A stretch of 64,000 nucleotides of DNA, taken from Octopus sinensis. Lineage: Eukaryota. Location: positions 67,580,001-67,644,000 of the forward strand of contig NC_043002.1 of assembly GCF_006345805.1 (NCBI RefSeq), read 5' to 3'. Under the pieces are notes generated by a model, which did not search any database, had not been told where the DNA came from, and saw nothing but the letters and a program-made list of their open reading frames with translations. The position numbers and the translations under genes were made by a program. Position 1 is the first letter of the stretch. Every line of letters begins with the position of its first letter. Shown piece by piece: positions 1 to 64,000 of the stretch.

Positions 1-84
1 GACCTCAGTCAAATCGTCCAACCCATGCTAGCATGGAAAGCGGACGTTAAACGATGATGATGATGATATATATGTAATATATAA

Positions 85-254
85 GGCGCATAAGTGGATG
101 TGTGGTAAGTAGCTTGCTTACCAACCACATGGTTCCGGGTTCAGTCCCACTGCATGGTACCTTGGGCAAATGTCTTCTACTATAGCCTCGGGCCGACCAA
201 AGCCTTGTGAGTGGATTTGGTAGACGGAAACTGAAAAGAAGCCTGTCGTATATG

Positions 255-326
<72 letters not shown>

Positions 327-570
327 ATATATATTATATATATATATATATGTATGTATGTGTGTGTATATGTGTGTGTCTGTATTTGTCCCACCAACAT
401 CACTTGACAACCGATGCTGGTGTGTTTACGTCCTTGTAACAGTTCGGCAAAAGAGACCGATAGAATAAGTACTAAGTTTACAAAGAATAAGTCCTGGGGT
501 TGATTTGCACGACTATAGGCGGTGCTCCAGCATGGACACAGTCAAATGACTGAAACAAGTAAAAGAGTAA
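85..570 (+). mobile_element. tRNA-derived SINE family A (CORE-like, internal TA/TG microsatellite); possibly an octopus OR-type SINE
   Basis: Head ggcgca..gtggctgtgtggtaagtagcttgct...ggttccgggttcagtccc (A/B-box like) and tail ggcggtgctccagcatggccgcagtc...gactgaaacaagtaaaagag. Other copies: ~15808-16259(-), ~33553-33979(+), ~48743-49162(+). Confidence 0.85.
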
Positions 571-784
571 TACATATGTGTTTGTGTGTGTGTGTACGTG
601 TATGTAATAATATATGTGTGATATATGCATGTGTAATAATATATGTAATACATACATATGTATGTGTGTGTGTGTGTGTAATATGTGAGTTTGGGGGTGA
701 GATATAATATCCAGGTGGATACTGTATTAGTTCTCAGTTAAGTTTCAGTGAAAGGCTAACCACAGCATACATACATACTTACAT

Positions 785-851
<67 letters not shown>

Positions 852-1344
852 TATAGATATATAAAAATGAAAAAAGAAACGTAAAAGATATAGGCTGAGT
901 GTCAATATTTTTATAAAGGTAATTTCATCTGAAAAGTGACATTTTGGATAAAGTTGCATTAAAGGGAGACATGCCTAGTAGTAAGTTGAATATATATATA
1001 TATATAATTCAGAGAAGAATACAGTGTACGTTCAAACACAAAAGAGATACCCGAAGAATAGGATATCTGACTCGCTAGAAAGAGCAGTTAAAACTCCAAG
1101 CCACCAATTGTTGTAATTCCAAAAGTGATTGGAAAATAAAAACCTTTACCAGATATCCTATTCTTCGGGTATCTCTTTTGTGTTTGAACGTACACTGTAT
1201 TCTTCTTTGAATATATATAGTCTATTGACTAATTTTTTCTTTCTCGCTAGACCACTGGTAACTAAGAATTTTTCGATGAATATTCTTGCTACCCTAAGAT
1301 TTTAATATACACACACACACACAACACACACACACACACACACA

Positions 1345-1375
<31 letters not shown>

Positions 1376-1856
1376 CCACACACCACACACACACACACAA
1401 AAGTATAGATATATAAAAATGAAAAAAGAAACGTAAAAGATATAGGCTGAGTGTCAATATTTTTATAAAGGTAATTTCATCTGAAAAGTGACATTTTGGA
1501 TAAAGTTGCATTAAAGGGAGACATGCCTAGTAGTAAGTTGAATATATAATATATATAATTCAGAGAAGAATACAGTGTACGTTCAAACACAAAAGAGATA
1601 CCCGAAGAATAGGATATCTGACTCGCTAGAAAGAGCAGTTAAAACTCCAAGCCACCAATTGTTGTAATTCCAAAAGTGATTGGAAAATAAAAACCTTTAC
1701 CAGATATCCTATTCTTCGGGTATCTCTTTTGTGTTTGAACGTACACTGTATTCTTCTTTGAATAATATATAGTCTATTGACTAATTTTTTCTTTCTCGCT
1801 AGACCACTGGTAACTAAGAATTTTTCGATGAATATTCTTGCTACCCTAAGATTTTA

Positions 1857-1886
<30 letters not shown>
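785..1886. repeat. Direct tandem duplication (period 551 bp), each unit with a perfect 57-bp inverted repeat
   Basis: Near-identical units separated by (CA)n; inverted arms 1013-1069/1150-1206 and 1564-1620/1701-1757, 80-nt spacers. Confidence 0.9.
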
Positions 1887-1899
<13 letters not shown>

Positions 1900-1986
1900 C
1901 ACACACACACATATTTATGTGTGTGTGTATGTATGTGTACATAATACATGCACACACAAATAAATATATATAAAACACATACATAT

Positions 1987-2042
<56 letters not shown>

Positions 2043-2339
2043 TATATATATTGATCAAAATAAAAACATGATGCCAAGGATTCAGCGGTACATATGTTTC
2101 GGGTCTTTATTAGACAGATTTATAACAATGCATAATGTATGTCTGTGGCCTTCTTCAGCCGCGCACAACAGCTTCCAGCCGCGCACAACAGCTTCCAGCC
2201 GCGCACAACAGCTTCCACAAGGTGCTTATAATTATCAAGTACTCACCCCGAATTTCTATATATATATATATATATACAAATGCATATATAGGTAATGTCT
2301 TCAGATCATTTGCAGATACACCCTGAATAAAAGAATTTT

Positions 2340-2640
2340 GGGTCTTGACCTATTCTCTAAATGTAAAATATGTGGTATTGAATCCTTTCTTTTGCAATCC
2401 CAAATAAAATGAATTGGTCATGTTATCAGAATGAATGACAACAGAATTCCCAAAGTCATTATATATAGCTAGCTCCATGATGGAAGGAGAAGCACATGAA
2501 GATTACAGCTAAACTACAAGAAGTGCAAAGCTAAATCAATAAGTTACAAGGATACCCCAAAAAACATTTTTAAAAACAGCAGTGAGTCACAACGAATGGA
2601 GATTAACTTAGTATAAAACCACAAAGAACACTAAATTGAA
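2340..2640 (+). mobile_element. RTE-clade LINE 3' remnant
   Basis: IGHVIRMNDNRIPKVIIYS*LHDGRRS resembles the RTE ORF C-terminus. Confidence 0.7.
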
Positions 2641-2879
2641 CTATCTAGATTATCTTGAAGAACTAAGAACAAAGGCAAAGTATCAAACTAAAGAAGCTAG
2701 CCAGTTTGTATAACAATCCTTTCTTAAGTCCAATCTGTGGACTTGATTGTAAATCATAAACTGGATCAAAAATCTTAAAAGGGACACAAGACATCAGAGC
2801 TAAAACAAAACAGTTGGAATAATAATCGATGGTAGTCAATTGTTGTTGATCAAGATTTCTCTATTTTCTGCTTAATTTA

Positions 2880-2932
<53 letters not shown>

Positions 2933-3024
2933 ATGGGCTTCTTTCAGTTTTTGCTCATCAAATCCACTCATAAGGCTTTGGTTAGCCCCAGAGCAATCGT
3001 AGAAGACACTTTCCCAAGGTGACA

Positions 3025-3375
3025 CATCATCATCATCATCATCATCGTTTAACGTCCGCTTTCCATGCTAGCATGGGTTGGACGGTTCAACTGGGGTCTG
3101 GCAAGCCCGAAGGCTGCACCAGGCCAGTCAGATCTGGCAGTGTTTCTACAGCTGGATGTCCTTCCTAACGCCAACCACTCCGAGAGTGTAGTGGGTGATT
3201 TTATGTGCCACCGACACAGGTGCCAGACGAGGCTGGCAGACGGTCACACTCGGATGGTGTTTTTTTATGTGCCACCGACACAGGTGCCAGGCGAGGCTGG
3301 CAGACGGCCACGCTCGGATGGTGTTTTTTATGTGCCACCGACACAGGTGCCAGACGAGGCTGGCAGACGGCCTCA
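3025..3375 (-). mobile_element. SINE family C ((GAT)n tail) with three ~63-bp internal repeats, nested in a family A head
   Basis: catcatcgtttaacgtccgctttccatgctagcatgggttggacgg...; unit tttatgtgccaccgacacaggtgccagacgaggctggcagacgg. Other copies at 1-67, ~4640-4960, ~4985-5325, ~7410-7570, ~19470-19615, ~55812-56240, ~61380-61600. Confidence 0.8.
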
Positions 3376-3449
3376 CAAAGTGGGACTAAACCTAGAACCA
3401 TGTGGCTGAGAAGCAAAATTTACATGTACACACACACACACACACATAC

Positions 3450-4096
3450 ACATTAAAGGAATTGAAAGTACAATTTCTTACGTAGATTGCCCAGTTTCAT
3501 CATAACTGAGAATCGTCAGAGTGAATCAATAAGAAATTAGAAACATAAAGTATATCCAACAGACTTAGTTTTGTATGTTTGGTATGATAACTTATATAGG
3601 ATGGGGAGAGAGATTAAAATTATTAGTTGGAGAGAGACTGTAATCCAAGAAGAGTGTTTACCAGCATATTTTTTTTAAACAGATTTTTTTTAAAAACTAA
3701 TTTATAAATTGGAGTTACGCAGGGAAAATGATACATACATTCATGTCATATAATATTGGTCATAAGGAGAGGAGCAGTTTACATAAGAAGATAAAAATAA
3801 AAGAAAAAATTGAGAAAAGAGCTAAAAAAACAAACGAGTTAGAAATGGAGTTAAATTTAAATAAATGTAATTTGACATGAAAATTGATCATTTTATGTAA
3901 AATTGTTTCACTGGGTGGAGCCTGATAGAGAGGGGTGGTATAGCTGTTAATATGATGATATACACAGAGATACACTGAAACAGGCAATACGTATATACTT
4001 ACAAAGACATAGAAAGCATATAACTATTACATCAACATGACCATACACACATATATGCATAAAACTATGTATACATACAAAGTGTAAAATGACAAT

Positions 4097-4127
<31 letters not shown>

Positions 4128-4520
4128 CATATATATATAGGTATACATAGTTGGAAATTACAAAAAAGACAAAACAAAAGACGAAGATCGGTGTATAAAC
4201 AACAAACAGATGTATTAGTTTAATGCTCAGGAAGTGAGAAAGTCTTTTACGTTTCGAGCCTACGCTCTTCAATGGAAAGGAACACAGAAATAAGCAGCGA
4301 GAGAAAGTAAAAAAGGTTTTGTGGCTAGTGATCAATCATGGTGAATGCCGGACAGAGGTGGTCAGACAGGAGAGCTAAGAAGAAGGGGAGATAATAAAGT
4401 AGTGGTGATCCCAAAATGAAGGTGCATGTCCATGTGTATGTGAGAGCATGTATGTGCATGTGGATATGGGCTGGTGACTTTGACATGTGCATGTGTAGGT
4501 GTGTGGATGATGGTTTGGGT
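3450..4520 (-). mobile_element. Highly decayed PLE remnant with terminal-repeat segment
   Basis: PPSETILHKMINFHVKLHLFKFN and SYISYHTKHTK...IHSDDS weakly resemble PLE RT/thumb; tail with ttgaagagcgtaggctcgaaacgta at ~4245-4272, related copy at ~50790-50900. Confidence 0.5.
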
Positions 4521-4987
4521 ACTGGGAAGTGGTCAGTGCTAGTGTGTGCAGGGTGGTATGATATGTGGTGTGGTGTGGTATGTATACTTATATATAAACA
4601 TATGTATACCTACACACACACACACACATGTATATCATCATCATATTTTTACATCTGTTGGATGCTTTGAAAGGAGCTGGTCAGCTGGAGAGCAGTCCAA
4701 GCTCCAATTGTCTGTTTTGGCATGGTTCCTATGGCTGGAAGTCCTTCTTAACACTAAACATTTTACAGAGTGTACTGGGTGCTTTATACATGGCACCAGC
4801 ATGGCTAATTTATATGTGGATCCAACACGGCTGCTTTGTACATGGTACCAGCATGGGTGCTTTCTACAGGGCACCAACACAGGTGCTTTTTACATGACAC
4901 TGGTACGGGGGCTTTTTTATGTGGCCCCAAGACAACAATACATATTACATCCAGACAATCTTGCACATATGTGCATGAATTAATATG

Positions 4988-5036
<49 letters not shown>

Positions 5037-5559
5037 GTTTAACGTCTGTTTTCCATGCTGGCATGGGTTGGACGGTTTGACTGAGGTCTAGAGAGCCAGC
5101 AGCTGCACCAGGCTCCAGTCTGATCTGGCAATGTTTCTACAGCTGGATGCCCTTCCTAATGCCAACCACTCCGACAATGTAGTGGGTGCTTTTTACATGC
5201 CACCAACACAGGAGCCAGTCAGGCAGGCCTGGCATCGATCCCATTTGGATAGTGCTTTTTACGTGCCACCAGCACGGGAGCCAGTCAGGGGGTACTGGCA
5301 TCGGCCACGTTTGGATGGTGCTTTATGAACATAATCAAAATAGTTATAAAAACTACGCAAACTATATATATCTCTGATATATAAATGGACATGTATATGC
5401 ATATAAATAGATACACATATATATGCATACATGTATGTGCATTGGAGTAAGATGTGGCCACTTTGAACCATTGGATCTTGTCAAACCATCCATCCTAAGC
5501 TATCTGTGGGTGTACATATGTATATATATATATATATAATACCACACAATACAAATAGA

Positions 5560-6620
5560 CACTCCTTGAAGTCAAGTGTTCTAACCTACCCTAAAGAAAA
5601 CAAAGGATAAAATGGAAAAAAAGTGTAAAAATCTCTGGTCAAATCCTTTCTCAAGAATATCACCATACCATGAAGGAATAAAATCTCCTAATGTTCAGGG
5701 CCAAGGACTTCCTTAAAAGAATGAGATGGAAAGTGCTGTTGTTTGGCTTGCCAAGAAGAACCAGGGCTCGACATCAAAACCTAACTTCATTCTTGATGAC
5801 TGCAGAATATCCTCCCACTAATTTATATGCAATATTTCTAGAAAACTGTTAAGAACAAACTAACATCATTTTTGCATCCTTATGCACATTTGGACAAAAT
5901 AAAAAAAAAAAATTCTATGAACCAAACCCAGTCACACACCTAAAAGCAACTTGCAAAATTCCATTCCTGACACCTACAACAAAACTTCATTCACCACACT
6001 CATTGATATCAACAAAGAAACTACACAAATTGCAAAAATACTTTAAAACAAAAAATAAAAACTCCTTTGCACTAAAAAAATAGAAAGAAAAAACTATTAT
6101 TCTAACAAACCAGAAACACAATTTCCACCATTACCCCACCCCAACTAGATTAATGAATGAATTCTACAAAGCTCATACCAGATAAATAGGAAAAAAAAAA
6201 CTCAGATAATGTAATTCCCACAGTGAATACATACTTGCATTTAATGGAACAACAATTTATTAAATGCTTAAAATCATAAAACACAAAGCACAAAAATGCA
6301 TACGTTTTACACAATTTAACATTATTAATGAATATACCTCTATCCTGAAGGCACTCCTCTATACCAATAATTTTTTCTCCAATATCCATGTCAGATTAAA
6401 ATGTGTGTGTGTGTGTGTATGTAATTCTACATGCCAAAAAAACTTTACTTCCTTACAAATAAATTATTTAAATAAAAGAAATTCAAGTTCACACTTTGAC
6501 ATCAAGCAGGGGTGTTTTTGATTCAGCTGAAGTGAGTGATTTAGTTGGATTATTTCTCTGAAATATAAATACACAGCAAATTTACTGGCTCTCTGCTGAG
6601 ATCCATTTTGTCTTTCATTT
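5560..6620 (+). mobile_element. Decayed Penelope-like reverse transcriptase remnant
   Basis: Broken-frame translations KAQKCIRFTQFNIINEYTSI and HFDIKQGCF/DSAEVSDLVGLFL resemble PLE RT motifs (FDIxxFYPSI; FDVTMGSxDGAEVCELVGLF). Confidence 0.75.
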
Positions 6621-7957
6621 ATTTGGTGTCAATATATAAACTGCTAGTCAGGATGGCGGTTAGGCGTAATGTATGGCAGAATGTAATGGATGCTTTGTGA
6701 TATTTGTTTCAGCTCTGTGCATTTTGAGTTCAAATCTAGCCTCCTCTCACTAGAAAATAAAAATGGGTCCTTTAAGATCCAGGAAAACCATTGATAGTCT
6801 AGGGAAATCCTCAACCAAGTGTTTAAGTATTTTAGTTTGCTCCTCAACATGCCAGCTTGCAAGACAGAAAGCAAAAGGACTTCCAAGTACTATTCACTCA
6901 ATGGTGTAAACTATTCTGAGATCAGGGAACTGAGAACAAATTAAAGTACAAGGAAAACAAAAGTATTAAATAGAGAAAAAGATGTTTTTCAAACAATATT
7001 CAAATAAAAGATGTTTTTCAAACAATAATATGTGTTAAATTACATATATTTAAGAAAGTGTCTCTTCAATAAAACTGTTCAAAATTTCAAAGATGACTTC
7101 AAGGGGGCCACAGAAGTGAGTGTATGATCATGGGGTTCTCATTCATATTATACATCATGTTCACAATGGTGGCCTTCGTTTAGTTTTTGGAATCATGATG
7201 GGGGTGGGGGTGTCAAAGGTTGGTTCTCCTCTCTATGTAGCCCCTGACAGTAATCTACAAGGTTTGTATTAGGAAAGTAAAGAGGTCACATGCTGAAAGT
7301 CACATGATCACAAAAATTCTTAATCAGCCACACCTGGATCTGTTAGTAAGCTGATACACAGAGATAGACTGAAATTCATACACATACACAAATGTACACA
7401 CAAATAAATAATATAAGCAGTGGTCGGTGTTAGGAAGGGCATCCTGCTGTAAAACTCCTGCCAAAACAGACACAGTAGCCTGGAGTAGTTTCCTACCTGG
7501 CCGGCTCCTGTCAACCATCCTACCCATCAAGCATGGAAGACAGATGTTAAACGATGATGATGATGATGATATATCTGTGCGTGTGTATGTATGTATGTAT
7601 ACACACATACAAACTCATGGACACACATACACACAATGTAAACTGAGATAAAATTTAATATATGCACATACACACACACACACATGCATGCACGTACATG
7701 CAGACACACAAATAAATATTACAACCCAGATAATTTTACCGAAATGTAATGTGGGAGGAAGTGGAATCCTGCTCTTAACACATAGGATCTCATTTGGAAC
7801 AGTCACCTCAGGTACTTTTGCGAGAGCCAGACAAGGTCCATCTGGGTCCCAGTCAAATTTCTTCTCATTTGAGGGGAACAAGAGCAGGATGAGTTTCACT
7901 GGCCTAACCGGAGGCTTGTGAGTGAATTTGGAAGACAGAAACCAAAACGAAGCCCTT

Positions 7958-8083
<126 letters not shown>

Positions 8084-9984
8084 CGCGTGCGCATATGCCT
8101 GTGCATTTGTTTATATCTGCATTTGCTTAGACAGAAATAACGGACAGAGTCAAGACTATTGGAAAGGTTGCAAGACACAATGAAAATTTTTGGAAAATAA
8201 AAAGACGAAATAAGTGGAAATTTTACCAGTGAGTGTCTTAAATAATAAGGTACTAAAAGAGAATGACTCTCCCCAGACACAACAGAATATGCTTCAACGC
8301 ACGAACTCATATAAAGAATCTTGCAAACCAAATCCAAAAAAGAAATGAAGATGTTTAAGCAATATTGTAAATCATTCAGTCACTTTGTTTCTTCTAAGCC
8401 ATGTCAAATAAGAGACACATTACTTGAAAAACATAAGATGAAAGCATCCAGCTGTAAAACAATACTTGAATAACATATTTATCTAACCTATGCTAGCATG
8501 GAAAACATATGTAAAAACAAAGGAGCATGCATGCACGCACACACTGCAGCAATTTTTAAATTCTTAAGATGTCAGAATTTAGTCATATTTCTTGATCTAT
8601 TAACACTTCCTAGAAAATTATTTGTGAGAATTTTTTGAATATCAATGAACCTGACCTAACTTAATATTGTAAATTTGTAGATCTTGTCCCATACTTTGTG
8701 AGACATGTTGACACCCTCATGTTTTTCGTGATAACTAAACTGAGAAACACTATACTGCAAAAAGCTGAATAAATTTAATCCCAAGAGGGAGAGGACAAGT
8801 GTGACATTTTCTTCAGAATCCTTCCTCAGACAGATAAAATGTCTCCACTAGAGAGTTTTGCCTAAAACATTAGACTTCTCGTCATCCTCCTGGCACTAAA
8901 AATTAATTCCACTGTTTCAACTATTCGCATTACTTAACACAGATTCAAATTATCACTACTTTTTTTTTTTTTTACCATTTAAAAAAGTAAAACATTTGTA
9001 AAGCTTCAACTCTAAAAATGTCTGAAAATAGACATTTTTGTTTGTGTAATAATGTGTGCATATTTGCATGTATATAATTATACCGTTATTTACTTGTTAT
9101 GAGTCATTGAACTGTGGCCATGCTGGAGCACTGACTTGAAGTGTTTAGTTAAGAAAATCGACCCCAGTGCTGTAAGTCTGGTACTTATTCTATCAGTCCC
9201 TTTTGCCAAATTGCTAAGTTACAGGGACATAAACAAACCAACAACAGTTGTCAAATGGAATGGTAGTGACAAACACAAAGACACACATGCACACACAAAG
9301 CACCCAGCATACCTGTAAAGTGGTTGGCACTTGCAAAAACAGACAATTGGAGCCTGGACAGTTCCCTGGCTGACCAGCTCCTATCAAACCGTCCAACCCA
9401 TACTAGCATAAAAGACAGGCATAAAATGATGATGAGGATGATCATGATGATCATGATGGTGATTATGTGTGTGTGTGTTTGTGAAGGGTTACTTTCAGTT
9501 TCTGCCAACCAAATCCTTTCACAAGACTTTCGTCGACCTGGGGCTATGATAGAAGACACCTACCCAAGGTGCTACACAGTGGGTCTGAACCTAGAACAAT
9601 GTGGTTTGGATGCAAACTTCTCCACCACAAGCTACGCCTACACCTATTCTGTATGCAACTTTTACCCAGGGAGAGAATATTTGCTTTGTTTAAATCTGTT
9701 TTTATTAGTTATTGTTATTTACATAAATAGCATGTGGTTTGGATTTGTACCAGGAAATAGAATCACAGATACTATAGAGATAGTGAGGGAAAACTGAAGA
9801 TGTATTTTGGCAAGGATTAAATGTGCTTACTTAGTAGACAGCATAAGCAAGAGAATTAGCACAGTTACTTTACATGAGAATAGATAGATAAATAGTAAAC
9901 ATAGGGTTAACAACACACCAATCTGACACAGTAATTTCATATATATTTCTTTACTATAGAGATATATATTTCTTTAACCTACAC

Positions 9985-10246
9985 AAGTGGTTCTCAGCCA
10001 AGGTTCATATGAGCTTTGTGGGGTCATATAAGATTTTGTTGTTAAAATTTAGGTGCTATAAATTCTACAATACGCAAAACCTTTTAACATTTTGTTTTTA
10101 TGCAACTCCTAATAATATTTAATTATTAAAATTTAATTATTAAAATATAACACAATTTTTTAAACATGGAATATTATGATTGTCCACTTCATTAAAATAG
10201 GAATCAAAGGGATCCATAGGTAAAAAAAATTGGCTGACAACCACTG
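9985..10246. mobile_element. hAT MITE
   Basis: TIRs (c/a)agtggttctca / tgacaaccactg; 8-bp TSD acctacac/acctagac. Confidence 0.7.
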
Positions 10247-11735
10247 ACCTAGACCTAGACCCCTTGTGCTATACACAGTAATAAAGTGGTTGAAAGTGCC
10301 TGATGGTCTACAGGACTTGCTAAGTGGCTATTTTGAGTATATATTAAAAACACTTAGTGACTAAACATTTCTGCCTTCCACTCTGAAAATCAACATTATA
10401 TGCTTTATAAATTATTATATTCCTAATTAATTCCCTTTTATTTCAGCAACTTAAATATATCATGTTAAGTCTACCTTGGTTCTGGTTACTACTTGTCTCA
10501 TCATGAATTCATGACACTAGTTTTTTTTTTTTATTTTTATTTTTTAATGTTATCTGTGTTAATTTTTCAATTCCCTGGTTATGTCCAAATAAAGTAGACG
10601 TGACACATATACAGCAATTATAGCCTAACATTAAACTACTTTTGCAGCACAGATGCTCTTACTTATATAACAAAATTCATATGATATATTCACAGAATTA
10701 TAACTTGTTCATCTCAAGTATCTCTTTTCACATTTTCAAGTTTCATTAAGTCTGACTTAGGCATCATGTGGGGTTTTTTTTTTTACTTTTTTTTTTGTAG
10801 AGGGTGAGAGAAGGATAAAGGGGATTATTAGCATTTAAAAAAAAATAAATAAAACCAGTTTAGTAAAACTTCTAGTTAATTAGAACAATCTTTCAACAGT
10901 ACATAGTAATTTGCTACATTTCCCAAGCACGGGAGTAACTATCAGTTAGTTGTAAGTGTTGCTCATATCATTAGAAGTATTGGCGAGAATTGTTGTACAT
11001 AAGCATCAGTAGAGATGACTGTCTGACCTGCTTAGGACTAAACATGGTAACGCTTCCCACTCATGTTTTGTTTAGTATTTTTTTTTTTTTTTTTTGTAAT
11101 CAGTTTTAATAATACATAACATTCCACTTGTGTAAGCTAAAATTTAACTAAAAATATACTTCATATATTGTTTAGAAACAAAAATAGAGGAGTACCCAGC
11201 CTGTGTAGAATGTAGTCGTTAAGTTTCTTGATAGCAAGCAAACATTTGGCAAACTAGTGTTCCAATAAGCAACAGATGTACTATTTTCATTAACGTGGAT
11301 AGCAGTAAGACGTGTGCAACAAAAATTATAAGGAAGTGAAAGATGAACAAAACAGACTGAAGAAAAAAATAAGATAAGATTAGCCCCAACTACTGGATTT
11401 ATTTTATGAATTAATAACGGATTAGTTGATCTCAGAGGAACCAAGGATAAAGGTTGGAGTTTAGAGTTAGACACGCTACTAAAACATGGCATGGCTACAT
11501 TGAGTTGTTTTTTAGCCTCAGGTCAGCCTTCAATGAACAAAGACATTCCAACAATAATCAAAGGCAGTCCAATCATGATCAAAGGCATTCCAATCATGAC
11601 CATCCAGTATTTTTTCCTCAAACATTGCATATTTAGCACTACACTATCCAATGTGACTTTTCATTTTTCAGGACAACAAGGCATAATTTGAGAGAGATTT
11701 GTCTACTGTTTCCAGCAGATCAAGTGACTCTAGAG

Positions 11736-12066
11736 CATGCCTGGCCAATTCGAATTACACTGCGAGCCACTTTAATCACAGAAAGATTTCCAAAGGCCAC
11801 TTGTATACTGACAGAATTGAAAGCACTTTGCATTCTCGTGCTATTATTACAATAATGAATGAATTCCCGTTGATTCAACATGAAATATTATTGTTGCAAA
11901 AACAGTAGTATCTTCCCTTTTTATTTTTCATTACAATCTTTAATTTTTGATAAAATTTTTTAAATGTTTGTTTAAATAAACCCATTTCAAGAAAGTATCA
12001 AGCAGGCTGCAAGATAAAAGTCTGCGGACCACATGTGGCCCGCAGACCTCAGGTTGGCAGTCCCAG
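11736..12066. mobile_element. hAT (Charlie-like) MITE
   Basis: Ends catgcctggccaa / ttggcagtcccag; TSD ctctagag/ttatagag resembles the NTCTAGAN preference. Confidence 0.65.
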
Positions 12067-12284
12067 TTATAGAGGCTCCACTTTCACTTGTAGAATAGAT
12101 ATTTTGAGTATGTTGAAAGAGAGCAGAGTAAGATATATTTTAGTTACTAAACAACAATAAAATTGATGTCCTCAACCAAAGCCTGTAGCACAGAGTAACT
12201 TGTGATAGTGCTAAGGGTCCATGTTGTGGTTTTGGAAGAGACTAAGCCAAGTCAAAATACAACTGAGTCAAAGTAATGAATAAA

Positions 12285-12515
12285 CCCTTTAGGATTTAAT
12301 CCAGCCATATCTGGCCTAAATATTTTACCTGATTTATGTTCAAACTGACCAGATGTGGCCTCTTAGACCTACCCTACAATGTCATTCTCAAAATAAGCAA
12401 TCACATCATTGAAATCTTGGAAGTACAGGACAATACATGATTAATTCAAAACAATGTGAATAAATAAGCATTGCATTTGATCATTACATTTGATAGTAAT
12501 CAGAAAGCTAAATGG
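12285..12515. mobile_element. piggyBac-type MITE (uninterrupted relative of 14918-15553)
   Basis: taaa|cccttttag...gctaaatgg|ttaa; internal similarity to 14918-15553. Confidence 0.7.
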
Positions 12516-14448
12516 TTAAACAAAACACACACACACACACAGAATATAGATGTGTGAATACAGCAGGGGTTATTGTAAGCTCAATGAAGACTAAGTTTTT
12601 GATGCAGGTTCAAGTAGTTTGTGGAGAAACATTTCACTTATTTCTTGTCATAGTCCAGTCAAGAAAGGGGCGATTTCTGCTATGGTTGTCGATGTTGTTG
12701 CTTAGATGCAGGAAAGCCATACATGAGCAGACCTACTTACTTAATTAGCCAAATTGATTCCCAAGGTCTTGGCCAGCCAAGTGTTTTAGGAGAAGACACT
12801 TGCTCCAGAGTGTCATGCAGTGATATTGAACCTGGAACCATGTAGCTGTAAAGCAAACTTCTCAAGCACACAGCCACACTTACAGTTTTAACTTCATGCT
12901 GGAAAATTTTGATTAAATTATGCATATTCTAAATTTGTATCAGAGAATTTAGGTGGGTTGGTGTCAAGAGAGTGAGAGAGAGAGAGGGGGAGAAAGAGAG
13001 GCAATGGAAGAGATAGATGGATAGATGAATAGATAGAGAGAGTGAAGGAGAAAGAGAGAGGGAGAGAGACAGAGACAGGGACAGAAGCAGACAGACTGAT
13101 TAGGGGAAGAATTTGTACCCAAAACGTTCTCAATTAACTTGTGCTGCTGAGAGAGAGAGAGAGAATGAGAAAAAGAGTGAGAGTGCTTGTGTGTGTGTAC
13201 ATGTTGGATGTCAAGACAACATTTACTAATATTTCAAATATAACAATTTGTTCTTCCACCCCATCCAATTGGTATTGTCTGTAGTCACCATTGTCTCTAT
13301 GTGGCCACTACCATAATCCACCAAGTGACTGGCCTCCTGATTGAACAATTAATTCAATAATTTCTGAATGCATTGACCATCCATCATTCTTATTCTTTTA
13401 CAAACAAGGTTTGTGGAAGGTCCAGTTCAATGGTCAGGGTTCTGTGAATAAACAGCATCTCAATACCATTAATGGTGGAGTGGGGGTTACTGTTACAGAA
13501 GTAAGGTAATTGGTTATTATCATTCACAGAAGAATTAACTGGTGGAGAGGAATTAACTGGTGGAAGTTCATAAATCTAACCAAATTGTACCATAATGAAA
13601 AAAAGATATCATCATCATCATCATCATCATCACCATCACCATCACTAACACCACATCATCATCATCATCACCATCACCACTATCATCACTAGCACCAAAT
13701 CATCATCAACTCCACTACCACCACAGCTATTATTATCCTTGTACAGGGCAAGTTTACAAATCAAACCAAATAGTACTGATAATGGACAAAAAAAACTAGT
13801 CATCAGTACCACCACCAGCACCACCACTACTACAGCTATTTTCATCTTTGTATAGGGCAAGTACACAAATCAAACCAAATTGTACAAAAATGATTAAAAA
13901 AGAAAGCTGCCACCATCACCACCACCACCACCACCACCACCATCACTACCACCAACACTGTTTTTCACATTCATGTCCAATAAAATAAAACCTTATTCGT
14001 AGAAGACACTTCACCTCTGCACTAAATATAGTAGCAAGCATTGGTCAATGTATAAGACAACCAAGCACAAAGACAGACACAGACAGACACAGGTTTAAAA
14101 ATGTGGTGCAAACATTTCTCTTAGGCAAGAAGACACATTATTCTAACTGCTTCAGTTAACCACACTCTTTACAAGGAACTCACAGCAATAATTATTAATA
14201 AGCATGTCAAGGAATTGCCTCAGATGCATTGTATTAGATTCACACAATTTATTTCTCTGAGAGTCATTAGGTTCCCAACAAAGAATAAAAGAATACAGAA
14301 GAATTAAAGCTGCAGTTTACAATTGGCTGTTTTATGAAAGTAAACTAGAAAAAAAAAGAAAAACTGAAATATTTATAAAAGTTACAGAACAAGTCAATGA
14401 GTCATTTTCCCTGGTGTATAATTTTGGAATGTAAATACACCAATAATG

Positions 14449-14500
<52 letters not shown>

Positions 14501-14686
14501 TGATGATAATAATAAAGATGATGGTGATGGTAATGGCCAAGTATAAAAATTGTAGATGACTAGGCTCATGTTATGTAATCTATGAAAAATGGCAGGGTTC
14601 ATGAAACCAGCAAAAAAGAGTGAAATTAGATGTTTTACAGGATGTAGATTCAGTACTTTTAAGCAAGAGTTCAAGTGCTTCAAGAA

Positions 14687-15667
14687 CAATGATCCTCAAC
14701 TGGGGTCAATATGACCCTTCATTGTGGTAGTGGTGCTGGTAGTGGTGGGTGTCATATAAGATTTTGTTGTTTAAACTTATCGGCAATAAATTGGTTATAC
14801 TGCCACAATATACTCTTTTACTCATTTCAGTCATGTGGCTGTGGTCATGCTGGAGCACCACCGTGCTCTAAAATATTTTGACAGTTTTTTTTTTATACAA
14901 TTCCTAATAATATTTAACCCTTTAGCATTTAAACCAGCCATATCCAGCCGAAATATTTTATCTGTTTGATATTCAAATCATTCCCACTGCGTGGCACCTT
15001 GGGCAAGTGTCTTATACTATAGCCTCAGGCCAACCAAAGCCTTGTGAATGGATTTGGTAGACGGAAACTGAAAGAAGCCCATCATATATATGTATATATA
15101 TATATGTGTATGTGTGTGTATGTGTGTGTGTGTGTGTGTGTATGTGTGTGTGTGTGTATGTATGTATGTGTGTCTGTGTTTGTCCCCTCAACATCGCTTG
15201 ACAACCGATGCTGGTGTGTTTACATCCCTGTAACTTAGCAGTTCGGCAAAAGAGACCGATAGAATAAATACTAGGCTTACAAAGAATAAGTCCTGGGATC
15301 GATTTGCTTGACTAAAGGCGGTGCTCCAGCATGGCTGCAGTCAAATGACTGAAACAAGTAAAAGAGTAATATCTGGCCGAAATATTTCATCTGTTTAATA
15401 TTCAAATTGGCCAGAGCTGACCTCTCACACCTACCCTAAAAAGTCATTCTAAAATTATACAATCACATCATGAAGCTATGAGATATTGCATTATTAATTT
15501 ATTAATAAATAAATAAACATTACATTTCACAGAATAATCTGAATGCTGAAGGGTTAATTATAAAAATGTCATAGGATTTTTTTAAAACATCAAATAGCTA
15601 TGAGGGTCCACCTGAATAAAATAGGAATTTAAGGGGTCCATAGGTAAAAAATGGTTGAGAATCACTG
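14687..15667. mobile_element. hAT MITE containing a piggyBac MITE (14918-15553) containing a SINE (~14979-15369)
   Basis: Outer TIRs caatgatcctcaac/gttgagaatcactg with TSD ttcaagaa/ttctagag; inner TTAA|cccttt...aaggg|TTAA; the uninterrupted family member at 9985-10246 has a single TTAA there. Confidence 0.8.
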
Positions 15668-15807
15668 TTCTAGAGTTACTAGAAGTAGCTGGAATAACTT
15701 TACCTTTCATCTTGAAGTACCTGTAATACTTTGGAGGTTGACTGATTATACCTACTTTCCCACAATAAAAAAGAGCACTGTATCCAATAAATGTGTGTAT
15801 GTATGTA

Positions 15808-16041
15808 TTCTTTTTTTTAATTTGTTTCAGCCATTTGACTGTAGCCATGCTGGAGCACCACCTTTAGTTGAGCAAATCGACCCCAGGACTTAGTCTTTGT
15901 AAACCTAGTACTTATTCTATTGGTCTCTTTTGCAGAACTTATTCTATCGATCTCTTTTGACGTACACACCAGCATCAGTTGTCAAGCAATGTTGGGGGGA
16001 CAAAAACAGACACACAAACATATACATACATACATACACAC

Positions 16042-16080
<39 letters not shown>

Positions 16081-16259
16081 CATACACACACACATATATA
16101 TGACAGGCTTTTTTCAGTTTCCATCTACCAAATCCACTCACAAGGCTTTGGTTGGCCCGAGGCTATATTAGAAGACACTTGCCCAAAGTGCCATGCAGTG
16201 GGACTGAACCTGGAACCATGTGGTTGGGAAGCAAGTTACTTACCACACGGCCACTCCTG
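15808..16259 (-). mobile_element. SINE family A
   Basis: Reverse complement of the family A consensus. Confidence 0.85.
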
Positions 16260-16675
16260 TATGTATTCTATATTTTTTACTTGTTTCAGTTATTGCACTG
16301 TGGCCATGCTGGGGCATCACCTTGAAGGATCTAGTTAAAACAAATCACCCCCAGTACTTTTTTTAAAGTTTGGCACTTATTCCATAAGTCTCTTTTGCCA
16401 AACCACTAAGTTACATAAGCAGACCAACACCAGTTGTCAAGCAGAGGGGAACATATGCAATACACACACACATGTGCAACAAGCTTCCACACAATTTTCA
16501 CCAACTAAATTCACTTGCACGGTATTGGTCAGCCTGGGGCTACACTACCAGGCAAGGTGTCGTGCTGTTGGACTGAAACCGAAACCACATGGTTAGGAAG
16601 TAGACTTCTTAATCACACAGTCATGCCTCTGCCTATATCATAAGATTTTACAGTGAAGATGCAGTTACCAAAATT

Positions 16676-17120
16676 CTTTTCTACTCTAGGCACCAGGCCT
16701 GAAATTTTGGGGGAGGGGCCAGTCGATTAGATCAACCCCAGTACGCAACTGGTACTAAATTTATCAACCCCGAAAGGATGAAAGGCAAAGTCGACCTCGG
16801 CAGAATTTGAACTCAGAATGTAAAGACAAATGAAATACTGGTAAGCATTTTGCCCAGCATGCTAACATTTCTGCCAGCTCACTGCCTTACTTTGGATAAA
16901 AAAATTATTTTCTACTCTAGGCACAAGGCCCAGAATTTCTGGGGAGGCAGCCAGTTGATTAGATCAACACCAGTACCCAACTGGTACTTAATTTATCAAC
17001 CCTGAAAGGATGAAAGGCAAAGTCGACCTTGGCAGAATTTGAACTCAGAACGTAAAGACAGATGAAATATGCTAAGCATTTTGCCCAGCATGCTAATGTT
17101 TCTGCCAACTCACCGCCTTT
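16676..17120 (-). mobile_element. Two tandem SINE family B copies (central domain resembles the Meta/MESC SINE domain)
   Basis: Sense core gtcgactttgcctttcatcctttcggggtcgataaattaagtaccag. Other copies at ~17705-17900, 20061-20498, 28720-28920, 36690-36870, 37980-38135, 61162-63068. Confidence 0.85.
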
Positions 17121-17323
17121 ACAATTACCAAAATTATCAAAGAATTAGTTTAGTCTACAAATGTCAGAGTAACATAACCTGGATGATTAAACAGTACCTA
17201 AAATTGATTCTCAGGATACAATGCATAAACAGTGTTGTGTAGTAAGGTTTATTGCTCTGTCATACTGAGAGTAAACTTTTAAATATTCAAGTGCCAGTTT
17301 AATAGTATATTTCTGTGTTTTAA

Positions 17324-17557
17324 CCCTTTTAATGTCCAAAGCATTTTCATAAATTTGTCCTACACATCCATGCTTGTTTACAGACTTGTAGTCCACTTTT
17401 GTTTCATGTGTTCTAAGTTAATATAAAACTTTCCTTTCATAAGTTTCAAATAGGTCTGGTGGTTGAAAGAAATTGAGAAAGTATATCATACATGATGCAT
17501 GGATGCCTGGGTAATATGCCCTGTGTATCGCATGTGATACATGGGACAGGCAAAGGG
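17324..17557. mobile_element. piggyBac-type MITE
   Basis: TTAA|cccttttaatgtcc ... ggacaggcaaaggg|TTAA. Confidence 0.65.
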
Positions 17558-18839
17558 TTAAGTAAACCCTGGATGTATAATAATTGTTTCTCAGACTGGT
17601 AAATTTATACTCCCATAGATGGAAAACAGTATTGACCACAATGGATTTTGAACTTAGAATGCAGAGTAGCTGAACCATTTCTGCTACTGCATCATTCTCT
17701 ATAATCCTTTCTACTATAGACACAAGGCCTGAAATTTGGTAGATCAACCTCAGTACGCAACTGGTATTTAATTTATCAACCCCGAAAGGATGAAGGAAAA
17801 GTTGACCTCGGTGGAATTTGAACTCAGAACGTAAAGGCAAATGAAATACCGCTAAGCATTTCGCTCGGCATGCTAATGATTCTGCCAGCTCACCACCTTA
17901 TTCTATATAAATAACAAAAGAACCAGCTATGACGACCAATGAACAAGTATGGCTTAGTAACATAAATCCTGCTCTCAAAAATGGTTTTATGTGTCCTTTG
18001 TAATCATAAGTAGACATGGAGAACCTCTTGAGATTCCCACTCCTTGACTCAATGGCACATCCAAAATGTGACAGCTGAAGAGAGAGAGAGAGAAGACTGC
18101 ACCAGTGCTCAGCTGGTACTCATTTTCAGCTAAATAGACTCAAGCAATATAAAATGAAGTGTTCTACTCAAGGTTACAATATACTACCCAGTCCAGGAAT
18201 TGAAACCATGGCATTATGACCATGAGCCAAACACCCAAACCACTAGGCTGTGCACCTTCACAAATAAATGATAACAATAACAATAAGTTTTTTTGCTTGT
18301 TTTTTTTTTATATATATAGGTACAAAGCCTCACATTTAAAGCACCTCACTGCCCCCCACCCCTAGCAATTACATTATTTTATCGACCTTGGAGGAATGAA
18401 AGATAAAGTTGACCTTGGGAGGATTTGCACACAGAAAGCAAAGAACCAGGAGAAGTTGCTGCAAGGCCTTCTTTCCAGTGCTCTAAAGCCTCTGCCAGGT
18501 TGCCACCCTTTATAACAATTTCTGATTTAGGCACAAGGCCAGCAATTTTGAGGGGAATGCTTAGTCAATACCATTAACTCCGGCACTTGACTGGTACTTT
18601 ATTATATTCTTTTATTCTTTTACTTGTTTCAGTTATTTGACTGTGGTCATGCTGGAGCACCACTTTTAGTCGAGCAAAATGACCCCAGGACTTATTCTTT
18701 GTAAGCCTAGTACTTATTCTATTGGTCACTTAAGTTATGGGGATGTAAACACACCAGTATCGGTTGTCAAGCAATGTTGGGGGGACAAACACAGACAGAA
18801 ACAAATACACACACATACATATACATACATACATTCATA

Positions 18840-19390
18840 CATGGTGGCTGCCCCATCGTTATCGAGTATGGCCATTGCACGGAGCTTAATCAATGTTGTT
18901 ATCGTGCAATGCCTGTGCAAGAAGATATTTTTTTAAGTGAGGAAAGGCTGTGCACTGAGTCAATCCCACTCACTAAGCAACAGCAGCCATAATCCGAAAA
19001 GAAGAACAAGTCAACATCATCGGTAACCACTGAGCCGCAGGTTTTATGTCGGAGTTATCCCAGTTACCTGAGTTGCCTTCTCCTAAAGGGATGCCTTGAC
19101 AAAGGCTAGGAGTCCTTCACTCCCAATGGTTTAACTGCGCGATCGGGTATTCAATCCGATTATTTCTATGTCCCCACGCATGATACAGCTTTAAGACATT
19201 TATTGGATGGCCGTTGACTCTCAAGAGTTCCTCCGCCCTTTGACGGGTTTTGTTTTTCATCCCGCAGGGTGACCAATAAACACCCTCCTCACCAAGTGAG
19301 CTTGGTGGGGTTGCCGGTTTAGTCGCCGACGACCTGACCATGCAACAGGTAGTACTGGGTTACATGTTACCAGTAGCACTCAAAAGTGAC
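18840..19390 (-). mobile_element. CpG-rich fragment resembling an RTE-type LINE 5' region
   Basis: Minus strand ggcatccctttaggagaaggcaactc...ataaaacc and tgcacagcctttcctcacttaaa recall RTE 5'UTRs; no coding match. Confidence 0.4.
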
Positions 19391-20060
19391 CTGACATACA
19401 TACATATATATGTATGTATTTATGTATGTATGTATATGTATGTATGTATGTATGTGTATGTATGTATGTATATATATATCATCGTCGTTTAGTGTCCGCT
19501 TTCCATGCTGGCATGGGTTGGACGGTTCAACTGGGGTCTGGGAAGCCAGAAGGCTGCACCAGGCCCAGTCTGATCTGGCAATGTTTCTACGGCTGGATGC
19601 CCTTCCTAATGCCATATATATATATGTATGTATGTATGTATGTATGCATGCATATATGACAGGCTTCTTTCAGTTTCCAACTACCAAATCCACTTACAAG
19701 GCTTTGGTCGGCCCAAGGCTATAGTAGAAGACACTTGCCCAAGATGGCATTTAGTGGGACTGAACTCGGAACCATGTGGTTGGTAAGCAAGCTACTTACT
19801 ACACAGCCACTCCTGCACCTATTTATTTTATTGACACCAAAAGAATTCAAGCAAATTTAACCTCACCAGAATTTGAACTCAGAATGTGAAGGGCCAGAAC
19901 AAATACCACAAGGCATTTCATCCAACACTAATAAATCTGCCAATCCCTAGAATATTTTAATAAGGATATCTTTGAGCATATTTTGAAGTTACTTACAGTG
20001 GAGGCAAGTTGTCAATGAGCTCGCTGCCCTATGAATAGCTTAATATTAACATCTTCAATA

Positions 20061-20498
20061 AGGCAGTGAGCTGGCAGAAACATTAGCATGCTGGGTGAAA
20101 TGCCTAGCGGTATTTCGTTTGTCTTTATGTTCTGAGTTCAAATTCTGCCGAAGTTGACTTCACCTTTCATTCTTTTGGGGTCGATAAATTAAGTACCAAT
20201 TGTGTACTGGGGTCGATTTAATCAACTAATCCTCTCCCCCAAAATTTTGGGCCTTGTGCCTAGAGTAGAAAAAATATTATTAAGGTGGCAAACTAGCAGA
20301 AACGTTAGCATGCCAGATGAAATGCCTAGCGGTATTTCGTCTGTCTTTACGTTCTGAGTTCAAACTCTGCTGAGGTCGACTTCACCTTTCATTCTTTTGG
20401 GGTCGATAAATTAAGTACCAATTGTGTACTGGGGCTGATCTAATCAACTGGCCCTCTCCTCCAAAATTTCAGGCCTTGTGCCTAGAGTGGAAAGGAAT
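20061..20498 (+). mobile_element. SINE family B dimer inside one shared target duplication
   Basis: Two head-to-tail copies flanked by ttaacatcttcaa / ttgacatcttcaa. Confidence 0.8.
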
Positions 20499-21041
20499 GT
20501 TGACATCTTCAAGGATATTCTGGACAAAGAGGGAATATATTGTCAAAGACAACAGTTCAGTGAGTGGGCAGAAGTGGAAGAATTACCCTATTTCAATTGT
20601 AATATTTTTCTCTGATACATTTTCACTTAATTAATTATTAAATTCACAAATAATTATTAATTTTAAATATTATTATTTCCCAACATGTTGATTAAACTAC
20701 TGTCAGTTATGCAGTTCAATAAGGTCAGATAGAGGCACTTGAGAAGAGCTTGTAGAACATTGGAGAAACTCTAAGAAGTTTGGGAACTACTGAAAAATGC
20801 CATTAAATGTTGCTGACAAAATAATTTTAGAAGTTGGCAGACGGAAACTGAAAGCTAATTACATATGTACATACATGTGTATGTGTGTTTGTGTAGATGT
20901 ATGTATGTATGTATGTATGTATGATGTATGTGTGTGTGTGTGTAGATGTATGTATGTATGTATGTATGTATGATGTATGTGTGTGTGTGTGTAGATGTAT
21001 GTATGTATGTATGTATGAATGAATGCATGCATGCATGCATG

Positions 21042-21207
21042 CAGGGCCGGCCCTAGGGTTGCTGACGCACCAGGCAAGCTGAACTTCGGCGTGTACAAGC
21101 TGACAGTCGTGGAAATTTCCTTGTCTTTGTCACGTCCTGCTTGGCGCTCTCTGGTACATGGCGCCCCGGACAACAGCCCAAGTTGCCGGTATCTTCAGCC
21201 GGCCCTG
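21042..21207. mobile_element. GC-rich hAT-type MITE
   Basis: TIRs cagggccggc / gccggccctg; flanks catgcatg / tatgtatg. Confidence 0.65.
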
Positions 21208-23219
21208 TATGTATGTATATGTGTGTGGGGGGGTTGCGTGTACTCTTGTCTTGACATCATGTGATGACTGAAAACGAGTATCACCGTCATACAAGCGACG
21301 CTGTTCGTTTCCAGTCTTCCATGTAAAACATGTCTGACCAGGGGTAGGGAGGGATATTAGATTGCTTGAAAACAGGTGGGGGCTGGCGACAGGAAAGAGA
21401 TCTGGCCGTAGGAAAACTGCCTCAACAAATCCCGTCTGACTCATGCAAGTACGGAAAAAGTGGACATTAAACAATGTAATGATTATACTGACCAAACTTC
21501 TACACATTCAAAGTGATTTCCATAAAGTACAAAAAACAAACAACGTAATAACAAAATATAGTTTCGACGTAGTGGTGTGAGTTTGCACCTTCTGGAAACA
21601 TTTTGTGATATTTCCCTAAAACTACAGTAAAAAAGCAAAGGATGAGTTCAGATCAATTAAGCAGTTAACTAGCAATTAACTGAGAGGTTACAGTTGCGAG
21701 AATAAAATGCAGAAACACGTGGAAGGAAATTTGGTAAAAAAAAGAAGAAAAACATGTTACGAGTGCATCCGCCAGGAAGAGGAAAACCCCCGAACGAAGT
21801 AATCAACGCTAATCACATGGAAGTGGTTTTGGTCACAATTTTAGCTTAATGTTAAATGTATTTGATCTCAATTTGTGATGGTGGTGGTGGTGGGGTGAAA
21901 GACAACAGGAAAAAATAAACCCTATAACATTGATGACACTTGAATGATTAATAAAAGAACGTATTTAATCCTGAACTTCAATAACATGGATTTCTTTCTT
22001 TTATAGAATTTTAAAAAATATTTTTTTGAACTGATAAAATATTAACAAACGTCTAGATTTAACATCGACTCACTGGACAGCTGCCTGAGGTTAGTGGTCT
22101 GGGTGTTTAAGGCTATTATCATTGTATGTACAGACGTTGTTACTAAATGTGTACTGTAGCTCCCAGTGCCTTGTTTTTTACCCTTGGGATTTATAGTGCT
22201 GCTTGCTATAAGACGGCTCTGCTTATACTTAAATTAAAATTATATTTTGGTAATTTAAAATTATTCGAGGTGGGTGGAAGGTGATATCTGATTTCCATTA
22301 GATGAAATGTTTGGGAAATTTATTAAATGACAATAAGTTTAGCTAGTTGGTGTCTGTTGGTGGGTTGCTTGATGTCGTTCTTGAGTTGAACGTTTAGTAA
22401 ATAATAATTAATTGATTAATCACTGAATGGCGGAAATAAATATACGCTAAATCTATTCACGTGTCTCTACACTAAATATGAATAAGGTCGAGAGTTCAGT
22501 TAAGTATGATCTAAAAATGTCTAGTTTCGTGATGTCAGAACGATGTATTTGAAAAAAAAAAAAAGAAAAAAAGACTCTTATAAATAACCATAACGAGAAG
22601 TCAACGATGTTTAAAAGCATGTGTTAGATCTCAGAATAGACTTTTAAATATAAGTCAGCAGCAGAAGTGAAGTAAAATAACATGACAAGTTTCAATTAAA
22701 TTTTTGTTATGGATTATGTTTTGCTTGAAAACAACCAAGTATCAAGACACGTGGAGTGAGATCTAATTGCGTAAAGTAGGTGACATAAGATTACATTTAA
22801 GTTAGAAGCAAAATTAGTCGTGCATGTGAAGCAGCAGTGAAATTCGTTTTCTTCATTTCAACTTTTCTTAAATAGAAAAGTAGAAAATATAGAAAAAAAT
22901 AAATGAAGACCAAGCAGATGATAACAAAAGGAGTTGTGTAATTCCCAGAAGGCTAGACGTACGCCCACATACATATAGCAAGCGTATACACACACACATG
23001 CATGCATACATACATACATACATACATACATACATACATACATACATACATACATACATACATACATACATACACGACCGTTTTAACATCCGCTTTTCAC
23101 TGCTTGCATGGGTGGGTCGGACAGACACAGTAAATGTATATATATATATTCAAAGATATATAGGCCGGCATATATAATACACATTACATATACATATATG
23201 TGTGTGTGTATACATATAT

Positions 23220-23294
<75 letters not shown>

Positions 23295-23320
23295 TATATA
23301 CATATATATACATACATGTG

Positions 23321-23351
<31 letters not shown>

Positions 23352-23530
23352 CTATGTATAAATATATGTATACATATGTGAGTATATATGTGTGTGTGTG
23401 TGTATATACATACATATATATGTATATATACAATGTATATATACATACATACATATATACATACATATGTATATATACATACATACATACGTATATATAC
23501 ATACATATATATATATACATACACACACAC

Positions 23531-23587
<57 letters not shown>

Positions 23588-23696
23588 CACACACACACAC
23601 ATATACTACACGGAAGCTAGTAATAGATGGATCCATGATGTGCAGTTATTGGGGGAAGGTAGTCTAAGCTAGCTAAAGACATTACATCAAATGTTG

Positions 23697-23743
23697 GTCA
23701 ATAGGCAGAGAACGGCTAAGAAGATTAGTTTACACTTTAAAAA
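23697..23743 (-). promoter_or_regulatory. Conserved intronic block downstream of exon A
   Basis: gtcaataggcagagaacggctaagaagattagtttacactttaaaaa aligns with 47011-47056; shared 14-nt core ggctaagaagatta. Confidence 0.5.
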
Positions 23744-24026
23744 GATAACGTTAAGCAAGTGTCAGTGAAGGAAAAAGCCAAGGGAGGTGTGTGTATCGTG
23801 CTACTATATCTGTTGTAAGAGATAGAAGGAAGCTTTTAAGCTTCTTATTTTTGACATAAGCTTTGTTTTTGTAGGAAAAGTGATACTGTAACCTAACTAA
23901 ACATTTTGAGGCAGTTTTAATAAATATTAAAAATATTATGTACGCGCGCGCGAGTGTGTGTGTGTTTGTGTATAGTGGGTTGTTTCGTTATTAATGGGAT
24001 CAAAACTACACCATCTAGTGGTGGAG

Positions 24027-24057
<31 letters not shown>

Positions 24058-24172
24058 TGCATGTATCCATGCATGTATCTATGCATGTATGTATGCATGT
24101 ATGTATGTAGTTGGCTTATAAGTTATCATTAAGAAGAAATAGGCACTCGTATATTAAGGCAAAAGAATGGGT

Positions 24173-24220
<48 letters not shown>

Positions 24221-25173
24221 TATGCATGCATGCATGTTGTGCCCTTTTCTAGTCTTATGTAACACAGAAAGTAGCATTTCCCCCTTTTTTTTCGTTTATT
24301 TATTCATGAATGAACAAAATTAGTTATATGTAACTGTATACCAAGTTTATGTTAAATATAATAGCATGCAATTTCTGTTGGCATTTTAGTTATACCGCCA
24401 AATTAGTACATAACAGAAGGAACTGAGTTAGTATGTGAAAGTTAAATTGCAACCAACATCGAAATCAGAGCGTCGAAGTCCTGCTACTGTCTGAGCTGTT
24501 GGTGCCACGGCCAAGACAATGACAACGATGAAACTACATCAGATTCGCTTCCCAACGAGTTGTTTATTCTGCTTGTCTTTGTTTGCGAACCAACACAAAT
24601 ACATTTCGATTATTTTATATCTAGATAGATAGATATATTCGCTTTATCAATGGATCTAAATATATTCTTCTGAGACAATAATTATATTTCCTTCTACAGT
24701 GTTTTTAAATGTCTAGAGGAAAGAATCTTCCGCGTCTCCGAGTAAAAGACAAATGCAGGAGATAAGTGGTGTCGTGAGAATGGTGCTAGAGATAGATGTA
24801 TGCAACGTATAACTAATAAAGGCAATACAATCTATCGGAGAAAGGACCATTGACGAGATGTCAAGCAGCAGCTGTGAAGGAGATGACATCTCCGCAAATT
24901 GCCTAACAACAGAGCAGAGAGGGAACAAAAAAAATCAATACTGCTAACACGTGTAAAAAAAAGAAAAGAAAATTGAATATTGTTTTCGTTATTGTTTGAA
25001 GCAAAAAGGATTTTGATGATTTTCCTTTTTCATACATTGACATAAAATTAAATTCAATTAACACACTAGATAGAGGAAGAGCTAGAGACAGAGAGAGATA
25101 AAGGGTGGAGAAAGACAAGAGAAAAAATAATATCGATGATCGAACTGTATAAATGGAATGAAGCAAGACTTAC

Positions 25174-25340
25174 TTCTTAAATGTTTTTTCCAAATCCTTG
25201 ATTTCTTTCCTGGAAAATTCTTTAAATTCCGTGTAAGGATTGAAAACTTTGGCCGTCGCCTGTACAGTCTCACCAGCCTCAATAGCATCACTAATATTGA
25301 TGCGGCGAGTTAGCAGAGTGGCCAACTCGTCTGTAGCCAT
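25174..25340 (-). CDS. EFHD2: First coding exon (copy A) of an EFHD1/EFHD2 (swiprosin)-type EF-hand protein: MATDELATLLTRRINISDAIEAGETVQATAKVFNPYTEFKEFSRKEIKDLEKTFK(K)
   Basis: Hand translation: ATG at 25340-25338 (context ataatcATGG), 55 codons + 2 nt without stops, then a GTAAGT donor (25173-25168). MATDELA and VFNPYTEFKEFSRK.IKD.EK.FK match the EFHD2 N-terminus and pre-EF-hand region as I recall it; the phase-2 break fits where I recall EFHD2 exon 1 ending. EFHD1 vs EFHD2 orthology cannot be resolved. Confidence 0.93.
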
Positions 25341-25466
25341 GATTATGAATGATGATGTTAGACAGACAAATTAAAATCAAATTGAACTTATGTGAAATAC
25401 CCAAGTGGTTTGGTTGTATTCGTCGTATATCCCAGAACGTAAAGGAGAAAGAAACCCGCAGCGTCT

Positions 25467-25545
25467 GAAAGCGAGTTACTTATTCCTTCTGTGTGTTGTC
25501 ACGCTACTTGATATTAACATTATTGTTGTCAGAGAGGCAACTCCT
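25467..25545 (-). promoter_or_regulatory. Conserved upstream (5'UTR/core promoter) block of exon A
   Basis: Aligns with 47324-47403 upstream of exon B (gaaagcga.ttactt...gtcac.ctactt.atattaa...ttgt.gtca.agaggcaactcct); followed by a CT/GA-rich tract (~25610-25810). Confidence 0.6.
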
Positions 25546-26065
25546 CGTTGCTAAAAGAACCAATAAATCTTTCTCTATTATAGCAAGAATTAACGTTACC
25601 AATTAAATCTTTCTCTCTCTCTTTCTTACAGCCTTTCTAGTCTCTGTTCCACACTGGTCTATTACACAAGGTTGTTTCTCTTTCTATTTCGCTCGCCCGC
25701 GCGTTTTCTTTCTCCCTTCTTCTCTCACTCTTTCTCACTTTCTCTCTCTATCCCTCCCACCCTCTCTATGTTTCACTTTACTTCTTTGTTTACACCCCTC
25801 CCCTCTTCCACCAATATACTATATATACCATATTTCTATCTAGCACGAGCGTGCAACTCTATTCAGTCTGTAGTCGCAGCCACTTTTGTAACGATAGATT
25901 CACTGTGCAGATAAAATGACAAGAACGAACAAAAGTAAATACAGCTAGCTAAAGTCGATCCGAGATGTTTGTCTTTATTCATTCATTATAAACGTATGTA
26001 TGTTCGATAACTATTCAATTGTCTTCATCATGAAGCTGTGGGCGAAGAAAAGGAAGAATTTTGAT

Positions 26066-26083
26066 GGTGATGACGTCATCACC
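26066..26083. promoter_or_regulatory. 18-bp perfect palindrome with full CRE (TGACGTCA) core
   Basis: ggtgatgacgtcatcacc equals its own reverse complement; about 730 bp upstream of the exon A ATG. Confidence 0.45.
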
Positions 26084-27078
26084 TCCAATAACGCATATCT
26101 ACTACTTCGTGCCAGTGTTACATCTCTTTACAGTAGGCATCATGTGTTATAGAAATAGATGGGCTTTTTACAGTTTTCTTTTGTTAAGAGGATTGAAGAG
26201 TCGTAGTTTGGGAGATAAGGATATAGTATATAACAGTGTGGCAAAAAATACACCTCAAAGTTTCAAAATAAAGTTTTCTTTTTCTTCACTTTTTTTGAAA
26301 AAAATTCTTCAAATTGCAGACCATAAATGTCCTGGAATTAAGATAAATTCTTAGATATCTATAGAGTATTATGTTGATATTTTAATACATTTGTGTTTTT
26401 AGCAAACAGAAAATTCTTCGTTTTTTCTTGTATTTATCTGCATCATTTTTATGATTTAACATTCATCAGAGATGTGAAACCCCGCAGCTTTCTCGGGCCT
26501 TGTTAGGTTCGAGTAAAGGACGAATGATTAAAACGGTTAATGTTCAATTAGGTAAGTGGTTAAAGGGAAAGAGAAACGTAAGTAAAGCGGGATTCCATAC
26601 AGTACGGAATGGTACTGGATGTGTTTGTACAGGTGTGGATGAAGTGCTAAGTGCATGGTCGATAAACGAGGGGAAATAGCTCCAAAGTTAACAGCTCGTA
26701 AATATAATGCTAATTAAGGGCCTGGTTCTAAGAAGACAGACTTTGAAAATCTTAGCAAATATAGCTACTTGTTCTTATTCCATGGCATAGTAATCACCGT
26801 CAAAAGGACATTCACCTTTAAGATTCAGGCGAAAAGAAAAATCAATAATAGATGTAATAACAGCCTGATTTTACATCTTTAGTGAATCTCAGAACGACTT
26901 TTTATTTGTTTATTTCTACAAGATGTAGAATAAACCAATGTGAATTAAAACGAATGAAATGAGAACTAAATATTGTACATTAAGATATTCAGACAATTAA
27001 TGGAAAGGTGATACATTTTAAATATGTCAGCTAAAATATATTCAACAAAATACCAGATAGGCACAGTGTATGCATGTT

Positions 27079-27120
<42 letters not shown>

Positions 27121-27325
27121 ATATATTTGTAATATATATATATATATACAAATTGAGATAGGGGTTACACTTTTTTATGTACATTCCTTTATGTACACTG
27201 ATTTGTTCTGCTTTTTTATGTTTAAGCCTACAGTCTCTTATGTGGTGGTTTAATAAAGTATGTGATTGAGTATTATCTGGTAATTGATATTTGATTTAGA
27301 TGTATTTCTCCATTTTCTTATCTTG

Positions 27326-27403
<78 letters not shown>

Positions 27404-27421
27404 TATACATATATATGTATG

Positions 27422-27479
<58 letters not shown>

Positions 27480-27493
27480 CATATATATATATA

Positions 27494-27607
<114 letters not shown>

Positions 27608-27774
27608 GGGGAAAGTAAGGAGAAAAATAAGCGAAAATGCACATTGGAAATATAAAAAAATGTAAAGGCTTTACTTTTTTTTTTTTCCAATGTGCATTTT
27701 CGCTTATTTTTCTTTTAACTTCCCCTTACATTTTCATGTGTAGTTTCTATTTTCTTTCTGTAACATATTTCTAT

Positions 27775-27851
<77 letters not shown>

Positions 27852-28299
27852 CATACATACATACGAACACAGATGACAAATCTGGTTTTAGTGTAAATCA
27901 TTCGTTTTACGAGACTACTTTAAAAAAAGGTATATAACATGCTATACATAATATATTTCAATTATATGCTTTAGAGATTTAAAGTTGCATGGCTTGGTTT
28001 AAGTAGCAAGAGTCAAAGCTCAAATGCAGGTATGCATGTTAGTGTTGTCTCTTCGGGTGTGTAGTGGATTAAACTAGATTACTTTCATTTTCCTACCTCA
28101 TGTATGTTGTGGTGTGCGTATCATATTCACATGAACACAAGTATTTATCTGTAATTGATCATATTTATCTTCTCTCTCTCTTTCTCTCTCACTCTCACTC
28201 TCTCTCTCCCTCTCTTTCTCTCCTTCTATCTATCTATCTACTCTATCAGGAATCATTATACTTATTTGTCTATCTTTATATCTTTACATAAGTCAATCT

Positions 28300-29520
28300 A
28301 TTGTCCATTTAGAAAATAGGTCTGCACAGAGACGGTGGTCTGATCATGATCGGCTCTTTATTAGACCTACCCTAATAAGGTTCATAAACGAGTTGTAGGC
28401 ACGCTTAGATAATTCCAAAACTCACAGTAAATTCTAATATGAAGAGTATCAATTTCCTGGATATGACTTCAAACTCAAAATACAAGTAAATATCTTCCTT
28501 TCATAAAAGCAATGAAAAGATCCCATATTTAAATAAACTATCTAATCACTACCCTTTAGTCTTATAAAAAAACAAACAAACTAGTAAGCAACATTAGTAG
28601 ATGCTCATCTTGTTCAATGAAGAGTCCTTCAATACTGCCTTTTATTGTTACAACGCCTTAACAGAGAGTAGTTTCAAAAACAAAATACAATACATGCAAA
28701 GTACCAATAATGATTTCAAATGATTGGCACAAGGCCAGCAATTTCGGGGAAGGATTTAGTCGACTACATCGATCCCAATCCTCAACTGGTATTTTTTTTT
28801 TTTTATCGATCCCGAAAAGATGAAACGTAAGGTCGATCTCGGCGGGATTTTAACTCAGAACGTAAGGACGGACGAAATACTGTTAAGCATTTTCCCCGGA
28901 GTGCTAACGATTCTGCCAGCCTAATACATAGCCACTTTCCTAACACACACAGGCTTAAACAAAAGTACAGAAACGGCTGTAGTTACACTGAAAATCTCGC
29001 CATTTCAGCATCAAAGATTAATAAAAGAAATCGTACAAACACACAAGCAAAATCACGAATAAAAATATAAAGGCCTGAACCCTTCACCAAAGTTTGTTCA
29101 TGTGGACTAAACAGAAATTATACCGGGTCTTACAACCAATTCATTTAAAAGCAACAAAACGCATCATTCGTTCTCCTTTTGTCCCAAAATACTGAAACAC
29201 AGGGTCACTGGCTAAATACAATTGGGTTTTAAAGACAAAATGAAAAAGACATTGCAGTATATTAGTCAGTCATTAAAAATTCCACCTCATACATCAATGT
29301 ATCCCAAAGTTGTCATCTTGATCTTTAATATCCTAATAAAGGATATAATAAACTATTGAATAAAGAATCTCAGCTCATCTCAAAGTGCCGACATGAAGTT
29401 CAATACCGCTTGAGATAATTCCATCTAGAGACAGAAAAATCGCTGGATCTGTGCGAATCAATCATCAACGTCAAAACGTTTTACTCTAACACTACAAAAA
29501 AAAATCAACTAAAACCCGTT
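28300..29520 (+). mobile_element. Decayed Penelope-like element (RT thumb to GIY-YIG), interrupted by a SINE at ~28720-28920
   Basis: NSNMKSINFLDM, YLNKLSNH, LIHSHFPNTHRL, YTGLTTNSFK and LLNKESQLISKCRH fragments in the expected order. Confidence 0.8.
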
Positions 29521-29582
29521 ACAAAACATTTATGATCCTATTGTTGCATCGTTTTATTCACCAAAATTATTTTTCATTTTTA

Positions 29583-30796
29583 CGAGGTCCCTAGCAAAAG
29601 TAATGTAAAAGTTAATTTTTTTTATTAACCGAGATAGGTCGTTCAAATTATACATATTGGTAGACTAACTCTTCTTCTATAGTAACTACTTTTCCTATTC
29701 TTCATTGCAATTGATTTCTTTACGAAGAAAAGGCTGCAGACCGTCTGATATCCAAAGAAGGCAATGAAAGACACGGGCGGTTGTTTACGGAAATACAACA
29801 ATGTGTACAGATGAATGAAGAAGTTTAAGGAAAGAAGTACAACACTGAATATATAACGAACTGTGAGAAACGATCAGCTGCGACCACTGACACAAATCGC
29901 TAGTGAGTTGACGAACCGCAATCCGTGACCTTGCTGCACAATTGGACAGTGGTCACAATGCATTACAGAAGATGGTAGAAGACTTTGGTTATCGGAAAGT
30001 GTGTGCAAAGTCGGTACCTCTGCAACTGACACCCAATTTGACAGCGGGAAGGATGGAAGTCTGCTGATCTATTGGGAGCGTTTGAAATCAATGAAAACGC
30101 GACCGCACTCCGATCTGGTAATGAGTTAAAACATGGTCGTATCTCTAAGATCCGGAAACAAAAACTCAGTCCATGGGATAGCGTCACGTCTCTTCTCCAA
30201 AGTCTAAGATGTTCAAGAACCAGCGATCATAATAACTGTTTTGAAATTACATGGGCGTCATTCTCTTCGATATTCTGATATGTTACTGCACCGTAAATAG
30301 CGAGCCGTACATTGAGACAGTCAAAAAGCTTAGAGAGAGACGCTGTAAGAATAGATCGAACAAGAATCTGAAAACAATTCAAATTCACCATAAGGCGCGA
30401 CCATACACATTCTTTTGTAGCAAATCGGGCAATATGCAAATTGTCTAGTCAGTGATCTTACCATCCACTATAAAAGCCTGGATCTATGGTCCTCTGACTT
30501 CCACCTGTCCAGTTCAATGTACAACAGTTTTCGGAAACAGCAATTTGATGGCTCAGACGAGGTGAAAGTGGCTGTGAAAAAAGCGGATACAACAACGCAA
30601 ACCAGAATTACTCCGAAGAAGATTCGCCGGCTGATTTCAACTTTGGCGCAAATGAATCGCTTGTGATGGAGACTGTTGAATAGTTCCATTGTATAAAGGA
30701 AGAGTTACTCTACCAACAAGCGCAATATGAACGACCGCTATCGTAGTTAATAAAAAAAAAAGGCCCATTTTTGCATTATTTTCAACACAACCCACG
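29583..30796 (+). mobile_element. Decayed mariner transposon (pseudo-transposase)
   Basis: GYRKVCAKSVP, DPETKTQSM, GVILFDIL...TVNSEPYIETVKKLR, HH..ARP and LDLWSSDFHL motifs across frameshifts; degenerate TIRs; TA at the left end. Confidence 0.85.
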
Positions 30797-30814
30797 TGCT
30801 ATACGCGCGCATAC

Positions 30815-30849
<35 letters not shown>

Positions 30850-31765
30850 TGCATATTAAATGTTAAAGGCTTCACGATTATAAGATCACGAGTTCGATCC
30901 GTCCAATATGACAACTTGGACGACTGCCTTTTGCCAGAAATTCTACATTCGGGATTTGGAAGAGAAATGTTTGGAAGTCCGTCGGACAGAGAGTAGCTGT
31001 AGTTCTACTTTATTCTCATTCTTACTCTTGCTCGTATATTTTCTATTTACTTTTAATGGTATTCCTTCGGTATTGGTCTAGAAAATGTAAGTATGAGGAG
31101 ACAACGTCATTCACCCTCTTTTTCAGCCTAGCCTCTTTGTGTCACGAAGGAAGGTTGAGCGGGTGAATGACATTGTGTACTAACGTCGAAGGATTGCCCT
31201 TTTAATTTTATTCTTTTCATTTTCTGTTGCAGTTTTCTTTTCATTTTTTTACCCTATTTTATTTCGTTATTTTTCTTTAATTTAAAAAAAAAATTTCCCT
31301 ATTTTTTTTATTGACCTTTGCAATAATCGTTATCCTAGTTCGCTCAAGCGCCACGATCCCAAACATATAACAGACAGAGAGATGCAGATGGATGAATAGA
31401 CGCAGGCATAAGTAAGCAAATAGATATATACATAAATGTAATGGATAGGCAGATGGAAGCGTGGTGAATAAATGCATGGTCACATGGATATGTGGACGGA
31501 ACGATGGAAGGATAAACAGATATAGTGAGTGGTGGACAAACACATCGACAAATTGACAGCTGCATAAAACAGATTGACAGATGGATGAATGGATAAATAC
31601 GCGCGTATTTGTGAGGGCGATTGGAGATGTGTATGTGTGCTGTTGTGTGTGTGCGTGTGTGTGTGTGTGTGAATGCATGTGTATAAATATGTACGTATGA
31701 ATGTGAATATAAATTTGGGTATATATATATGTGTGTGTGTGTGTGTATAAATATATATATATATA

Positions 31766-32041
31766 TGCTTGGGTTTCAAGGGCCCACAGCTGTTTAACTT
31801 TATGCCGAAGCATCTGAGGAGCCTCCATGGAGTGGATGTAGACGTTTTCAAACGTGAACTTGACCTCTGGCTCGCCGAGATCCCGGATGAGCCAATATCT
31901 AAGCAAGAAACCCAAAAGAGGGCAGAAGCATCGAACTCCATCCTTCACCAGAAACCGCTCCGACAAAGGTGGAAAGTGGAAAGATGATTACAATGGCGGT
32001 GCTCCAGCATGGCCACAGTCATTGGACTGAAACATATAAGA

Positions 32042-32045
<4 letters not shown>
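31766..32045 (+). mobile_element. 5'-truncated CR1/L2-group LINE 3' end with 3'UTR
   Basis: GPQLFNFMPKHLRSL...FKRELDLWLAEIPDEP...RAEASNSILHQ, stop at 31985-31987, then the tail ggcggtgctccagcatggccacagtc...gactgaaac. Confidence 0.8.
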
Positions 32046-32126
<81 letters not shown>

Positions 32127-33552
32127 ACGTATATGTATATCTATGTGTGTGCATAGTTCTGGATAGGTAGGATACATACAAGCGCGCGCACACACAGACA
32201 CAGAGGCATATCGATATGCGGGTGTGTTAAATGTGTGGGAGGTGTATGCGTGGGAGATGTACGTGTGTATGAGAGCATGTAAATGTAGATATGCATGCAT
32301 TCGGGCATGCGTGTGTATGTATACATATACGGAACGGATATGTGTGAGCGTGTGCGCGTGAGTATAGAGGCACGTGAGCGTATGCATTTGAGTGGGGGTG
32401 GAGTCGTACCTACATAAATGTGTGTCCCCCCCCCACCTCTCTCACTCGAATTTGTTTCTTCATAACTTTCATAGAAATGGATATTTTTTTTAATGAAATT
32501 TTCTACAAATACCTTTCACATAGCACAGATTCCAATTATATCGGAAGTTAATATGCAAAAATAAAACTGGTGGGCACTCACACATGCATACTAAAACGCA
32601 TTGCATAATTTTTTTTCAAAATTTCTGGTTTCATTTTGCAATTTTGTGTGTGCATGTGAGTGTGTGAGAGATGTGTGTCAGTATGCATATATGAGCGCCC
32701 AATTACTGTTTGCTTGTTTTGTTGTTTTTTTTGTTTTTTTTGTCTCTGTGCGCGCACAATCAATTTTTTATTTTTTTATTTTGCTCTTATGTAAATTCCG
32801 ATATAATTGGAATCAACACAATCTGAAAGGTATGAGAAAGCTGAGTCTAATAGGGGGCACATTTGTGTAGGTATACCGTGTGTGTACGAACATTAAATAT
32901 ATGTATACGCGCGCAAATGCATAGGCTTATATCTATATAGTGACAGAGAGAGAGAGAGTGAGTGTACGTGTGTGTGTGTGTGTTTGTGTATGCGTATAAA
33001 TACATTCATATTTACTGACAAGATAACGGACAGAAAGACAGACAGCTCTGTCCATCTTTCATTCTGTTGCAATGTATAAACGGTAATGAAGGAATGCCGT
33101 ATATGGAGCTACAGCATGGCCGCAAACATCAAGAAACTGAAACAAGCAGAAATAATACAAAAATAAAATATCTGCGAAGAGCTAATCTCGATTCTTAGAA
33201 CACACAACTTAGTTTAGAAAATCAAGTTACATAAATGAGTCTATCACAAAAATCAGTGTTTCATTACATTCTAATTTGTTTGAATTGGTTTATAAATTTT
33301 GGGTCTACATTGCTTGCTTTGCATTCAAGCAGGAAATGCCATGGATAGGGACGTGCGCGCACGAACACACATACACACACGCACGCACATATGCACGTAT
33401 ATACACACGCACACGCACACACATGCGAGCACGGAGGTGCAAAACAAGTTGGGAGAAAAGGGAACTCGTATACCAAAGGCAGAGTAAAAAGGGATCTATT
33501 CCATCACAATCACAGATTTTTTAATTATTTTATATTTTTTTTTAACTAAACA

Positions 33553-33701
33553 GGCGTAGGAGTGGCTGAGTGGTAAGTAGCTTGATTACCAACAACATGG
33601 TTCCGGGTTCAGTCCCACTGCGTTGCACCTTGGGCACTATAGCCTCGGGCCGACCAAAGCCTTGTGAGTAGATTTGGTAGACGGAAACTGAAAGAAGCCC
33701 G

Positions 33702-33777
<76 letters not shown>

Positions 33778-33979
33778 ATGTTTGTGTTTGTGTCCCCAAC
33801 ATCGCTTGACAACCGATGCTGGTATGTTTACGTCCTCGTAACTTAGCGATTCGGCAAAAAGAGATTGATAGAATAAGTACTAGGCTTACAAAGATTAAGT
33901 CCTGGGGTCGATTTGCTCGACTAAAGGCGGTGCTCCAGCATGGCCGCAGTCAAAATGACAGAAACAAGTAAAAGAGTAA
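33553..33979 (+). mobile_element. SINE family A, near full length, CpGs retained
   Basis: Same head and tail as 85-570. Confidence 0.9.
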
Positions 33980-34824
33980 ACAGTTTGAAACTTCGAATAC
34001 TGGTAGAATTTCTCACGTAGAACACGGTTTACTCTGAACGTTTTTGATAAATTTTCGTATTTTAGAAGTTATTTCGTGTTAAATTTGTCGAATTTATGAC
34101 AGAGATGGAATACATCCATAAAAAGTAGCGTTTTATCTGAAACTGTAAAGACTCCAGAAACCATATTATAGTTATGAATATTCACGACTGCCTGATAATC
34201 GGTTGTGTGAAACTCCGAGTAACAGCTGGTGAAGTCTTTTCATCTTCAATAATACATTCTGTGTGTGTGTACATGCGTGCACGTGTGTATTCTATTCTTT
34301 TACTTGTTTCAGTCGGTTTACTGCGGCCATGCTGGAGCACCGCCTTTAGTCGAACAAATCGACCCCCCAGGACTTATTCTTTGTAAGCCTGGTACTTATT
34401 CTATCGATCTCTTTTGCTGAATTGCTAAGTTACGGGGACATAAACACAACAACATCGGTTGTCAAGCAATGGTAATGGGTTGGGGACAAACATTTTTTCG
34501 TTATAAAATATCATGTTTTAGGTTTTAAAATTCAGTTACGTGATTAGCGGTATTCGTGAAACTTTGAGTAATCAAAGAAAGTAAACTCAGCACTACAATA
34601 TGTGTATGTGCGTCTGTCTTCGGTCTTGTTTCATTCATTGGATTGTGGCCATGCTGGAGCACCGCCTTGAAGGGTTTAGTCGAACAAATCAACCCAACTA
34701 TTTCGATTTTTTTTCGAGTCTGGTACTTTATTCTATCTGCCTTTTTTGTCGAACCGCTAAGTTAAGGGGACGTAAACGAACCAACACCGGTTGTTAAATC
34801 GTGTGCGCGTGTGTGAACAAATAT

Positions 34825-34874
<50 letters not shown>

Positions 34875-35397
34875 AGCTTCCACACAGTTTCCACCAAACA
34901 AATTTACTCACTCAAGTCATTCGTCGGCCCGGCCCTATAGTAAGAGAGACTTGCCTAAGGCGCCGTACAGTGGGACCGAGTCAGAAAGCACACACGCACA
35001 CATACAGAATTCACAGATCCGTTTTAAGTAGGATCAACAATGTACTCCATCTGGTGAGAAATAAATGTATGAATGTGATGTGATGTGTATGTGCGTGCGT
35101 GTGTGTGTGTGTGTACATGTGTATGTATGCTTGCAAGTAGGTAGGTAGGTATGCATATATGCATTCATGCATGTATTTATGAGTATGTGAACATTCGTGT
35201 GTGTGTGCATGCGTGTGCATATGTGTGTATGCGTGCGTGTGTGGATATATGCTTGCAAGTAGGTAGGTATGTATGCATATATGCATTCATGCATGTATTT
35301 AAGAGTATGTGACATTCGTGTGTATGTGTGTGCGCGCGCGTGTGCGTGTGCATGTGTTTGTGTGCATATGTGTGTATGCGTGCGTGTGTGTGGACAT

Positions 35398-35451
<54 letters not shown>

Positions 35452-36102
35452 AAGCCAATATCGTCTGCCTAAACGTCAGCCCGAATGCTTGACAGAGCAG
35501 ACTCCACTAACGGCAACCACAGAGCCAGGTGGTGATGTCAAAAGCGAGGCAGATAAAGTCAACCACCGAAGTAGGTCACAACAGTAGGGTTTCTTTTAAA
35601 CAAGTTGCATTGAAAACCAGACTGTGTTCTAATTTTATCTGTTACATATTTTCTTATCTTCGAATTAGTCCCTTGTAGTTTGTTTGGAACAGACCCTAAA
35701 ACAAGCACAGGCATGGCAGCATCGTTAAGAAGTTCGTTTTGCGACTACGTGGTTTGAGGTTCAGTCCTCCTACGAGGCATCATGGACAAGTGCCTTCTAC
35801 CAACATCCTTGGCCAACCAATACCTTGTGAGTGTGAGTTGGGAGACGGAAACTGCGTAGAAGCCCGTTGTATGTATGTATGTATGTATGTATGTATGTAT
35901 GTATGTATGTATGTATGTATGTATGTATGTATGCATGTGTATGTATGTATGTATGCATGTGTATGTATGTATGTGTATGTATGTATGCATGCATGTATGT
36001 ATGTATGTATGTGTGCATGTATGCATGTATGTATGTATGTATGTATGTATGTATCTATCTATCTATCTATCAGTCTGTCTGTGTGTGTGTGTCTGTCTGC
36101 CA

Positions 36103-36137
<35 letters not shown>

Positions 36138-36151
36138 CATCTTTCTTTCTT

Positions 36152-36209
<58 letters not shown>

Positions 36210-36376
36210 AGTCTGTCTGTTTGTCTATCTGCCTATCTGTCTATCTATCTATGATGAATGAGCAAAAACAAGAAAAACACAAGTGTGAGAAGTTTGCACA
36301 AAGGTGTTATATAATCAATCATCTGAGAATCGGTAAGCCAGAAATATGCACTCGTATATTTGTTAATAAAGTATTA

Positions 36377-36572
36377 TAGATCCATTTCCGCCCGATCTTA
36401 CCAATCTGTTTCGCACTGGGTATTAGATAACTGGACATTAGATAACAACGCAGTTAAATAACACCACGTGCTCATCAGAGGTGGAGTGGGGGGTATTTGG
36501 CAGACACCATAATACACCATTATCTAATACTCAATGCGAAACCGATTGATTAGACCAGCTGAAATGGACCTA
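36377..36572. mobile_element. Small MITE
   Basis: Imperfect ~50-bp TIRs (tagatccatttc...gtattagataa / ttatctaatac...gaaatggaccta), TA flanks. Confidence 0.6.
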
Positions 36573-38644
36573 TATACTTACGTTGTGTGTGTGTGTGGGG
36601 GGGGGTTCTTGTGTGCTTGTGCGCGCGTTTGTGTCTATGTCACCATCTCCACCACTCGTATTGTTTACGTTCCTGTAACTTAACGGTTTGGTCAAAAGTA
36701 CTATAGCTGGCAGACACGTTAGCGCGCCGGGCGAAATGCTTAGCGGTATTTCGTCTGTCGTTACGTCCTGAGTTCAAATTCCGCCTAGGTCGACTTTGCC
36801 TTTCATCCTTTCGGGATCGATAAATAAAGTACCAGTTTTGCACTGGGGTCGATGTAATCGACTTAATCCCTTTGTCTGTCCTTGTTTGTCCCCTCTAAGT
36901 TTAGCCCCTTGTGGGCAATAAAGAAATATATACTAGACTTTAAGGAGAATGCATAAGTACTGGGGTTGATTTGTTTCACTAAAACTGTTCAATGCGGTGC
37001 CCCACCATGGCCGCAGTCTAATGACTGAAACACCTAAAAGATAAAGAGAATAGCCATCATTAACATTTCTAGATCTTCGGTGCATCGTGTGTCGATTGAA
37101 GTGACGTTGGCCTGCGTTGCTACATCTTTATTTTTGGAAAGATGCAATGTGATTGCTGCACACATTACAACCAAAATTGATTTTTTTTATTTCTTCCTTA
37201 CCATTAAATTTAGATGCTCTAACACTAGTGTTTATCTATTATTATTGCTTTAAAGTGGCGAGATGTCAGAATTACAAGAAAGTTTTTTTTTAATATATAT
37301 ATATATTGCGTTATTTGTCCCAAGTTCTACATTCACTGGGTCCAAAATCCACTGAGATCAACTTCACCTCTCATTCTTTCGAGGTCGATAAGAAAAAAAA
37401 ATAGGACCAGTTGAACATTAAAGGTCAATGTAATCGACTTCCTTACTTTCGAAGTTGTTGGCCTTGTGCCAAAATTAGAAAGATCTTTTTTTTTTTAAGC
37501 AACGGACTGAAATTTTAGTGGAGGGAGCTAGTCGATCGACTCCAGTGCTCAACTGGTATTTATTTCATCGACCCAGAAAGGATGAAAGGTAGAGTCGATC
37601 TCGATAGAATATGAACTCAGAACGTAAAGACGGACGAAATGCTATGATATTTCGTTTCGGGATTTGGTTTGCAAGATTCTTTATGTGAGTTCGTGTGTTG
37701 AAGCATATTCTGTTGTGTCTGGGGAGAGTCATTTTCTTTTTGTGCCTTAAAAGACAATTGAAAAGGTTGCAAGACGCAACGAAAATATTAGGAAAATAAA
37801 AATAAGAAACAAGTGGAAATTTTACCCGGTGAGTGTGTTAAATTATAAATAAAAAGAAAATGACTCTCCCCACATACAACAGAACAGTAATGATGTTTGT
37901 TAACATAGGTTCAAGGCCAGAAATTTAGAAGTGGGTAACAATCAGTTTAAATCAATCACAAAAGATGTAAAATAATCTTTTCTACTCTAGGCACAAAGCC
38001 CGAAATTTTGGGGGAGGGGGCCAGTTGATTAGATCATCTTCAGTACGCAACCGGTACTAAATTTATCGACCCGGGAAGGATGAAAGGCACAGTCGACCTC
38101 GGCGGAGTTTGAACTCAGAACATAAAGACAGACGAAAAAGGATATAAGATAATGCTCGAAGAATTGTTTATGGCTTTCAATGAGAGGTGACACAGATCAA
38201 GTTTCGACAAAGTAGAGGCGTTCAAAACAAAGGAATATATTCACATTGACTTGTATGTAGAAGTCAAAGGACAGCGTTGAAGTCCAATGTGTGTGTTTTT
38301 AAGAGTAGTGGGATGGAGTCGGTGGAGGGATAGTGAATGTCGTAGTGAAAGTTATATACATTAGGAGAATAGAGTAAGGACAAAGTGGTGGGGAGATACT
38401 AGATTAGTAACCAAAATTGAAGATGGGAAATGGAATAATTTTTTTTTATATAACATTGTATAATTTGGTAAGGCACTATACAAATATGCGATCTTTTCAG
38501 TTTGACTGCCAGTCTTCAATCTATCTATCTATCTATCTATCTGTGTATGTGTATTTTCATTTAGATAGATAATCTAAATGAAAGTACACACGCACACACA
38601 TTGATGAACATAATATATATAAACAATTATATATATATATATAA

Positions 38645-38987
38645 AGGGGTAAAGACCCCCTTCGGTCATGAATGACCATGGGATTGCACCTAGAAAGTTA
38701 CCCTCCTAGACACAAGTCCGGGCAAGGTTGTTTATGGAAGACCAGCAGTCGCCCATGCATACCAGCCTCCCCTCTCCACGCCACCAGTGTTATCCAAGGG
38801 AAAGGCAAAGGTCGATACAGCTTGGCACCAGTGACGTAGCAACTCATTTCTACAGCTGAGTGAACTGGAGCAACGTGAAATAAAGTGCCTTGCTCAAGAA
38901 CACAACACGCAGCCCGGTCCGGGATTCGAGCTCACAACCTCACGATCGTAAGCTCAACGCTCTAACCACTGAGCCATGCGCCTTCAC
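38645..38987 (-). mobile_element. SINE family D, near full length
   Basis: tRNA-like head (sense gtgaaggcgcatggctcagtggttagagcg...gttcgaatccc-like); decayed relatives at ~18080-18260 and ~50100-50330. Confidence 0.8.
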
Positions 38988-39051
38988 TATATATATATAT
39001 ATATAACGGTGGTGCATCAGTATGGCCGCAGCTCTGAGCTGAAACTAGAGA

Positions 39052-39108
<57 letters not shown>

Positions 39109-39134
39109 TTCCTTTCTTTCTCACGCTCTTTCGC

Positions 39135-39172
<38 letters not shown>

Positions 39173-39849
39173 CGTGTGCGTGCGCGCTTGTTCTCAACTT
39201 TTCTAGGATGGATAGTTGGGAAAAGTAAACCATTTCAGTTTCCGTCAGACATGAATTATTTCCCCTTAGTATTGCAATGAAAGATTAAGAGATATTGTGA
39301 AAAATAAATCAAAACTAGAAAAGAAAAAGAGAAATTAATAGAACAAAAATAGAGGAAAGAAATACATGTGAAACAGAGAGGGAGAAAAAAATTAAATTGA
39401 AAAATAAGTTGAATGCATATGCATATATTTACAATATATGTATTGTGCGCGCGCGTGCGTGTGTGTTTGCACGTTGTCTGGTGAAGGTAGATAACATAAT
39501 TACATAATAGATGCTTCCCAGAGTGTCTACACTTCTTGAAAAATTTTGACACAGTGATCAAATAGAGATCAGCTATATAGATTTCTATGGATGAGGTATT
39601 TCTTTGCAATGCAAAAATGACATCTATTTCCATTCTTGTGAGACTTTGATCTTTCAGTAATATTTCCACTAGTTTCATAACAGAAAACTTTCCTTTTAGT
39701 TGCCAGGCAGTCAGCCAATTTTATTGATTTTTATTATTGATATCTATAATAGAAAGTATTGTGATATCATTATTTGAGCACCCCTCAGCTATGCTCATAT
39801 ATCGTTTACATGACATGTTAAGGTTTGGTTTCATAGAAGTAGCATAAGC

Positions 39850-40200
39850 TTCATATATGATTACTTTTGGGTTGCAAGATAAATCTAATGGACATGCTTT
39901 GGAGTTTTTGCATATGTATGACCTCGATGTTATTGGGGAGGAGTGTGTATGATATGCTCTTCGTGTATGTAGTACAATTGTAGTTTAATTTAAAATTATA
40001 TCTGTTAAATATCTTTCTATTTTTATGATTAGTTGGGAAATGTTTATCTAGCATGTTTAGAAAGACTTTAACAATATGAGATTCAGCATTAAGGGAAAAG
40101 GTGTGTTTTGAACCATATATAATGGTACCTTTTCTTAGTTTGGACACAGATAGCTGACTAAGCAATTTTGTTTTTGAATTCTTTAGCTGGTGAGGAATTA
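39850..40200 (-). mobile_element. Penelope-like element linker fragment
   Basis: FSLNAESHIVKVFLNMLDKHFPTNHKNRKIFNRYNFKLNYNCT resembles the PLE RT-endonuclease linker. Confidence 0.8.
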
Positions 40201-40620
40201 TTACCAGCAGCCAAGATGTGGTTCCGCCGACGGGTCTTTCGAGTGATGCTACTCGACTGAGTGCGTAAGTCGGAGACCAGAGAGGCACTCCAGGTAGAGC
40301 CGCTACTTCTCTAAGATGAGAGATCACAGCTCCGATATTATGGGCATGTGGAAGAATATCTTGGGAAAGAATTGCTGGACAGGTTTTTCGGGCAAAACCA
40401 ACTGGCAGGAGACCCAGGGATAAACCACGAGCAAAATGGTTAGATAACATCCATGAGCTTTGTTGGTCTCGCTTGGGGATCCAGTTGGATCAACTTGAGA
40501 TGGTTGCTTCCGACAGGAAACGTTGGAAGACGTGCTTGAGGACTCTGCCTTCACGATACTTCCACCTTCTCAGGATTAGGTGAACGAAGAAGATGAGCTG
40601 AAATGAAATGAGATAAGATG
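40200..40620 (+). mobile_element. RTE (Expander/Rex3-like) LINE 3' end abutting the PLE remnant
   Basis: SQLRYYGHV...KPTGRRPRDKPRAKWLDNIHELCWSRLGI...DRKRWK; older copy at ~54150-54480. Confidence 0.8.
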
Positions 40621-40726
40621 AGAAAAAAATAGGAAAATCATTCTACGAATATTATTGAGATTCCTATGACCTATGGATGAGTAGCATGATCCTATATTGA
40701 CATGAGTTTTCGTTGGACTTTCTGAT

Positions 40727-40881
40727 CACTAGCGTAGCCAGGGAAGAGGGGCAGTCCGCCCGGGCGGCACTTTTCATCCTGTTGTAGGCTATTGCTGTAA
40801 GTAATATGCGCTTTTTGTGGGGTCCTGGGGCGACAAACGGAAGAGCCGACCCGGGCGACACACACTCTAGCTATGCTAGTG
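40727..40881. mobile_element. hAT-type MITE
   Basis: TIRs cactagcgtagc / gctatgctagtg; TSD tttctgat/tttcttat. Confidence 0.75.
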
Positions 40882-41092
40882 TTTCTTATAGGTTAATATA
40901 AGTATGTTGTTAAATCTAAAGTACACACAATGTAGTAACTACAGTTATATTTTTGGTTTAAAATATTTCCTTAATGTGTCTAATTTATGCTTGTTGCTTA
41001 CAATTAATTTGACATCTCTATGAACGTTGAGTAAATTACTTGCAAAGTATATTTGAAATGTATAATTATTCGAGATTGCATACTTCTGCGCG

Positions 41093-41898
41093 GGTCCTAC
41101 CTACGAAAACACCCCGGAGCACGTCGTAGTACGCCGTAGCATGCCGGAGCCCGTTGTAGCACGCCGGAGCACGTCGTAGCACGCCGGAGTACATCGTAGC
41201 ATGCCGGAGGGTTGATCTTGACATATTAATATATTTTTACTAATTAGTTAAGACTTGTGAACGCCGTAGATAATGCTTAATTGTTTTGTTTTTGCGTTCG
41301 CGACAATAAAACAGGTCATCTGTGGTTGTATTGCACACTCTGCTTGGCGTCTCAGTTGTTCTTGTCGGGTATCTTCAATATGTTTCTTTATTCCGTCGGT
41401 TTCCGCGTCATCGTATCTTCATCCGAAAATGCTCAAGCGTGCACCGAAGTGTCCGCTTCGAATTTCTATTGTTGTCGGTGGATGGATGAGATTTATTTCC
41501 CAAAAACTTTCAGAAAGGGTACGCTTTTAGGCCGTTTATGACAGAAACGGAACAACCTTGAGATTGGTCATCTTCATAACTTCATAGCTAAAAAGATTGT
41601 CGTTTGTGGTGTTGCAGGCTGCGCGTGAGAAGTGTGCCATGTGTACCTTCTGTAATCGTTATCAAGAAAAAAACAATTGTATTATTCTCAAATTATTGTG
41701 TTTTTCTCTCGGTGAAACATCGCTGCCTTGATGACAAGTCTATGGCGTGCAGAAAACATTTTCCGACTTATGACAAGTCGATGGCGTGCTGAAATTTAAA
41801 CAAGTCTACGGTGTGCACAAGTCTTAACTGATTATTAGATATATTTTAATATATCAAGATCAACCATCCGGCGTGCTACGACGCGTTTTAGTAGGACC
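41093..41898. mobile_element. Non-autonomous DNA element with TIRs and subterminal 20-bp repeats
   Basis: Ends ggtcctac/gtaggacc; inner ~40-bp inverted block (41196-41236 vs ~41840-41880); tandem cacgccggagcacgtcgtag variants at 41110-41210. Confidence 0.65.
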
Positions 41899-42337
41899 TC
41901 TTCTGTGCTGTTACATGATACCATTATCACATCACTTCAACCAGTTGGGACGTGACGTCGAATCTAGATAGAATCTGTGTCAAATGTAGTTTTTTCCTAG
42001 CATGCATTATAATCTCGAAATCGTTACTTTCAGTTTTACTGTTCTTAAGAAGTAGGGATTTGGATTGTGAAAGATAAAACTCTATCGTGTCAAACTAGCT
42101 AATCGCTTTTTTTATATATATCATTGCTGTAGGTGAACATGTTTCTTAATGTAATTAATCAAGTTTAATAGTCTCTTGTTGCCCAATTTAAATGCAAAAA
42201 TATAAAAAGATTTGATACTTCTACTGCGTAGACTCAAGCTCAAAAATCTACATAATTATAATGCTTGTTTTAACACCCCCGCTTATTAACATTTTGAAAC
42301 GCATTTATTACGTAACAAAGCCATAAATAACCAACTT

Positions 42338-44276
42338 TGGTTAATGTTTACAATATCACTCGGAAACGAAAATTTAAAAAATAGTGCAACAGGTGTAAAA
42401 AAAATGTGTACGAAATGAAGATGAAAACAAAAATGCGCGCAAAGCAACGGGATGGAGTTTTTCCAGCATAACTTTCAGGAAAATGGGTTTTATTTTTGGT
42501 GAAATTTTATGTAAATACCTTTCAAACGGCATACATTATGGTTATAAAGAAATTTGTGGGGGAAATCTTTTCTGAAAGGGATGGGGGAGGACTTTCGGAA
42601 AATTCACAAGATCCGATTTTTTCCCCCATAACTTTGAGGAAAATGGATAACTTTTAATGAAATTTTATATAAATATCTTTCAAACGGCATACCTTTCTAT
42701 TCACACTCTAAGTACTGAGCGTTTATGAGGAAGCCTGAATAAATATATTGTTCGACCCAGAAGAGAAGTTTTTTTCCCACGCGAGTTCCGGACTCTAGTA
42801 ATGAATTCATTTGCATACAGCCAATCAGAGCTCCCCTTGACCATGCCAAGTTAAACATTCTACCAAGTAAATTCTAGACGAAGAGTGGTGTTGCAAATCA
42901 ACCGATCGCCAAGTTATGCCTGATTTTAGAAGGAGACAAGTAATTAGATAGATTTGCATCTATACCTATTATCGGATTTTGTTAGGACTCCATTTGGTAA
43001 AGATGTGGATGGGAGAAATGTGGGTAGAGGGTGATGTGCTAGCAACCCTCTCCCCTTACTGTTTTACAAAGTAAACAACAACACAACTACGCAGGGCAGC
43101 CATGGTTGAAACAAGAACAAGAACAACAAGCGTTATTAAAAGAGAAAAAAAACATGGTCATTCCTTACCCAAGTGAATTCATCTTATCGCCCATCACTTG
43201 TTATGCGTTCATAAATGATATTTGAGGTCTGATTGGCTGTATGCAAATGAGTTCATAACTGAAATCCGGAACTCTCGTGGGAAAAAAATTCGCGACCTGG
43301 AATGAAACCTAGCTACTTTTCATTTGGACCATCTCACCGCCAACCCAGCGACTTCATAAGTTTCTTTTGGAGGCTGCAAGGCTATGCACATGTTCCTGAT
43401 GACACCGAAGTATGTATACCGGTTCTCGATGTCGTTCACCAAATAACTCCTTGGCGCAGCTTTTATACTGTAAAACAATCTTCTTACCCCAGCAAGGCTT
43501 ATACTTTAAAATATTCAATACAGATCTTCCTACACCCATTGGGCCTGTTAACTTGCTTATTGGTGACTGAGAGAACTTGCAATAATTAACCGAAAATATT
43601 AAACAAATAAGGAAGACATCAGACGGTCGTGAGATATGCTAAAAACAACAGCTAAATCGCCCTTAACTTTTTTCTATTGTAAAACTATATTCAACACTAT
43701 ATTTATGAATTTGTTTCTCTCACCATGTTACATGGGATCTTTTTTAAAACCTTTTTCTATTACTCGAACAATATATATATATATATATACACACTCTTTT
43801 TTTTACCCTTTTACTCGTTTCAGCCATGCGGCTGTGGTCATGCTGGAGCACTACCATGGAAAAAATAATTGCTGCGGGCAGGATATTTAAGTTTATATAT
43901 ATCTAAGTTTTTTTTTTCAAACTTTTTTGTATAACACTCAAGCAAAAACATAATTCATGAATTTCTTTCTCTTTGAAAGTCCGCTCCTCACCCCAATCGG
44001 AAAAGATTTCCCCCCCAAATTTCTTTATAACCGTAATGTATGCCGTTTGAAAGGTATTTATATAAGATTTCATTGAAAGATATCCGTTTTCCTCAAAGTT
44101 ACGGGGGAAAAACTCGGATCTTGTGAATTTTCCGAAAATCCTCTCCCCACTTCACTCCGTTGCTTTGCGCTGGTTTTTGTTTTCATATTCGTTTCACACA
44201 CATTTTTTACACACGTTGCACAATTTTTTTTTCTTTTTTCGTTTTAGCTTCCGGGTAATATTGTAAACATTAACCA
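42338..44276. repeat. Two inverted copies of one repeat family (~42338-42690, ~43985-44276) enclosing a second inverted pair (42770-42830, 43227-43288)
   Basis: tggttaatgtttacaatat / atattgtaaacattaacca and shared internal blocks (ataactttgaggaaaatggata, ctttcaaacggcatac); partial third copy at ~32470-32560. Confidence 0.8.
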
Positions 44277-44499
44277 GACAAATTTCCTTCTAATACACAC
44301 ATACACATATATACATTGATACATACATTTATACATACCTGTCTACGTACTTGAGAGTGTATGCATGTGTGTGTTTGTGTATGATGACAGAATGGACGCA
44401 AGTTAATACATTCAAACGCGAGAAAAACAAAAGTACTTTATACAAAATGTTGAATGGTATATTTAATTGCAGCTGAAAATTCACAATTTCTACTCTGAA

Positions 44500-45130
44500 T
44501 TCCATCCTTCGCTAACTGGGAAGACCTGAAATGTGAAAATCAGAACGCCAGTCGAGAAACTTCAGCATCAGTTAAGTGCATGTGTGTTGTGCGATAAGAT
44601 GTGAAGCAGGTTGCCCTGATTAGATAATGATGGGACGATTTATTTAGGCGCAGGGGTAATGATGGTTTGATAGACTGAGCATTACGGTGTGAATGAGACC
44701 AAGAATATTTGTGCTTGTCAAGGATACAATAGACGTGGGTGGATGACTAGTATAAACAATTCGGCCTCGGGACCAGCAACGCCGGCAGGGAACTATTGCG
44801 TGAGCTAGAAGATACCTAAGTTGAATTCACTACGAACAAGGAATTTAATGAGATTAGATAAATGTTTTCAATACAGAACGTGAGATAAAAACATTAAACT
44901 GAAGAATTACTCGTTCAAATAGTTTGGTGATGGCTGGTGGACTTTGGAATACGGTGGAGGTAGAAGTCAAACTAATGAACAATAAGTAAAAGACACTCAG
45001 GGCTAAGAGTAACTGGAAGTCACTTTTGTTGATATTCAGATGAAAGGGTAAATGGTAAAGAGAGTGGCTTCTATAAACACACAGGCATTCTCTTTCATAG
45101 TATGCTGTGTGGCCTGAAGGGATGAGATGG
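44500..45130 (-). mobile_element. Possible very decayed LINE RT remnant
   Basis: FISLTSTST...ITKLFERVIL weakly resembles the PISLTS..K(L)FER motif. Confidence 0.3.
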
Positions 45131-47010
45131 ATCACGAGAGTGTCTGTTTAGAACGGAACATGAGGTGTTGTTTATGTTATACATATAACCATTTTTGAAG
45201 ATAGAATAGTATTTGAAAGGGACTAGGCTACAATTTCTAGCACGTCGAAAATGATGGGTGGATAGTTCTAGATTAGGCCGCAGTCCACAGATGTTTGCAA
45301 AGAAAGTGAATTTCTAGCACAATATTCAACAACCTCTTAGAGCTCTGAACCTCTTTTTAACCAAATGTTGTTTTACAGTAACCTTCGTTTGTATTTTGGG
45401 GGCGAGGGGAAATTTAATCGAACAGAAGCTAATTTTGTGCAGTGATCTATTAACCACGATCCAACTGGATAGCATGTTAATGTTTATTTAGCATATTAAT
45501 GTTTATTAACATACTATACAATTCAGCATGCGCCTCCTCCTGGATATTTGCATGGACTGCTGTCCCATATGTAAATTTTTTTATATAAATTACTAAAGAG
45601 AGCGATGACTTAGAGAATAAAATTATAACGGATTTCAGTGCGTCATAAGTCATATATCCGCTAACACAATGTCCAACTCATATTCTAATCCCGATAAAGA
45701 TAAAATATCGAGTTCAAATATTTCCAAAGAAAAATCACGATCCCTCTAAACACCTAGTACCCTCCACAATGCCCCTCTTGACATTGGCCGCATATTTGAA
45801 AGTTCAGAGTAGCCCCAAGGGGACGTTACACGCCAAGTTAAGAACCATTGGTCTGGTGACCATAACTGGATTCTAATGTAACATTTTTATGTCTGTAGTT
45901 GCTTTTGATCGTGGATTAAGGAAGAGGAATTCGTAACTCTTGGTTTGTTATTAACTACCAATCTGATCCCTGTAAGCAGGGCCAATAAGAAGGGAATGTA
46001 CTTAGGAGCTCAAGAAATGTTTGCATGTATCGAAGACCAGCATTTACAGAAGGGATAAGGATATCAAAAGAAACTTTGCACTTCCTGATAATTATTCCTC
46101 TGGCAAGTTTTGTCTATAAACAATCTAGCTGGAAGTCAGTGTCCGTAAATGGACCCTCGTGCAATCTTGTGCTTGTCGGTGCATCCATCAGTCATGAACT
46201 GGGAGCAAAAGGGGTATGTAATTTAACTGCTGTTTAGCTCCACATCAACTCTGATCGAGTAGCTTTATGATTAAAAGCATTCCAACTAAGACTATCTGAT
46301 TTGATGGAGATTTGGCTGCTATTTCTAACAAGTCATATGGCCACATAGAAGCTTTTGCGAGGGGGGTCATCGTGAATGTATCTGGGCAAGTGGCCTGCTC
46401 CCTTAATGGAATCATTTACAATTTTCCCCTCTCAAAACCAGAAGATCGTTTTATTCCTCAAACTGGTACTCAGTCCCAAAATTCGCAGAAAATTGATTCT
46501 GCAACAAGACATGCAAAAGCCATGTGTTAGTGTTAAACTAACCATCTCCTCCCTGAATAAAAAATACTATACGGCTGCTCTGTCTCTCGGAAATATCAAC
46601 AAATCGTCTTCTCGTCACAATCCTGTTGTCTCTTTTAAAAGGCAAAAGAAAACACACACACAAAAAAAGGAATCGTGACAATGTACTCTCAAAAAGACGG
46701 GGTGGTCACAGCTGGAATGCCATAACATGGTGTTTTGTCGGGGCATCTTTTTCTTTATGTACATTTGTGATCTATTCTTCCCGTTTGTTTAATTCACATA
46801 GACATTAAATTATAGCCCCGACTTTCTCTCACTTAGATTACCTAAAACTGTACTGTGCAGGTTCATACGAATCTCTCTATCTCTCTCTTTCTCTCTCTTT
46901 CTCTATCTATCTATACATACATACATACAAACACCTACATAGACAGATATATTAAGAGAGAGAGAGAAACAGAAATCAATATCGATAATGAATCAATAGT
47001 GGACCGTATC

Positions 47011-47056
47011 GTCAACAGGCAAAAAGGCTAAGAAGATTAATATACACTTTGAAAAA
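47011..47056 (-). promoter_or_regulatory. Conserved intronic block downstream of exon B
   Basis: gtcaacaggcaaaaaggctaagaagattaatatacactttgaaaaa, about 42 nt from the exon B donor; paralog of 23697-23743. Confidence 0.5.
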
Positions 47057-47098
47057 CATGAAGCACCGACGATTGTAACGAAAGAAAACGAAACTTAC

Positions 47099-47265
47099 TT
47101 ATTAAATAATTTTTCCCGCTCCTTTATTTCTTGTCTTGTAAATTCTTTAAATTCCGTATAAGGGTTGAAAATTTTAGACGTCGTCTCTACGGTGTCACCA
47201 GCGTCGATAGCATCGTTGATATTGTTGCGACGAGTCAACAGGTTGGACAGCTCATCTGTAGCCAT
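47099..47265 (-). CDS. EFHD2: Second first coding exon (copy B) of an EFHD-type protein: MATDELSNLLTRRNNINDAIDAGDTVETTSKIFNPYTEFKEFTRQEIKEREKLFN(K)
   Basis: ATG at 47265-47263 (ataatcATGG), same 167-nt length and phase as copy A, GTAAGT donor at 47098-47093, FNPYTEFKEF invariant, 39/55 aa identical to copy A, no stop or frameshift. Confidence 0.92.
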
Positions 47266-47323
47266 GATTATTAAATAGAACTTAAAAGTTAGAATGTTTA
47301 TGGGAGAAACTTTTTCTGTGTCG

Positions 47324-47403
47324 GAAAGCGAATTACTTCTGACCTCTGTGTTACTGTCACCTACTTAATATTAAACACAATTGTCGTCATAGAGGCAACT
47401 CCT
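47324..47403 (-). promoter_or_regulatory. Conserved upstream block of exon B
   Basis: Paralogous to 25467-25545; followed by a CT/GA-rich tract (~47430-47700). Confidence 0.6.
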
Positions 47404-48100
47404 TGCCTGTAGCATATTCATTGAGTTTCTCACTCCCATCTCACTCTCACCTCTCTCTCTCTATCTGCACGTCTCTATCTATTCCTTACTTTTATGTATC
47501 TATCTCACACACACATACACACTCTCTCTTTCTCTTTCTCTCTCTGTTTTCTGCATATAGATAAACTTTTGGGAATATCTCCCATTATGTTCTCTTCCTC
47601 TCTTGGCCCGTCCGCTCTCTCTCTCTCCCTATCTCTTAGCCTATACTATCTCTCTACTTTTTCTCCTCTTTTTCCTCACCCCTTTTTTCTTTATACTTTC
47701 AATCTTTCTGATGGTTCCACTCCCCCATATACTGTATTCCATGTTTTAAAACAATCAAAGAGAAGGGGAAAACGGGACTGTCGGCTGGTCCTAGATACAG
47801 AGTTTCCAAGCTAGTCGAAGTGAGCAGAGGTTATTGTAGTAGCGGGACAAGGGACAAAGAAAAGAACTAGCGCCTCTACAAGCTAGAAATTGTAAGCTAC
47901 CGTTGTTAAATTTATGTTTATATGTAGCAGCTGAATCTGTCCCATTTATATGAGAAACACTGTCTCATATATGTGACGACACTGTCCCGTTAATGTGAAC
48001 GCCTCTGCAAAATAGCTTTAAGTTGAACAGAGAGTCCTTGTGTTTTTTAAGTTCTTTGTTTTTTGTTTTTGCTGACCCTGAAAATACTAAAATTATCGAT

Positions 48101-48140
<40 letters not shown>

Positions 48141-48742
48141 CACTCTTCTCTTTCTATCTCTGTCTCTGCCTCTTGCGCTCTCTTTGACGCTGTCTGTCAC
48201 ACATGCACGCACCATACAGGGACATTTCTGATCGTAATATTCTGAATTAGACAAATGACATATTGGTAATATTTTACGAAGTGATCTAATAACAAAAACA
48301 TAATTTTACTCCTGATTTCATAACTAACCTTACTTCAGACAACAAAGCAAGCAATCTCTTCTTATATATTATGTAATAGAAACGAGCGAGTTACTAGGTT
48401 TATCATTCTCTAAAAAAATTTCCAGTTTCTTTTAAATTTAACTTATAGCTGTCAATAACTTTCGTTATATAGGAGTAAAAAAAATGTTAAGCTGACGTTT
48501 AGGTCACAGTACTTTGCAATTAGATCAAATTTTTTCTGATTCTGGACTTTATCTTTATCAGGTTTTAGCACCACTTGATGTAATAAACTTTAATCTTTTT
48601 AAAAATAAACTTTATTTGGAGTGCAAATGTAAAAGAAAAAAGAAAAGTAGAACTGTTTGACAGATTCTCTTCGGTTTTTGGAGAGAACTAAATCGTAAAA
48701 CCATTTGAACATTGTGAGAGTATTAACCCATAAAAGTTTAAT

Positions 48743-49162
48743 AGGCCTAGGAGTAGCTGTGTGGTAAGTAGCTTGCTTACCAACCACATGGTTCCGGGTT
48801 CAGTCCCACTGCGTGGCACCTTGGCCAAGTGTCTTCTACTATAGCCTTGGGCCAACCAAAGCCTTGTGAGTGGATTTGGTAGATGGAAACTGAAAGAATC
48901 CCGTCCTATATATGTATATATATATATATGTACATGTGTGTATATCTTTGTGTGTCTGTGTTTGTCTCCCCAACATCGCTTGACAACCAATGGTGGTGCA
49001 TTTACGTCCCCATAACTTAGCAGTTCAGCAAAAGAGACCGATAGAATAAGTACTAGGCTTACAAAGAATAAGTCCTAGGGTCAATTTGCTCACTAAAGGC
49101 AGTGCTCCAACATGGCCACAGTCACATGACTGAAACAAGTAAAAGAGAATAAAAAGAGTAAA
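48743..49162 (+). mobile_element. SINE family A, full length
   Basis: Same head and tail; partial CpG decay. Confidence 0.88.
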
Positions 49163-50907
49163 GAGCCCTTTCTGACACCAACCAGTACTGGATTAAACAA
49201 AATAAGCTTGAACTTAGGGCATCACAGTAAGGGGATGCACCACCACAGAAATGGTAAATGACTTATAGCACAAAAGAAATTACTTTAAATTTGCTAAAAC
49301 AATATTCGGGATGCCTTACCTCTACTAAGTATAGAAGTTATAGGTATGCTATGTAAGATTAATTTTGAGGATTTGATCAAAGACTTTGCTATTAAAAAAA
49401 CAGTGGGAGAAAACTTTTCAAATATAAATTGGAACTATACAAAAATAAACATTATTTCCATCTTACTGTTAGTTTAGTTTCATTTTGAAAAATAATTTAT
49501 TTGATGACTTATTATTATTTATATTTAGAATTACATATATAAATGGGAGCACCAACATTTTTTAAGTGTTTAGGGCCTCTATGGGTTTTAATCTAGCCCT
49601 GACACCAACCTTACCTGTTTCCAAGCGAGTTCATATTTCCCCATGACCAGATTTGCTTTCATGAAAGATTGGAAACATATACGACCACTTGTATGAAGGT
49701 GACACTCATTTACAGCTATTACGTGATACGGAGATGAGGAGGCATAAATGTGTAGGCTTGGATAAGTGGGATGATGGGTGACCCACATTAAAACCAAGCT
49801 CATTTTAGATTTTTGATGAGTACAGAAGCTTTACAATATCTACAATAGTTAAGGCAGTGAGATGGCAGAATCATTAGCATGTTGGACAAAATGCTTTGTA
49901 GCATTTCATCTGTCTTTACATTCTGGGTTCAAATTCTGCCGAGGTCAGCTTTGCCTTTCAGAGTTGATAAAATAAGTACCAGTTGATCAGTGGGATCAAT
50001 ATATCATCGTTTACCAGTCGAGAGACATGAATAAGTGTTTTGTTTTGAGCTAAGAATTTTACAGCTATATATTCCTGTTGTGTAATAAAGTAAAAGTCCT
50101 TCCTGGGCCATAGGGCTAATTTCCTGGTTTCCATGGATATATATTCTCTACCTGAATGGGATGCTGGTCCATCACAAGATTACTCATTTTTGTCATCTCA
50201 GTGGACTGCAGCAAGGTGAAATGAAGTGTCTTGCTCAAGAACACAATGCATCGCCCAATCCAGGAATCAAAACCACAATCTTACAATCATGAGTCCACCA
50301 CTCTAACCACTAAGCCACATGCCTCCACCCATGTTGTAAGAGATGGGAAACTTATATGTTCATGGCGAACGAATTATTCCTTTTGACCCAGAGTTGAGCA
50401 GCAACCAAGAAACCTGTTTTCTCATGGAACATAGGTGCCTCTCTCTCTCTCTCTCTGATTGTCCTGTGCTTCTATATTTATAGGCATGGTGGGAAAACCA
50501 TGGAAAATTCCAATGACAATGTACAAGCAAATGATCACAGCTGAAATATAATTGGTTAGAATTCAGGGCAAGTTGCCTGATATGCCAAAGCTTACTTCTC
50601 ATAACTGGGCTAACAAGATGTTGTCTCTAAGTTCCTTTACAAACATGCACACACACACACATGCACAAATATTTTTTTCTCTCTTTTTTCTTTCCTTTTT
50701 TCTCTCCTTTTTTCTCTCTTTTTTTCTCTCCTTTTTTTTCTCTCCTTTTTTTCTCTCCTTGTTTCCCTCCTTGTTTTTTTCTGTGTCCCTTTCTGTAGAA
50801 GAGCGTAGGCTCAAAAGATAAAAGACTTTTACTATTCCTGAGCGTTATACTAATACATCTGTTTGTTTTGTACACTGCCTGTCTTCGTCTTTTGTTTTAT
50901 ATATATA

Positions 50908-50964
<57 letters not shown>

Positions 50965-51005
50965 CACACACACACACAAAACACACACACACAGACATAT
51001 ATATA

Positions 51006-51036
<31 letters not shown>

Positions 51037-51060
51037 ATTATATATATATATATATAATAT

Positions 51061-51094
<34 letters not shown>

Positions 51095-51174
51095 CATATA
51101 TATACATATATATACATATATATACATATATACATATATATATATATGTATGTATGTATGTATGCATGTATACA

Positions 51175-51398
51175 TGAGGGGGAGCTGAAAAGTTCCTGGC
51201 TTTAAGGATATCACAAGAGGCCTGGTTGGAGGCCCAGGCCCAACCTTTCAAGTTCTTTTTCAAGGCTTAGGAAAACTGAAGGACTGCTGCAAAAAGTGTG
51301 TGAATCTTAGAGAAGAGTATGTTGAATAAAATCATAATTAATTGATCCTCCAAGTATTTTCTTTTACCAAAATCAGAAACTTTTCAGCACCCCACCCT

Positions 51399-51399
<1 letters not shown>
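51175..51399. mobile_element. Mariner-derived MITE
   Basis: TIRs gaggggg.gctgaaaagttcctgg / cagaaacttttcagcacccc; second copy at ~56440-56658. Confidence 0.75.
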
Positions 51400-51471
<72 letters not shown>

Positions 51472-51489
51472 TATATATTATATATATAT

Positions 51490-51526
<37 letters not shown>

Positions 51527-51732
51527 GTGAAATAGAAAGATGAATAATCTTGTAGCAGATTAATCAAAAGTTTAACCGATACCTTGGTAGCAAAAATCAC
51601 AGCAGAAGACAGCACGGTTGGAGGTACAACCATATGGTGTTGCAACCGTGCGTTGGTGCGGATAATTGAATTTTAATATTATTGGTGAATTGAAGAAATG
51701 GAGCTGAACGAAGATTGAACAGAAATCGTTTT

Positions 51733-51823
51733 ATTTCATTCTACACGTGTTTCGAAAGACACAATTTACCAAAATCCGATTGAATAATGAGACCATATTG
51801 TGTCTTTCTCTTCAGGAAGAAAT
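51733..51823 (-). ncRNA. Type I hammerhead ribozyme (mirror copy)
   Basis: Reverse complement of the same motif with a perfect 12-bp stem II (gaaagacacaat/attgtgtctttc). Confidence 0.82.
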
Positions 51824-52694
51824 AGGAAATCCGTTGGAAAAAAAAAAACAGAACAGAGGCGGAGCAAAACAAATCGAACTAGGCTCCTAAGAGCCCATGG
51901 CAAAACTGAAGGATATGATTGAAGGATACGAACTCAAGCTACAGGCTGGAATGGTCAATTTTGTCGGTGGCCCTCCCATTTGATAGGGGCAGAAGGAAGT
52001 GCAACCTTTGTGTCTCCGAACTCTTCCATATATTGTTCGCCAGAGACCGGATGGTAAACGGGCTTTTACAGTTGGCTTTTCGATGCCCCCATTGTAGAAA
52101 ACATTTTTTGTGTACGTGTGTGCGTTTGATCGCTCGGCTGTCAGTTGTTAAGCAGCTCTACACAATGGCTACTGCCGTAAAAACCGTTGGGTGGCAGAAA
52201 AATATTTTATGTTTTATATGTGCGTGTGTTCGTCTAATCATGCCTTGTCAAAGAAACCTCCCGTCGTCAAAAACAAAGCCCCGTTTATCTCACAGGAATA
52301 ATTCCCCTTGCAGTGGTTAATCGTAATTATCTTAAAGGCTATTTCAGAATTTATTACCAAGGGCTATGGGTGCAGGTATTATTTATAAGCGTTATTTATA
52401 AGCCAGATAAGTGTAACGCCGCCAATGGGGGCATCGAAAAGCCAACTGTAAAAGCCCGTTTACCATCCGGTCTCTGGCGAACAATATATGGAAGAGTTCG
52501 GAGACACAAAGGTTGCACTTCCTTCTGCCCCTATCAAATGGGAGGGCCACCGACAAAATTGACCATTCCAGCCTGTAGCTTGAGTTCGTATCCTTCAATC
52601 ATATCCTTCAGTTTTGCCATGGGCTCTTAGGAGCCTAGTTCGATTTGTTTTGCTCCGCCTCTGTTCTGTTTTTGTTTTTTCCAACGGATTTCCT

Positions 52695-52785
52695 ATTTCT
52701 TCCTGAAGAGAAAGACACAATATGGTCTCATTATTCAATCGGATTTTGGTAAATTGTGCCTTTCGAAACACGTGTAGAATGAAAT
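52695..52785 (+). ncRNA. Type I hammerhead ribozyme (PLE-associated)
   Basis: atttcttc-CTGAAGA-gaaagacacaat[loop]attgtgcctttc-GAAA-cacgtg-TA-gaatgaaat: core CUGANGA/GAAA, long stem II, minimal palindromic stem III (ACGT), GUA cleavage triplet, stem I with one bulge. Confidence 0.8.
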
Positions 52786-52837
52786 AAAACGATTTCTGTT
52801 CAATCTTCGTTCAGCTCCATTTCTTCAATTCACCAAT

Positions 52838-52878
<41 letters not shown>

Positions 52879-54149
52879 TATATATATGTATGTATGTATG
52901 TGTGTGTGTGTGTACTCATGCACACGCGTGTGTGTGTGTGTGTATGTACAATTTGCATCTATCAGATCAGCTCACAGGGTTTTGCCCAGCCTGGGCTGTA
53001 GTAGAAGACACTTGCCCAAGGTGTCACACTGGGAATAAACCCAAAGCCACATTGTTGGGGAGCAAATTTCTCAAACCACACAGCTATCTCTGTGCCTTTT
53101 CATTCAATTCTGTGTTTTCTCTCCCTCTCTCTCCATCTCTCTCTCTCCTTTTACTCTCTCTCTCTCTCTCTTTCTCTATTTGTATTTGACTTTAAATTCT
53201 ATCTTCAGATTTTTGTCTTTATTCTTTTTGAACCAAATTCGAAGGTTTTGAATTGGGAACGCAAGGGTTTAAATTGGTCAAAATAGAAAAAAAGAAATCT
53301 ACCGTTTCCTTGGTAACATAACCCTCGCTTCCGATGTTAATTATCCCTGGTAGCAGAAATAAATTGTTGGTTGGTTTTTCGTTTTGTTTTTTCTTAATAG
53401 TTTAATGTTTTTTAATGTTTTTTGCTGTAACCGAATTATTCTCTGTTCATTATTGGTTTGAAAGGTCACTGTGCTTATTCCCATCAGTTGCAGAAGGTTC
53501 ATCCACCTACAACTAAAGCTAGAATTAGAAATCAAATTTCCTTCAAAATCACATCCGACCATTTTTATAAAAGTAGGATACATTGGATAAAATCATCCTA
53601 GATGCTCTATGTCTAAAAATAGTTGGCATGGTCACAGTTGGAAGCTAAACAACAGCAATTTCTTCCCCCAAATGGACCATGTGCTAGATTATCACAGATG
53701 GGATGCTTTTGATCTCAAGTCTATTTGATCAGATCAACTTGGGATTAAACAACATTTTTTCATGCCTGCTCAACATATCACTTTCATTCCAGCTCCTATT
53801 CAACCATTTTTGAAATAGAACTGTAACTGCTTGCTTCCTTTGTTCTTACATTTTGCACAGGAAATCATTGTTTAGCTAAGACTGTATCAGCTATATCAAA
53901 TAAATGAGTAGCTAAGGTGTTATAATAACACTGAAACATATCTGAAGTTGTCTCCCAAAAGTTGTCTTGCCAAAATTTGTAAAATAACATTATTAATTAA
54001 ATGAATGTTTTCTTCTCAATGAATTGATATTTATATGTAGATTTATTTTTATACTCTGTATTTTAAATATTATGGTCATAAATGTTGGTTAATGACTGAA
54101 AGAGCATGATTGTGGACACAAATGTCCAAAACAGAGTTCCCCTAAAGGA

Positions 54150-54480
54150 TCTCTGGAGTAACATTACTCAGTAGGATGCGTAGCTTGGAGATAGGTAGTC
54201 TCTCCTGCTTGAGCCACTACTTCTCCACATTGAAAGGTTACAGCTCCCAGTACTACAGACATGCAATTAGAATGTCACAGGAAAGGATTGCAAAACAGAT
54301 TCATTCAAGCTGAGCCAACTCAGCAGCAGACCAAAACCAAGACGGTTGGATAATATCCACAGTCTTAGTTAGTTAATCACCCTTGGGAAGCCAGCCTGAA
54401 AGTGTAATGATGGTTGCTTTTGATAGGACTCTACCCCTAACAACCCCTCCAGGAATAGTGGGCAGATAAAATTGTTGGAT
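54150..54480 (+). mobile_element. Decayed copy of the same RTE 3' end
   Basis: Nucleotide similarity to 40270-40600 (gagccactacttctcc...ttggataatatccac...atggttgcttt). Confidence 0.6.
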
Positions 54481-55257
54481 GAATGGATTTTAAATATATA
54501 TTCCTCTATTTAACAGCTACATTCTTAGTTGCCTGATCTGGGTTTTTTCTTTTTTCTTTTATTATTCACTAACAACTAAAGCATTGATTATTTTTAACTA
54601 TTCCTAGGTAATGTCAGTAAATACCCATTATAATGTCACTTTACACCTTGCCGCTGTAAGATAGAATTTAGATCATCTGCTTCATATACAACAAAGACAT
54701 ATTATAAAATCTATTATGAAATAATAAAATCTTTTAGAAAAGCAGTCTTTTCAATATAATGTGGGTCAGAACGTGTTTCAACACTTTGAATACCTGTATA
54801 ACATCTATTCCCCATAAATCTATTTGTTTAAAAAAACACAAATACTTTGTTTTCACACAAATTTTGAAGATCTATTTTCTATCAAATGTGGGAAGCAGTG
54901 AAAGTTTTTTTCATTCCAAAGCAATCCAAGGACAACTTTGATTCAGCAGACTTTTGTTCAAATTCAATCAAACCATAATCAATTGTCTATGTTTTAGGTA
55001 TAAAGCGTCTATGACTACTTTATATTGGAGACACTAGTGGTATGTAATTCGAAGGGTGAGAGACGCTTTACTGCTATTTCTAGTGGATTGAGAGCCTACA
55101 TACAGCAGTGTTTCTCAACTGTATTTGCTGCACACCTTACTTTGATTTTCTCAAAAACTGTGTCGCTCACCATATGAACTAAGTTAATATATATATAAAT
55201 GTATATGTGTTTGTGTGTGTGTGTGTGTGTGTATGTGTGTGTGTGAGTGTGTGTGTA

Positions 55258-55810
55258 CAGGGTTATTCAAAAAGAAAGAGCAGATTTTAAATTTATTTTT
55301 AAAACAAACAGTAAGAGACACAAACGCATTCTACATATTTCTTGACAGGGGAAGGTTTAAAGTTTATTTTAAGGCAGTATGCACTCAACATGAGCACCAC
55401 ATGTTGCTCAACAAACATTGAAACCTTTTTCTGTGAAATTTTTATGCCATTCGTAAATTTGCTTGTGTTGTGGTGGATTTTTATTGAATTGGCAGACAAA
55501 TTCACTTTGCACTTGCACAATCGATTCACATGTCTCAAACTGCAGCACACAAAAATACTTTTTTTGTGGCGTCGCCATTTTCTAAGGGATTACATAAATG
55601 AAAATAATGCAACTTTAAATAAAATGAAGAAAATGAAAGATTGAAACAAAATTAGAATATTATTTTATTTAAGGCTTAATTTAATTGATCATGTTCAGCT
55701 ATAAGCTTTAAACCTTTCCCTATCAAGAAATATGCAGAATGTGTTTGTGTCTCTTACCTTTTGTTTTAAAAATAAATTTGAAATCTGCTCTTTCTTTTTG
55801 AATAACCCTG
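55258..55810. mobile_element. Tc1/mariner-type MITE with long TIRs
   Basis: TA|cagggttattcaaaaagaaagagcagatt... and its reverse complement ending ...ctttttgaataaccctg; about 100-bp TIRs. Confidence 0.8.
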
Positions 55811-56439
55811 TCATCATCATCATCATCATCATCATCATCGACTAACGTCTGTTTTCCATGCTGGCATGGGTTGGATGGTTTGACTGAGGTCTGGAGAGGC
55901 ACTGTCTGCACCGTGCTCCAATCTAGTCTGGCAGAGTTTCTACAGCTTGATGCCCTTCTTAATGCAAACCACTCCAAGAGTGTAGTGGGTGCTTTTCATG
56001 TGCCACCAGCACCGGAGCCAGTAAGGCGGGTGTGGCAATGAACACATTCAGATGGTGCTTCTCAAGAGCCACTGGCACAGGAGCCAGTCAAGGGGTACTA
56101 GCATCTGTCATGATCGGTCGGTGCTTTTTACATGCCACCGGCACAGGGGCCAGTCAAGCAGACCTGGCATCGACCACATTCAGATGGTGACTTTTACATG
56201 CCATCGGCATGGGAGCCAGCCAGGGGGCACGGGTACCAGCTACAATATTGGTTTTATTCGACTCAATAGGTCTTCTCGAGCATATCATATCGCCCGACGC
56301 ATCAGGAAAAATTGAATAAAATAGAGTCAAGAAGGAGTATGGTTAGACAGCTATTTAAATAAAGGTGAATGAGCTCTATTTTGTACTCCACCATGTTCCT
56401 AATGGAATACACCTTAAATATATATATATATATATATAT

Positions 56440-56658
56440 GCTAGGGAGGGCTGAAAAGTTCCTGGCTTTAAGGGTATCATGAAAGGCTTGGCTGGAGGCC
56501 CAACTTTCCAAGTTATTTTACAGGACTTATAAAAATGGAAAGGCCACTGCAATAAGTGTGTGAATCTGAGAGGGGAATATGTTGCATAAAATCATAATTA
56601 ACTGATTCTCCTCTATTTTCTTTTACCCAAAGCCAGGAACTTTTAAGCATCCTCTTGT
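56440..56658. mobile_element. Mariner-derived MITE (same family as 51175-51399)
   Basis: gctgaaaagttcctggcttt ... caaagccaggaacttttaagca. Confidence 0.75.
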
Positions 56659-56692
56659 ATACATACATACATACATACACACATACATACAC

Positions 56693-56725
<33 letters not shown>

Positions 56726-56762
56726 CATGCATGCATGCATGCATGCATACATACATACATGC

Positions 56763-56835
<73 letters not shown>

Positions 56836-56999
56836 ATATATATATGTTTAAATTTACGTATTCATTTTGTAAGATTCTTGATGTGAACTCGTGTGTTGAA
56901 ACAGATATTATTGCATTTGGGGATGGTCATGTTGCCAGTTTAGCCTATGAAAACACACGCACTATTTATTTGGTGTTCGCTTGCTTCAGCTTTATTTCA

Positions 57000-58500
57000 T
57001 ATTAATTATATTTCAGCCAGAGTCCTTTCATTACACCTCTGTGACCTCATCAGTGGTCCTTTGCATTTTTCTTTCTTTGTGTCTCTCCTTCCTAACGATC
57101 TGCCATTTTGTGTTCCTGTTGTATGTGTCTTTATTTGTGCATGCATATATCCCTGTGTGTGTCTATGTTTCTTAACTGTGTGTGTGTGGGGGGGAATGTG
57201 TATGGTACCTGCATTATCAGTATCCTCTGTTTATTAACGTTCATTTTATTTTATTTTATTTATTTGTATTTATATACTTCCTTTTTTTTGTATTAATTTA
57301 TTATATTTTATTTATGTATTTAATTACTTAATTCCATTTATTTATCTATTATTTATCTAGTATTAATTTCATATTATTATTAGTTTATGGGGATCTTATT
57401 CTGTCATCAGGTTGTGGTGTGGTGTGTGTGTGCTAATGTTCCATTCTTGTTTTCTATTTAGGTTAGCTTTATCTTCTATTATGTGTGTAGCTTCTGTAAT
57501 CTGTCTTCCCTCTGTAAGTTGTCTGGTTACTGCACTGTCTCTCTGTACATTTTATTCTATAGACTACATTCCTAGCTTTACAGTTTGTTTGTCGGCTAAC
57601 TCTACATACAATACAGTTCCTATCGGTACAGTGGGTTCTATTAAAAGGGTAGGTTCTACCGATTAGGGTTTTGAAAAAGGTTACCTGGCCTTTCTACAAC
57701 CTTAATTCTTAGCTTAAGCTTGTCTAGGGCCCTTCTAAAGCAGTATGCCAGTTCACCTGTAGGGGTGGTTGTCGACGAACATGACACTGGTATTTGTGGC
57801 TATCATACCATGAGTTGGCCTTCCTTATTTTCTTCTTAGTCCTTTCAATGGTATTCCATGACTTGCTCCTATAGAGTGGGTAAATCCCATTCTTATCATT
57901 ATGTATGATAGTTTCAAATTTCCTCATGGCTCCTTTATATACTCTGATTCTTTCTCTATGGTTGTATCCTGAGAACTGCATGTGGTGGATGAAGTGTTGT
58001 ATGTATCTCTTTAACTCTGTAGGATCACACAAGCAGGACACATTTCTCATTATTCTGATGAGGTCTGCTATCAATATATTGAATTTTGTATTGTCCGTGA
58101 TAGCTGAGTTCCAGTGAATCAGGTATTTAGAGGCCATAGTTTTGGAATAGTGTGAATGGAGGATTTGGGTTTTATTATTCACTGTTTCCAGCCAGTTTTG
58201 TATCTGGTATTGGTAGTCTATGGCTAGGGTTTTTTGTAGTAATCTATTGTGACCATAATACTCTGGTGGATGGAGTTAGCGGTTTGCTGGATGCTCTCCA
58301 TAGTATTAGTTTCTATTTCAAGTTCAAGGGTACTCTTAACACCTGTACCTCTACTGTTTGTCATTTATATTTTATTCACCTGTCTCAGAATCTGCCCTTC
58401 ATAAATATTATGGACTGTATATTTAATATAATGTAACTGTCTGAATAGCTCAAAAGCAGATTTCTTAACTCAGCTGGGTCTGGTTGTCTACATACACTGC
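57000..58500 (-). mobile_element. Decayed Penelope-like element (RT thumb ORF 57724-58182) with a degenerate hammerhead-like motif at 57018-57056
   Basis: ILHSHYSKTMASKYLIHWNSA...KFNILIADLIRIMRN...MQFSGY resembles PLE thumb regions; downstream cca-CTGATGA-ggtcacagaggtgtaat-GAAA-ggactc-tgg. Confidence 0.65.
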
Positions 58501-58984
58501 ATAAATAGAGTATGATAGCAGGACAAAGATAGTTGTCTTACCATAGAGGAGATGTTTGGTTACCCCAGTAGGACAAAGAAGGAGAAAGAGAGTGAAAGAG
58601 AGTGAGACAAAGATAGAGAGACTGTGAGAGAGAGAGAGATAAAGAGAAAGATAAATAGATGGTATTGGAGATGTATTGGGGCCAACCTGCAGGGAAATAC
58701 AGCAATCCTTTCATTTGTTCTTTCAGTGTTTTAATCATCATGCCCAAGGTCATGCTGGAGCACTGCTATATTGTAGATTCACCATGAAAAAGGAATGCCA
58801 TTACCATGAAGGTGGAGGAATGACGGAGTCATTAAAGCATTGAATAAGATCCCTTCTGCTATTTGTTGTGGTCTCTGTGTTCTAGGTTCAAACCTTGCCA
58901 AAGTCAACTTTACCTTTCATCCTATTGATCAGAATCAGTGAATGAAATATCAGATAAGAACTAAGATGATTGATTCTTCTTTAT

Positions 58985-58993
58985 TTATCCCCC

Positions 58994-59028
<35 letters not shown>

Positions 59029-59342
59029 CCTCTCTCTCTCCCTCTTTCTCCCTCTCTCACTCCCTCTCCCTCTCTCTCCCTCTTTCCCTCTCTCACCTTC
59101 TCTCTCCCCTCCCACCCTCTCTATCCCCCTTCTTTCTGCCCCATCTCTCCTCTTTCTACCTCTCTACCCTCTCCTTTTCTCCTCTCCTGCTCTCTCCTTC
59201 TCTCCCTCTCTATCCCCTCTCTACCTCTACCTCTCCCTCCCCTCTCTTTCCCTCTCTCACCCTCCTTCTCTCTCCTCTCTCTCTCTCTCCCTCTCTCCCT
59301 CTCTCTCCCCCTCTCCCCCTCTCCCCCCTCCCCTTCTCTCAG
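58985..59342. repeat. Degenerate (CT)n polypyrimidine tract
   Basis: Directly visible. Confidence 0.95.
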
Positions 59343-60582
59343 ATTTAACCATAGCTGAGGAAAATGGAGTCTTGTGGAAAGCCCAAAGGAAGGAAGCAGG
59401 AAGCCTATGTTGTATTCAGCTACAATAGTTCCATGAGACAAACCTGAAGACACAACCTGAAGACACAAGGAAACTGGAGGAATGGCAGAAACAATAGATC
59501 ACCAGATGACATTTTTCATCACATTTAGTTCCATCCTTCTACATCCTGAATGTAAATCCCATTGGGATTAGCTTATCCTTTTTATCTTTCTGTTAATTAC
59601 ACTGGGATAAATTAAATCATTTATACTCCTTTCTGATGGACCTGTGGTCTTGTACTAAAATAAGAAATCTCGCAACCACATGATCTGAGGTTCAGTCCCA
59701 CTGAGTGGCACCTTGGGCAAGTGCCTTCTACATATATCACCAAGCCAACCAATGTCTTGTAAGTGGATTTAGCATGGTAGACAGAAACTGAAAGAATCCT
59801 ATCATATATTTATATTTGTGTGTGTGAGGGGGGTGTTACTATCTCCTTGTCTTAACATCCTGTGATAGTTGTAAATGAGCATCACTGTCATACAAGCAGT
59901 GTCACTCATTTCCAATCTTCTGTGAGAACATGTCTAGCCATGGAGAAATATCCTGGTGACAGGAAGGGCATCTGCTATAGAAAATGTCTCAATAAATTCC
60001 ATTTAACTCATGCAAAAATGCAAAAGAGGACATTATAACGATGAGGATCACGATGATGCAGACAAGTGTAATGTAGTGGCAAAATGGTTAGAATGCTTAA
60101 CAAAATACTAGAGAGTTCTTACATTCTGAGATCAAATCCTGACGAGGACGACTTTTGTTTTCTATCTTTTCAGGGTTGATAAAGTAAAGCATCAAATATA
60201 GGGGTTGATGAAACTCCTTTCAATACCAACCCATACCAACCCATCCACCCAAAACTTCCCCAGATTCTTTGATACAAAATTCCTATTTTAAATTGATCTA
60301 AATTAAAATCTTTCATCAAATTTTCATGTTAATTTATGCTCCAAATGCCATTTTAATAATGATGAAGCTATTAAATTCTTTATTATTATTTTCCTGGATG
60401 GTCATCAGGGAATGTGGCAAGAAAGCTTGCAAAACAGAGGGATAAATGGAAAACGAGCATGGAGGTCTTATGTGCCAGCTGGCGTGAACAGGATGGATAG
60501 ATAGATAGATAGACAGAAGGACGGACGGACGGACAGACTGACAGACAGACAGACAGACAGGCAGACAGACAGACAGGCAGGC

Positions 60583-60621
<39 letters not shown>

Positions 60622-60714
60622 TATATATATCATGAAATTAGCATTAGTTTATCTCACTCTTTTTCATGGAACCCCTAGGAACTTTTGTGGAACCCCGGTT
60701 GAGAAATGCTGCCA

Positions 60715-60965
60715 TAAAGCCATCATATTTTGGACATATAGCACACCACAAGTCACAGCTTAAGACTATCCTGCCAGGAAGTGAGGAGAGGAAGAGAGCA
60801 AGAGGCCATCAAAAACGTTTGCAGACTAATGACATCAAACAAAAGGCTGGAAACAGGAACCTGGCTGATTATATACAAACAGTACAACACAAAGGGAAGT
60901 GGAGTGTCTTATCAAGCTGATCCCTGAACTCAAGGAGGACACCTGGCTGATGATAGAAGCAGTGA
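60715..60965 (+). mobile_element. RTE LINE 3' end
   Basis: KPSYFGHIAHHKSQLKTILPGSEERKRARGHQKR...KGKWSVLS resembles the RTE C-terminus; followed by (CAT)n. Confidence 0.7.
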
Positions 60966-61161
60966 CTCATTATCATCATCATCATCATCATCATCATCTA
61001 ATGTTCACTTTCTCTTGCTTGCATGGGACAAATAGAATTTGTTGAGACAGATTTTTTTCTACAGCCAATGCCCTTCCTGTTGCCTGTCTTTACCCATTTC
61101 AAACCAAGGTAATATTCCCTATTGCCAGAGATATTTTTCACAGAAGATTGAAGCAAACAAT

Positions 61162-63068
61162 ATTCTTTTCTACTCTAGGCACAAGGCCCGAAACTGGTGC
61201 TTAATTTATTGACCCCAAAAGGATGAAAGACAATGTTGACCTCAGCAGAATTTGAACTCAGAATGTAAAGACAGACAAAATACTACTAAGCATTTCGCCT
61301 GACATGCTAAAGTTTCTGCCAGCTTGCTACCTTATTGAAGCAAACAATATTGCTTGTATGACAATGATGCTCGTTTACAACCATCATCATCATCGTCACT
61401 TTCATCATTTAAGGTTCATTTTCCATGATAACATTGGTTGGACGGTTTGACAGGAGCTGGTGAGCTAGAGAGCCGCACCAGGTTCCAACTTGTTTGCTTT
61501 GGCATGGTTTCTATGGCTGAGATGCCAATCACTTTACAGAGTGTACTGGGTGTTTTTTTGGTGGCAGCAGCACCACTGATTTTTAAGTGGCACCAGCAGT
61601 ATGCTAAGCATTTACAATTGGAAATATCTGTGAAGATAGAGTATATTGGTTTCAAATTTTAGCACAAGGCCAGCAATTTGGGGGGAGGATGTAAGTGAAT
61701 TACTTTGACCCCAGTGCTCAACTGGTGCTTATTTTATTGACCCCAAATGGATGAAAGGCAAAATTGACCTCAGTAGAATTTGAACTCAGAATGTAAAGAC
61801 AGACAAAATGCTGCTAAGCATTCTACCTGGCACAGTAATGATTCTGCTAACTCACTGCCTTTGAAGATAGAGTATACTAACCCATTTGTGCTGAAATTTT
61901 TCTAGTGAATGAAATTGCCTGAAAATTCACAGACACTATCATTTAGATCTATATAACAACTGAAAAGTATTTCATTGAAATTCGTTTGATACAAACTGCA
62001 TACACATTAAGAACATGTTTCATTCTTTGATACAGATCATATACAAATCACAATTTGTATCAAGTATTTGTTTTATACCCTTATAAATTAAGTATCAGTT
62101 TAAACGGACGATTGGCGTGAATGGGTTAAAATCCCTTTCTATTGTAGACACAAGGCTTGAAATTTGGAGCAAGAGGGCTTAGTCAACTACATCAACCCCC
62201 TTGCTTATGTGATATTTATTTTATCAACCCTGGAAGAATGAAAGGCAAAGTCGACTTCAGTGGAATTTGAACTCAGAACATGAAGATGAGCAAAATGCTA
62301 CTAAGCATACCGGCAAATCTGCCAACTTGCTGCCTTAACACATATCACATCAACCCCCATATTTAACTGGTATGTATTTTTATCAACCCTGAAAGGGTGA
62401 AATGTAGAGCTGACCTCAGTGGAATTTGAACTCACAACATAAAGATAGATGATATGATACTAGGTACTTTGTCTGGTGTGCTAACGATTCTTTTCTACTC
62501 TTGGCACAAGGCCCGAAATTTAGGGTGCAAGTGGTCAGTGGATTAGATCAACCCCAGTACGCAACTTGTACTTAATTTATCGACTCCCAAAATGATGAAA
62601 GGCAAAGTTGCCCTCAGTGGAATTTGAACTCAGAACGTAAAGACAGACGAAATGCTGCTAAGTATTTCGCCTGGAATGTTAACGATTCTTTTCTACTCTA
62701 GATACAAGGCCCGAAATTTTTGGGGCGGGGGCCAGTCAATTAGATTGGTACTTAATTTATTGATCCCAAAAGATGACAGGCAAAGTTGACCTCAGTGGAA
62801 TTTGAACTCAGAACATAAAGACAGACAAAATACCTATTTGTTTACTACCCACATGGGGCTAAACACAGAGGAGACAAAAAAGGACAGACAGACGGATGAA
62901 GTCGATTATATCAAGCCCAGTGCGTAACTGGTACTTATTTAATCGACCCCGAAAGGATGAAAAGCAGAGTCGACCTCAGTGGAATTTGAACTCAGAACAT
63001 AAAGACAGACAAAATACCACTAAGCATTTCGCCTGGCATGTTAACATTTCTACCAGCTCACTGCCTTA
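61162..63068 (-). mobile_element. Cluster of about 7 co-oriented SINE family B copies
   Basis: Repeated gaaaggatgaaaggcaaagtcgacctc...gaatttgaactcagaac units; the first copy has an 18-bp TSD attgaagcaaacaatatt. Confidence 0.88.
61881..62125. mobile_element. piggyBac-type MITE
   Basis: ctaa|cccattt ... gaatggg|ttaa. Confidence 0.5.
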
Positions 63069-63549
63069 ACACAGAGCATATTAAAATGTTTTAGAAACAA
63101 CACCATTTCTCAGCTTAACATTACATTACACAAACCAAATAAAAATAATTTTACAACATTTTAAACATCAAAACATTAAAAGTACCTCATCGATGTATTA
63201 GTTCAAACTTTTTCTCAGTAATATCACCAAAACCCTGTATTAACTGCTGCTATTTATGAAATTTGTGTCATATTTTTTGCCACTTCAGTTTGATGTTTTA
63301 GTCTGTTTTAGTCTGTGTTGGCTTGGCTTGATGACATATTTCTCAGCTGTTAGCAAAAATAATTTACTTCTAAACTGACCTGAACCATTACCACGCACTT
63401 CTTTTTTTTTTTAAAGTTTATTATTTTCTTTTTGTTTTTCTGCTTTGCGTTTTTTTAATTTTATTCTGGTTTGTGTTCTTTATTTTATTTTTCTCCCCCC
63501 CCCCGTTCTTTCCAGAATTAATGTTAATGTTATCACTGAAGCAGATGCA

Positions 63550-64000
63550 AAATCATCGTAGTTGTCGTCGTCGTTGTCATCTTTATTGGACTTCACTACC
63601 AGCACCACCACCAACAACAACAACATCATCATCATCACCATCACCATCATTATCACCACCACCACTTCCACTCCACCACTACTACCATTGCCATCATCAT
63701 CTTTATACTCATTATCTTCACCACCACCACTACAACCGACAGCAACAACATCACTATCATCACCATCACCACCAATAACAACAACATCATCATTTTCATC
63801 ACTTTCTTTATCACCACCGCTCAACCATCACCCCACCATCACCACCATTGCCACCACCATCTTTTTCCTCTTCATCATCTTCACCACCAACAACAGCATC
63901 ATTATTTTCATCACCCTCCTTATCACCACCCCAACAGCTCCACCACCACCCCACCACCACCACTGCACCATCACCACAATCATTTTCCTCTTCATCATCT
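63550..64000. repeat. CAC/CAT/CAA low-complexity tract with higher-order ~100-120-bp repeats
   Basis: Repeated ...ttttcctcttcatcatct and ttttcatcac...ttatcaccacc blocks. Confidence 0.8.

Follow-up and report, generated by a model that had tools for sequence, protein, structure and literature searches.

The minus strand of the Octopus sinensis EFHD2 locus (assembly GCA_006345805.1, chromosome CM016864.1) carries two closely similar coding exons within the 64-kb stretch of DNA analyzed here (the window), and the question is whether they are alternative beginnings of one gene, parts of two tandem genes, or a working exon and a spent duplicate. EFHD2 is a swiprosin-type, Ca2+-binding, actin-bundling protein, and work on it has covered immune cells, neurons, and the dynamics of actin. 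We hold with high confidence that there is one EFHD2 (swiprosin-type) gene here, in which two alternative first coding exons derived by tandem duplication are joined to a single set of exons 2 to 4.

The first of these exons, exon 1A, lies at 47265..47099 on the minus strand and has the sequence MATDELSNLLTRRNNINDAIDAGDTVETTSKIFNPYTEFKEFTRQEIKEREKLFN; the second, exon 1B, lies at 25340..25174 on the same strand and has the sequence MATDELATLLTRRINISDAIEAGETVQATAKVFNPYTEFKEFSRKEIKDLEKTFK. Both assignments draw on sequence, translation, and an exact match to an annotated isoform. As the preliminary description had stated, the two exons are intact, are 167 nt long (55 codons plus 2 nt), share an ATG context (aataatcATGGCTACAGA), end at a phase-2 GTAAGT donor, and encode 39 identical residues out of 55. 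They are identical at 133 of 167 nt, and their ATG codons are 21,925 nt (~21.9 kb) apart. The donor of 1A occupies 47093..47098 (minus strand) and is conserved in O. bimaculoides and in a further species that we call species 2; that of 1B occupies 25168..25173 (minus strand) and is conserved in the other species compared. The N-terminal stretches IFNPYTEFKEFTR and EIKEREK are specific to 1A. At the end of exon 1, both copies encode the EFHD/swiprosin family motif (V/I)FNPYTEFKEF, with the phase-2 boundary falling after ...F(K/N)K, and protein searches showed that an exon 1 boundary at this position recurs in many animal exon 1 fragments. Searches with EFHD proteins by tblastn returned E values of 1e-10 to 1e-14 for both 1A and 1B, and the resemblance to EFHD is therefore not due to chance. 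Past its donor, each exon continues to a ...K K TAA end, so that the open reading frame (ORF) comprises 56 codons. The ORF lister has a default threshold of 60 amino acids, which explains why, as had been remarked, the ORF track contained neither exon.

The window matches CM016864.1 at 100% identity, and at that locus exons 2, 3, and 4 were found once each, at positions 73973-74120, 77944-78081, and 80694-80825 of locus sequence L009, all with AG/GT splice sites. Exon 2 corresponds to window positions -16707..-16854 and so starts 16,707 nt to the left of window position 1; all of exons 2 to 4 lie beyond the left window edge, and they form the only such set in the 90.8-kb locus. The intron leading to exon 2 measures 41.9 kb from 1B and 63.8 kb from 1A. 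Given the position of exon 2 and a window without exon 2-4 sequence, window positions 1..25167 (minus strand) are part of the long intron between 1B and the shared exon 2. The translation of 1A joined to exons 2, 3, and 4 equals RefSeq isoform X2 (XP_029637332.1) residue for residue, and that of 1B joined to the same exons equals isoform X1 (XP_029637331.1); RefSeq labels the two proteins isoforms X1 and X2 of one gene. The earlier proposal of one gene with common exons to the left of the window, made from raw sequence, was thus borne out. In the mechanism that we propose, 1A and 1B would use one and the same acceptor at exon 2, with exons 3 and 4 following in the transcript, and splicing from 1A would skip 1B.

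The same layout could in principle reflect two complete tandem EFHD genes, or an assembly artifact (a haplotig or misjoin) that duplicated exon 1, and nothing favors these explanations except the duplication itself. Five heterologous probes (P0084, P0224, P0213, P0131, and P0166, invertebrate EFHD probes from a representative-library search), together with an approximate human EFHD2, detected no EF-hand or coiled-coil exon in the 64-kb window. The O. sinensis exons 2 to 4 themselves had no counterpart there, whether searched as DNA or at the protein level (best E = 2.5), in agreement with what the preliminary description had concluded by eye. Because the 90.8-kb locus contains one exon 2-4 set, which lies neither between the copies nor anywhere else in the window, neither copy has a full exon complement to itself, and we rejected the possibility of two tandem genes. 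Pfam scans of five larger window ORFs gave nothing meaningful, and these ORFs are microsatellite or repeat read-throughs. An assembly artifact was rejected as well. The window has no assembly gaps or Ns, and L009 likewise has no Ns; the copies differ at 20% of nucleotides, which is far too large a difference for a haplotype origin to be tenable; the same arrangement recurs in a separate O. bimaculoides assembly; and both copies are present in genomic reads of a third species. Taken together, tandem genes and assembly artifacts have almost no chance of being correct.

The O. bimaculoides locus is collinear with that of O. sinensis at 85 to 93% identity, the distance from 1A to 1B being 20.9 kb, and O. 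bimaculoides has the same isoform pair (XP_014778637.1 and XP_014778636.1). Annotated isoforms of two species therefore include both exons. The arrangement at the two loci is that of a variable first-exon gene: two tandem homologous first exons, both of which carry a start codon and a 5' splice site, precede one set of constant downstream exons.

Both 1A and 1B are under purifying selection. Paralogous similarity has been lost from the neutral flanks adjoining 1A and 1B, while the exon itself is still 80% identical. The dN/dS ratio between the two copies, a check suggested in the preliminary description, is 0.20 at a dS of ~0.74. Exon 1B is identical at 164 to 166 of 167 nt (98 to 99%) among three species, compared with 89 to 94% in its flanks, and on these alignments it is the conservative copy, almost invariant. 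Comparison of 1A with the species 2 copy gave 12 to 13 synonymous and 5 nonsynonymous changes and a dN/dS of 0.07 to 0.08 (Fisher P = 6e-7 and 3e-6).

These comparisons bear on the suggestion that 1A is a pseudo-exon, a duplicate in decay or out of use, whose gene models are artifactual, with protein made from 1B only. At the protein level, 1A does evolve faster than 1B (4 to 6 versus 1 to 2 replacements between species); between O. sinensis and O. bimaculoides it shows 1 synonymous and 4 nonsynonymous changes, tiny counts that are not significant; and exact look-ups returned no octopus transcript contigs for either O. sinensis isoform (of four proteins queried, two, X2 among them, had no record, and two, X1 among them, led to NCBI genome records only), the use of 1A and 1B being predicted by RefSeq and GenBank gene models. 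However, the ATG, reading frame, length, and GTAAGT donor of 1A are preserved in three species, its low dN/dS against species 2 carries a P value of ~1e-6, and it has kept its similarity to 1B where the adjoining flanks have none that is detectable. The block upstream of 1A, described below, is conserved too. Furthermore, 1A is used by two RefSeq annotations and by one separately named O. vulgaris model (CAI9724309.1, with a naming style unlike that of RefSeq), which joins it to the common exons. A pseudo-exon is accordingly very improbable, and we return to 1A and 1B as two maintained first exons of one gene.

Upstream of each exon lies an ~85-nt block, at 47320..47403 beside 1A and at 25463..25545 beside 1B, both on the minus strand. 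It is a putative core promoter or 5' untranslated region (5'UTR) element. The block contains GGAGTTGCCTCT.TGAC.ACAAT, is conserved in six of six sequences (A and B in three species), and is the only nonexon paralogous similarity at matching positions next to 1A and 1B, other A/B matches not being collinear. A TATA-like TTAATAT sits 109 nt before the 1A ATG and 177 nt before the 1B ATG. Neither Argonauta nor the decapodiform-like contig L001 has a recognizable copy of the block upstream of its exon 1. We also considered an RFX X-box reading of GTTGCCTCTCTGACAAC within it, but the 5-nt half-site spacing is unlike the consensus, and we make no such claim. In the mRNA contigs of a single-copy cephalopod relative, a 354-nt 5'UTR and exon 1 are collinear with genomic DNA, which makes the ATG exon a genuine first exon in that relative. 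Because it is a true first exon there and the block has been kept at both octopus copies, separate promoters for 1A and 1B are likely. The tandem duplication would have taken in the first exon and the sequence just upstream of it, each copy would probably be transcribed from its own promoter, and the two may be used in different tissues.

A single promoter would suffice if 1A and 1B were instead internal, mutually exclusive exons lying behind a shared noncoding upstream exon. In the O. vulgaris model CAI9724309.1, an exon is placed 16 kb upstream of 1A, mapping to window positions 63190-63249 (minus strand), and a conserved TAAG|TTC.ATTT, found in both copies between the upstream block and the ATG (15 to 55 nt before the latter), could act as a 3' splice site. 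However, the mapped exon ends with an in-frame TGA in the O. sinensis window, and in the O. vulgaris model it joins 1A at an acceptor within the ATG codon context, converting MAT to HRR, such that it looks like a gene prediction artifact. The retention at each copy of its own ~85-nt block with the TATA-like motif and the collinear mRNA 5'UTR upstream of the ATG in the single-copy relative also argue against a single promoter, which we regard as unlikely. Separate promoters remain the reading that we prefer.

A SINE-like sequence at 12741..12841 on the minus strand is a candidate for a third alternative first exon and corresponds to the exon with which O. bimaculoides isoform X3 (XP_014778638.1) begins. 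Its open reading frame, 33 codons plus 2 nt from an ATG, ends in ...WESIWLIK, and the GTAAGT donor behind it has the phase of those of 1A and 1B. Among the O. sinensis proteins retrieved, no isoform with this exon was found.

What would the choice between 1A and 1B mean for the protein? The two products are 194 residues each, are identical over residues 57 to 194, and have 16 differences among residues 1 to 56. The reconstructed full-length coding sequence encodes two EF-hands and, C-terminal to them, a coiled coil, as in the EFHD/swiprosin family. The full-length product has Pfam EF-hand_7, EF-hand_1, and AIF-1 matches (the exons for these lie outside the window) and aligns with the EFHD1 and EFHD2 crystal structures over residues 20 to 153 (E = 1e-43 to 1e-49). 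The common residues 57 to 194 comprise the Ca2+ loops of both EF-hands, the ligand-mimic helix, and the coiled coil; the differences between 1A and 1B fall in the flexible N-terminal tail and in the first eight residues of the EF-hand 1 entering helix. Residues 20 to 56, encoded by exon 1, lie inside the crystallized EFHD core, and the Pfam EF-hand_1 match starts with residues 49 to 56. Of 122 distinct EFHD segments, those of the 1A type are the only ones with Arg50 and Gln45. Arg50 is fixed in the 1A form, whereas the same position, otherwise conserved as hydrophobic and aligned with the helix A Phe of calmodulin, is M, F, Y, or L in 120 of the 122. The 1A form also has extra Ser/Thr residues just before FNPYTEF. 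The fixed Arg50 is a hint of nonequivalent isoforms, and X1 and X2 may be biochemically distinct. If that is true, the helix change in 1A, coupled to a separate promoter, could give a tissue-specific variant with an altered Ca2+ response, actin bundling, or phosphoregulation, and this natural helix swap could be a probe of how the helix tunes Ca2+-dependent actin bundling.

The age of the duplication is less clearly marked. In Argonauta hians, we found no second exon 1 in the region from 10 kb upstream to exon 2, and in the decapodiform-like relative there was none within 10 kb on either side of exon 1. A neighbor-joining tree of the 167-nt exon gave a grouping of Argonauta with 1B a bootstrap value of only 45%. 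It is a tentative and rather doubtful proposition that the first-exon duplication was an innovation of the Octopus lineage that made a functionally distinct EFHD2 isoform.

The preliminary description had known of no account of such an arrangement for EFHD; one exists in the form of automated gene models. The Octopus EFHD2 RefSeq models of O. sinensis and O. bimaculoides (XP_029637331.1, XP_029637332.1, XP_014778636.1, XP_014778637.1, and XP_014778638.1) represent the same object, their X1 and X2 N termini being exons 1B and 1A; they do not differ structurally from our reconstruction and are automated predictions. A literature search found no publication on a duplicated EFHD2 first exon in octopus. 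The alternative first exons of EFHD2 are therefore correct but already annotated, and their architecture, tandem variable first exons, is well known. Tandem duplication of a first exon is a common way of diversifying isoforms, and Octopus EFHD2 is a small instance of it.

In UGT1A, the clustered protocadherins, and GCNT2, tandem variable first exons are spliced to constant exons (review PMC1885805). As in those loci, the EFHD2 first exons are homologous by tandem duplication, each comes with a start codon, a donor, and presumably a promoter of its own, and each is joined mutually exclusively to one constant exon set. Unlike those loci, EFHD2 has just two paralogous copies and, in addition, one unrelated exon of SINE origin, its separate promoters are inferred, and its variable exon is small (55 codons), covering a tail and part of one helix rather than a whole domain. 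The likeness to large cassette loci drawn in the preliminary description was thus overstated for a locus with two such exons, or three if the SINE-derived X3 exon is counted.

Mutually exclusive exons arising from tandem exon duplication were reportedly described by Kondrashov and Koonin in 2001 and by Letunic et al. in 2002. The EFHD2 copies resemble these in being of equal length and phase, in being under purifying selection, and in swapping a homologous segment. They differ in that the duplicate is a first exon, and exclusivity would come from a putative choice of promoter and from the first exons having no acceptor rather than from splice site competition or RNA pairing. Vertebrate EFHD1 and EFHD2 (cores 7CLT and 5I2L) belong to the same protein family and have the same domain layout as the octopus protein. 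Vertebrates, however, diversified EFHD through whole-gene paralogues, whereas the octopus did so through the first exon only, within a single gene.

Two look-alike exons on the minus strand of the window, 1B (25340..25174, MATDELATLLTRRINISDAIEAGETVQATAKVFNPYTEFKEFSRKEIKDLEKTFK) and 1A (47265..47099, MATDELSNLLTRRNNINDAIDAGDTVETTSKIFNPYTEFKEFTRQEIKEREKLFN), each comprise 167 nt, that is, 55 codons plus 2 nt followed by a GTAAGT donor, and have the same ATG context. They are identical at 133 of 167 nt, and their ATGs lie 21,925 nt apart; the whole window is free of Ns. Several EFHD probes matched both exons with tblastn E values of 1e-10 to 1e-14, so that the likeness to EFHD proteins is not due to chance. 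The preliminary description had reported two minus-strand EFHD-like exons, and their positions, length, donor and residue identity (39/55) were all reproduced.

That description also held that the two exons are alternative N-termini of one gene, with EF-hand and coiled-coil exons absent from the window and common exons to its left. Searches of the whole window with five heterologous probes, and with the octopus's own exons 2 to 4 as protein and as DNA, found no EF-hand or coiled-coil exon. Protein searches with exon 1 alone returned mostly exon-1 ORF fragments from prokaryote-style gene callers; annotated cephalopod proteins were reached with a chimeric full-length query. One 90% cluster contained models from Octopus sinensis (XP_029637331.1, isoform X1, and XP_029637332.1, isoform X2), O. 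bimaculoides (XP_014778636.1, XP_014778637.1 and XP_014778638.1) and O. vulgaris (CAI9724309.1). The N terminus of X1 is exactly the exon 1B peptide and that of X2 exactly the exon 1A peptide, and the two isoforms do not differ over residues 57 to 194. In the genomic record of X1 (L009, GCA_006345805.1 CM016864.1:67546441-67637265), which matches window positions 1..57265 at 100% identity in reverse orientation, exons 2 (73973-74120), 3 (77944-78081) and 4 (80694-80825) each occur once, with AG/GT boundaries; the start of exon 2 thus lies 16,707 nt past the left edge of the window. Joining 1A to exons 2, 3 and 4 gave X2 exactly and joining 1B to them gave X1 exactly, the introns to exon 2 measuring 63.8 and 41.9 kb, respectively. 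This exact reconstruction from a single exon 2-4 set, beyond the left edge, bears out the one-gene reading.

The locus of O. bimaculoides (L011) aligns collinearly with that of O. sinensis at 85 to 93% identity; it has 1A and 1B 20.9 kb apart, then another alternative first exon, the third (X3), and a single exon 2-4 set. The X3 first exon (XP_014778638.1, MVASSVSWESFWLIK; L011 41833-41877) has its counterpart in a SINE-like segment of the window (12741-12841, minus strand, ggttccaggttcaatatcactgcatgacac...), where an open ATG ORF of 33 codons plus 2 nt ends in ...WESIWLIK next to a GTAAGT that shares the phase of 1A and 1B. This segment is probably an exonised repeat that provides a minor third first exon. 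An interspersed family of ~400- to 450-nt repeats, probably a cephalopod SINE, occurs in both orientations at 93-576, 14978-15371, 15802-16258, 33549-33979 and 48740-49151 (77 to 91% identity). The window also carries two direct tandem copies of a segment of about 580 nt (781-1361/1330-1911, 98% identity) and a perfect-looking inverted repeat (51678-52094 and 52423-52840) with ~417-nt arms, 99.3% identity and a gap of about 330 nt, which may be a foldback/hairpin element or a recent inverted duplication. (TA/CA)n-type microsatellites are abundant; the long ORFs that they produce are spurious, with a high content of Y, I, H, T and C.

Both copies are present in a third octopod, on separate genomic contigs (SRR11869384-94). 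Exon 1A differs from that of this species by 12 to 13 synonymous and 5 nonsynonymous changes (Fisher p = 6e-7 and 3e-6), and the resulting dN/dS of 0.07 to 0.08 indicates that 1A is under purifying selection. Exon 1B is identical at 164 to 166 of 167 nt among the three species, with lower identity in its flanks (89 to 94%). Between 1A and 1B, dN/dS is 0.20 and dS about 0.74; the duplication is therefore old. The neighbourhood of 1B (window 24195-25842) is far more conserved between species than that of 1A (44753-47448): 89% versus about 81% with the third octopod (contigs L002 and L006) and 93.6% versus 87.7% with O. bimaculoides. Synonymous changes number 0 to 1 of 36 sites in 1B and 12 to 13 of 34 in 1A for the same species pair. 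Possible reasons for this contrast between the two copies are RNA- or DNA-level constraint on 1B, a rate that varies by region, or a third-species 1A contig that is not fully orthologous.

In Argonauta hians (L010), where the intron measures 47 kb, the stretch from −10 kb to exon 2 has a single exon 1, and one copy was likewise found within 10 kb either side in a decapodiform-like contig (L001). Residues of the 1A kind and of the 1B kind are combined in the Argonauta exon, and its placement in a neighbor-joining tree had 45% bootstrap support; it shares 45 of 56 residues with 1B and 41 of 56 with 1A. Since 1B is closer to the outgroups, it is the more conservative of the two, and 1A is derived.

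In line with the old age of the duplication, paralogous similarity in the flanks adjoining 1A and 1B is gone except for the exon and one ~85-nt upstream block; the remaining matches do not lie at corresponding positions relative to the exons. The block (minus strand, 25463-25545 for 1B and 47320-47403 for 1A) is kept in all six copies from three species and includes a TATA-like TTAATAT at −177 (1B) and −109 (1A) from the ATG. Preceding this element is an imperfect palindrome, GTTGCCTCT(C/A)TGAC(A/G)AC, which resembles RFX X-box half-sites but with a spacing of 5 nt. It could be that 1A and 1B are not first exons but are spliced from an upstream exon: TAAG/TTC.ATTT, a possible acceptor, is kept in both copies shortly before the ATG, and the O. 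vulgaris model has an extra upstream exon (QQLIQGFGDITEEKFELIHR), which window 63190-63249 (minus strand) matches at 19/20 residues. However, that exon joins 1A at an internal AG, so that the ATG is removed, and its window copy is closed by an in-frame TGA immediately ahead of the GT donor; the O. vulgaris model, of 257 aa, is therefore probably an artefact of gene prediction or reflects a noncoding 5′ exon. The mRNA contigs of a single-copy relative among the cephalopods (P0254 and L012-L017) have a 354-nt 5′ UTR, and no break interrupts the alignment of this UTR plus exon 1 with the genomic sequence 5′ of the ATG (L001), so that in this animal the exon with the ATG really is the first one. 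A duplicated promoter or 5′ UTR would fit the block kept next to each octopus copy. If the gene model as a whole is right, 1A and 1B quite likely each have their own promoter.

The crystal structures of the EFHD1 (7CLT) and EFHD2 (5I2L) cores align with residues 20 to 153 of the octopus protein, in which Pfam EF-hand_1 matches from residue 49 onward. Exon 1 therefore codes for the flexible tail, the FNPYTEFKEF segment and the start (8 residues) of the EF-hand 1 entering helix, with the Ca2+ loop beginning in exon 2. Sixteen residues differ between 1A and 1B, about 13 to 14 of them fixed between the paralogues across the three species. Among 122 distinct EFHD exon-1 segments, 120 have M, F, Y or L as residue 50, and Arg at this position, like Gln45, occurs in the octopus 1A type only. 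An ungapped phmmer alignment to calmodulin (residues 41 to 112 versus chain positions 4 to 75) places residue 50 opposite what we take to be the helix-A Phe. Arg50 might alter the Ca2+ response or packing of the 1A isoform.

The observation and interpretation in the preliminary description stand; its claim of novelty does not, as RefSeq already has the isoforms on public record for two species of Octopus. No paper discussing a duplicated EFHD2 first exon was found in the literature, and the residual interest of the locus lies in the unusual Arg50. Two RefSeq 'EF-hand domain-containing protein D2-like' proteins of 96 to 98 aa, from the teleosts Xiphias gladius and Anarrhichthys ocellatus (P0012 and P0032), cover the exon-1-encoded region only; they could be truncated exon-1 duplicates, a possible parallel to the octopus, or split gene models. 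Variable first exons in tandem that share a set of constant exons are known from UGT1A, the protocadherins and GCNT2 (PMC1885805), and octopus EFHD2, through exon duplication, has the same layout.
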